64,000 bases of DNA, taken from assembly GCA_043228905.1 (NCBI GenBank), contig JBHGNT010000014.1, forward strand, positions 310,001 through 374,000. Reading direction: 5' to 3'. Every line of letters begins with the position of its first letter. The stretch's first letter is position 1. The DNA is from Azolla caroliniana. Taxonomy: Eukaryota; Plantae; Polypodiophyta. The position numbers were made by a program, and so were the translations under genes. Below the pieces are notes generated by a model. That model did no database searches. It was not told where the DNA came from and worked only from the letters and a program-made list of their open reading frames with translations. Shown in pieces: positions 1 through 64,000 of the stretch.

Positions 1-716
1 CTCTTCCTCTCACACACATACACACACATATCACTTAATCTTCCGCTTAACTTAATCACATAATTAGGTACTAATTAACCCTTGCTTAATTACCTAATTA
101 TTAACAGTCCATGTTGAGAATGCACGACAACATGAAGAGTTACCTCAATGAACACACTAACTAGAAGCAACTCTATTATCTTTGTGACAACAAGGTTTGG
201 GAACACAAATCCCCCTTAAGGAACCAAAGATCAATACCCCAAGGAAGTTTGTATTTGTAAGAATATTTGGATAGTTTTATCAAGGAATTTCAATCAAGCC
301 TTGGCAGTGTAATTAGAGTGAATATCATGAACATTGCAAGAAGGATGTCGACCCAACTCGAATTGCACACTAGATTTTCGTTTCTTGCATGTGATATTCC
401 ATGGGATAAAGAGGCATTAACGGATTGATTCTATTATAGGCTACATAATTCACACATTGTGTAGCCTATAATAGAATCAATTATATTATATGCTACTACT
501 ATTCACCACCTTCATGTAACTATGAGACTCATGCATTTTGCTTGGCTTGGTGTCCCTTCTCTATTGTCCCCAACACACCTACAACACACACACACACACA
601 CTCTCTCTCTCCACTTGCTTCTACTTCTTTCTTGATTTCTTTCTCACTCTCTCCCTTGTTTTAATCAAGTTATAATTCTTTCTTTCTTTTTTCTCAAGCT
701 CTTTGCTTTGATCAAG

Positions 717-1281
717 TGTTAAGAGTTGGAATAACAACACAACCAGTCATGAATAAGAACGCATCAACAAGGACGTAGTACGAAGAGGAAACGGCAAGAG
801 GAAAGGAAAGCAAAGAGACAGTCAAGTGTGAAAAGCCCATACCCTAAACGTGAAAGCTATATAAACCACATAGTAGTGGCTTTGTGGGGGTTCTCCCATT
901 TGTAAAGATCTCCTATTGATTAGAGCTAGAGCTTCCTTTCCTCCTTGTAACCTTTGAGCTTAAGAGAGATTAGTGAAGTGTTGAGTTAGAGAACACTAAT
1001 CTCTCTCCTTGTTGGTGCTAGACCTCTTAGCAAAGAGGGTTAATAATAGACATACTCTTCCTTCTTATTGTCTACATCTATTAATCTATTGTCTATGAGA
1101 GAGAGCTTGAGAGAATGAGAGAGATATTGTGCTTAATCATTTACTAACCGTTGAGTGAGTGTGAGGCTCAGAGGTATTCGACAACCATCTCCGCCCGATT
1201 CGCCATCAAGAGGGTATACGCTGGTCCGAATCCCGCCACGATATCGAGGAGCTTACTCCATCGATACATAGATCCTTAACA
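717..1281 (+). repeat. 5' LTR of element A
   Basis: Direct repeat of 21833-22400, about 18 substitutions and one 3-bp indel by eye (~97% identity). TATA-like CTATATAAA near 857. Confidence 0.95.
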
Positions 1282-1287
1282 TCTATT

Positions 1288-1305
1288 TGGCGCCGCTGCC
1301 GGGGA
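1288..1305 (+). promoter_or_regulatory. Primer binding site, tRNA-Asp type
   Basis: TGGCGCCGCTGCCGGGGA 6 nt after the LTR, one mismatch to the Athila-type PBS TGGCGCCGTTGCCGGGGA. Confidence 0.85.
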
Positions 1306-1391
1306 TACGACCGACGCTTGAAGCCTATTTTCGAGTAGTCAAAAACTCGGAGGCAAACCACTCAACGAAGGAAGAAATCGCAAGAGAACCA

Positions 1392-1700
1392 CCATTTTAT
1401 GTTTTTTTCATCATTTCATAGTTTAATTAAGTCCATTTTTTGTTTTTTTCCATCATTTCATAGTTTAATTAAGTTCCCTTTTCTGTTTTTTTTTCATTAT
1501 TTCATAGTTTAATTAAGTTCCATTTTTTGTTTTTTTCATCGTTTCATAGTTTAATTAAGTCCATTTTCTGTTTTTTCCATCATTTCATAGTTTAATTAAG
1601 TCCATTTTCTGTTTTTTCTCATCATTTCATAGTTTAATTAAGTCCATTTTATGTTTTTCCTCATTATTCCATAGGTTAATTAAGTCGATTTTTTGTTCAT
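1392..1700 (+). repeat. Tandem array in the 5' UTR of A, about 7 units of 41-44 bp
   Basis: Unit CCATTTT.TGTTTTTT.CATCATTTCATAGTTTAATTAAGT repeated head to tail. Confidence 0.9.
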
Positions 1701-1841
1701 TCGCTCGGTTAACATTAAACATTGTGGAGATTAGGCCGTTACGGGGCAAGCATAATCATCGCGAGTCTGGCGGGTTACGATCACTCCACGGGTCACGAAA
1801 CGACCGTTGCCGCCAAAAAGTTTGAATTTCCCACGCAAAGT

Positions 1842-2153
1842 TCGTCGAAAGAACAACCTTCGACGAAGATTCATCCTTGGACTAATATTCATCCTTCGAC
1901 GAAGATTCATCCTTTGACGTAGATTCAATCTTCGACGAAGATTCATCCTTGGACTAATATTCATCCTTCGACGTAGATTCATCCTTCGACGTAGATTCAT
2001 CCTTCGACATAGATTCAATCTTCAACGTAGATTCAACCTTCGACGAAGATTCATTCTTGGACTAATATTCATCCTTCGATGAAGATTCAGCCTTCGACGA
2101 ATATACAACCTTCGACGAAGATTCAACCTTCGACTAATATTCATCCTTCGACA
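1842..2153 (+). repeat. Tandem array in the 5' UTR of A, about 17 units of 18 bp
   Basis: Unit CCTTCGACG(A/T)AGATTCA(T/A) with variant CCTTGGACTAATATTCAT. Confidence 0.9.
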
Positions 2154-2179
2154 AACCTATAAAAGCTTGACCAGAAAAC

Positions 2180-2957
2180 ATGGCCGGATCCTCATGGACA
2201 GAGATGTTCAAAACCCGACCCGCACGCCTGGAGGAGTCCACACAAACCAACCAAACCCACGATGCCGCCCCACCTAACCCGACTCAGTACCATGGAGGGT
2301 GGCTAACTCCGGGGATACTACCAAACATGAACCTCCCATCGAGCCCAGGAACTAAAACACTTCTCAACACACCCCCACTACATGAGAGCCCAATGGCAGA
2401 CCCACTCAGTGTAGAACGACATATACGAGATGCAACGCAAGAGTTACGGGTGATAGAACACGAAATCAATCTATGGACGGTACAACTTTCGAAAGGAGGA
2501 CAACTGGAAAGCACCACTCAAGATATCGAAGCCGCTTTGGCAGAAAGGAAGGATAGATTCGCATGAGTGCAACAAAACTTCACCTCCTAGAAACATCGTC
2601 ACACATGCACCGCCGAAGTCAGGAGCACAACCCCGTACCGTGTTCGAGCACAACGGGCGATAGCTCGAACGAAACCTGCGCACAACAACACTGACAGGAA
2701 CTACACGCTCCCTGTGTAACGCTCGGCCACAACCGAGCTTCGAATCAAACACCGAAAACGGGGAATGAACACATGACACAAAGGAGAGAAGAGTACATAG
2801 GATGTTTAACGTGGAAAACCCTGAGAGGGAAAAACCACGGGAGTCCACAGACTCCAAACTATCACTATATCACAATGATTACAACAGTGAGCTCACAGAG
2901 GCAACGACCTCGTGCTCACGATCTTCGCCACAGGCGGCGGTTACAACAGAGGCAACG

Positions 2958-3008
<51 letters not shown>

Positions 3009-5456
3009 CACTATTACGCGCTCTCTAGTCTTTTACCAACAAGAATGACAACATATCTAAACAAAGTTTGCCCTAAGTCATATTTATACTAATATGACTT
3101 TTCGGCTATTTACAAATATAGCCCCGATGGACTCTCAGAAACATATTTACAAATATGTCCCTTCATCCGGTGAGCACTTCTCACCGGGCCTTCACCATCC
3201 GGCTCTTGCCGGGTACTCCTCATCCGGTTCTCACCGGGTCCTCCGCAGCCGGGTACTCCTCATCCGGCGCTTGCCGGGTACATCACATCCGGTTCTCACT
3301 GGGTCCTCCGTAGTTGGGTACTCTTCATCCGGTTCTCACCGGGTCTTCCGTAACCGGGTACTCTTCATCCGGTTTCGGCCTCGGCTGAGATTCTCATCAA
3401 CACTGTTCTTCTCGCTTCCCATCCGGAGGAACCTGTTTCCTAATAGACACCCGACACCACCACGCATGGGCACAATCCCTACACCTGACCAAGCTACCCC
3501 TACACCTCCAAACGCCGAACTCGCACTAGCGCTACAATCCATCCAAACTCTCGTAGCATTGATGGAAAAAGAGCAAGCACCCACAGACCATCCGAGAAAC
3601 CTCACAAATGATAGTGGGAAGAGTGCTTCCATTTCTAAACTAGTACCCCGTTTCCTCGGTTTCGGCGATGCCTATGACCACGTCGAGAGGTTCAAACAAA
3701 TTTGTCGCGCTTATGAACCCCTCACAGAGATCACCAAGGTAGCCGCGTTTGGACTTACACTTGATGACCAAGCCGGAATCTGGCTTCGAACCTTGAATGA
3801 AGACATCGCCGCCGATTTCGAGTATGTCATCGAGGATTTCTTGATAAACTTCGCTCGTAGAGGGAATAAATGGAACCCGATTGACCAACTTTTCACCCTC
3901 AAGCAAGAAGCGAATGAAACGGTCAGGGACTACATACGTCGCACAAAAAGCCTGCATCATTGTTGTAGCCCGAACGACAAGATGTCGGATGACAAGTTGA
4001 TGAGCCGTTTCATTAATGGGTTGTTCGATCCGACACTCCAAAATTTCCTGATTGCCAGGATGTGTCGATCGTTTGTTGAAGCCTACACAATAGTGATGAC
4101 CTTTGAATATTTGATGAGTGGGTTACAAATACCCACTCACGCACCCACGAACAACCGTGAGAAATCCTTCGACTCCACCCCTGCTCTACCCACACCACCG
4201 CGAACACCCCGTATAGAAAGACCCCAAGCATACGCCCAACGAGAAAATGTAAGGTGCATGGTATGTCACGGACACCACACGGGACATGAGTGTCCCCTCC
4301 TTCATCAACGACGACCGCAATACTGTAAGTGGTGCAAAGCTTTCGTGATGCATACGCAAGAGAACTGTTGGCAAGCCCCCACTGGAAGGTACGACCAAAC
4401 GCCAATGGTGGAACACCCACGCTCACCTCCACCACTTAGCTGCCTACCACTACCAGTGATACTCCCTCAACAACCCCCACTACCGCGCATCGACGCTCGC
4501 CTCGCTGAACTGGAGTATACCACAGATAACCAAACCTAGGTCGGGGCGAGCACCCCCGAATATGAAGACTCGTACCGGGAGTATGGCATTGAAGAAGAGG
4601 TTTTGTCCCATTTCGTGGATTTTGAAGGCGACCAAATACCAGTGTACGTCCTGAGAGGGGAACAACGTGGACCCCCTATGGGATACCGCAACAACAATGG
4701 TCTAAGGAGGTCAGAATTGAAATGCTTCAACTGCCAAGGCCCACATATGGTTAGCGAGTGCCCAACCAAACATGAATACTACAACCGGATGGCCCAATGA
4801 CCACAACACCTCCCACTCGACACGCCCCCGCAACCACTGGTGCAATGGCTCACCCACAGTTGCAAGAACTTATCAAATGGTTCCAAAGAGAAGCATCATG
4901 CCCAGGGTGCAGTAAAGAACACCTAGTACCTGATTGCCCAGAAAAGAAGCAAAGGGTCGGCACAAATCTATTGTCCATTGTACCATCCACGATCGGTGCC
5001 AATGTCATCACGCGAGCCCAACGAGTAGCGCACAATTTAAAATACCAAGATCAAGGTCTCCCCGTGACCGCACGTAAGAGACGCAAATCTAGAAAGAATA
5101 ATTCCACACAGACCTCAAAGCAAGATCAAGAACCGGAGGGAGACACAGAAACATTACCTGTCAATCCGAATCAAGAACTGTCGGCGCACCTAGCGGCATA
5201 CCCAAACCTAGTAGCTGAGAAACAAAAAGTAGAAGAATACATCAAGCTCATACACCATGAACAATTTGAAAAATCACTTAGCCTCCCCAGCTTAAACTTC
5301 AACCAACTAGTAGAATGGGTAAACCCCTCACCTCCCCCCGTCGTCACACCAATCGACACCCCCACTTGCCATCCTACCCTGATCAAAGAGGTCAACACAG
5401 CCCTACTCCAACAAATCTTAAATTTAAGATTGCGACTCACATTACGCAAAGTGTAG
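2180..5456 (+). pseudogene. gag: Gag region of A, broken by stops, a frameshift and an insertion
   Basis: Retrotrans_gag-like segment (PRFLGFGDAYDHVERF...LKQEANETVRDYIRR...FINGL) in ORF 3094-4539. Four CCHC-type knuckles in ORFs 3094-4539, 4603-4800 and 4797-5456. Confidence 0.8.
2715..3402 (-). mobile_element. Probable solo LTR inserted in gag of A
   Basis: TGTAAC...TCAACA ends, CTG duplicated at the junctions, motif GTTTAACGTGGAAAACCC..GGGAAAAACCACGGG resembling reverse-oriented plant Copia LTRs, (CT)n tract and internal CCGG-rich repeats at 3160-3375. Removing it joins gag as GTTRS-LFFSLPIRRNLF. Confidence 0.55.
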
Positions 5457-5525
5457 AGTTACACTGGCACCTTCACCACAGACAACCCCCTACTACGACC
5501 TCTACTCGCCAAGGAAATAGAGTTC

Positions 5526-6515
5526 ATGCTCGAAGAACTACTCAAACTCGACATTCAACCGTGGCACGACGTCCTCCGACGCCTCAATGGTGGCCTATCG
5601 GCGGGATATGGTGAAGGGATACACACCCACAGTCCTCGCACGTTCACAGTCCTCAAACAACCCGAAGGACCGCCAATCGACGTCCACGAAGCTCACTTCG
5701 AGAGCAACGACACTAGTTTCACTCTACCAGTCTACGTCAATGGTAAGACGTGTGATGCCATCATTGACACCGGAGCAGGGGTAAGTATCGTCAGTTACGA
5801 ATGTTGGTGTAAGTGGGGGAGCCCAAGAATGTTTCCTTCTGATGTCAAACTACAAATGGCAGATGGGTCCATCCAAAGACCGGAAGGCATGATTCCTGCG
5901 CATCAATTCACTATCCACAGAGTGGAGTTCAATCTCACCTTCCTCATCACAAGATCATCCAACCATGTAGCCTACAAGTGCTTACTAGGAAGACCATTCC
6001 TAAGTATAAGCCTGGTAATGGATTTCGGGAACGATATAATCTATATGCGTAAGGACAACAAAACCTTCCACATCAAAGCATACACACAAAAAGTGCATGA
6101 ACAAGAAGGCAACCCTCTCGTAGACGATTGGTCGGAAACCACTGAGTTTGAGACCAACCTCCTAGCGTGCAACCCCACAAAGATAGTTCAACTCTTGACC
6201 AGAGGCCAACACTTTCCTCAAAGCCTCATCACTTCCAAAGAGGAGGACGCACGTGAGAGAGACGACCAATCCGTCTCTTCTGAGACGTCAGAGATGAATT
6301 GGGTGCACACTCTCGCCACAACCGACGCAATGTACCCTATAGGTACAAAGTGTTGTGAAGAGGACGGAGAAACAATCTCGTGCTTCAACGTCACCACCCT
6401 GGGACCCCGACGAAAAGAAGTAGACGTAAAGGACGAAGAACTGGTACAACGAGTCACACGTCCAGGTGATGTCACGACCACTCAGAAGGTTGTGACAGAA
6501 GCGGACTTCCCATAG
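5526..6515 (+). pseudogene. Aspartic protease (retropepsin) region of A
   Basis: AIIDTGAGVS catalytic motif (D at 5766), MADGS flap and CLLGRPFL motif. Confidence 0.9.
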
Positions 6516-6613
6516 CATTTCAAACTCTATGAACAAGGGAGTAGGGCAGTGGCTTGTAAGAGACCAAACGCAACCCCCAAGGCCTAGGAGAAGTCTATGA
6601 TGAACTAGCAAGG

Positions 6614-9607
6614 GTGAAAGAAATCAACCTCGGGAAAGGGACAGACTCCAAACTGGTGTTCATAGCCGCAGATCTCCAGCCCGACGAGGAGGCATCCTTG
6701 ATCACCCTCCTCACGGAATTTAGGGACGTGTTTGCATGGTTGTACATCAACATGAAGAGAGTCCCAACTGAGGTTGTCACCCATAGTATCCCCATGCGAG
6801 CCGATGCCTGCCCAATTCGGCAAAGGCCACATCCAATGAACCCTAACTACGCCGAACAGGTGAAAGCCAAAATCAACAAAATGTTGGTTGCAGGCATTAT
6901 CTACCCAATCAAACGAACTACTTGGGTCTCCCCGATTGTAGTCGTCCCAAAGAAAAACGGCCGGATCCGCATATGTGTAGACTACCGCCAAGTTAACGAA
7001 GCCACTATCAAGGACAATTACCCGGTACCCTACATCGAACATCTACTCGAAAGAACCGCGGGGGCAGAAGCGTATAGCTTCATCGACGGGTTCTCCGGGT
7101 ACCACCAAATCTCGGCGGTCCCTGAGGATCAACACAAGACAGCTTTCGCCACGGAATTTGGTACGTTCGCATATAAACAGATGTCTTTCGGACTCACGAG
7201 TGCCTTGAGCACCTACCAAAGAGCGGCAGACCATATCTTTGCCACAAGGTTACGACAAGGGGTGGAGTCTTATGTTGACAACTTATGTTGCAATTCGAAA
7301 TGGCATGACCACTTGGGGTTACTCCGTTTGACGTTCGAAAAATGCAGGACTTATCAACCCTCTCTCAACCCGCTCAAGTGTCAGTTCTGGGTCAAGCACG
7401 GAATAATATTAGGACACATCGTGTCCCGCCACGGGATCTCGACCGATGAGGCAAAAGTAAAACTCATCCTCGACATGCCACCCCCCACGAACGAGAAACA
7501 ACTACAAGGGTTCATGGGATACGCAGGTTACTATAGACGCTTCATTAAGATGTTCACGAACAAGGCTAGACCACTCTACTCCCTATTAACGCAGTTCGTG
7601 TGGACAGAAGAGTGCACACACTCCTTCAAGCTCTTGAAAGAGTGCCTAAGTAAGGCCCCCATCCTCCGGCCTCCCGAGTGGACCAAAGAATTCCACATTC
7701 ACACCGACGCTTCCGCCTTCGCGATTGGTGCAGTGCTAGATCAACTCGGTAAAGGGGCACTCGACCTACCGGTCACCTTCGGTAGTCGCCAACTAAATGC
7801 CGCGGAACGAAATTACTCCACAACGGAACGGGAGGCTTTGGCCATGGTTTACAGCGTAAAGAAATTCTGCCACTACTTGTTGGCGTTCCGGTTCTCGTTT
7901 TTTGTAGATCATCAGGCCCTACTCTACTTAGTAAACAAAACTCACGCCACCGGACGCATTTCACGATGGATCGTAACGTTACTCGAGTTCGACTTCAAGG
8001 TAATAGTGAGAAAAGGGAAAGACCACATACTCGCCGATCATTTCTCCCGGATTCCCAACGGAGAAGAAGCCACTGGGGTCGACGATGAAACACCAGATGC
8101 AACATTATTTGCAATCGACACCGTACCAACATGGGCATCATACATACTTCGCGTCCTAACTGAAGGAGCGTCCTTCCTAAAACAACTACCACGGACACAC
8201 GCGTGTGCCTTGCTAAAGAAATGTGGCCCCTTCACGATGCTCCGAGGCAATTTGTATCATCGAGGTAATGACGATCTACTTCGGAGGTGTATAACAGACC
8301 ATGACGTCGTCACCACCCTCAAACAAGCTCATTGCGGGAGCGGAAGTGGTCATTTCAATCACGAGACCACTGCGCACAAGATCCTCCAGTCCGGCCTATG
8401 GTGGCCAACACTCTTCAAAGACGCATACGCGTACGTACGTCGCTGTGACGAGTGCCAACGTTTCAAACACCCGCTAAAAGAGGATTTTAATACGTTAAAC
8501 TCGGTGGTGGCATGGCAAGCATTTGAGAAATGGGGCATCGACTTTATCAGCCCAATCAGCCCAACTTCCAACCTCAACCGATACATAATAACCACCACCG
8601 ACTATGCCACCAAGTGGGTCGAAGCTAAAGCTTGCGTTAACACTGACGTGCGTAGTACTGCCAAATTCCTATATGAAAATGTCATCGTACGGTTTGGATG
8701 TCCGCTCAAAATCATTAGCGACCAAGGCTCGCATTTCCTGAACGAGGTGATAGCACATTTACTAGGCGAGTTTATGGTGACACACCGCAAAAGTTCTCCT
8801 TATTACCCTCGATGCAATGGACAAGTGGAAAGCACGAATAAGGTGCTATGTGCAGTGCTCACAAAGATAATCGCCGCCTCACGATTTGATTGGAGCACCA
8901 AACTCCAAGCAGCATTATGGGCTTTCCGTACTTCCTACAAAGTCGCAACTCGCCACACAGCATTCAAACTAGTGTACGGGCAAGAAGCAGTATTACCCAT
9001 CGAGTTCCTTGTCCCCAGCCTCAGGATCACCGTACAAGAACGATGGAACGGGGACCCCCTCCTGTCACGCCTAGAGAACCTAGAACGACTGACAAAAACT
9101 CGCCTTCTCGCATTCCAGGCACTCTTGGTAGAGAAAGCCAATAGAAAGGTGTGGCACGACAATAAAGTCAAGAACAAAGACCCCGCTGAAGGCGACATGG
9201 CCCTCAGATTCTCCTCTCAACGACACAAGAAGAAGCTGAAGTTACGGGGTGAAGGCTCGTATGTGGTTTCGGAGATTACCAAGACAGGAGCATGTCACCT
9301 ACGCACGATCGAAGGTTTTGACATCCCCGGGTTCATTAATGGGAGCAAGCTCAAACATTACTATGGACCCCTCACACTCGAGACTCTACTCACGGCTCGG
9401 CAACGAGAGGTAGAGGCCAAACTTGAAGCCTCCGAAGGCCGAATGGCCCAGCTCGAAACCGACCTGCGCAATACGCAAGCGAAATTGAAGCGACAGGGAC
9501 ACGCCCATCCGACAACCATGGCTCAGGCGACCAACTCTAATGATGGAACAATACAACTACGATGTTGCGTCGACGACATGCCTTTGACGGAGGTCATTGA
9601 CACATGA
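6614..9607 (+). pseudogene. pol: Pol of A: RT, RNase H and integrase
   Basis: RICVDYR, YSFIDGFSGYHQI, YVDN (catalytic D changed to N), TDAS..IGAVL, HHCC zinc finger, WGIDF, ISDQGSHF and NGQVE motifs. Confidence 0.95.
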
Positions 9608-9890
9608 GCATCACTAACCCTTTTCTCCTTCGAAACATGGAGACGTCTAGGTTGCCTAGACCTCGAAGTGTGCAACGACAACTTCCATAGCTTCGATGGG
9701 TCCACGTCATGCTGCCTGGGAACTTTCGGGTGTAGCATCAAGACAGAATACAACGCACACTCAATCCAAGTTCAGGTACTCCCACCCGGAGTGATGTACA
9801 CACAATGCCTCCTCGGTTTAGATTGGTGTTGCATAAGCGAATGTCTCCTATCACCCAGCAAACACATCGTCTCTTTCCAAAAAGGAGATG
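9550..9890 (+). pseudogene. Second retropepsin-like domain in frame after integrase
   Basis: IQLRCCVDDMPLTEVIDT*ASLTLFSFETWRRLG...FHSFDGST...CLLGLDW. The TGA at 9605-9607 occupies the Gly of DTG, and the frame continues into ORF 9668-10789. Confidence 0.75.
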
Positions 9891-10030
9891 GACTGAAGTC
9901 CGAGGACCTCGTCGCAACAACACTCAAATCACATCCCGCTATCCTCGTTGATCCCCAAAGCGTGGAGTTACCCAAACAAGCAACACACCAACACCCATGG
10001 GCCGCCCATGGCCAACGCGACACTAACAAT

Positions 10031-10521
10031 AGAACACAGACACCCAAACCACGAGAATGGGTGAACGTCCACACAGTTTTCGCTAAAGGCCCACGCTACG
10101 GAGAACGTGCGGTGTGGCGAGTCAGAAAAATACTCACAACCGCACAAGGTTGGCACAATGGCACCACTAGCTTCTGGGTTCCGAAACGAAACCAACTCCC
10201 CGCTCGCAATCGAAACACCCCTGCATGGGACATCGATGAACCCCAAGGTGCGGAGTCGCTCCACCAAACCGAACTCCAACACCCACTGGCCACCCAAGAC
10301 CAGCGCGACGTTAACGTCAGAACACAGACACCCAAACCACGAGAATGGGTGAATGTTCACGTTGTTTTTGAGGACGGACAACGTTGTGGAGAATATGCCA
10401 TTTGGCGAGTCAAAAAGACACTCACAACCGCACAAGGCTGGCACAAAGGCGCCACTAGCTTCTGGGTCCCGAAACGAAGCCGGCTCCCCAGTCACGATCA
10501 TACCACGCCTGCATGGGACAC
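10031..10521 (+). repeat. In-frame duplicated coding module (period 288 bp) at the pol C-terminus
   Basis: RTQTPKPREWVNVH...WRV.K.LTTAQGWH.G.TSFWVPKR...TPAWD twice, starting at 10031 and 10319. Confidence 0.9.
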
Positions 10522-10889
10522 CCGAAAATCACACACATCAGTCCGGTATCCTGCCCAGGCTAAAGCCACAGGAATCGACAAGCCTAAACAACTGAGAGAC
10601 CGAACACCCCGTAGGAAAGTTTCACAAATCCTCCCCATCCCCTTTACAAACATGCCGCAAGTTTGGATCCTTAAAAGTCACGGACCTGAAACCTCACACG
10701 ATACCCGAGTGACACTCCCGCCACGGCCGCACCCTCAACGTTTCTCAAAAGCTCTTAATCTATCCAATCCCCTACCACGTTCCCCATAGACCCTCATTCA
10801 GACCCCCGTCATCATCGATATCTGAATCTTTTCCATCGATTCCTCCTTACCCTTCTGACCTCGCATCCCTGTCGATTGTCCCTCGTTGT

Positions 10890-11230
10890 CGTGGTTTATG
10901 TTTTATTAATTGTATTATTTTTTATTTTTTATTTTTTCTATTTCTTTTATCAATTCATTTATTTTTTATTTTTTTATTTTTTTATTTTTTTATTTTTTTA
11001 TTTTTTAATTTTTTTTTCATGATCTATATCATTATTTTATTGATTTAATTTATTTTTAATGACTATTATTTTCATTTTTATTTGTATTTATTGGTTTTTT
11101 TTATTTTTTATTTTTATGTTTTTTATTTTTTTATTTTCTATACTGATTTTTTTTTTTTTTGAGTGGTTTTATTTCGTTTTCCTTCCTTTTTTTTTCTTTC
11201 TTTTTTTCTTTCTTTTCTCCTTCTTCTTTG
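10890..11230 (+). repeat. T-rich low-complexity spacer between pol and the accessory region
   Basis: Long runs of TTTTA/TTTTC. Confidence 0.85.
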
Positions 11231-11919
11231 CTCTATCCCCCCCTCCCTCCTTTTTTTAGCTCTCCTCCCTCTACTTATCCCCTTCCTTCTCACTACTCGC
11301 TCTGCAACACTCTTCCCCCTCTCCCCCCTCACACTATTCCTCCCCTCCTCCCCCCCCAATCTCTGTTCGGTGCCCATGGATTTCTCCCACCCTCAGCGTT
11401 CCTGCCCCTACTCCATCGGTCGCCTGCCCCGGTCGTCGCCTCGTCTCCTCCACACCCTGCTTTCCCACACCTCGGGTAGGCCCTTCCCCCCTCTCGTTTC
11501 GGGACACCGCACTACACTCCTCTCGTTCGTCGTACCTGCCCTTCGTTCCTCTGCGGAGGCCATGGCTGCCACCACGACGTTGTCCCCCTCTTCCTGTCAC
11601 CGGCACATTATGGGCCACCCAGCCACGACGTTTTACGCTTCCCCCATGGCGGCCATAGCCACCGCCCCATCTTGTGGTGCTGCCCGTTCACAATGCCACA
11701 CTGTCCCGACGTTTTCTATTCCCCCCGAGGCGATCGTGACAGCCGCCTCGTCGTTTCACCCTCCCCACGTCGTTGGTCATTTACAGACCACTCCGCTTCG
11801 TGGTTCGAGGGGCCCAACCCCTCGAACTACCCGTTGTTCGAGGAGTCCAACCCCTCAAACCACACCCAACACAACTCCTCGAACCACGCATTGTTCGAGG
11901 AGCCCAACTCCTAGAACAC

Positions 11920-12192
11920 GTAACTCTTAGTTGTTGCGTTCCTACATAGTTAGGACCCCATGTCCCGCTCTCTGAAAAAGAAAAAAAGAAAAAAAAAGGG
12001 GGAATCTATTGAAACTACCCGAACTTGTTGATTCGTCACCACATTTAACTGAGTTACTACATATTTAGGATTCCACGTCCCGCTTTCAAAAAAAAAAAAA
12101 AGAAAAAGAAAAGAAAAAGGGGGAACCTATGGAAACTACCGAACTTGTTGATTCGTCACCACATTTAACTATACTAATATTTTTCCTCGCAG
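11920..12192 (+). other. Putative intron inside the accessory region of A
   Basis: Donor AC|GTAACT, branch-like ACTAAT near 12173, pyrimidine tract TTTTTCCTCGCAG|. The junction keeps frame between ORF 11672-11914 and ORF 12194-12409. Confidence 0.55.
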
Positions 12193-14945
12193 GTTGCAAA
12201 CGATGACGTCTCCCCAATTCATCAAACTCCTCCACGCATACTACCCCAATGCAGGGTGCGGTTCCTTAGTCATCCCAGCGGTGTTCAACAATACCCGATG
12301 TACTTACCGGGTTCCCACGGCCGCCATGGAGCTCAAGTACCTCGAACCCGACGTGTTCACCACCCTCTCACGACTTGGCCTCAAGTTCTTCCTTGGGATC
12401 GGGTCGTAGGGCGTCCTACCCGAACTGGTCAACCGTTTCCTCATCGGATACAACCCTGATACGGGCCATGCCCCGTCACATTCCAGTTCTCCGCGGCCGA
12501 TGTTTGTGCTATGTTGCATTTACCCCTCAAAGGGGCCCCCTTCCGTACCACGAGGACCCCTGGGGTTGTCCCTGGCATCATTCTCGCCGCCTACGCCGAA
12601 TATTTTGGACGCGAAGGTTGGTGTTACACTGAAATCCCTCGAGTCCATCTCCACGACCGTTGTAGCGCAATTGCCCAAATCGACGACACCACATCTACCG
12701 ATGCCACCGCTCGTATCACCAGCGAGTACCTCAAGTGGGCACATGATCCGCAACCGGTCCAGTGGGCTCACGAGCTTGTCCGCCGGGTCCGAGAATGGCA
12801 CACACGGCCCAAATCGACTATCAATTTCGCGTGGTTCCTTACCCGCTACTTGTGCGCAAAGTTCAACATCGGACCCCTTGCCCCTCCCTTCGTACGCTGC
12901 CAAGAACGCTTCCACAAGATCACTGTCCCAGGCCAACTCGAGCGCATTCGCCTCCACGAACACGACTTTTTACAATAGGTACACCAAGGCGAACATGCAC
13001 GGCCACCGGTGCACAAACAAACCCCGATCACCCACATGTCAACCAAAGCTAACCTCGACACCCAAGGATATCACGAATCGTGTCAAGGAATTCCAGACAC
13101 ACGAGTTCACCGCCACCGAAATCCAGGCCTTGTCCACTACCTTCCACTATGTGTCACATCAGAACACAACCACGACTCCGCGTTCCCACAGCTGCACCAC
13201 TGAGTCAATCTTGCGCGACCAACGGAACCCGCCAACCCCGCCTCCCCCCACCTCGCCAACCCCTCTACCCCACGAATCCTCTCCCCCTGCCCTGGCCACA
13301 ACTACCCCGCCTTTCCCGTCCACCACCGAAGACGACACCCTGCAACCCCGACCCGATAAACTCGCCTGCCACACCGCTCCCGACACCGAAACCCCCGACC
13401 GGCCCTCAACCGCAACCCCGGCAATTCCCCTCCAACCCACCATCTCCACCCCCACTCCCGACCTCTATGCCTTGCTCGACCTCACTCACTGTAGTTACTA
13501 CTCACCCTACCCCCTCCCTCGTCGTCCCCCTTAAACCCTTAACCGAAATGGTGGCCGACCTCCTCAAGATGACCGTCGTCGTGAACCGTCGCCTAGTTCA
13601 AGTTCATGCACAGGCCTAACAAATCGCCACCGACCAACACGAGACCTCTATACGGAACGAGATCTTGGTCGTCGAGGTACGGAGCGCCCTCCATACCAAC
13701 GCATGCCAAGCGGCCGCCCATGACCTCCTCAAGCAAGAACTCATGACAACGCAAACCCGACACCAGCAACTCGCTGACGAATTCCAACAAGCTCAAACAA
13801 CCTGGCACCACGACCAAGAACGTGCAATGCAAACACACGCCAAACTTTCGGTTGAGTACGTCCACCTCACCACCCAACACCAACTCATCGAGGCTTGCCT
13901 CGCAACCTTGACGGCTGATCTCTCCGAACGATCCGAGGCCCTGGCCACCACCATGGCCACCACTCACCAACTCACGAGCGAGATCACCACCCTCAAGGCT
14001 GAACGAGACGCCATGGTCCACCAAGTCGAAGTCGCCAATGAACGCAACCGATGTCTCCTCATCAAACACCGCCGCCAATGCGCCGACCTCGAAAAGGACA
14101 TCCACCAACTCCGCACATCCAAAGCTGCCCTTGAACACGCCCTCATCCCCAGCGTGACAGACCCCTCCACCGTTCAGACCCCCCCCTCCTTCCCCCAACT
14201 GGCTCTCCGAATATGATCCAAGCACTCTCAGTGTACGTGACCTCGACCTCCCTGCTCTCCGAACTTTTCACTGCACCACGCACACCACGCACCCTCCTCA
14301 TCCAAGCAACGTGCGTCCTTCGGTCGTTAGCCACCACACGTCGCATATTCTTTGACGACACCACACCCCCAGACCGGCAAACCTTCATCCGAGTACTCCC
14401 CGAAGACAACCACGCCCTTGCCCTCTGCATGTTGTACCAGGAAGCCACCGAAGAACCTGCTCCCCCAGCCGACGACCTCTTCCCCCAACACCTCCCCATT
14501 TTGTTCCTCGAAGGTATGGCCTACCTTCACACCACCCTCACCCCCAACTTAGACATCTCCAACCTAATCTATTTCACCTACCCTTCTGATGTCACGATGC
14601 AAGTCATCAAAGACCACCTGGCCCACCTCTTCGCAACACTGGTGCGCTTACACCACATCGCCGACACCCTCACCCACACCCTATTGGAAAACACAACGAC
14701 CTCCGTACCCCCTTTCGGTTTCCTCTGGCTAATATGCGCTTGGCAAACCGCATGGGACGTCAGGGTTCGTACTCACATATTCAGCATCGAATATGTCACG
14801 TTCAACTGGCCCACCGAACTCGAGGCTGACGACATACCGAACTTCACCCTATACCTCGACGTTTCCCGTGAGTATCAACTCATGATGTTTGATGAGGCTC
14901 ATGCTCTGCCCTCCTACCCCCGCACCCCCCTTCTCCCCCCCCAGA
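12193..14945 (+). pseudogene. Accessory (env-like/ORF2-position) coding region of A, part 1
   Basis: Frameshifted chain of ORFs: globular domain (GLKFFLG...LVNRFLIGY...VQWAHEL...INFAWFLTRYLC), Pro/Thr-rich linker, coiled coil 13548-14216, then ORF 14213 cut by the Copia insertion. Confidence 0.65.
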
Positions 14946-15031
14946 TGTTGGAGACAAGGGCCGTCAATGCGGAAGATCAAGAAGCATTCTTTTCCTGTTT
15001 GATACCTGCGTATGACAGTTTCTGAGATAGT

Positions 15032-15070
<39 letters not shown>

Positions 15071-18000
15071 CACAAAAGACTTTCTATTCCATAGAAACAA
15101 TAATACAACCAACCTTACAAAAAGGTTACAAGGTCACTATATATAGTGACCGACTAAGGGCAACTCCCATTTATGCTAATTACACAAATGGCCCAAACTT
15201 GAGCTATACAAAGGGATAGTGTGGATACATCCATTATACACTTGTATTCGACACTCCCCCGTAATGGGCGTATACATGGGTTATCTAAGATTACAGGTAT
15301 AAACCTAGGTTCTCAGACATATCAGTTTTGTTCGAGTCGGCAGGGTCCGAAGGCAGAAGACCGGACTGGTCGGGTCAGAAGAGTTGAAGCCGATCATTAA
15401 GGAACTGATGTCGGTTGTCCGAAACCATCCTGCGCTGTGTCCGGCTCTAACCGGACTGGTTTGTCGTTACGCCCATCTGATGCCGAAGGGACCGAAAGCG
15501 GTCTGCCGAAAGACACTTGGTCATTCCATCTGCGACATTGTCGGTTGTGGATATTTTCTCTAGACCGATTTTCCCTGAAATGACGCAGTCCCGAACGAAG
15601 TGATATCGAACGTCGATATGTTTGGAGGCGTTGTGGTGAACCGGATTTCTCGACAAGGCAACAACACCTTGACTGTCGCTATAGACAACTGGAGCCGAGT
15701 CATGGTCGACTTGCCGAAACGTGTGCGCCAGCCGGCCGAGCCACAAAGCTTCTTTTGCAGCATCGGACGCAGCTACATATTCTGCTTCGGTCGTTGAGGT
15801 CGTTGTGCACTCCTGAAGTTTCGACTTCCACGAAATTGCTCCATTGCCGAATTTGAAGCAGTATCCGGTTGTTGATTTCCGACTGTCTATACAGCCGGCG
15901 AAGTCCGAGTCGGTGTAACCGACTACGCCTGAGGTTGAGTTCGGACCGAAAAGAATGTCGTGATCTTTTGTGCCAGCCAGATATTTGAACACATGCTTGA
16001 CTGCGTTCCAATGCGATCGGCCAGGATTGTGCATAAATCTGCTAACGACTCCTACGGCATGAGAAATATCAGGCCGTGTCGCGACCATCAGGTACATAAG
16101 GGAGCCGACTGCCGGTGCATACGGTACCGACTTCATATCTTCCCCCTCCGGATCGGATGTCGGGCAGTCTCGCTGAGAGAGCCGAAGATTCATGGGGAGC
16201 GGGGTTGAAGCAGATTTGGCTGATTGCATGTTGAAGCGTTCCAAGACACGTCCAATATAGTCGGTCTGAGACAAAAAAAGATGTCGTTTATCGCGATGCC
16301 AACTAATCTTCATGCCAAGGATGTGTCGTGCCGGACCGAGGTCCTTCATGGCAAACTTCAACCGCAGTTGCCGAATGAGATCGGCAAGTTCGCCCGCGTG
16401 GCGTCCAGAAATTAGCATGTCGTCCACGTAAATGATGAGGAAGATGGGTGATCCATCTTGAGCTGTGTTGGTAAAAAGACAATGGTCCTCATCGCTTTTT
16501 GAGAAGCCGATCGATTGGATGAAGTCGTCGAACTTCTTGTACCATTGTCACGGTGCCTGTTTGAGGCCGTATAGACTCTTCCTGAGTCGGCAGACTAGAT
16601 GTTCTTGGCCAGTTGCCACGAAGCCTTTTGGCTGCTCCATATAAATTTCCTCGTCAAGATCACCATGGAGGAAGGCTGTTTTGACATCTAGCTGAATCAG
16701 CTCCAAGTTGTCGGCTGCCACTACGCCGAGTAGAAAACGAAGGGTTGTCATTTTCACCACTGGTGAAAAAATCTCGTCGAAGTCGACGCCATATTCTTGT
16801 CGGAAGCCCTTCGCAACTAATCTGGCCTTGTACTTTGGGGTGGTCGAATCAGACGTCTCTTTTAGTCGATAAACCCACTTGCAAGGAAGAGCACGTCGAT
16901 TCTTAGGTAGTTCGACCAAATCCCAAGTCTTGTTTGCCCGAATGGAGTGCATTTCCGACTCCATCGCCAGATGCCAGGTGGCTGAATCGACAGATGTCGA
17001 TGCTTCTTCGTAAGACGTCGGTTCGCCGGCGTCGGTGAAGAAAATTCCAGGAGAATACCTCTCCGGAGGTTGTGACAGTCTCTCGGATCGTCGAGGTATG
17101 ATTGGACTGGTCGCATCGGGTATCGAGGTCGGATGGTCCGAAAGCGAATCATTCGGCTGTGCCGAGTCAGAGTTGTCCGAGTCGGTAGTGTAAGGTTCAG
17201 CTACCCGTGAAGCTGACCGTGTGTTAAGAGCGGGGCCTTCTTGAAGGGTCGGCACATCGGAAAATGTTACCCTTCGGACTTCGATCGGTTTTTCGACTGA
17301 TGGATTCATAGCCGACTCGTTGAACACAACGTCCGAACTTCGAACGATTTGTCTGCGTTCGGGGTCCCAGAGTCGGTATCCCATTTCGCCGTCTGATCCA
17401 TATCCAAGGAAAATGCATTTCCTGGACCGAGGTGCAAGTTTTCGGCGATCATCTTTCGGAATAAGGTCGTACGCCTCGCATCCGAAGATCCTCAGCTTGT
17501 CGTAATTCGGCTTACTACCGATCCATAGTTCTTGAGGAATTTGAAGTCCTAGAGGTCTACTTGGCGACATATTGATTATGTGTACTGCCGTGAGTAGAGC
17601 CTCTGCCCAGAAGCCATCCGACAGTCCGGAGTGTTGGAGCATGGAAACTATCCGTTCTTGGATTGTCCGATTCATTCGTTCTGCAATCCCGTTTTGCTCC
17701 GGACTGTGTGGTGCCGTAAATTCACGTCGGATGCCGCGTTGTCGGCATAATTTGACGAATTCTTCGGATTTGAACTCTCCCCCATTGTCGGTCCGAAAGC
17801 ATTTCAGTTTTCGGTCAGTTTGATTTTCTACCGTAGCGAGCCAATCAGAGAAGATCGAGAAGACACGATCTTTGGTGCGAATTGGATAAGCCCACACCTT
17901 TCGAGTCGAATCGTCAATAAAACTGACGAAGTAAGAGGCACCGCCGAGAGACTGATGCGGCATTGGGCCACAGACGTCCGAGTGGACTAAATCGAGAGGT

Positions 18001-20261
18001 CTCGTTTCTCTTGGTGCTGATGTCGGGTGTGATGCGGCTGCTTGTTTGCCATACTGGCAATGTTCGCAGAATTGATGGTCGGAGAAGGAGAGTTTAGGGA
18101 TGTATCCGGCTCTAGATAGGTGCGTAATGCCGGCCTTGCTGAGGTGTCCTAATCTTCTGTGCCATAGTGATGACACAGGAATATCCACCAAAAACAGGTT
18201 ACCCTCCCTGAGCGTAACATGTAACGGATACAGTGAGTGTATCTTGGGTCCTCTAGCAAGCAGGAGGTTCCCCCTGTGGAGTGTCCACCCTCCCGAAGAG
18301 AAACCGGCACGAATGTCGTCTTCATCTAGTTGTCCGACTGAGATCAATGGCCTTGAGAGCTCGGGTACATGTCGGACATTGTGAAGTACAAGTGTAGAGC
18401 CACCTGCAAGGTTGAGCTCTACTGTGCCGATTCCAATGATGTCACAGTGTTGTGAGTTGCCGACTCGAACTGAGTCGGAGTGACGGATCGTATATTGCCG
18501 AAATTGGGATCGATGAGGAGTCACGTGAAATGACGCGCCCGAATCTAAGAGCCATGTGCTCGATTCTTCAGTCGTGAGCAGAACTTCTGATCCGACTGGA
18601 TTTTCGATTGATAGTATATTCGGGTCATTTGGTAGCACATCAGCTGAGAAGCTGACGTAATTGATCTCCTCATGCCGGCCACTCTTCTTGTCTGATTTCT
18701 GAGACTTGTCGTTCTTGTTCTTGAGTGCGCGGCAGTCGGCTTTGATGTGTCCGGGTTTCTTGCAATAGTTGCAGATTCGATTATCCCGTGACTGGCTCCG
18801 TCTTCGCTGATTGTTCGGCTGCCGTGAGGAATCTCTTCCTCGTATGTTCGATCGGTCTGTCGAACCTTGTACTACGTAAGCGTCGTCTGTTGAGTCTTTG
18901 GCGAAAGACTTTCTCCGAGCTGCTTCGGTCAGGATTGCACTCGTGACTTCGGAGTATTTAACAGCCGTGGTTGACGCGTTGCACACGGTTGTGACGAAAG
19001 TTTCCCATGATGAGGGAAGGCTGCTCATGAGTATCATTGCTCTGAGTTCATCCTCGATTGCCGTCCCTTGAGATGAGATTTGGGAGCTTATGCTTTCGTA
19101 CTCATTTAGATGTGCTTGAACCGAATCGGATTCTTTCATCCGCAAGTTGTAGAGGCGCCGAATAAGAAACATCTTCGTTGCAGCGACCTTCTTTTCGTAG
19201 GTGTCCGACAGTGTTTTCCACAGTTCGAATGCTGTCGTACACGATTGCACCGTAAAGTATACCGATTCCGATAGGTGCATCCGAATCGTGGCGCGGACGA
19301 TTCTGTCCAGCTTCTGCCACTCAATTGGTTTGTATCCTTCTGGAGGTTCTTCATTTTCGATGGGATCGATTTGCCCCTTGACTATGAGATAGTCCTGCAT
19401 TTGCTCCTTCCAGAAGTTGAAGTTCGATCCATCGAACTTTCGTAGACTCATTTCTGACGAGCCGGATGTTGATGCCATCAAATTTGGTTTCGGTTGACGA
19501 AGCTCGGTTCGGAGTTGACTACGAACCTTGTTGGAGTGCAGCCGGTTGGCTCACCCGATATCGTTCTAGTCGGATTTGAACCCGAGTCGGTTCGGCTTCG
19601 GATATATGTATTGTTGAACTTGCTCGAATTGACTCCGGTAACTTGAGGGACAGAACCGACCGGTCTTCCCGAATGTTGCCGAGTCGGAGTGAGCCCGGTT
19701 CGCTTCCGAATATATATGCCAAATACCGATTATTGAAACCGATTGTCTGGACCGATTCAGCTTCGGGTGACTGCAGCGATGAGAGAGACGGATCCAACTG
19801 ATCCTCCCGAATGTCGATCAGCCGGATGAAGCACGAATTGGGGTTGTTGTCTTGAGACCGATCTGCACCGAGTGGTTACAATGAGCGACGAGCAGCGTTT
19901 GATGACCTCTTCGGATGCCGTTTAACCGAGTGAAGCACGATCGTGTCAATGTTGCACAAGGGGATTTCACCTCGAGCGGTTACGATCACAAGGAACAGAG
20001 TACAACCTGCTAGCTTACTCCAAGCGAAGGTGATCTAACGTGATGAGATGCAAGCCTCGTTTTTCTTCTTCTTCTCTCTTCTTCGAATGACGCAGGAAAC
20101 CGAATGATGTGCAGGCTGAGACGACGGCCGACAGCGGATTGAAGGACCGAATACTGTGCAGGCTCTGATACCAGATGTTGGAGACAGGGGCCGTCAATGC
20201 GGAAGATCAAGAAGCATTCTTTTCCTGTTTGATACCTGCGTATGACAGTTTCTGAGATAGT

Positions 20262-20300
<39 letters not shown>

Positions 20301-20483
20301 CACAAAAGACTTTCTATTCCATAGAAACAATAATACAACCAACCTTACAAAAAGGTTACAAGGTCACTATATATAGTGACTGACTTAGGGCAACTCCCAT
20401 TTATGCTAATTACACAAATGGCCCAAACTTGAGCTATACAAAGGGATAGTGTGGATACGTCCATTATACACTTGTATTAGACA
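14946..20483 (-). mobile_element. Nested Ty1/Copia element, Tork/Tnt1-like
   Basis: 308-bp LTRs 14946-15253 and 20176-20483 (about 5 mismatches), TSD CCAGA at 14941-14945 and 20484-20488, tRNA-iMet PBS (GCTCTGATACCA at 20162-20173), PPT at 15254-15262. Confidence 0.96.
15447..19481 (-). pseudogene. gag-pol: Copia gag-pol polyprotein with one in-frame stop
   Basis: ORFs 16548-19481 and 15447-16427 are in one frame, separated by TGA in QAP*QWYKKF. Motifs CNYCKKPGHIKADC, WLLDSGAS, TDNGGEF, YVDDML, ADGMTK. Confidence 0.95.
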
Positions 20484-20488
20484 CCAGA

Positions 20489-21754
20489 GATCGACCTGGA
20501 GTGGGATCACGACTCACCTGATGAACCCGACACCCAGCCGCCTCCTCGCCCTCGCCCTCCCTCCTCCCCGCCTCCAAGCCATCGCCCTCCCTCCTCGCCA
20601 TCCTCCGCAAAGCTCTCCCTTTCAACCACCCCCTCGCCTACCTCATGCTCCACCACCAACTACCCCTCCCCATCTTCACTACACCTCCCTTACTCCACAC
20701 CCCGAGCGCCCGATTCAACGTTGCGGCCTTCTACGTTGATTTGGTCGACCGCTACCAACTTACCCACAGCCTCCAAACCGCCCTTGATTGCATCGAAAGT
20801 GGTACCATTTGGGACACTCATCTTGACAATCAGTCTGCCGCCCCCATTCCCTGGGAGTTTGACTTTTGCGAGACCCCCCTACTCCTCACCCGCCTCAACA
20901 ACTATTACCCTGAAGTCGCCTCTGAACCCCAAGTCGACATCTTCCTTTACCCCCATGTTTACCGCGATAAGATGTCTACTTGGGCAGCCGCAAACCCCAC
21001 CCCCACTCGAGGGTGGCACCACCCCGTCGTCGACCCCCTCCTCGAACCTCTCGGCGCCCAACCCCCGTGGCGTCTCCCTTGGTTCGCACACACATCCTTC
21101 CGCGAATGGCTCGCCCTCCACCCCCCCGAGCTGCGCACCAGCCCCAACTTTTTTCCCCTTCCTCGGCATTGGCCATGGCCCGATTTTCGCGCCGCCCAGG
21201 CACACCTACCCACTCTTCAATTCAATTGGTCGTTGTTCCCCCGAACCCCGCACACATCCCCGACCGAACCCGACATAATCTGGGTCATGTGACGATTCCT
21301 ATGTACATACCTCGATGTCCCGGACCCTGACATTCAAGCCAGCCTTCATTTTCTATAACTTCTACTCATTCTCCTTGACTCTGGTCCATACGAAGCCCCC
21401 CCCTTCCAACGGCACAACCACCCCGCGTGGGGCCTCGCCTTCGATTTGAACAAAGGTCCAACTCGCCGCCAACTAGTCGGCCTTTGGACCCGCGTCAACA
21501 TACTCCCCGCAATTTACAAACGGGATTTTGAAACCATGATCGACACGCGTTTTTTCCCCGCTTACATAATCTTTAGTCGAAACCCCCCTTCTCCCTTCGC
21601 CGGCCACAACACCTGCACCTGGCTCATCAGCCCCAAGAAAGATTTCTTCACAACAACTGACCAACTGTAGGAAATCCGGCTACCACCATTGAACATCCGC
21701 CGTCTTCACCATCATCTCCGCCGCCACCCGCCCCCCGACGAACCCCCCTACTAA
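20489..21754 (+). pseudogene. Accessory coding region of A, part 2 (continues after the Copia)
   Basis: Pro-rich linker then W/P/F-rich ORFs 20645-21292 and 21446-21670 with stops and frameshifts, same C-rich composition as part 1. Confidence 0.55.
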
Positions 21755-21820
21755 ATTCTACTCACCCCCCGACGCCCGAAGCTCCCCTCCCACAGTGCAC
21801 CCGGGAGTGTGCACTCATTA

Positions 21821-21832
21821 GGTTGGGGGGGA
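21821..21832 (+). promoter_or_regulatory. Polypurine tract of A
   Basis: GGTTGGGGGGGA directly before the 3' LTR. Confidence 0.85.
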
Positions 21833-22400
21833 TGTTAAGCGTTGGAATAACAACACAACCAGTCATGAATAAGAACGCATCAACAAGGACATAGTATGAA
21901 GAGGAAACGGCAAGAGGAAATGAAAGCAAAGAGAAGGTCAAGTGTGAAAGGCCCATACCCTAAACGTGAAAGCTATATAAACCACATAGTAATGGCTTTG
22001 TGGGGGTTCTCCCATTTGTAAAGATCTCCTATTGGTTAGAGCTAGAGCTTCCTTTCCTCCTTCTTGTAACCTTTGAGCTTAAGAGAGATTAGTGAAGTGT
22101 TGAGTTAGAGAACACTAATCTCTCTCCTTGTTGGTGCTAGACCTCTTAGCAAAGAGGGTTAATAATAGACATACTCTTCCTTCTTATTGTCTACATCTAT
22201 TAATCTATTGTCTATGAGAGAGAGCTTGAGAGAGTGAGAGAGATATCGTGCTTAATCATTTACTAACTGTTGAGTGAGTGTGAGGCTCGGAGGTATCCGA
22301 CAACCATCTCTGCCCGATTCGCCATCAAGAGGGTATACGTCGGTCCGAATCCCACCACGATATCGAGGAGCTTACTCCATCGATACATAGATCCTTAACA
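21833..22400 (+). repeat. 3' LTR of element A
   Basis: Direct repeat of 717-1281, followed by TSD TCAAG. Confidence 0.95.
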
Positions 22401-22514
22401 TCAAGTTGTACTTTGTTCTTTCTTTTTTTCCCACCCTCTCCCTCACACACAAGTTATAATTGATCATTGATGGAATACATCCACAAGTTTGCATCTCTCA
22501 CACACAAGTTATAA

Positions 22515-23335
22515 TTGATCATTGATGTTAATGCATGTCTTCAATTTTTACATGATGCAAAGACTTGTGAAATGGAACTCTATAGGTTTGTTGACATTTT
22601 ACGTTTAAATTGTGAAGGCTATACTATACATGACGCTTGGCGTATGTTTTGCAAAATGAAGGATTGGCAAGATAGTTTCCCTCATTTGATGAAATTATGG
22701 CACACTACTTTAGTTATTCCATCTAGCACGGTTTCGTGTGAGGGAGGTTTCTCTAAACAAAATCTCATCAAAGAGATGAAAAGAAATCGATTGAATATAG
22801 AACATTTAGATGATTTAATGTGAGTCTCATTGAATGGGCCACATGTAACAATCGGCAACGGTTCGGTTTGAACCGAACCGAACCGCTAAACCGGGTTTAA
22901 CGGCTTAATGGTTTCAACAGTCAAAACCGCGGTTTAAACGGTTAAATGGTTTTTTATTTTTTATTATTTTAAAAAAATTTGAAAACAATCTAAAAAATTT
23001 AAAATTTTGTTTTTAAACAATGTTTTCATTTTTAGACCTTATTCTCACATTTTAGGAACATCTTAAACATTGTAAAAAAAAAATTAATGAAATATTATCA
23101 ATTTAAAAATTTTAAAAAATTGACCTATGTTGAAAACCGAAACCGAACCACGAAACCACGGTTTTTATGGTTTAATGGTTTAATGGTTTAACGGTTTGAA
23201 AAATGTTTAACGGTTTCGAGGTTTGGTTCGGTTTGGTTCAAAAAAAAATTTAACGGTTCGGTTTGGACCCTCTCGAACCGAACCGTTGTCGATTGTTAGC
23301 CACACGTTGAAGAAATACAATGGGATTGTGTACAT
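22515..23335 (+). pseudogene. hAT transposase C-terminal dimerisation remnant, split by a MITE
   Basis: FPHLMKLW..LVIPSSTVSCEGGFSKQNLIK..RNRL...LDDLM*VSLNGPH, resuming as VEEIQWDCV after the MITE. Confidence 0.75.
22846..23298. mobile_element. hAT-type MITE
   Basis: TIR TAACAATCG(G/A)CAACGGTTCGGTT, 8-bp TSD GCCACATG/GCCACACG, many AACCG subterminal motifs. Confidence 0.9.
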
Positions 23336-23548
23336 TATACATATATGAAATTTGGAAAGATGCAAAGGATAGAAGAGTATAATATATTGTTTAGTACAAA
23401 TATTCGATGTATTTACTTTTTGAAGGGCAATTGTTTTGACAAACCGTCACTTGATGGGCAAAATTTTTGGAATACCATTCTCATGACAAGCAATGTTAGC
23501 TATCAAAAGGCAACATTGAAATTGTGACCATGGGCTCACTATAGTTAT

Positions 23549-24087
23549 TAGCAATCGGCAATGGTTCGGAACAAACCGATCAACCATTTAAATGGTTTCG
23601 AGTTAACAATTTCTTAAACATTTTCTTGAACAACCTTTTAAGGCTAATTTTGACATTTTTGGAAACCTTTTAAATGTTGAAATATTGAACATTGATTTGA
23701 AATATTGAACCTTGATTTGGAAATTAAAAGTTTGAAATAACGTGGAAATTGAATTGCAAAACCATGAGTTTACATTTTAATAGGTTAATTGTTTGAAAAT
23801 CTCTAGAATTGTTTGGTTTGAGCTTGGATTTTTTGCAACGGTTTGGTTTGAATGGTTTCGTGGTTTGGTTTAATTTCAAAATTGTAAGACAGTTTGAGTA
23901 AGAGACTCCACAAGTTTACAATTTAATAAGTTAATTGTTTGAAAATCTCTAGAATTGTTTGGTTTGAGCTTGGATTTTTTGTAATGGTTTGGTTTGAATG
24001 GTTTCATGGTTTGGTTTAATTTCAAATTTTTTTAACAATTTGAGTTTGAGACTTCCAAACCCTGAAGCCAATCATGGCCAATTGCTA
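23549..24087. mobile_element. Degenerate hAT-type MITE with an internal ~135-bp duplication
   Basis: TAGCAATCGGCAATGGTT...GCCAATTGCTA ends; segment near 23770 repeated near 23915; no clear TSD. Confidence 0.6.
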
Positions 24088-26581
24088 GTTGGCATGGAGT
24101 TTCCCTTTCACTTTTTTCTTGGTGCATCATGTCAAAGTTTTGGGTTAAATTTGAGCTCCCCAACTATTGTAATCTCAATTTTCTTGGACTAGGGATGGTC
24201 CAACTTTAAATTGTTAAGTTTAACGTGACTAACCAACCACATAACTTCTTTTATGAACAAATTAACCTCAATGGTCAAGCGTTTTTCAACAAGGAGACAT
24301 CATTTCTCTATTAAGGTACTTTTGTAGCTATGTGATTCCTTGCCACTTAGTTGGTTTATGGCTTCCTGAGATGGTGACAATGGCTTGTCTAAATGGGATT
24401 GAGTGTTTGCTCACAAGACTTCCCACTCTAGCCAATTGTCTAGTCCAATTATGCTCGTTTTATTTGGATTTGTTTGTGTCGATATTGGGAAATGAGGTTA
24501 GCATGCCCTTGAACTTTGTTAATATCCTCTTAGGGTTAGGATTATACATTTTGTGAAATGGCAACTTATTACCATTCTTTTTATATTGTCCTTTCCCTCC
24601 AATATGTTTTGTGTTCAAGATTGGATTGGACATACAACCCCAAAATTTCCTTTGTTTCCACTTGTGTGGAGTTGTCATTTAAGTCCATTGATCTTTATTA
24701 TTTAAGCATTGGGAAATGCTTTGGGCCCAAGTGACCACATGTATCTTGACCTCTGAAGCTACAATAGACAATAAGTTGATATCAATTGTTTTCCTATTTT
24801 GTAGACGCTATCAATTATTGCAATCCTCGCATGTACCTATAGCGTGAAACATGCTAGAAGGTTTTGTACCCATTTGTTCAAGAAAGTGGTGGGTATGTTA
24901 GTTAGGTAGGTGATGAATTGTTGATAACACCTTTTGTTGGTGTTACTATTGAAATTGTAATATTCTTATTTCTTTGAGAAACTCCTCCACAATTGTGAAA
25001 TAATTGAGGACTTCTTTGGGGGAGGTTGTAGAACCAATTATCTTCTTGGTCATCAAGGGTCAACTAAGATACTACCACTTGGATCACATTAGACATTGTC
25101 AGTAATCTCGAATGACTTGTTTGAACCACTCAATATGGTTATGTGCACCCCCATGCCCAAGGTAGTTGAGTGCTATCTTATGTGATGGGCGTATATTGTT
25201 CACGTTGCTTGGAAATTGTTGGCATTGACCTTGCACCATCATACCTACTAATGATTGCATAGCGTGGCATAAGCCTACAATGCTTGGGTTGGCAATCTAT
25301 AGGCCTTGGGGTGTTCCCTCATGTGGACGATGGGCTTGAGTTGCACTTTGTGGTACAACATCATCTAGTTGGGTTGTAGCATCTTGTTTTACTAGTTCAG
25401 ATATTGTAGTCTTAGAGTTTCTTGTTATTAAAGGGGCATACATGTATCACCCGGTGAGCTTATGCTCCTATGGAACTTATGGTTGGAGTCAAATGTTGGT
25501 TGTCTACCTTCAAAGTCTTAGTTATTTGTCCAAGATTTCTAATCTTGGTAGTCACAAGTCCCTCACTACTAGGCTTTCACCCAATCCAAGTTAGACCTTG
25601 TGACCCACGCCTATGAGAGCATCCCCTTTGCTGTGATTGTTGTCGTCAACACAAGGGTGAAGCATCACCAAAACAATATAGTTCATGGCCATGATTGTAT
25701 GAAGATTTGACATGTGCTCATTACAAACATTGTAACATTGTAAATACTAATGTGCACTCACACTTAGGATAAGAACTAGATAAAACAAGTTTATGAAAAA
25801 ATACATAGAGCCTTGCTTATAATCGTAGGGTCAAATACATGTGTTCCAAGCGGTGCAATTTGCTTACCCATTTGAACTTGCCCAGACATATTTATGTGGG
25901 TCCTATGGAGGATTTTGTTGGGCGTTATTGTTCAATACTGATCCTATAATCAAAATCTACCACTACTACTAAATCTAACACTACCACGAGTTCTCTTAAT
26001 TTGGCACATTGTTTATCTTTCCATTTCTTATCAAATACTAAATATTTTCTCTTAATTTTGTTTAATTCTTATTTTATCTTACTTGCTCATGTTGCTCTTT
26101 CATATTTTGGTTTAGAGCCTCCAAGCTCCCACCCACCCTTGCAATGATCCATGGTGAGAAACAACCAGGACCCCCTTGCACATCTGAGGTTTTTATATCG
26201 GTGTCCAAGTCCCAATACGTGGTATATTAACCTTGGGTGTTTGGGCAGTTGGTTACTAGGATACTCCTTGCTTTTTAGAAACTACTAGAGTAACGTGTTG
26301 TTCATTTACTAACGCAGATCGGTATTCTCAGAACTTACAAGTGCTACAATAAATGTCCAGAATTTTAAGGATAGGTTGAAACTCAACTATTTATGTGGAA
26401 ATTTCAAAATAGAAAAGCGAACGCAACTAATCTTCGATCCTGGCGTCACCGTAACTTTTCAAATTGAGGTTCTAAATAGTAAAGACACCACACTATGATT
26501 TTCTCGAAACTGAAAAATGGGGATCCTTGTCCCGACATCAGCTTGGGTCCCGTATCCAGGTTTCGTTCATAAACTATATGT

Positions 26582-26720
26582 TAGGAATCAGCAACGGTTT
26601 GGTTTCTGCTTGACTGGTTTGGCCCAAAACGGGTTGGTTAAGCTTGAGCCATCCCGAACCGAGCTCAAACCGGTTAAGGAAGCTCAAACCTGAACCGAAC
26701 CGAACCATTGCCGACTCCTA
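26582..26720. mobile_element. 139-bp hAT-type MITE upstream of the host gene
   Basis: TAGGAATCAGCAACGGTT...AACCATTGCCGACTCCTA with perfect 8-bp TSD CTATATGT at 26574-26581 and 26721-26728. Confidence 0.88.
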
Positions 26721-26799
26721 CTATATGTCCGAGGCCGCCCGCCCGCCCACCCGCTTACGGAGATCGCAAACAAATCAATTTGTTCTTAGGATGAGTAGA

Positions 26800-26965
26800 C
26801 CCCAACCCATCATCTCTTGCTTTTCAGGCCTGGCACAAAAACGTGGTACCAAAAATGCAGGCCTCATCAGGTGAAAGCATAAGCTCCATGACCCTTTCCT
26901 CCGCTCCCACTTGACTGCTGCGATCGTTCTGCATATTTTGTCCATACATTCCTCCGATTTGCAAG
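26800..26965 (+). other. Possible non-coding first exon of the Agenet gene
   Basis: Pyrimidine-rich UTR-like tract ending in donor CAAG|GTAAA after a GC-richer promoter-like stretch; start approximate. Confidence 0.4.
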
Positions 26966-27384
26966 GTAAACCCCCATTGAATCCCTCCTTCATTGCGTTT
27001 TCTCCATTTTTCTTCATCCTAGGATTGAAGCATATGTTAAGACTATGTTGGAAGTGCTTGGAAAGGGGAGGAGGGGGAGGAATGAAAAGCGATCATGTTG
27101 TGAGGGTCTTGTTCTTGTACCCTTTGGAGTTGTTTATATTTCCTTTTTGTTGCTAGTTACAAGGGGTGTGTTGACCATAAAATGATTTCTTCCATATGCT
27201 TTCGATACCGTTGAGTGGTTTGTAACTGTAATAGACAAATCGTGCATATTGTTCAACCTTATATTTGTGATTTCAACCCGTTATTCTATCACAGAAAGAC
27301 ATGCATTTGAGTATGCTAGACTAACTATCCCTAATTACCATGTAAAGACGGGGTAGATTCACATGAATATTGGCCTTGGAGGGA

Positions 27385-28140
27385 TGGTTGCAAAAGTGGC
27401 AAAGATACAATTGGTTGCTAAAATCATGGGGGTAGATTAAACTTTTAGTAGCTACAAATATTACTATATGCTGATCTCCGGCACTCCGGAAGAACTACAA
27501 AGACATCTAAATGCCTGAAAAGTATTTTCTACGGGCAAAGGTTTGTCGATAAACATAGATAGAATTAAAGTGATGGTGTTTAACACCATGCAATCGTGTT
27601 TAATAAGATCAGAACCAGAATTCTTCCTGGGAGAGGAAAAGTTGGCATACACACGATCCTAAATGTGGCTTAGAGTAATAATATTCGAAGGGCCTCAGTG
27701 CTCCTTACAGGAGGCTACTTGTGCACAACTTTCTCGTGGATATGCAGCCCTTGGTACTCTTGAAAGACAGTGTGCACATTTGGAGTTCCAAGAGACATGG
27801 ACTAAATTGTGGCTATTTGATACACTTGTCACACTAACTCTTTTCTATGGAGTTGAAACTTGGAGATTGGGTCTTAACAAGGAAAATAATTGGAAAGATT
27901 TAGAGAGACCTTGAGTCTCAATGATTGCCCGCATGATAAGGTGCAACATTGGTACCCCATGATATAATTCCGACAGAGATGGGAGCAGCCCCAATAATCA
28001 TTGAGGCGTTATTCCGATTAGTGACTAGTATCCAATGACTTTTGGAGTGCCCTACGCAAAGGTACTTAAGGTTGGCACATATGTCATAAAAACAATTTGT
28101 TGAACATGTATATATTCATTATTGGTATGTTGAACCGAAC
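27385..28140 (+). mobile_element. Degenerate RTE-group LINE RT fragment
   Basis: GLSINIDRIKVMVF...KLWLFDTLVTLTLFYGVETW aligns by eye with ORF 57452-60304. Confidence 0.75.
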
Positions 28141-28829
28141 AATTGTTCGAGTCACATAGATTGAGCCCATAGATTGAAGATTAAATGGAAGTTCAAAGAA
28201 TGTCAAGGAAGCCAAATGAGAAACAAAACCGAAACATGCAATAATCAAATCATAATATTGTACTAATGGTAGGGATCCTTGGAGATGATAAGGAACCAAC
28301 TTCAATGGAGTAAGCCACGAAGAATCCTAGGTGGAAGAAAAAAATATTGAACATGGGACTACAAAGTCTGTATTGTGAAGACGGGACAAGGTCATTGGAA
28401 CCAAGTGCGTTCGGAAGACTTACAGGAATGTTGGGTTCATGAATAATACTTGTCAACTCCTGACAATGTTATGAGTGGATGAATATATTCCTCTTACAAA
28501 ATATATCTAGGAGGTTCCAACTGATGAAACTATCATGGATGGGAGAAGACTGACGGGATATGTAGATTTACGATTCACAAATGAGAGGATGAGAGAGAGA
28601 TCAGGTGAAAAGATGAATAAGTGAGTGGATGAACAAGTAGGCAGGCAGATGAGGATGAGTAGATTCAATTGGGAGGATTCTGATAAGATGAGTCAAAGGA
28701 GCAAAGATAGAAGAGGCCAGGGGTGTATGAGCAACCCCACAGGCCAAGGTAAGAGATGAGAGGAATGCAGGGGAGACTTCAACAAGTTGGAGAAGTGAGG
28801 CAAAGGTTAAAATAATTATTCGCAAGTCA

Positions 28830-29350
28830 AATAGCAAGAAAATGATTTGTGGTTCTGAGATAAGGTTCTCAGAGTATTGTATAGAATACACATCATGGAT
28901 TTGAAATTTTATGGGGAGGCCAAGTTGGAACTGCCCCTGGGTTAATTTGCTTTGTGATGTAGAAGGGGCCCAACCACTTGTAGTTATCTTGGCACAAAGC
29001 CGGGTCATTGTGATATTATGGTATAGACGCTACACATTATTGCCGACCTTGAAATTCAATGGAGCTGGTTCTTCAGCAGCCGGCCTGGTCCTTGTTCTGT
29101 TTCTGGGCATGGATGAACTCCAGGACCAGGTCTTGATGGATGTCGAGTATCTGTGCTTGTTCTTCTGCAGATGCATTTACTGAGCTGCTGAACATTGAAT
29201 TATAGATGAAATCCAAAGTTTGTGTGAAGAACAGGGTTGTGCAAGACAAGAATTGTATAGTTTTTATTGTAGGTGAACTTGGCAAGAGTTAACATCTGAA
29301 CCCAACCATCTTGGTGGTAACTCACACGACATCAGAGTTATTGTTCAAGG
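28830..29350 (-). mobile_element. Degenerate Gypsy integrase C-terminal remnant
   Basis: Broken motifs LAKFTYN..NFGFHL, FKVGNNV, LGLPIKFQIHDVY resembling chromovirus-type integrase C-terminus. Confidence 0.5.
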
Positions 29351-29959
29351 GTCTGATTTATCCACTCTGTTTGACCATTAGTCCAAGGATGAAATACTGA
29401 TGCTGAAATAGATGTTTCTTGAAACATGAGATGTATATATTTCTAGGCAAGTAAACAAGACTGCGGCTCTTTGGTAGGGATGATGTAATATATATGTAGG
29501 CAAGGAGCAGGAACCCAACTTTCTATTAAGTATATAAAAACTTTTTTGATCTATATAAGCATATTTATGTGATAAAAGCTGGAATGAAACTTCAATACAT
29601 GATATCGTATACCAATTTTGATGATTCACGTGAGATTGACCAGATATAAAATTTCCATCCTTCATATGACATACAAAGGTTGATTCTCGATAAATAGTAT
29701 GGTAACAATCAACATACCAAACACAAATGCCACATTTGTAGGACCTGGAAGACTACTTCTATGATGTCAAAATAACTATAATGTAGCTGAAAATAGTATA
29801 GATTTTGTTTTTTTTGTTTCAATCTTTTAGGATAGAGAGACAAATTGTAAGAGCTACTATGGTATGGAGTTGTTGAATGACAAAAGGTACAGTTATTTCA
29901 AGTTACTGTGGCATTGAGTTACATTCAAAAAGTTATGGTGGTGTATATGAATTCAGACC

Positions 29960-30377
29960 GTCTATAGGCATGCATTTCACATGTCTGTAGATTGTTAGTG
30001 CTAGGATATGAGGCACATGGGCCACACCATCACCAGACCATGGAGATCATTGCTCACCACGTCCGAGTGAGACGATACCCAGATGTGCTTGTTGAACTTC
30101 ATCATACTCTCATTCCACCATATCAACCAACATTGGTACAATATTCAATCGCCACTATTCATCCCATACATATTTTTATGCACTTCATGCTCGTAAACCA
30201 TCTCCAAACTTATTCCACCACATGCATTAAGATCATGATCATGTTCACGGAGCGTTAGGAAACCTAGAGCTTTTATTTACTTTTATATATGGACAACATG
30301 AATTTGTGCATATTTATAATGTAATTTGTCTCATAAGGCCAAATTTGGCATCTAGTAACATTAATATATCTTTCTTT
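29960..30377 (+). mobile_element. 3' end of a degenerate RTE-group LINE
   Basis: Ends GTCTCATAAGGCCAAATTTGGCA...TTAATATATCTTTCTTT, homologous to the 3' ends of the LINEs at 57374 and 60542. Confidence 0.55.
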
Positions 30378-31598
30378 TTTATTGTCTATTCATATATACA
30401 TACAGAGGTGTATACACACAACCTTCTAATGAAGTAGATTAACTCTGCATAAAACAGTCTACAATCTCTCATTTCTTTGTTCTAGATTCTCCACGAATTT
30501 GTACACCCTTATTATACTCTGAAACAAACTCATTATTTTTAAAGATTGACAACTTTCCTGAATCATTTGTCAACTATCTTCTTGTTTTCGACCTAACAGA
30601 AACTAGGCAAAATTATAAATATATGCTCTTTAATTTTCAGATATTAAAAATATATGCTTAATCTTTCTGAAGAATTATATTATGTTTGATGAAATTTGAT
30701 GCCTAAATCTTATGAACAAGGGATTAGAGATTTCTCTATTCTCTCCACCTTTCCCAAATTAGTGGAACAAGTCATCGCTAATCAGAAGTATAACCTCTCC
30801 TGTATTATTCTGTTATTCTATCAGAAATTAGTAGGGCCCATAGTATATATTCCTCTCATCTGTGTTGGTTTCATTTCTGTATTTTGTCAGAAATGAACCT
30901 CTGATTTCAATAACAACTGGTGTGCTTCTTAACTTGTTGATTACCACTAGTTGGAAGAGATATATTGGAATTCCTACAGTTTTTTGATTGCACATGAATA
31001 ATGTTAACCTAACTAGTGTTTGGAAGGGGGGTATGTATTGTTTTACCCAGATTTTCTTTTTCTACATGAATAAAATTCATCTATATGTGATATATCAATT
31101 GCAGTGAGAACATTTCATACTTTTTATAGATATTGATTTTAGTGTCAGATATAAATCATATGTTGTAAAACGTTTATATATGTTCTCTGGCTTTAACATA
31201 GTGCAGGTTAGATTCTGTAAAGGTGAAGTGGAACAACAAGAACGTTGATTATAAGCTTGGAACCATGAAGTCAACCAAAGAAGAAAATGAGCCAACAACA
31301 GAAGAGTTCAAGCACCATGCATCTTCTCCTGGAGATATGTGAGCACTTTACTAGGTCAATTTGAAAGCGTCTGTATGATACCGAGGGAAATCCCTATTTC
31401 ATTCTCTAGTCTCTTTTTGATGGAATGTAACTGTTTGACAAAGCATATGATTTTGAGAAAGATCGAGCTTGTTTTATTCTTTTTCTAAGAAACTTTGAGG
31501 GCGCATAATGTATAATAACAATAACGTCTTTACTTGCATGTGAACTGTGAAAAACAATTTTTTACATTTGCAGTAGTACCTTATGGTCTCCAAGTGTA

Positions 31599-33692
31599 AT
31601 GGAGCTCATGGAGAGTTTTCCTTTCAAGGAGGGACAAATAATAGAATCAAAGTCGAAGGTCAAAGGTTATCGTGGAGCATGGTTTCGCTCTGAGGTATAA
31701 ATTTCAAAATTCGCAATATATCTGTATTCCCAAAGTAAATTAATTATTTGCTGTATGTTGAATTAGATTTAATGTAGACTGTAAGGCAAATGCATCATTG
31801 CAGCAACATACATCTGATGAGAATTCCAGGTGTCTAGTAGATAATGATTTTTTGCGAGTGTAAGATGTTGAGTAGGTGTATGCATCTGTTGGATTTTTTT
31901 TCTAGGAAACAGAAGGGCATATACAGATTGTTAAAATACTAGATATGATGTAATATTATGTGCTTTTGGAAAACTATTGCAATTAGTGCTCAACTCAAAA
32001 TCTAGTCTGATGTCTTTTGACAGATACGGTATATTAAAATTCGAAATAATGAAATCTGGTGTGCAGTGCAATATATCGACTTCCCTGATGAAAGTGAGAA
32101 GATATGCTTGTAAATATACATTATAATCAAGAAATCACAATTTTTTTCTTTTTTTTCCCCAAAAAAGGGAAATCACATTTTTTGAAACTATATTCATTGT
32201 ACATGGTCAAATTATACAGAAATAAACTACACAAAAGCATATCAACAACCTAACTCAAGGAGAAGAAAGCGTGTCTTGATGTTTAGACCAGCTTATCCAC
32301 TGCTGTGCATGGGATTAACTAATGATGCGATCAGTGCTGCACCTGGACCTGTCATAGTGGTTAATGGTGATTGGTTAGTTGGTGATCTTGTTGATTGGTT
32401 TTCGGATGGATGTTTCTGGGCAGCCAAAATTACAGCTGTCAAAAGTAAAGACTTTGTGCAGGTAAATATTTCTCCTCAATGTTATGCCATTACATTGTAA
32501 GTGAGCCAATTATTAAAAAGGTACCAGTGGGTTTCTCCTTCTGCATTGTGGTTTATGAGGCAATCCTATTGTTTTCGACCTGTGGGTTATCAAATTGACG
32601 TAAATGCAATGTTATCACATTACTTTTAGCACGTTATTTTGGATTGCTTATGTTTTCTCTCTCTTTCTCTCTCTGTATATATACACATATATAGGTTGAA
32701 TTACCTAGTGCTCCATTGGGTGAAGGTGGCAGCTATGAGGCTGCTGTGAAAGATATACGTCCCTCCCTCGATTGGTCGGAGGACCATCTCTGGACACTTC
32801 CAAGTTTGATGGTGAAACTATTTTCTATAAAACAATGGTTTTTGAACTCTCTCGTGTGGAGATCATTCATTTAGCTAACCGTCCTATAACATTTCTGTAG
32901 TCACGTGGAGGCAGCAAAAGAAAATTTCTTGAAAGTGAGCAAACCTCCAACAATTCTGCTCAGGAGCCCCAGGCACAGGATAAGGAACATTTCCTTATTC
33001 TGAAGCAGGAACATGCAATGTTTCCTATTAAGGATGGGACTCATGTTTTATTAACAAGTCACAATAGAGTAGAGAAAGAGAGAAAACCTCGGGTTTCTGG
33101 TCTTGTGGCTTCCTCACATGGCAAAAGTAAGGTTTCCGACACAAGGAAGTTGAAACGTTGCAATAAAACAAACCATTATCATAATATACCAGGTACAGGA
33201 AATTGCACAAGTAGCAATATAATGCTGAATTTGCAAGAGAACTCATATCACATGGGTAATTCCACAGATCTTGCATCACAAGTAGAAAGACGAGGGATAA
33301 ATCTTCATGAACAAGATGGTCATCTAAAGGAAAATATGCACATTTTACAGACTGGTGACTTAAGAGATCTATCTCAGCCATTATTGAACATCAGTTCTAA
33401 TGATGTAGGTATCTCAAAGGTCAGCAAAGTTGAACCTTTAGATATTCCAGATGAAACTCTTGGGGGACTCCCCTTCGAAGATATCTGTACTCTGGTTGGC
33501 GAGGGAAAGTTTCTGGACTTGGATGATCAGAGGATAAGTTCATCCATCATGGCTCTAGAAGAACTTATGAGCAAAGTAATTTGGATGAGAGACGTCTTAC
33601 AGTTAGGCTTAAAAGGATGGCGTACTGAAAGAAAGAAAAGGAAATGGGTTGTCTGTGAAAATGATGTAAATCATGCGAAAAACTCAGATTGA
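31599..33692 (+). CDS. Plant Agenet/Tudor-like domain protein, 438 aa; exons 31599-31694, 32024-32093, 32220-32461, 32695-32811, 32901-33692
   Basis: All introns are GT-AG with consistent phases. Motifs FPFKEGQIIESKS..GYRGAWFRSE, YIDFPDEK, WLVGDLVDWFSDGCFW, GEGGSYE...DIRPSLDWS and C-terminal LEELMSKVIWMRDVL recall the Arabidopsis At5g52070-type family (from memory, not searched). Confidence 0.88.
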
Positions 33693-35185
33693 CCCATAAA
33701 GCTAATAGAGGCAAGAAATACATTCCCTTATACAGAAATTCTTCCATGGGAATCCCCAGGGCAACAGCAAACAAGTTCCATTATGTGCACCTTCTCAAAG
33801 GAGATTTCTTCTATATTCCCAGTGAAAAAGGAAGATTTAGTCACCAGTAATCCTTGGATGCATTCTGAACTCCAGTATGATAATTACGTAACCTACTGAT
33901 GTCTATTCAGAAGGTTATCCCTCCCAGCTGACTGAAAAAAATAAAAACTTAACACATGGCTACATCAGCTGGCAGAAAGCAGTCTGTAAGATTTGATGCA
34001 GTTTAGACTTTAGAAATCAAGCAACAATTGTGTAAGAACTACATGGTTTGCTTGTGTGTGCATGAGCCTGTGGATATTTAATAGGTGGGTAAGAGGTTTT
34101 TCTTGTTCAAATGCTCCAAGCTGGAATTCAAGCCTCAATCATTAGCAGGAATCATGTGCGTTCAGTCTAATGTGATGAAAAGAAATTCCATAGATATGCT
34201 AAAGTTGATGCCAGTTCTTAGTTCTCTTTTGTCTTCTAACACTGTTCATTACCCTCTTTGATGTATCTAATTTAGTTGTTAATATTATTATTTCAGTTTC
34301 AATTTATTAAATGTTGAGGTAAAGAGTGCCTGGAGTCAAACTAATGTACAACATTCAATGCATTGTTTGTGAGTTCTCTTTGTAACTTTGCATTTGTTAT
34401 CTAACAAGTGACCTAGTGTTTGCATGAATTGGAAGGACCACAACTTTGAGAAAACATGTAATGGTCATGAAACATTGTCCATTCTTGTCAAGGCAGGCAA
34501 GCAAGTCAATGGGTATATAGAAATCAAATGAGGAAATTTGGATGTTCTTTGTGCAACAAAAGCCAATTTTACCATGAGGATCGAAATGAGGAATTTGCCA
34601 TTGAGAACCTAGTGTTTGAGCACAAGCATGAGTTTCAAGAAGTGAAATATGTTGAATATTAATTATATGAGTCAAGTTCAATGCCAAGAATCTTATATGA
34701 AACAAGAAATATTTGCATTAAGCGAGATAGTAAAGCTAGAGAAGGTGCTTGTCAAGGTTACATCCTCGCCAATGAAGGGAAGTATGGCTACAAGCAGTCA
34801 ATAAAGTGAAGGGATGGAGCTAAAAATGCTCCCATCCAATACAAAAGCTACAAAGGAAGGGAATATGATACATAGTTCATTATTTTTGAACTCCTAGTTG
34901 TCAAGCATGAAATCTTGTAGTGAGCTACATGGCTAAAATGATCTAGAAACCTTGTTACGTGTGTAGTATTTGTGAAACTATTTTTTTCTCAAGAAATATG
35001 GGAGCATGAAGCAGGTCTTCTCCCATACAAAAGGGGTTATGCATCATCAAACTTCATGTGCATGGCAATTGTGAAGCACAAGATTTCATCAATATTTGTT
35101 GAATGAACACTTGAAAAAAAACATATGGGCAAAGATTGTGCAATAGAGGTATAATTAAGTACACAATAGGCTTCAATAGTCATAT

Positions 35186-35671
35186 TAATAGTTGGCAATT
35201 GTTCTGTTTGAATTGCGAAATTGCGGCTCAACGGTTTAAATGGTTCAATTCGGTTTGATTTGGGTGGTGAACGGTTCGGTTCGGTTTAGTTTCAATGGTT
35301 AGAAATTGCGGTTTAAGTGGTTAAATGGTTTTTTAATTGGAAAAAAAAACGAATTTATTTAAAAAAATTTAAAACAATCTTTTGATTTTTAGGCCTAATT
35401 CTTACATTTTAGGAAAATCTTTAAATTTTTGAAAATTTAAAGTAATGAAAAAAATTTAAAATGTAAGTCTAAATTTGAATTTTGACCTAAGTTGAAAATC
35501 GAAATTGGACCACAAAACCACGGTTTTAACGGTTTAATGGTTTAACATTTTGGATTTTTTAAAAAACGGTTAGGTTTAAACGGTTTTGTAGTTTGGTTTG
35601 GTTCAAGTTTCAAAAATTTTAAATGGTTTAGTTGTGACACTTAAATCGAACTGAACCGTTGTCGATTATTA
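35186..35671. mobile_element. hAT-type MITE, same family as 22846-23298
   Basis: Colinear internal sequence and right TIR AACCGTTGTCGATTATTA; TSD not recognisable. Confidence 0.75.
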
Positions 35672-36056
35672 GAAATCATTATATCATGTTTTTGGGTTGG
35701 ACAATGCCAACCCATTTAAGATCCATGTCTATGTATTGGAAATGCTCGAATGAATTGTTGAAGTGTTTGCTTTAGAGATGTGAATGCAATGATTGGATGT
35801 CTTTAGAATTTAAAAATTTCTCACTAGATCTATATGACACACATGATTTCTTAGAAATAGATTTTACATGTTAAGTCATCTCTTGTGATTGTAGTACAAG
35901 TGCACAAAGATGAACCATTATAGGGAGGGTGAAATTTATGCGTGATGTGGAATCAAAACATAGAAGACCCTATTCTTAGTAAGATTGGTAAGAGTGGTTG
36001 TTTATCACTCCTAAACTATGTGCAATTGTGTATATTATCTAAGCAAATCTCTTATG

Positions 36057-36711
36057 TAGCAATGGGCGTGGCTCGGTTTTAGTTCAGTTTGGTTTGAATA
36101 TGTGATGTTAAGGCCAAAATAAGTTCAATTTAGGTTTTCAGGGTTTTAGATGCCCTGTTCTTGGTGAAGAATCTGCGTAACCCTTTTGCACCATTTTCAC
36201 GTTTCTTTGTTGCAGAGATGGAAGGAGAACATGGAGGAAATGCTTCTTGGTTCTAATTGAATCGTTTATGAACTATTAAGCCATTTAAACCAAATCATTT
36301 AAGAAAAGGTAAACCAAACCATTTAAACCCAAACCGTTTAGGGAAAGTTGATACCAAACCGAACCATTAAATACAAAATTTAATTCTAACCATGTAATTC
36401 AAACTAATTAAAAATCTAAATAAACAAAAATACATTAAATTAAATAAGCATTTAAGTTAAATCTATTAAATCAATAAAAAACTATTAAATTAATAAACTA
36501 TTAAGGTGAAAAAAAAAGTTAACCAAAAACCTAGAAACCTTTAAATCAAACTATTTAAACTTATAAACCCATAAACTCGAGTTTTAGAACCAAACCAAAC
36601 CAATTTATTAAAAAACCAAACCGAACCATTAAATGTTTTTGGAGCTAATAAACCTTTAAACCATAACTTAATGGTTTGGTTCGGTTTGAGCTGAAATCGT
36701 GCCCATTGCCA
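36057..36711. mobile_element. hAT-type MITE, related family
   Basis: TAGCAATGGGCGTGG...CGTGCCCATTGCCA TIRs and AACCA/AACCG-rich body. Confidence 0.65.
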
Positions 36712-36849
36712 TTCTTCTCCACAAAGCTAACTTTTTGTTCCCAAAAAAATACTCATTCCATTAGTTATAAAAATTTACAGATGAGAGTGTTATGTACAAA
36801 TCTCTGTAGGGAAGCAATAGTTCCATCTTATGTGGATGCCCACTAACTC

Positions 36850-37870
36850 AAGAAAGGGAGAGGACAACCATTGTTGGATGAGGCTAATCGTTGTCTTTCA
36901 ACTCCATCGGATCCGCCTGTGAGGCCATCATATTGGCTCTTTCGAATGGCTACAACTTCACTCCATAACTCCTGCATTAACATTATTTGATGGATAGTTT
37001 GGTTGGAGAAGACCCGTCTACATCGCTATTTCCATAGAATCTAAAGAGTTCTTGGGCTAACCAATTCCAACACAACTTGAGGTTTGACATTAATAGGAGT
37101 TGAGTGTATATTGTCAATGGTGGAAAAAAAAACTTATTATGCTTTTATCACCAAAGTCACCACGATAACCAACATTCATTTCCCCACTTGATTGTGCCTT
37201 GCACTTGACATAATTGCAATAGACGACCAACCCCCCTGCCATATTCAATGGGTCTTTGGGCAGTCTCATAGAGCATGTCGAATTGATTTTGTTGCATTTG
37301 GGCACACTACACAATTAAGAGAGCTAAGGTTCTCACATTACCACGCTCCAATCGATAGTTAATAGCCATTGGAACATGGTAATTCGCCTAGCGTGTTGTT
37401 GTTTCCATATTTTATGCTAAAACTTGGTGATAATTGTATGAAGAACACGATATGTGTGCCATATCTTTGCAACAATAGGCTCTCGGGCAGTTTGAGCGAC
37501 TAGAATGTGGCGACCCAATCTAGTCATGAATTGGAAGAAAGGGATGGCTTTGCTTCCTTGACCTGCATAAGGATTGCACCACGTCCATTACAAAGGGTCC
37601 CAACTAACCTTACGTAGCCATGTGTTTTCATGAGTACATATGTGCCATTCTGGTTGTAATTTGATTGGATTGAGATCTGCAATCCATTTATGACTAGTAT
37701 ATGTGAGTACTCGAATTGCCATATTCAATGTTGGTGTCCCATTATCTTGCACTTTATGGCCTTCGATCTTGTCCGATGTTTCCCTACCTCTTGGGATCAA
37801 AGAGCCCTCCTCCTCGTAGCTTATCCACTTCTCCATTGTCGTCCTTTGATTAGCAGATTCCACAAAAGCT
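36850..37870 (-). mobile_element. L1-type LINE ORF2 C-terminal (zf-RVT-like) remnant
   Basis: Broken reading WDPL*WTW...IPFFQF...CVVCPNATKSIRHAL*DCPK..IWQGV. Confidence 0.55.
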
Positions 37871-38789
37871 AACTTAATTAAGAAGAATATACACTTGATA
37901 AAAACTCAAGTCATGCTCTTCACACATTAAAGATTAAGGAAATCTAAATGAAGATTAAACCTACTCTTTTATTAATTAAAGTTAGTGCTAATACTAGATT
38001 AGTGCAAGGATTAGAGCGAAGAACCTAAGCGTTTTAGCTTTGATAGTTTTCGAATAGGGAGGATAGAAGTTGTCGGCTCTCAACTACTAGTGCTACCATC
38101 CCTCTTAATATATATGTACAAATCCTAATACTGCTAGCAAGGTGTAGGGAGGAAACATACATGACGTACTTAACTTCATGGTTTTGTCATTGTTAGTCTT
38201 GTTTTATGTAGTCACAATATAAAATCTTTAGGTAATGAGGAATTGGATCACACTTGGGTTGATTAACTCCAACGAGTGACATCAAAGTGACTCTACATCA
38301 AGCTAAGAAGGAACAATATCGAAAGACTTGCCAATACTTGCAAGTTGGAGATTGAAGAAAAAACACATAAGAGAAGAAGAGATACATGAGATCAATGGAC
38401 GATTTAAAAAAAGAGAAGAAATTTGATGTGATGTGGACTAAAATTCTTTAAGGCAATTGCCAAGTTGTTAATATCATCACATAGTTGAATGACTTACCTC
38501 ATGTTTTACCTTGGAAGTTGAGTTGATTGAATCTAAAAAAAGAGAAACTTTGCCTCACAAATAGTCTCAAGATGCCATAATGAAAGGATAGCTAGTCCCA
38601 TTTGTAAGCCCAACTCCATGTACTTCAATGTTAGTCATTATCCCATGTGTCATAGGTCATTATCGGTTTTATCCCAAGTCTTAGGAAAAATCATTTCAGC
38701 ATTATCCTACCCTGTAACAATTAAAATCAACACTTGTGATTGGTGTTTAAGTTTATCCTATAACATTATTGTCACACCACATGGTTTAT

Positions 38790-39210
38790 CCTTATTTTGA
38801 GTATTGACAAGCATAACCTTTGTTTTTGGAGCTATTGACAAACTACTTTCCATACAAACAAATGTTTTTAATATACTCATAACATTTGGGTATATCTTCC
38901 AAAGTATTTGCAAAAAGTGCCATACCATCTCCAAATGATAAAATCACAATAAGTGTATTCCCAATGGCAACTTCTTAAATGGATTCTTGCATTACAAATT
39001 CCTCAACAATTTTAAAATTATAAACCTTTTGCTTATCGTCTTATAGAGGTTAGGTTATGTTATAATTCATCAATTTATAAACCAAATTGATATTGTGAGA
39101 GTGGGCATCCTTGATTCCTTACTAACACCAATAATTCTGATGAAATAATTGAATTCTCTACCCCATATGCACCTGACATATACCTTCTCATAGATTCGAT
39201 AAATGACAAG
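38790..39210 (-). mobile_element. Degenerate RTE-group LINE RT fragment
   Basis: Nucleotide similarity to 58545-58930, e.g. ACAAGCATAA.CTTTGTTTT.GAGCTATTGACA and GAGAGTGGGCATCCTTG. Confidence 0.7.
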
Positions 39211-39468
39211 TCTATATTCACTCGGTGCCGTGAATTCTTCATGGTTTGTCATAGTTTGTTGGAAGGGAGAAAAAGTTGATAAATCTAGGTTTTGACAAAT
39301 TGGAATATGTGTAGTGCTTAAAAGGCCCAAAAATTGCAATGAATGATAGCTCAAATAGAAAGTGTTTCCCAATAGAAAGATGAAGGGTGTTTGATACTCG
39401 TTAAACATAATTGGAGGGAAAAAGGAAATTATAGTGGGCAAGGCCAATTAAAAAGGTATGGTTTATTG

Positions 39469-39880
39469 TAGCAATTGGCAAAGATTTTGGGAGTTAAAAG
39501 CAATATATTTTATTGAACCTTAAACTAAACCTTGGAACCATTTAAATCAAACCATTTGAAGCTCAAACCAAATGGTTTAACAACTTTACAAACCATTAAG
39601 TTGTGGTTCAATTATGCACCGAACCATGAAACTAATATATAAATTTATTCATACTTAATAAACATTTCAAAAGGTTGTAACCCTAAACCATTAAGTTGTT
39701 TACGCCATGCCTTAAAGGCATGTAGACCGCAAATTGTTAAACCGTTTAAATTGCAAACTATTAAGTGTTTAAGCCACAATTTGGAGCCATTTAAACTGCA
39801 GATTGGTAAGCCAATAAAGGCTCAAACAAAACAAAACCAAACCGAACCTTGAACCCCAAACCAAATCGAACAAAAAACAA
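39469..39880. mobile_element. Truncated MITE of the AACCG-rich hAT type
   Basis: Starts TAGCAATTGGCAA, AACCA-rich body, no right TIR. Confidence 0.45.
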
Positions 39881-40079
39881 ACATTTATCGCGAAATTTTG
39901 TGCATGCGTGTGAAACTTGAGTGGGACCACCGGGGACTTGAACCAAAGAGAATGGGATTGGAGGAGTCGATGGTGTTGAAGATTTCCACCCTTAGTTTCC
40001 TTTGGGAACTAAGTTGACCTAACTCTTAGTATTTTTGTATGCGTATGCTGTTGTTAAGTAATTTGTTTCACAATATAAA

Positions 40080-40432
40080 ACAAGGAGTGGTTTGAGCGTT
40101 TGGAAAAGATTCAAAGACCCAACAACTTAGAAATGGGTGACAACATGACACACCCTATCAAGCACATGCGGATCCCAATATTCGTCAAGGAAGGGAAAGC
40201 AAAGTACATGGAGAATGTAATTCATGTGTTGAATATTGCTAAGAATTTGATCTTTGTCGGCCAAATGGTAGAATAGGGCATGAAGGTGAAGTTCAATGAA
40301 AGCGATGCTTTATTGAAAAGGATGGATGTTGGTTCTAGATGTTGATGCACAAAGGATGTTGTGTAATGTTCGTACAAAACGATTCACTAATGGACCTTGA
40401 CTTGTGGCACAAACGAATAAGCCACATCAACA
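40080..40432 (+). mobile_element. Old Copia fragment (post-protease to pre-integrase), related to element B
   Basis: Similar to 54320-54700; ends DLWHKRISHIN. Confidence 0.65.
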
Positions 40433-40816
40433 CATTGTGTGTGTATATATATGTGTGTGTGTTGAGAATCAAAATCAACTTCCTTAGTGTGGGAACACAC
40501 CTTAGCATACCTAGGTGTGAACACCCCGTCTTCTAATATAGTAACTAGTGTGCCATAGAACCTTAAAGTTCTATGACACATATTTACTGTAGTTAAGTCT
40601 CTAGGAAGGTGACTACATAAGCACCTCTCTCCTCCTCTGTGCAATGGTTGGTTGTCTTATTCTTGTTAATACAGTTTTTTGGTTTTTTCTTTATAACTCT
40701 ACTCTCTCTCTCTCTCTTTGGGGAGTAGAAGCAATAAAGAAAATAAAGAAATGTGAGCTACACCTCTTAGAAGCCATGGATGGGGCAATCTATACACTAA
40801 GACCATGGGTCACACC

Positions 40817-43800
40817 TATTAGAAATATTGAGAATCGAGTAGATAGGTATATAGAGTTACAACTGCAGAGATGGATATATGAAAACAGAATTTCTATTAC
40901 ATATGAGAGTAGTTCAAAATGGTAGTTTTCCCATGCGCTCACACCTTAGAGCTTAGATAGGATATGGGCCGGCTCACTACAAAATTAGTGGGGACAAATG
41001 ATCAATCTGACCACTGTGTGAGAAAAGTGACTTATAATCTATGTTTGGTCTTAGTATAAATGTGCAAGTCAGTTGACAGTAGTGGAGATATTCCTTTTCT
41101 GTCAACTGACTTGTCATTTAATATGACCCAACTCCCTAGGTACAGGCTAGTGCTAGATAATACTTATCTTGAAGTCAATGACGCATACTTCAAGACTAAG
41201 TACATCGTAACTTGCCCACAAAATATTCTAGCTGACTTGATTAGCCAATCCTTTTATCTATTTCTCTCTTTCCTAAATATATTGTGTCCTACGCATCTAC
41301 GGTTTCCTAGATTAACACCTTATCGACCCATATGGTCGAGTTGCACACTAGCCGCTCCTCATTTGGGGCGCTATCACAAAATGTGCACTCTAAGAGCACA
41401 TATGGGGATAGATTTACAACTTGGGGCTGATCATTGATTATATCTAACACGCCCCCTCAATGATCAACCCATTGAGTTCACTTGGAATTGGGCCAACACC
41501 TAGTCGTCGAAGGTGTTGTTGCAACTGTTCTGCTCCAAGCGCCTTTGTGAAGATATCTGCAGCATTTTCTGATGTTGGACAGTACTCAAGCTCCACAATC
41601 TCATCATTTATTAGCTCCCGCACATAGTGATACTGAATCTCTATGTGTTTAGTACGTGCATGAAATACGGGGTTCTTGGCAATGGCCATGCAACTCTGAT
41701 TGTCACACCTCAATACCGTTGCCGTCCTTATTGGGACTGCCACATCCATAAGGATTCTTCTTAGCCAAACTACCTCGCATGCCGCTATGCATGCTGCTTT
41801 GTATTCTGCCTCCGTTGAAGATAGTGCCACTGTTGGTTGTTTTTTACTACTCCATGAAACAACTCCAGATCCTATTGAAAAACAATATCCAGAAACTGAT
41901 TTTCTGGAATCACTATCTCCAGCCCAATCGGAGTCGCAATATCCACTAAGTTGGTCAATTGTTGGCTTGTAGAAGATTCCATAATTTAAAGTACCCACAA
42001 TGTACTTTAATACACGTAGAGCAGCTTTCCAATGAGTCTCCTTCGGCTTGTTGCTGAATCGACTCACCACATTGACTGCAAAACAAATATCCGGCCTAGT
42101 GTTGCATAGGAAAATTAGACTTCCTACTAGTTGTCTATACTTCCTTATGTCAACCATTGGTGATGAGTCTTCTTGGGATAGCTTGCAGTTTGACTCCATT
42201 GGAGTCGACTTCGACTTGCTGTCCATCATCCCGAAGGTCTTCAAGATCTCTGTTGCATACTTTCTTTGTGACATGAAGATGCCGACCGAGGTTTGCCAAA
42301 CCTCAATTCCAAGGAAGTAGTGTAGAATCCCCAAGTCTGTCATTTCAAACTCAGTTTTCAAACACTCTTGTGTTTGGCCAATGCACTCTTCATGGTCACC
42401 AGTAAGTACTAGATCATCCACGTAAATGATAATGATGACTTGTTTCCCGTCCGTCATTTTGACATACATACTTGCATCCGAAGCACATTGCTTAAAGTCG
42501 ATTGATCGTAAGAAGCTGTCTATCCTCTTGTTCCAAGCTCTTGGTGCTTGCTTTAGACCATATAGTGCCTTCTTCAGCTTGCAAACTTTGTTTTCTGAAT
42601 TCGGTATCTCAAACCCCGGTGGTTGTGTCACATATACCTCCTCCTTGAGATGCCCATTCAGAAATGCTGATTTGACATCCATTTGATAAATCGGCCATCC
42701 TCTTGAAGCAGCCAACGCTATGACCATTCGAATTGTTGTCATGCGAGCTGTCGGGGCAAATGTTTCTTGTACATCGAACCCTTCAATTTGGGAGTATCCT
42801 TGCGCTACTAGCCTGGCCTTGAATTTCTCCAAAGAGCCATCAGCTTTATACTTTACTTTCCATACCCACTTCGTGCCTATCACCTTCTTCTTTGTTGGCC
42901 TCTCTACCAACTCCCATGTGTCATTTTTCATGATGCTATCATATTCTGATATCATCGCCTCTTTCCACTTCGGGTCGGCCATAGCTTCCTCCACCGAGGT
43001 CGGCTCACTCACTGAGCCTATGATGTCCACCATCAGAGCCATGTTGACAATGTGGTCAGAGGTTCTTCCTTGCTCCTGTATTCTTCTTGATCTTCGTAAT
43101 CCATCAGTTGAAGTTTCAGGAAACTCAACTTTAGGAGTATGATCATTGAAGAGTTGTTGAGCCCACTTAGGTATTTTCTTTACATGTGGGACTGGCATAG
43201 GCTGAACTAGTGAACCATTACCATCAGATGGTTCAACTTCCTTTTTTGGATAATGGGTCGGGATTGGGTAAAATACTTCTTCAGTTGATGAGATAACTTG
43301 AGAATCGTTGTTCTCAGCTAGCTGTGGTTGTTCCTCATCGAACACCACATCGCGGCTTGTCAATATCTTTCTTGCCTCTGGATCGTAGAGTCGATAGGCC
43401 TTTGACTCTTCACTATATCCGAGAAAGATACACTTTTTGCTTTTAGCATCCAACTTCTTTCTGCTCACATCTGGAATATGTGCGTAGCACATACACCCAA
43501 AGGTTCTGAAGTGCAGCACTGAAGGTTTCTTGCCTGAATAAGCTTCTTGGGGTGTTTTCCCTTGAAGTGCCTTCGTGTAGCTCCGATTGAGGATGTAAAC
43601 TGCTGTGTTCACTGCTTCAGCCCAGAATGGGTCGGGCAGCGCTTGTGCCTTCAACATACACCTAGCCATCTCGACAACTGTTCGATTTCGACGTTCGACA
43701 ACGCCATTTTGTTGTGGGGTGTAGGCAGTTGTAAGTTGGCGCTTAATTCCATGCTCTTTGCAATACTCACAGAATTCTATTGATAAGAATTCTCCACCTC

Positions 43801-45543
43801 GATCAGAGCGTAGCTCCTTCACTAACTTTCCAGACTCTCACTCGACAAACTTATGCCATCTTTTGAAGATTTTAAAAGCTTCAGCCTTCTCCCGAAGGAA
43901 GTAAACCCACATCTTTCTGCTGAAGTCGTCGACTATTAGCATATAGTAGAGAGATCCACCCATTGCAGGAGTCACCATTTTTCCGGAGAGGTCAATGTGT
44001 ATTAGCTGTAGAGGAGTCTTTGCCCGATTTTGACTCTCTTTTGGAATGGCTGATCTTTGATGCTTGCCCATCATACAAGCATCACAAACATGACTTAAGT
44101 CAGATAGGGTTGGCAACCCAACTACCATATTCGACTTCTTCATCTCCTTCAACACAGCAACGTTGAGATGCCCAAATCTCTCATGCCATTGCTTTGTGTT
44201 GGTACTTGTGCTGTGGTCAGTAGAAATGGTAAACGCGCTCAGCTCATAGAGATTGTTGCGCCTCACCCCTATTCCTACAACCTTGCCAGCAGAATCTGTT
44301 ATTTCTGCACCCAACTTCTTGAATCGAACATCAAGACCCTTGTCAGTCAGTGCAGAAATGGACAGTAGATTCTTCTTCAGATCTGGCACGTACAACACTT
44401 GAGAGAGATGCTTTGTCCCACCGGTCGTTGCTTTGAGGGAGACGGTTCCGGTTCCTTTGGCCGGACATCGAGCATTGTTCCCGACCACAACATTGATGGG
44501 CTCTTGTAGAGGTGTCCAAGAACTGTACCAGTCACGATTACTGGTCATATGTCGGGATGCTCCACTATCGAGAATCCAAGACTCATCAACAACTTGAGTG
44601 TCAACTGAAGAACACACTTCTTCAGTTGCGACCCATAACTCAAGTTCATCTACGACATTGTTAGCGGACTCGGGCTCTCTCCAAGAAGTCTTATTAGAAC
44701 CATTCTTCTCATCCGCCATCTTCTTTCGACAATCCTTGATTGTGTGACCCTTCTTGTCACAGTAGAAACACGATCCATTGAACTTCTTCTTCTTCGGTAT
44801 CCTATTCGCATTGTTTGAATTGGATGCCCCTTCACCCTTAGTCCTAGAGACAAATGCTGAATCTTCCCTTTCTTCTCTTGTCTTCAGCTGAAGCTCCTCT
44901 TCAAGCAGCATTGCACTTAGTTCATCAAATTTTAAAGGAGTGGGTCGAACCTGAGTGTTCAATGCTGTCACAATGCCATCATACTTGAAAGGAAGTACTC
45001 GAATGCACCGACGAGCCATATCCTCTTGAGAGACGACTACTCCAACAGCCGCCAGCTGATCTTGAAGATCCTTAATCCTTTTTACAAAGGATTCTACTTT
45101 CTCTCCATCAGCGAGCTTCTCTGCAGCAAGCTGATTTTCGAGGTTTTGTATCCTTGTATAGTTTCTGGTCTCATACTGGCTGGCCAATATGCTCCAAGCT
45201 TCATGTGCCCTAGTTGTATGTTGCACTAGTGTTAGTACGGAGTCACATACACCAGTGACTATGGTACATAGCGCATCAGCATTCCTTCTCTTCCAGGCTC
45301 GAAGTAGATCAGCATTTGGAGGAATTGATGTGGTAGGGTGTGCAGGGTCAAAGGTTGCCATGGGCTCAGGGTCTCCCCCTGTGGGTCCCATGATTGTTTC
45401 CAACAACTCGTAGGAATCCAAAATGGCAGACATTTTGAACTTCCATAGAGTGTAGTTGGTTCCATCTAGCTTTCCATCAGACAATGGAGGTGGGCGAATG
45501 CGCAATGGAGCAGCTGCAACATTCGTGGACAAGGCCATTGATA

Positions 45544-45603
<60 letters not shown>

Positions 45604-46306
45604 TTCTCTCTGTTGCTAGACAGCAACTACCCGTATATACCTAATCTAGATCAACCTCTTCGCTCTGATACCATATTAGAAATATTGAGAATCGAGTAGA
45701 TAGGTATATAGAGTTACAACTGCAGAGATGGATATATGAAAACAGAATTTCTATTACATATGAGAGTAGTTCAAAATGGTAGTTTTCCCATGCGCTCACA
45801 CCTTAGAGCTTAGATAGGATATGGACCGGCTCACTACAAAATTAGTGGGGACAAATGATCAATCTGACCACTGTGTGAGAAAAGTGACTTATAATCTATG
45901 TTTGGTCTTAGTATAAATGTGCAAGTCAGTTGACAGTAGTGGAGATATTCCTTTTCTGTCAACTGACTTGTCATTTAATATGACCCATCTCCCTAGGTAC
46001 AGGCTAGTGCTAGATAATACTTATCTTGAAGTCAATGACGCATACTTCAAGACTAAGTACATCGTAACTTGCCCACAAAATATTCTAGCTGACTTGATTA
46101 GCCAATCCTTTTATCTATTTCTCTCTTTCCTAAATATATTGTGTCCTACGCATCTACGGTTTCCTAGATTAACACCTTATCGACCCATATGGTCGAGTTG
46201 CACACTAGCCGCTCCTCATTTGGGGCGCTATCACAAAATGTGCACTCTAAGAGCACATATGGGGATAGATTTACAACTTGGGGCTGATCATTGATTATAT
46301 CTAACA
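40817..46306 (-). mobile_element. Element C: young Ty1/Copia (Ale/Ivana-like)
   Basis: 633-bp LTRs 40817-41449 and 45674-46306 with 2 differences seen, TSD ACACC at 40812-40816 and 46307-46311, iMet PBS at 45662-45673, PPT at 41450-41460. Confidence 0.96.
41444..45538 (-). pseudogene. gag-pol: Gag-pol of C with one in-frame stop
   Basis: ORFs 43838-45538 and 41444-43822 are in frame ([19 protein letters not shown]). Motifs CFYCDKKGHTIKDC, WILDSGAS, YVDDL, ADIFTK. Confidence 0.95.
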
Positions 46307-47788
46307 ACACCCACACCAAAACCCTTTGACCTCCCACTTCTTTTCAAGAGGCTTGGGTGGAAATGAAATTAGGCTTAGTGCAAAGTCACTTCCTTTTATT
46401 GAGTATACCACGATTTGTATACTACTAGAACTCTTTTAGCTTAAGTTCTATTTTTACTTTATTTTATTTTAGTTCTGATGATTGGATATTTAATACCCAT
46501 TTTGTTGTAAACCAACTGTCTCATGGGCCAAATTTGGCCTTAGAAGATGTTAATATATCTTTCTTTCTTTCTGTCTGTTTGTCTCCTACACATAAAGACA
46601 CATATCCCTTCTGTTGCACAGAATCATTCCTGATTCTTTACATGGTATAAGAGCGATTGGTAGCCTAATCCAAACCTATCCACATGTGTTGTTTCTAAGC
46701 CCATGTTCATGAAGAACCCACCAATCGCTGTAGCAACAACTTGCATAGTTTGCATTGAGAGGAGGAGAAGAAGAAAACGAAAACTCGCTCCATATAAATC
46801 AGCAAGTATGAATACTCAAATGGGAAGCTCTCTTCCCACTGAGAAACTCGATAGAAACCACTTTGCATTTTGGGAGTACAAGATGCATCAATACCTTGTT
46901 GGCCAAGGCAATTGGGGTTATATTGAGGGAGCACAAGAATCGCAACCCAACCCAACACATGTTGACTACCCAGCTTGGGAGCAAGCGGCGAGTCGTGTGT
47001 TGTACTGCCTTGCATCATGCGTTCATGATCACATGCTCGACTATATTCGAGAGGCCAAAATGCAGAGAGAGGCGTGGGGGAACCTCAAGAAGGTTTTCAT
47101 GGCCAACACGACCGCAAGAAAGCTTCAACTCCGTCAAGAGTTGAACGGTATACAATAGAGGGACATGTCAATCGGCAACTACACCTTGAAGATCAAGAAA
47201 CTGTGTGATGTCCTCAGGTCGATCAATGTTAGCATCGATGATGATGAAATGGTGCAAATTTGCCTCAAAGGCTTAGCAGCTCAGTTCGAAGCTATTGGCC
47301 TAGAGTATGATCCGGAGGGTTAATGTACAAGGACGAGTCGGAGAATAGTATTATAATTAGAAGCATAATTATTAGTTAGGAAATATTATAGGAATGGGCG
47401 GATTTGGATAGTTGTATCGATCCTGATCCACACCGATTAATAGTGCCGGTAGCTGGTAAGGCAACGTTTTGTATTTCTTATCGGATGCCTATAAAAGGAT
47501 TCAGAATCGATGTAAATGTTTAACGGAAGTAATATGAGATTAGCGTTTTGTTTTAATTCTATTGTGTCTCTGCACTTGCCGTTCTGCACTTCAATGGTTA
47601 ATCTTACGCGTGACATAACTAATCTGTTGTATCTTAACAATCCGGAATGTAACAGGAAATAGTCGGATCAGAATAAAATAATTGGATAACATCCATCCCT
47701 TAACCACCCCTTTGGTGAAGTGTTCCGAAATGGACACCTTGTGTTTGAGGCTAAGTCCAGCCCAATGTAAACATAGCCTACCGGCCTA

Positions 47789-48445
47789 GTGCAAACAACC
47801 GTTGCGGCAGAGCTCATCAAGCAGCTCAAGAACAAGAAAGAGGCCATAGAAGACAAGATGAAACTGGGCATCACAAGAATCTGGATGATCATCACAACAT
47901 GGAGGGACCAAACAAAGATAAAGATAGATGATTGTTTGACGACGGTATGGAATGAATGCCACGACAAGCGGCAGAACTAGAGTTGCTGCGGGTAGATGCT
48001 GAAAACCGGAAGAAGGTCAACGATAACTTACTTCTACAAAATGGATGAAGAAAGTATTGTTACCATCCGGGAAGAACTTTCAAATGATTTTTATGCCTTG
48101 GCTAAAACCCAAATTGAGGCTGTCCGGAAGCTCCTCGACAGGTTGGAGGATGATCAACTCGACACACAACTTCAGTTTGAGAGATATGAGCGGGACCGTT
48201 GGCGGAAGGAAGCAGAAAAGCGAACGGAGGCCATTAACATTAGTGATGAGGAGCAATTGGCGGAGCCACAACCACAACCACAACCACAACCTGAGTTGCA
48301 ACCGAAAGGAGCCGAAAATGAGCAAATGAAAGAATCTAGAACGGAACATCCTGAAGGAGCCAGAGCAGAGCAACAACAACAGAAGGAAGAAGAACCACTC
48401 GAACCTTTGGATCAGAGTATATTAGACATACTTGATGAAGATTGA
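47789..48445 (+). pseudogene. Unknown helical/acidic ORF inside E
   Basis: ORFs 47789-47980 and 47996-48445 share a frame; coiled-coil-like segment, (QP)n and acidic tail; no retroelement enzyme motifs. Confidence 0.5.
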
Positions 48446-48529
48446 TGGAGCTAAATAGTGGGTTTGACATGCAATGCACTGTCCCACGGGCGTGTCATGT
48501 GTGGCCAAGAGTATGATCCGAAGGGTTAA

Positions 48530-51500
48530 TGTTGGGAATGAAGGGCCATCGTGCCTTTTATTAGTGCACGAGTGTGAACGTACTCATAGCACACTTTTGA
48601 ATTGTATATACATAATATCAAAAAACAAAAAAGAGGTACACTCTTTGTACCCAAGACAGTGTGCATCTCTCTCTCCCTTTGCCTCTCACTCAGACTCTCT
48701 CCCTCTCTGTTTTTGACCTAAACCCTAATCCTCGTGCTGCCTTCAAACTAGTATCAGAGTAGAGTTTAGGGTTTTTTTGTAAAGCAGAGTTTAGGGTTTT
48801 CTACAGATCAGATCACGTTTTCTTCAGTGCAGGTTTGGTCCTTCATTTGGGCTAAGAAATCATGACTAACAGTAGTGACAGTAGCCACCTTATGCACATC
48901 AAGACGCTTGAGGGTGCACCTAACTTTGCGGTTTGGAAAAAACAGTGCTACAACATCCTGCTGCAGAAGAAGCATGCAAAGCCTATTAAAGTCAAAGGGG
49001 TAAAGCCTACAGATATGGACCAAGATGATTGGCAAGAGTTGATCGAGCTTGCACGCTCGACTATTGAGTTGTCGATTTCTGATGCCTTGCTGTTTAATAT
49101 TGAAGGTTTAGACTGTGCCTATTCGATATGGACTAGACTAAAGGAACTATATGCCCAGAAGATGACAACTAGCAAAGTTTATTAGCTTAAGAAACTTATG
49201 GATTTGCGCATGACAGAGGGTACACCCATGTCAACTCACCTGAGTGAGTTCAATTCCATTTTCAGCCAGCTGGTTGCCTTGAAATTCATCATTGATGATG
49301 AGTTTAAGGCCACATTTTTACTCTACACCTTGCCAGAAAGTTGGGATACTTTTAGGACTGCTATGAGCAATTCAAATGTGATGCTTCTTTATGCCGATGT
49401 AGAGAGTTCTCTACTCATGGAAGAGATGAGTCGGCAAAACAATGCATCCAATAAGTTCTCTAGTGTGTTGCATATGAGGGTAGGTCACAACAGAGAGGCA
49501 AATCTGATAGTTATGGCCGTAGTAAATCAAGTGGTAAAGATGTAGAATGCCATCACTGTGGCAAAAAGGGTCACTTTAAACGTGATTGTTTCAAATGGAA
49601 GAAAGAGAAAGGAAAGGACAAGAAGATAGATGATTTCATAGAAGAAAATAGAGACATTCAACTGAGGAAAGGCAATACTAAAATCGAAGAGGTGAATGTA
49701 GTCACTCATGATAGTGATAGTGGAAATGATGTACTCTTTGTTTCATCATGCCATAGAGAACATGCTTTACTTGCAGATACGGATGGTGACATGCACACTT
49801 GGATACTCGATTCTGGTGCTTCTTTTCACGTCAACCCTCATCGTAAGTGGTTTTCAAATTACACAGGGGGTTGACATGGTGTTGTCCATCTTGGGGACAA
49901 CAATGCATGTGAAATTGCATGTATTGGCATTATGCAATTACAGTTTCAGCATGGTTCTCCTTTCACACTTCAACATGTATAGCATGTACCTCAGCTTAAG
50001 AAGAGCTTGATTAGCACATGACAACTAGATGATGATGGATTTCACACAACCTTTGGTGATGGGAAATGGAAGATTTGTAAGGGATGTAGAGTTATTGCCA
50101 AGGGTAGTAAAAGTGATACTTTGTATCCTCTCCATGTATCTAGTGTGAGTGACCATGGTGTTGCCATAACTAAGCAGCCTAGTGTTTCTTTGTGGCATGG
50201 CCGGTTGGGACACATGAGTGAAGCTGGTATGAAAGTATTGTCTCGTTTAGGTTACTTGCCATGTCTTCGTTATGCTGACTTTAAACATTGTGATCATTGC
50301 ATTTATGGTAAACATGTACAAACATCTCATAAAAAGTCTCTTTCACTGAAATCGTCCCCACTTGAGTTAGTACATTCAGATGTATGTCAGATGCCAGGGC
50401 TATTATTAGGGGGAAAGAAATACTTAGTCATTTTTGTTGATGATGCTACACGGAAGGTATGAGTTTACCCTATTCATAGCAAGGATGAAGTGCTCGACAA
50501 GTTTCGAACATTTTTGGCATTAGTTGAGAATCAAATTGATAAGACACTTAAGTGTCTTCACTCTGACAATGGTGGGGAATATGTGTCCAAGGCCTTTCAA
50601 CCATTTTGTGATAGCAAAAGGGATAAAGAGGGAACTCACTACCCCTTATAATCCACCCCAAAATGGAGTTGTAGAGCGTATGAATCAGACTATTCAAGAT
50701 AAGGTCCGCATTATGCTGTCTCATGCTGCATTACCCCATGATTTTTGGGCAGAGGTTGTTATGACAGTTGTTCACTTGATTAATCGCTCACCTAACAGGT
50801 CTTTGGGAGGGGGAATACCCCAAGAAACATGGTTGGGTAATCCTCCTTCACATGCTCACTTGAGAGTGTTTGGCTGTGAGGCTTTTGTGCACATTCGTAA
50901 AGAAGAACGCAACAAACTTGAGCTGAAGTCCTGAAAATGTATTTTGCTAGGTTACGGTGACGAGGGTGAAATGGGGTATAGATTGTGGGATCCCGAGAAA
51001 AGACAAATAGTCACAACAATTATGTTATCTTCCGGAAAAATCGCATGCATAAGCAACCCGAAAAGACTGAGGAAGTAATGAGGGTTGTATTCCGAGAAGA
51101 AATACCTTTTAGACAGAAAAATGTGCTCGTTGTACAACAACAAACACCTGTTGTAAACTTACATGCAAATGCAGAAAATGAGGTTGGAAATGATTAGACA
51201 ACCTTTGCCAATAATGATGAGCCACCGAATGTGCAGGAACAGCTAGAACAACAAGCTGTTAATGCTGATTTGCAGGCTGAAATGTCGGGACAACAAGTTG
51301 AAAATGATGATTTGCAGGCTCAATAGCTACCAAACAATGAGCATTGGGTTAGGAGATTTTCTAGAGTTACTAGAAGGCTTGACATATTTGTTCCTAATGC
51401 AAACAATGTGGCTGATTATGTCATGGTAACTTATTGTGGCAAACCGACTTGCTTCAAGGAAGCAATGGACAGACAAAACAATAAGAAATGGTACAAAGCC

Positions 51501-53311
51501 ATGTTGTCAAAGATGGAATCTCTTGAGAAAAATGACACTTGGGATTTGGTGTAGTTGCCTCAAGGGCACAAAACACTTCCATGCAAATGGGTTTATAAAA
51601 TGAAGGTCATTTCTAGTTCCTCGCCAAAGTACAAAGTAAGATTGGTTGCAAAAGGATACAAGAAGGAATATGGAGTTGATTTTGATGAGATCTTCTCGCA
51701 TGTAGTCAAGATGACTACATTAAGGATCATTTTGGGCTTAGTTGTAGCTGAAGATATGGAGCTCATATAGATGGATGTGAAGACCGCCTTTTTACATGAC
51801 AATCTACATGAAGACATATATATGTAGTAGCCTGAAGGTTTTGTGGCTAAAGGCAAAGAGAAGATGGTTTGTAAGTTCAAAAGGAGTTTGTATGGGTTGA
51901 AACAAGCACCAAGAGAATGGTATCATCAATTTGATGCATTTATGCAGTCTCAAGGTTTTCGTAGAAGTCAAGTGGACCACTGCTTGTACACCAAGAAGGC
52001 AGGAGATGGCAACCTGATTATCTTGGTTTTGTATGTTGATGATATGTTGATTGCTGGAAAGGATATTCATGCCTTGGATTCATTGAAGCAAAGCCTTCAT
52101 GGCAGCTTTGATATGAAAGATCTTGGTGATGCAAATCACATCCTTCAGACATGCGAATACTCCAAAACCGCTCGAAAGGGGTACTCTTTCTATCTCAGCT
52201 GGAGTATATCTCTAAGGTTTTGCAACGTTTCAATATGGAGGGGGGGGGGGGGGGGGAATTGGGGTTCCATTACCTCCATATTTGAAACTTAGTGCAGAAG
52301 ACAACCCTACATCTGATGATGAGAAGGCTGAAATGGCTAAGGTTCCATATGCTTTAGCCATTGGCAGTTTGATATATGCGATGGTTGCTACACTCCATGA
52401 TATTGCCTTTGTAGTGGGAGTGGTTAGTAGGTATATGGAAAATTCCGGAAAACGCATTGGGAAGTGGTGAAAGGTATTATGAGATACCTCAAAGGCACAA
52501 AGAACTTGGGCATTTGCTTTGGAAAGCAAAAGGCATCTGTCATTGGTTTTACGGATGCAAACTATGTTGGTCATGCAAACTGCAGGAAGTCTACTTCTGG
52601 GTATGTGTTTACTTTCATAGGAGGAGCGGTCTCTTGGATCTCTAGACTACGAAAGTGTGTTTCATTGTCTACTATAGAGGCAGAGTATGTTGCTGCCACT
52701 AAGGCATGCAAAGAGGCTTTATGGCTTTCATATCTTGTGAGAGATCTTGGCATTACAGAGTTACCTATTCTTCATTGTGACAACCAGAGTGCTATCATGC
52801 TAGCTCGGAATCCCGTCTTTCATGCAAAGACGAAGCACATAGAGGTGAAGTATCACTTCATCAGAGATGTACTTGACAACAAGAACATTGAGCTTGTCAA
52901 AGTACATACAAAGAATAATCTTGCAGATCTTCTCATGAGGGGTCTTCCAGCTGAGCGATTTGCTCATTGTTGACAAATGATGGGAGTTGGATAGATGTAT
53001 GTAGTTCAGCTTTGTACATACTTGGACTTAGCTGACTTGCTTTTTATTTTCTCTAATGACACATTGCCTTTAGGTGGGAGGTTGTTGGGAATAAAGGGCC
53101 ATCGTGCCTTTTATAAGTGCACGAGTGTGAACGCACTGACTGGTATCACACTTTTGACTTGTATATACATAATATCTAAAAACCAAAAACGAGGTACACT
53201 CTTTGTACCCAAGACAGTGTGCATCTCTCTCTCTCTCCCCCCCTTTGTCTCTCACTCAGACTCTCTCCCTCTTTGTTTTTGACCTAAACCCTAATCCTCG
53301 TGCTGCCTTCA
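48530..53311 (+). mobile_element. Element D: decayed Tork-like Ty1/Copia
   Basis: LTRs 48530-48745 and 53083-53311 (TGTTGGGA..CTTCA), TSD GTTAA at 48525-48529 and 53312-53316, PBS TAGTATCAGAG, PPT AGGTGGGAGG, fragmented gag-pol 48862-52973. Confidence 0.93.
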
Positions 53312-56300
53312 GTTAATGTGTGCAAGGACGAGTCGGAGAATAATATTATAATTAGAAGCATAATTATTAGTTAGGAAATATTATAGGAATGGACGGATCC
53401 GGATAGTTGTACCAATCTGGATCCGCACCGATTAATAGTGCCGGTAGCTGGTAAGGCGTTGTTTTGTATTTCTTACCGGATGCCTATAAAAGGATCCGAA
53501 ATCGATGTAAATGTTTAACAGAAGTAATATGAGATTAGTGTTCTGTTTTAATTCTATTGTGTCTCTGCACTTGCCGTTCTGTGCTTCAATGGCTAATCTT
53601 ACGCGTGACATAACTAATCTGTTGTGTCTTAACAATGTGGAACGTAACCAGAATTTGTTGGATTGGAATCGGATAGCCGGATAACATCCATCCCTTAACC
53701 ACCCCTTTGGTGAAGTGTTCCAGAACGGACACCTTGTGTTTGAGGCTAAGTCCAGGCCAATGTAAATAGGAGTCATTCGATCGGAAGTCCTCGCGAGGGA
53801 GAATCCTCCCTCCAATCTCCAGTCGATGCTACTGGTCGAGGAGAATCATGTTCGAACAAGAAGGAATGTGCAAGAAGGACACATGCTCTATTCGAACTTC
53901 GATGGAGGAAGAGGACAATGTCGTGGAAGAAGAAGCCAATTCGGCCAAGGCCGACACAACCAAGAGCAACCCCAAGAACACAACTTCTACTACCAACAAG
54001 ACATTTCAAACGCGTGAGGCGGAGCGTCTGGAAGAAGGGGGAACAATCATGCTGAACCCAATCGACAAAACAATTCCACCTAGTGTGTATACTATGGTAA
54101 ATTCGGCCACTATGAGGTAGAGTGTCGGAAAAAGAAGAGTGAGTCGGCCTCCACAAGTCGACAACTCACCAACTACGCCTCAAACTCTGACTACGACGAT
54201 CGTGGAGGAATGTTCATGATTTGATGACGACATCATGTCTGACAAGCACCTCCAAATCGGAAAATGTATGGTTTGTCGATTCGATTACTGCATCCAATCA
54301 CATGACGTCTCATGAATATTGGTTTCGAGAGCTACGAATGCCCGGACGACCTGGATATGTGGAAACTAGGGATGACACAATTCACCCCATTTAGCATGTT
54401 AGAAACGTCCCTTTTGGAAAAGAAGGAAATCATACCTACATCAAGAACGTCTTGCATGTTCCAACTATAATGAAGAATCTAGTCTCGGTCAGTCAGATCA
54501 TGGAACAAGACATGCAAGTTCAACTCAACGACGGGGGCTGCTTCATCAAAAAGGAAGGCTGAATTATCGCTCACGGTCAAAGAGAAGGCCGAATGTTCAT
54601 CCTTGATTCTCATGAGATGAAATCAACAATGTATGCCAAGGGCCGAAAGACCGACACTGACATAGAGTTGTGGCACAAACGAATTGGCCACATTAACCTC
54701 CAAAAGGTCAAAGGAATGCAGTCAAAAGGAGTCATCATCAGAATCGCTACTTTTACCGAAAAGGAGAGTGCAAGCGCATGCGAAGCCTGCCAGTTCGGCA
54801 AACAACATCGTCAACTGTTCTCGTAAGAGAGGAACGTGAGAAAAGGGATCCTGGATGCAATACATTCAAATGTATGGGGATCAACCCAAACAACAACATT
54901 TGGCGGTTGCCGATACTATGTGATGTTCATCGACGACTTCTCGAGGCATACTTGGATCTACCCTATGCAGCAGAAGAGCAAAGTGTTTAGACACTTCCAA
55001 AAATTCAAAAATGAAGTCGAAAAGGCAACCGGTTGGCATGTCTGATGCCTTCGATCAGATGACAGCAAGGAGTATTTCTTGGATGCCTTCACAATGTACC
55101 TTTGACAAGAAGGAATTCGGGGAGAGTTTACCTGCCAACACACACCTCAGGAGAATGGAGTAGCCGAATGAAAGAACTGGCATTTACTTGAGGTGGCAAG
55201 GGCAATGATGAACGAGAAACATCTACCAAAATCATACTAAGCTGAAGGGGCTATCACGGTTGTCTATCTAATGATTCGCTGCACAACATCCGGCATGCAC
55301 GATATTACCCCCCACGAGAAGTTCTATAGACAGAAGCCAGATCTATCCCACGTACGGATATTCGGATCTATCACATTTGTACACATCCCCGATGAAAAGC
55401 AACAAAAGCTCGGTCCAAAATCAGAGAAATGTATCCTCGTGGGGTACTCGCTTGAACAAAAGGGGTATAAGTACTTCAACCCCTCTAAAGAAAGGTACGA
55501 GTGAGTAGGGATGTCGTATTCGACGAATCAACATCCTGGTACATGGTCGACTCTGCTCCATCCGACCTAATCGAAACCGATTTCGATATAATTGACTCAA
55601 AGGAGGATGATCGCCTAAGGTTCACAACAGAGGAAAGTCCAATCTCAACCAGATTGAGTGGACCATAGCGACCAAAGCACGTCGTGACCGAGTCTGAAAC
55701 AAGACAAAGGAAAGGCCAAAATGTCTTAGTACGAAGACTTAGATAGAAACGAATCGGACCACCCACCCGATAGTGAGTATGGTGGATTGGATGTTCCTGG
55801 CAGGGGACATTAGGGGCACCTGTCGCTCCACCCGAGAAACGAATGTAGTCAGCCGATTCAGCTGCAATGATTACATGGTATATCATTATGCATTCACGAT
55901 GAAGGTGGTGACAAGACGAGAGCTGGAAACTTTTTTCGAAGCCGCAAAGGACCCGCGATGGGTCGAAGCGATGAATGAGGAGATGTAAGCACTCTCCCAA
56001 AATGCGACACGGGATCTCGTCCCCTCTTCACCCCATCAAAAGGCAATCGGATGCCAATGGATATACAAGGTGAAGCACAATGCTGATGGCTCCGTCAATA
56101 GGTATAAGGCTTGACTTGTTGCAAAAGGGTATGCGCAGACTCATGGGGTTGATTACGAAGAGACCTTTGCCCCAGTGGCAAAGAAGAGTACAATTCGAAC
56201 TGCGATCGCGCTTGCAGCAACAAAAGGGTGGCACCTCCACCAAATGGACGTGAAGAATGCTTCCTCAAGGCAAGTTAGAAGAGGAGGTGTACATGATACA

Positions 56301-57373
56301 ACCGTCCGGATTTGAGTCGACCACACATCTTGTTGATAGGTGGGGGGGGGGGGGAGAGAGAGAGAGAGAGAGGAGTTTGAGGGTTAACTTCATTGTATTT
56401 CTCCTTCTTCCATGCCCCACAGGTGGGGTTTAAAAGCTGAGTGGGGGGTAGTTACACCTACTTACCCCACTTAACACTCACATATTAACATTTCATATTA
56501 CACATTACACAAATTACACATTGCACCTTACACACCATACACATTACACCTTAACCCTCCTGTACACCTATACGGGTAACACCTCGCATGCCCGTGGGAC
56601 AACGCATTGCACGTCGAACCCACAAGCCCATGCCAAAAACTTGTTGACCGGAAACTCCATCGGTCTTCTCTCGACAATCGGAAATCCCTCAATCAGAACA
56701 CTGCTCTACGATCGATAACTTCGATCGGAGCTAGCTTGACACGAACCTTCTTGTTCGGTCAGCATATCGCACGATTGGATCACACACCAATTTGCTCATT
56801 CACTGTGGTAAAGTCGTGTAGGTTTAAAAATGATCGTGGGTGTATTTGTGTATATATATATGTTTTTCTTCATTAGTGTGAGTGGTGATGAGTTTTTGTA
56901 CCCTTACATTTCCGAAATTTTATTTTGTACCCCTCAGTTTTTTAAATTTTCATTGATTGCCTTTATGAAATTTATGCATATGCCCTCCTATTTGCAAAAT
57001 TCTATGGGGGGGCCCTTGAGCTTTTGAAATTTTGTCGATGAACCCTCTCTTTGTAGGTTTTTGTTTCTTCTATTTTCTTCTTCTTTGCCTCTTCTCTTTC
57101 TTCTTTATTTGATTTGCTTCTACTTCTTTGATTTCTCTTCTTTTGTTATGGACGTTGGGCACCTGGCTCTACCACGTCTTCTTCTTCCTTCTTTTGAACT
57201 CCATCTTCTTCTTTCTTTCTTTCTGTTTCCTTCTCTTGTGTCGTCGTCATCGTCATCTTCATCGTCATCTTCATCTTCATTTCTGCTTTCTCGTGTTGCA
57301 AGGGAGAAACACGACCTTCCCTCTCCTTCTCAAACCAAAAACAGACTGTGTGTGTGTGTGAGAGAGAGAGAGA

Positions 57374-60300
57374 GATAGATAGATAGATAGATAGATTATA
57401 TTATCGTCTTCGGAGGTCAAATATGACCTATGAGACCAAAAATATTACATTTCACGTGATATGTGTGAAAGTGAGTAGTGACTCTCGATGTTCAAGAACT
57501 TTACCAATGAATGTTGCAATCGAGAGTGCACATTGTGGTTGTGAGAGGAATTCATGCAAAGATTGGGCTCGATCGAAGAGATGTGTAAAGCATGGTCGAA
57601 TATGATCAAAGGCAGAGCATTGTATCAAAGTGTGATACTCAGACTCGCGAACTTGTTTAGGGCAAAGTGCGCATAACCGACCACTCTCATCACTTGTACC
57701 CCAACGCCCTGTTTCGCATCGCAATGCATGTGAGCTAAGTCGCATGGAAGCAATGGTTCGAATGGAAGATAACGGTATGGGCTCTAACATGTATGGATGT
57801 GTACGATTTCCCCGTTCCGCGAAGAATATGGTTTTGTAGTTAGGTGCAACATGTGTAGTATAATGTGTGAAGCGTGAGCCTCCACATTTGTCCCATGTCA
57901 TGATACATTGGCGTTGCAAAAATGCCTCATTTACAGAGGAATCTAATGATGCATCATGAAGCAAGTGTCTCGCATCCCATCTACCAAACCATTTTTCTAT
58001 ATCTTGCATCCAACCGGAACACAAAATTTTGCTTTTATGCGTCTTTTGGATCTTTTTGCTTGCTTCCCACGCAATTCTAGGAAGTCGATGTGAGGGACTT
58101 TTTTGAACCTTAAGCATGTATTCAACAACCCTTTCCATGGCCATGATCTCAATGGGAAGCGATCCCGTCTCAAGGAGGAGGAGGGTGTAGGGCGTTTGTT
58201 TCTTAACTTGTAGAAACTTGGTAAGAAAATGCTTTTGGACATTTTCAAACTCTTTCCACATAGATTTAGGGATGCTACCGCCCCACACTTCCACCCCATA
58301 GAGAAGAACCGGTGTCACCAAAGTGTCGAAAAGATATTTCTTGAGGACCCAACACTTAATATCTCCAAGATTGCATGTGTTCTCAAATGCATAGTATGCT
58401 CGCTTGCCCGCCTCTAAGCGGCGTGTAGCACATTCATTCCATCTATGATTTGAAGGAACTTCAAGGCCAAGATATTTGAAGCTTTCCACACATTCAAGTG
58501 GCTCATTGTTGTACATAATGCATGGTTTATCTCTTTTTTGGCTCTTCACAAGCATAATCTTTGTTTTAGAGCTATTGACACTTAATTTAGTATGCATGCA
58601 AAATTTTTCCAATGCCTTCATAAGCTTTTGTGCATCTCCTAAAGTATTTGCAAAAAGCACTACATCATCTGCATATAGCAAAAGCATAATCACAACATTC
58701 CCAATGGCAACTTCTTCAACACATTCTTCCTTTGCAAACTTGGTAACCATTTCTTCCAATTCATCAATGCATAGACCAAATAGTGTTGGTGAGAGTGGGC
58801 ATCCTTGCTTAACACCAATAGTGCTTTTGAAAAAATCTGAAAGTTTATCTCTCATGCGCACACAACATACAACCTTCTCATAAATTCGGGAAATTGCAAG
58901 CATATATTCACTTGGCACCTCAAGTTCTTCCATTCGCCTCCAAAGATGCTCACGAGGTACCATATCAAAAGCTTTCTTGAAGTCTACAAAGCAACAATAT
59001 AAACCTTTACCTCTAAGGCGACTTTCCTCCGTTAATACTCGAAGGGTGATAAGGTGATCAATGGTGCTATGGTGTTTCCGAAAGCCAGCTTGTCCATAAG
59101 CTCTCTTACCACTTTTTTCAGCCCATACACTTATCTTTGATTCCATTATACATCCAAATAGTTTTGCCATTAATGAGCCAACCATGATGGTTCGATAGTT
59201 GTTTACATTATTTATATCTCCACCTTTATGTAAAGGTTTGATCCAATTTGTAGTCCAATCGTACGGCATACCATGTTGCAATGCATCATTAAACATATCG
59301 CTTATCCATATATGTGCTTCCTTTCCCATCCATTTGAGCATTTCAGCCTTTATACATTGAAGATCGCTTGCCTTTCGAGAGGCCAATTTCTTAAGTCCTA
59401 TGCATATATCTTCAATTGTAAAGAAGGGAGGCATATGTGAAAGAGAACCATAACACATCATCTTTCCGGCAAGAGATAACTCATATAAATTCTTACAATG
59501 CATAGACAAGTCGTGAAGAGTTAAGTCACCATAACTCTCAACACGTTTTCCCTTTAGATTTCCCCAAAATTTAGCACATGCATGTGCTTTCTCTTGCGTT
59601 TGGATAAGTTGTTGAGTAACTTCCCATATTCTTCTCTTTCTTTGAATAAGCCTTTTATACTCATGCAAATGCTTTTGGTAATTCTCTTTATCCTTAACTA
59701 CATCCAAAACCATAAGGCACTTTCGAGCTTCATGACATTCTTTATCAAACCATTTTTTCCTAAGTTTCTTGGTGCATTTCCAAGATGTGCGATTGGTCGA
59801 AAAACATTTGTTTGTACATGAGAGAATGAATTTCTTGAAAGCTTCCCATTTGCATTCTAGTGTGGCACCATGTTGTATCTTTGTCATTTGTAACATATCC
59901 TCAACCATCTTGGAATACATGGGTGCTCGCTTAAGGTTCATGCTCAAGTGCGGTTGTTTATTATCTTCAATAGCCTTCTCACAATCAAACCTATGCATGC
60001 ATTTGAGATCGATACATAAAGGCCTATGATCGGATTCCGGTGTCCATTCACCAAGTGAGAATTTATGTATACGATCCAAAATACATTCGGAAAGTAGCAC
60101 ATAGTCAATCACACTATTTCCATTGTGTTTTCTACATGTAAAACCATTAGTGTTGGGCCATAAGGAAATACCATTTGCAATAAGCAATCCGGTACTATTG
60201 CACATTTGTAGGAGTAACTTCCCAAATTGGTCCGGATCTTTTTCATCGCTAGAAGAGCGGTTATACATTTGCATATCCTCTTGCATCCTTGAGATATGTG

Positions 60301-60386
60301 GCATGAAAGATTCTTGTTAATCAAGTTGGAAACTTCTTGTACGAGCATTCATGTCACCAAAGACAATAACTTCCCCTTTGGATTTG

Positions 60387-60390
<4 letters not shown>
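57374..60390 (-). mobile_element. 5'-truncated RTE-group (RTEX-like) LINE
   Basis: (TCTA)n tail, 3' hairpin GGTCATATTTGACC, (GA)n tracts on both sides. Confidence 0.9.
57452..60304 (-). CDS. LINE ORF2: partial APE endonuclease, RT and C-terminal Cys/His motif (950 aa open)
   Basis: IDYVLL..SDHRP, QAGFR, FVDFKKAFD, GVKQGCPLSP, LLYADD, CALC..ESEYHTLIQC; upstream GDMNAR motif is separated by one stop. Confidence 0.9.
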   Translation of the reverse strand: MPHISRMQEDMQMYNRSSSDEKDPDQFGKLLLQMCNSTGLLIANGISLWPNTNGFTCRKHNGNSVIDYVLLSECILDRIHKFSLGEWTPESDHRPLCIDLKCMHRFDCEKAIEDNKQPHLSMNLKRAPMYSKMVEDMLQMTKIQHGATLECKWEAFKKFILSCTNKCFSTNRTSWKCTKKLRKKWFDKECHEARKCLMVLDVVKDKENYQKHLHEYKRLIQRKRRIWEVTQQLIQTQEKAHACAKFWGNLKGKRVESYGDLTLHDLSMHCKNLYELSLAGKMMCYGSLSHMPPFFTIEDICIGLKKLASRKASDLQCIKAEMLKWMGKEAHIWISDMFNDALQHGMPYDWTTNWIKPLHKGGDINNVNNYRTIMVGSLMAKLFGCIMESKISVWAEKSGKRAYGQAGFRKHHSTIDHLITLRVLTEESRLRGKGLYCCFVDFKKAFDMVPREHLWRRMEELEVPSEYMLAISRIYEKVVCCVRMRDKLSDFFKSTIGVKQGCPLSPTLFGLCIDELEEMVTKFAKEECVEEVAIGNVVIMLLLYADDVVLFANTLGDAQKLMKALEKFCMHTKLSVNSSKTKIMLVKSQKRDKPCIMYNNEPLECVESFKYLGLEVPSNHRWNECATRRLEAGKRAYYAFENTCNLGDIKCWVLKKYLFDTLVTPVLLYGVEVWGGSIPKSMWKEFENVQKHFLTKFLQVKKQTPYTLLLLETGSLPIEIMAMERVVEYMLKVQKSPSHRLPRIAWEASKKIQKTHKSKILCSGWMQDIEKWFGRWDARHLLHDASLDSSVNEAFLQRQCIMTWDKCGGSRFTHYTTHVAPNYKTIFFAERGNRTHPYMLEPIPLSSIRTIASMRLSSHALRCETGRWGTSDESGRLCALCPKQVRESEYHTLIQCSAFDHIRPCFTHLFDRAQSLHEFLSQPQCALSIATFIGKVLEHRESLLTFTHIT

Positions 60391-60453
<63 letters not shown>

Positions 60454-60541
60454 CTCCTTCTCAAGGGAGGGTCGGCCGTTTGGGTGTGCCAAGTGTTGAT
60501 GTGTGGGGGGGATTTGCAGGGGGTTCGAATGTGAGGGGAGA

Positions 60542-61189
60542 GATAGATAGATAGATAGATAGATTATATTATCGTCTTCGGAGGTCAAATATGACCTATG
60601 AGACCAAAAATATTACATTTCACGTGATACGTGTGAAAGTGAGTAGTGACTCTCGATGTTCAAGAACTTTACTAATGAATGTTGCAATCGAGAGTGCACA
60701 TTGTGGTTGTGAGAGGAATTCATGCAAAGATTGGGCTCGATCGAAGAGATGTGGAAAGCAAGGTCGAATATGATCAAGGCAGAGCATTGTATCAAAGTTT
60801 GATACTCGGACTCGCGAACTTGTTTAGGGCAAAGTGTGCATAGCCGACCACTCTCATCACTTGTGCCCCAACGCCCCAACTCACATCGCAATGCATGTGA
60901 GCTAAGTCGCATGGAAGCAATGGTTCGAATGGCAGATAACGGTATGGGCTCTAACATGTATGGATGTGTACGATTTCCCCATTCCGCAAAGAATATGGTT
61001 TTGTAGTTAGGTGCAACATGTGTAGTATAATGTGTGAAGCGCGAGCCTCCACATTTGTCCCATGTCATGATACATTGACGTTGCAAAAAGGCCTCATTTA
61101 CAGAGGAATCTAATGATGCATCATGAAGCAAGTGTCTCGCATCCCATCTACCAAACCATTTTTCTATATCTTGCATCCAACCAGAACAC
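60542..61189 (-). mobile_element. Second, ~650-bp 5'-truncated copy of the same LINE, inside the F LTR
   Basis: Near-identical to 57374-58023 with a 1-bp deletion near 60778. Confidence 0.92.
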
Positions 61190-62684
61190 TATATTTCTCC
61201 TTCTTCCATGCCCCACAGGTTGGGTTTAAATAGTATATGATCTTTACAAAAAGCTAAGTGGGGGTAGTTACACCTACTTATCCCACTTAACACTCACACA
61301 TTAACATTTCATATTACACATTGCACATTGCACCTTACACACCATACACATTACACCTTAACCCTCCAGTACACCTATACAGGTAACACATTTGACTACG
61401 GTCTGCCGACTCAAAAAAACCTCTCTACGATCTCAAGCAAGCACCGACAGCATGGCATTCGAAGATAATGCAATATCTTCACCAAACCAGTTGTCGAATG
61501 TCCAAATCCGACAATTCTCTGTTCATCCGGAACGACTCTAGAGTACATCTATTTATTATAATTTATGTGGATGACCTGGTCATTGTAGGAGAGCACATTG
61601 GGGATATTGACCATACTAAGAAGCCACTCTTTGGCCAATTCAAAATGAAGGACATGAGGGAGCTACATTACTTTCTAGGGATAGAAGTAATTCGGACTCC
61701 AGACGCATCATGATCTCCCAACGACACTATATCCTCAATCTTCTCTTCAAGTTTGGGATGACAAAGTGTAAGCCCGTCGCCACCCCTCTCAATCGAAACC
61801 TCAGGCTAGATGCCGATTCCAACACAGAAGGTGAGCCAATGTTTTATCGTCGACTTGTCGGAAGACTTATTTATCTCACCATCACTCGGCCCGACCTCAG
61901 TTACCTAGTCGGCCTCCTTAGCCAGTTTATGCAAACACCGCGAAACATTCATCTGGACTGTGTGAAGTGAGTATTACGCTATGTGAGTGGGACGATGGAT
62001 TTCGGCATCCTCTACAAATCAGCCACATCGATTCGACTCGAAGGGTAAACTGATGCCGATTGGGCCATCTACAGAGCCGACGGACGATCTACATCCGGAT
62101 TCGTCTTCTCTCTCGGCAGTGGCGCCATATCGTGGAGCAACAAAAAGCAGCTGACAGTGACCACACTGTCGAGCACCAAAGCTTAATACAGGGGCGCATC
62201 CATCGCCACATGTGAAGTTGTGTGGCTCAAGAGAATATTGAAGGATCTGGGCGTTCCCATCAAGGATCCAATGCTCCTGCATTGCTACAACATGAGAAGC
62301 ATCCTCCTGGCGCGCAACCCTTGAGATGCACAACCATTTCATCCGAGAACATGTCCTGGCTAGAGATATCAACCTACAACATATTAGCATGACGTTGTAG
62401 ACGGCCGACATCTTCACGAAGGCACTAGCCTAAGGAGTCGACAAGCTACGACAGTTCGCGACAAACCTCGGTCTCTCGATCACTGACCAACTGAGCTTGA
62501 GGGGGGGGTATGAAGGAGATGCCTGACACGATGACATGATGAATTAGGAGCTGCTCGACAGACACCGACGTGAAGGAGTAGCCGAATCGAAGTAGTATTG
62601 GCCATCCGAAGCCGAAGCCGATTCAACAGAATCGAAGAGACCAAACCTACTTTTTGGCGAACGGAAGTTATGTTTGAAGGGGCG

Positions 62685-63096
62685 TGTTGAGAATCAAACT
62701 CAAATTCCCTAATGTGGGAACACACTTTATCATACCTAGTGTGTGAACACCCCACCTTCTAATATAGTAACTAGTGTGTCATAGAACCTTAAAGTTCTAT
62801 GACATATATTTAGTGTAGTTAAGTCTCCACAACTCTTTAGTAAGTGGTGGTTGTATAGAGAGAAGGTGACTACCTAGTGTGTGAACAACCCACCTTCTAA
62901 TATAGTAACTAGTGTGTCATAAAACCTTAAAGTTCTATGACACATATTTAGTGTAGTTAAGTCTCCACCACTCTTTAGTAAGTGTTGGTTGTATAGAGAG
63001 AAGGTGACTACATAAGCACCTCTCTCCTCCTTTGTGCAATGGTTGGTTGTCTTATTCTTGTTAATACAGTTTTTCGGTTTTTTTCAGTATAACTCT

Positions 63097-63167
<71 letters not shown>

Positions 63168-63225
63168 ACTACACATAAACACACATATCCCTTCCGCTGC
63201 ACAAAATCATTCCCGATTCTTTACA
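62685..63225 (+). repeat. 3' LTR of B with a 138-bp internal tandem duplication
   Basis: 62733-62870 repeated at 62871-63008. Confidence 0.88.
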
Positions 63226-63426
63226 ATATATATATCTATATAGGTATTTACAAATATAGCCATGCATCGGCTTTAGCCAGCTTACCTCTGGTCCGATTGG
63301 ACGAATTGACTCTTAGCTTGGTCGGCTCTCATACTTGTCTAGCTCACAGCCCGACTAATCGGCATATAACTGGCTCCTCACCGAATAGGCTTTCCTCCCA
63401 TCATGAGGAACCTCTTCTCTACAACA
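63226..63426. mobile_element. Possible LTR-end fragment of another element
   Basis: TATTTACAAATATAGC motif shared with 3107-3122; ends ...CTACAACA before Copia coding sequence resumes. Confidence 0.35.
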
Positions 63427-63965
63427 ATAGCCGAAAGGAAAAATTAGCACATATTAGAGGTAGCAAGGGCAATGATGAACGAAAAGAACCTACCGAAGTC
63501 ATATAGGGCAGAAGCAACAAATATTGTTGTCTATCTCATGAATCAGTGCACAACGTCTAGAGTGCACGACGTAACGCCTCATGAAAAGTATTACGGAAGA
63601 AAGTTGGACCTATCCCACGTCAGGATATTCAGCTTGATTGCATACGTACACATTCCCAATGAAAAGCGACAAAAGTTAGATCCCAAGTTGGAGAAATGTA
63701 TCCTCGTAGGGTACTCACTCGAACAAAAAGGGTATATAAGTGTTATAACCCTTCTACCCGAAAATTTTGAGTGAGTCAGGACATCGTATTCGACGAATCA
63801 ACATCATGGTACGAACCAGAGCTGACTCCACTTGAACTGGTCTCAACCGACCATGAGATAGAAGAGGACAATCAGCTGAGGCATACATTAGAAGAAAGTT
63901 TAATTACGACCAGGTTAAGTGGACCTCAAGAGCCTCTGAGCAATCAAAGCACGTCACGACCAAGT
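63427..63965 (+). mobile_element. Copia integrase C-terminal fragment related to B
   Basis: IAERKN*HILEVARAMMNEKNLPK...KLDPKLEKCILVGYS, paralogous to 55160-55670. Confidence 0.8.
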
Positions 63966-64000
63966 CTGATATTATTATTATTATTGTTTTGAAAATATAT

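Follow-up and report, generated by a model that had tools for sequence, protein, structure and literature searches.

A second retropepsin domain was confirmed in a fern retrotransposon, where it lay in frame behind the integrase (positions 9548-9919). The element belongs to the Ty3/gypsy group, and the new domain (PR2) is additional to the normal protease (PR1) located before the reverse transcriptase (RT). The window, the whole stretch of 64,000 nucleotides of Azolla caroliniana DNA that was analysed, holds one copy of this element. This apparently undescribed order of integrase, helix and PR2 defines a clade of non-chromovirus Ty3/gypsy elements.

The host element showed the LTRs, target-site duplication, primer-binding site, polypurine tract and PR-RT-RH-INT order of Ty3/gypsy elements (Metaviridae). 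The TGG motif past the 5' LTR may resemble the Athila-type tRNA-Asp site. The gag-pol of the window copy was broken at several places, PR2 included, and aligned to an open-frame relative in five tblastn pieces; its gag contained frameshifts, stops and one insertion. No chromodomain followed the integrase in the window pol or in the relatives examined, and chromodomain-bearing rows (P0059, P0061 and P0062) fell far outside the PR2 carriers in integrase (INT) and RT-RNase H (RT-RH) trees, which argues against a chromovirus. The window pol and the relatives P0004, P0030 and P0031 gave no match to an additional archaeal-type RNase H (aRH), and rows with PF13456 or a Tat-like protease (P0054, P0057) branched apart from the carriers. 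Judged on these features, the window element is a decayed copy from a non-chromovirus Ty3/gypsy clade. Its 3' ORFs had no match in ten metagenome loci or among the collected proteins, a weak test, which lends no support to the preliminary suggestion that PR2 may process the accessory protein. For the ORF at 14135-14941 neither a Pfam family nor a transmembrane-like stretch was found, and an env-like role is therefore unsupported.

Table 1. Positions of the two-protease element, its parts and its nested insertion within the window.
Feature	Position	Strand	Basis or remark
Target-site duplication TCAAG, 5 bp	712-716		upstream of 5' LTR; copy also directly after 3' LTR
Whole Ty3/gypsy element	717..22400	+	LTR pair, target-site duplication, domain order
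5' LTR (TG..CA)	717..1281	+	96.0% identical to 3' LTR over 576 nt
Primer-binding-site-like TGG motif	1288..1305	+	sequence; 6 nt past 5' LTR
gag region	2180..5456	+	tblastn pieces against open-frame relative P0009
Retrotrans_gag	about 3754-4023	+	within gag region
Zinc knuckle	near 4720-4765	+	within gag region
PR1, normal protease before RT	5727..6005	+	Asp codon 5766; Pfam gag-asp_proteas, E 9.1e-9
pol frame with RT, RNase H, integrase	6560-9604	+	ends at stop
Reverse transcriptase and RNase H	6944..7990	+	domain matches
Integrase (H2C2, core, SH3-like C-terminal domain)	8315..9382	+	domain matches; beta-barrel in P0067 model, residues 47-100
Charged helix linking integrase and PR2, about 44 residues	9374..9496	+	P0067 model; columns conserved in 42 sequences
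Short hydrophobic motif and flexible linker, predicted protease cleavage site	9497..9547	+	conserved columns
PR2, second retropepsin domain	9548..9919	+	Pfam, alignment to PR1, model fold; LLG at 9809-9817
Basic, mostly disordered tail	9920..10789	+	W-x-[PK]-K motifs; conserved W..K..L.AQG....W.PK block
3' extra ORF	12152-13534	+	no family
3' extra ORF (coiled coil)	13620-14216	+	no family
3' extra ORF	14135-14941	+	no family
Nested Ty1/copia insertion	14941..20484	-	LTRs 14941-15254 and 20171-20484, 98.4%; foreign to two-protease element
3' extra ORF piece beyond copia insertion	20525..21292	+	frame class shared with 14135-14941; no family
Polypurine tract	21817..21832	+	sequence
3' LTR	21833..22400	+	TCAAG directly after

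After the charged helix, the frame read VIDT, a stop, and then ASLTLFSFETWRRLG..SFDGS..CLLGLDW, continuing as one frame to 10789. The catalytic Asp codon of PR2 was at 9599-9601, and the stop at 9605-9607 fell inside the catalytic motif. The distance from Asp to LLG was 70 codons in PR2 and 72 in PR1. When the stop was written as X, the translation of 9530-9931 matched Pfam gag-asp_proteas over profile positions 3-89 of 92 (E 1.9e-4; 22.4 bits, cut-off 28.2), and the PR2 segment matched Asp_protease_2 at E 0.036. PR2 and PR1 of the window copy were 24% identical over 107 residues (E 2e-5). Shuffling the 495-residue frame behind the integrase 20000 times never produced the motif pair, for a pattern picked after the sequence had been seen. 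A preliminary description had noticed the protease-like stretch in the integrase frame and its resumption past the stop, and its count of 70 and 72 codons was identical on recomputation. Its span for the domain, 9550-9890, was correct as to location but ended slightly too early, as strands of the model reached about 9919.

An AlphaFold2 model of PR2 built from a 43-row alignment had a mean pLDDT of 85.9 and a pTM of 0.77. With this model, the best Foldseek match was the protease domain of human DDI1 (E 9e-8); the Ddi1-type matches were followed by a Rickettsia retropepsin and then by the FIV, XMRV, EIAV and HIV proteases. A wide VIA-align search likewise placed Ddi1 first (Z 15.2, rmsd 2.3, 116 aligned) and EIAV protease second (Z 12.6). 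PR2 models possessed both the flap and the C-terminal dimer strands of the clan AA retropepsin (A2-like) fold, the fold on which the proposal of a second protease had depended. The clan AA template for retropepsin motifs is DTG/ILG (PMC2642776). The PR2 of relatives carried D[ST]G and a downstream hydrophobic-hydrophobic-G; in the window this motif is broken by the stop.

Contigs from four public DNA runs covered 9000-10900 entirely (30/30 bins), with 1283, 1054, 1061 and 173 distinct contigs in this region. At position 9605, a letter other than that of the window accounted for 97%, 89%, 91% and 100% of summed contig depth, which is no copy number, in runs X1, X5, X6 and X4. In the leaf metagenome X10 the differing letter made up 86% of depth, and one contig crossed 9380-9643 without a gap.

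Natural relatives had an open frame at the same place. In a search of longer proteins, P0004 (1981 aa, 61% identity) was the single match among 78 candidates, and it contained two protease stretches. Its cluster has 22 members; among the 15 listed, P0009 and P0010 (2553 aa each) and P0012 (2454 aa) were single open frames from gag to tail with both proteases, and P0007, P0011 and P0017 were fragments with an intact PR2 motif. Both proteases were also present in the open frames of P0004 and P0030 (3234 aa). Ten metagenome loci were taken (L-numbered, among them L002, L004, L006 and L007), and in L002 an open frame of 2383 residues began ahead of PR1 and ran through the whole tail. The natural relatives thus read gag-PR1-RT-RH-INT-helix-PR2-tail in one open frame. 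Because most contig depth differs at 9605 and natural relatives are open, the stop is, by these comparisons, a lesion of the window copy. The preliminary description had read TGA in place of the Gly of DTG, one base from GGA. PR2 itself was found in contigs, loci and protein relatives, and is not an insertion specific to one copy.

The distribution of PR2 was much wider than single-sequence searches indicated. Such a search of 50%-cluster representatives gave 11 matches, 2 of them close, a meagre yield because PR2 has diverged too far; its breadth surfaced only with a profile anchored in the integrase. When the integrase-to-PR2 region of P0009 served as query, 35 long proteins were returned, and the whole query was covered only by P0004, P0030 (44%) and P0031 (1434 aa, 41%), which had a protease 190-200 residues past the integrase core. 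Twelve of the next relatives (P0032-34, 36-38, 41, 43 and 46-49) ended 132-146 residues past the core, and in P0039, P0040, P0042, P0044 and P0045, with longer tails, no protease match was found. Between P0009 and either P0030 or P0031, RT identity was 58% and PR2 identity 19-24%. A profile built from the integrase end and PR2 gave 125 matches, of which 120 were listed; 99 of these reached the integrase end and 39 extended 85 or more residues beyond it. PR2 was detected in 36 of these 39, a proportion in which carriers are favoured by the PR2 contained in the profile. It was missed in P0110, P0135 and P0200, and P0110 did have the helix and the first PR2 strands. Scans of viral contigs yielded no relative. 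Feature-based matches for PR2 scored 0.87-0.88 and are treated as leads only. P0021, with three gag-PR-RT repeats, and P0053 and P0035, in which a protease follows an integrase or sits between two, probably represent joined gene models or assembly repeats and were not treated as examples of this architecture.

Across 40 sequences the catalytic Asp lay 70-83 residues behind the integrase end. For 44 rows of a 45-row alignment, Asp was present in 43 and D[ST]G in 36; the eight rows without an intact D[ST]G comprised seven substitutions and the stop of the window, and many were fragments of decayed copies. The motif was of DSGA type in 29 of 44, and the second motif was xxG in 28 of 30. Median pairwise identity among 28 full PR2 domains was 26%. 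The conserved Asp motif also serves the structure of the dimer. Pfam scores were above the cut-off in P0019 (28.3), P0140 (28.3) and P0102 (26.1 against 24.3), and several other PR2 sequences were below it or had no match. The nearest named relatives were Riccia and Adiantum proteins. Among the matches listed, the only named close ones were three Adiantum nelumboides gene models, and matches from Pinus, Camellia, Vitis and Malus stopped at the integrase, so the hosts of the two-protease clade are likely ferns.

A model of P0067 (52 rows) described the module behind the integrase as a whole: an SH3-like integrase end, a continuous helix at residues 107-150 (pLDDT about 90), a disordered linker, PR2 with pLDDT >90 and a disordered tail. 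Two columns after the helix were 93% and 90% hydrophobic in 41-42 sequences and were followed by an acidic spacer; the window family was the least typical here. By eye, members of the clade and their sisters have a comparable short motif about as far ahead of PR1. Because of this resemblance, we infer from a four-residue pattern that the hydrophobic motif is a predicted cleavage site that would free PR2. All 12 tails examined were basic (11-16% K+R) and carried W-x-[PRV]-K motifs, none of which occurred before the end of PR2. The central W-block of the tail was 98% identical between P0009 and P0012, with flanks at 71-76%. In the window the tail block was duplicated as a 288-nt repeat (9945-10232 and 10233-10520, 78%).

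Six carriers formed one clade in the INT tree (31 rows; 98/94) and in a quick version of the RT-RH tree (30 rows; SH-aLRT 98). All trees, that of the proteases included, had 120-376 columns and long branches. In both the INT and the RT-RH tree, the carriers adjoined Riccia and other relatives, and the closest relatives of the clade were without PR2. The protease tree comprised 55 rows and 120 columns, with outgroup rows chosen partly for likeness to the PR2 of the window family. In this tree, the PR1 of the clade grouped with sister, Athila-like and Tat-like proteases (88/91), the latter two being Tanacetum rows that we labelled by motif. Without constraint, PR2 fell outside the PR1 group in two groups, one of 18 rows and one formed by the 4 rows of the window family. 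A single clade of all PR2 was not rejected (AU p 0.295), and a clade uniting PR1 and PR2 was rejected (AU p 0.019); PR2 is therefore no recent copy of PR1. These trees suggest that PR2 was likely captured from another element or arose by a very ancient duplication, and there may have been two separate captures.

The evolutionary rate of PR2 was three to six times that of PR1. PR1 and PR2 identities were 97.7% and 84.9% between P0009 and P0012, and 86.6% and 59.2% between the window copy and P0009. For L004 against L006, dN/dS was 0.275 in PR2 (95% bootstrap 0.15-0.48; 120 codons), 0.156 in the integrase end and 0.229 in the helix, values from one pair of which L006 is itself decayed, with a frameshift inside PR2. 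Synonymous sites were saturated in the pairs that included L002 or L007. On these codon comparisons PR2 was under purifying selection in the one pair. The preliminary description had suggested a two-protease lineage with a diverged second domain, and had named a phylogeny of both proteases and dN/dS as checks. Such a lineage is confirmed, and it reaches far deeper than a single family.

The conserved module at the end of gag-pol suggests that PR2 is probably, although far from certainly, an active second protease that is cut free and whose substrates differ from those of PR1. PR1 would remain the particle-maturation protease, since its conservation equals that of RT and integrase. Each Gag-Pol molecule would include one PR2, which would be packaged with it. 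Cleavage at the hydrophobic motif behind the helix would then release PR2 together with the basic WxPK tail, and the freed PR2 would dimerise as retropepsins do, with the tail steering it towards a partner protein or nucleic acid. The fast evolution of PR2 would track a fast-changing substrate, either the tail or accessory protein of the element itself or a host protein. A narrower version, which we offer tentatively, is that PR2 is a captured counter-defence protease employed by the entire clade of fern elements: once packaged and freed, it might be guided by the WxPK tail towards chromatin or RNA, where it would cleave a host silencing or restriction protein. If true, PR2 would be a retrotransposon counterpart of the accessory proteases of RNA viruses.

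Retropepsins require two Asp-bearing halves. With D[ST]G kept in both domains and both domains within one open frame, PR2 might instead pair with PR1, in cis or as a heterodimer, so that each supplies one half of a single pepsin-like active site. Such pairing would spare processing the meeting of two Gag-Pol molecules, and the PR1 of the clade does differ from that of its sisters, with D[ST]GAG as against DGG[SA] in 12 sister rows. However, the rate difference between PR1 and PR2 is unlike that of halves sharing an interface, the two are separated by some 1280 residues of folded domains, and PR1 groups with ordinary homodimeric sister proteases. We consider this pairing unlikely.

A comparably low probability is given to PR2 as a non-catalytic or weakly catalytic dimerisation or binding module on the integrase, which with helix and tail would aid multimerisation or targeting much as a chromodomain does. 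The retention of the catalytic motif despite the low identity among PR2 domains argues against a purely non-catalytic dimerisation module, and the cleavage-like hydrophobic motif and disordered linker between helix and PR2 also fit poorly with a permanent appendage. The high conservation of the helix, the basic tail and the mostly sub-threshold Pfam scores of PR2 are in its favour, as is the position of PR2, which is that of the targeting domains of chromoviruses (PMC6317226).

Very improbable, in our estimate, is a share for PR2 in the maturation work of PR1, as a back-up or at a subset of Gag-Pol sites, for example by trimming helix and tail off the integrase. Fold and motifs are those of PR1, the only new junctions in the clade flank PR2, and a relaxed rate suits partial redundancy. 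Yet a redundant copy should decay fast, and PR2 has been kept across 58% RT and 26% PR2 identity; a protease merely removing itself brings no benefit, and the W-block of the tail is conserved as well. That PR2 is a neutral passenger, left over from a nested element or duplication, is largely refuted and scarcely credible: the window copy has several breaks, one of them in PR2, and chimeric gene models such as P0053 and P0035 can place a protease behind an integrase, but PR2 keeps its spacing in 40 sequences, its open frames to 3234 aa, its low dN/dS and its single clade, with no gag or RT remnants beside it.

The active second protease that we favour would have several partial parallels. The nearest in structure is the Ddi1/DDI2 protease-like domain (PDB 7d66, 3s8i and 4rgh), the best match to the PR2 model, with a DSGA-type motif like that of 29 of the 44 PR2 sequences. 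PR2 is just 14-18% identical to Ddi1 and is without the ubiquitin-like or helical Ddi1 domains, and likeness of fold implies neither descent from Ddi1 nor its function.

Among transposons, the window element shares with the plant non-chromoviruses Athila, Tat, Phygy and Selgy, as they appear in the main text of the survey by Neumann et al. 2019 (PMC6317226), LTRs, a 5-bp target-site duplication, a TGG primer site, a polypurine tract, the order gag-PR-RT-RH-INT in a single gag-pol frame, 3' extra ORFs and large size. It differs from them by the second protease, helix and WxPK tail in frame after the integrase. That main text, in which the word 'fern' does not occur, gives aRH, CHD and CHDCR as the only extra polyprotein domains. 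In a 2026 study (PMC13468544), the structures of Tat elements, those of ferns among them, are sorted by aRH position only, and a second protease is absent from its structure list. Literature searches listed no report of a protease behind the integrase in such elements, some of which could be contained in newer database releases or the REXdb supplements. For retroviruses and Ty3/gypsy elements alike, it is regarded as a fixed rule that one protease precedes RT, and the classification of plant elements relies on a short list of extra domains, to which PR2 adds a diagnostic one. Because PR2 falls mostly below Pfam cut-offs, this deep, high-copy lineage has probably been overlooked by annotation tools.

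The 'post-integrase' aRH of Tat elements is a near parallel by analogy: there too (PMC13468544), a second, separately derived copy of an enzyme type already owned lies behind the integrase and defines a clade. Unlike in Tat, the extra enzyme here is a protease, and the missing aRH sets the element apart, though the 'Tat Z' groups are also without aRH. The nearest functional parallel is Wendovirus, an endogenous member of the Caulimoviridae in which two ORFs ahead of RT encode aspartic proteinases that differ from each other (PMC9794742). Both are reverse-transcribing plant elements with two differing retropepsins that are not a recent duplication. In Wendovirus, a pararetrovirus without integrase, the proteases lie close together before RT, whereas here they flank RT-RH-INT in one frame. 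The two systems share the question of why a retroelement keeps two proteases, for which PR2 offers a small, soluble, testable enzyme. The gain of a second protease resembles that of a second RNase H, which retroviruses and Tat elements have captured repeatedly.

The basic, mostly disordered tail C-terminal to PR2, the second retropepsin domain behind integrase, carries sequence features of its own. Repeated W-x-[PRV]-K motifs were confined to the tail after PR2, both in the window (9920-10789) and in the tails of 12 proteins, and a conserved block, W..K..L.AQG/N....W.PK, was likewise restricted to this segment. Neither the motifs nor the block after PR2 gave a family match. The structure model predicts that the tail is locally helical. 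In the window copy the part of the tail that carries the block is duplicated, giving a repeat of 288 nt.

The integrase zinc-binding (H2C2) region differed within the two-protease clade of Ty3/gypsy elements. It was tandemly doubled in one sub-branch, with proteins P0030 and P0031 and the metagenome locus L002 (about 4500-5000), where two Pfam stretches were found and the repeat is visible; the window's family has a single region. A second kind of two-protease arrangement was seen in P0022 and P0027, short proteins from unrelated elements: each contains two retropepsin domains in tandem.

P0110, a gene model from Adiantum nelumboides, contains the integrase end, the helix and the first PR2 strands, and departs from frame at the PR2 catalytic motif; it is the named-species link between the clade and ferns. 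P0209, an 81-residue piece from a 246-nt contig labelled Streptococcus pseudopneumoniae, showed 89% identity to the integrase end of the PR2-carrying P0067, and is likely plant DNA contamination under that label.

Other features of the window and its element are listed below. The gag insertion is absent from P0009, an open-frame relative. One of the 3' extra ORFs is split by the copia insertion, and these ORFs had no match in Pfam, the atlas or the compared loci.

Additional features located in the window
Feature	Position	Strand	Details
Tandem arrays, 5' leader	1392-1692, 1805-2182		42-nt and 18-nt units
Insertion inside gag	2680-3440		~770 nt; (CT)n and 40/65-nt repeats
3' extra ORFs, several	12152-14941 and 20525-21292	sense	one a coiled coil
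Nested copia element	14941-20484		LTRs 98.4% identical
Second copia	40817-45973		LTR copies with 100% identity across 300 nt
LINE-like RT frame	57452-60316	minus	954 codons

At the 5' end (1282-1305), 6 nt separate the LTR end from the TGG primer-site motif: this gap exceeds the 0-5 nt allowed between LTR and primer site in the search of PMC6317226.
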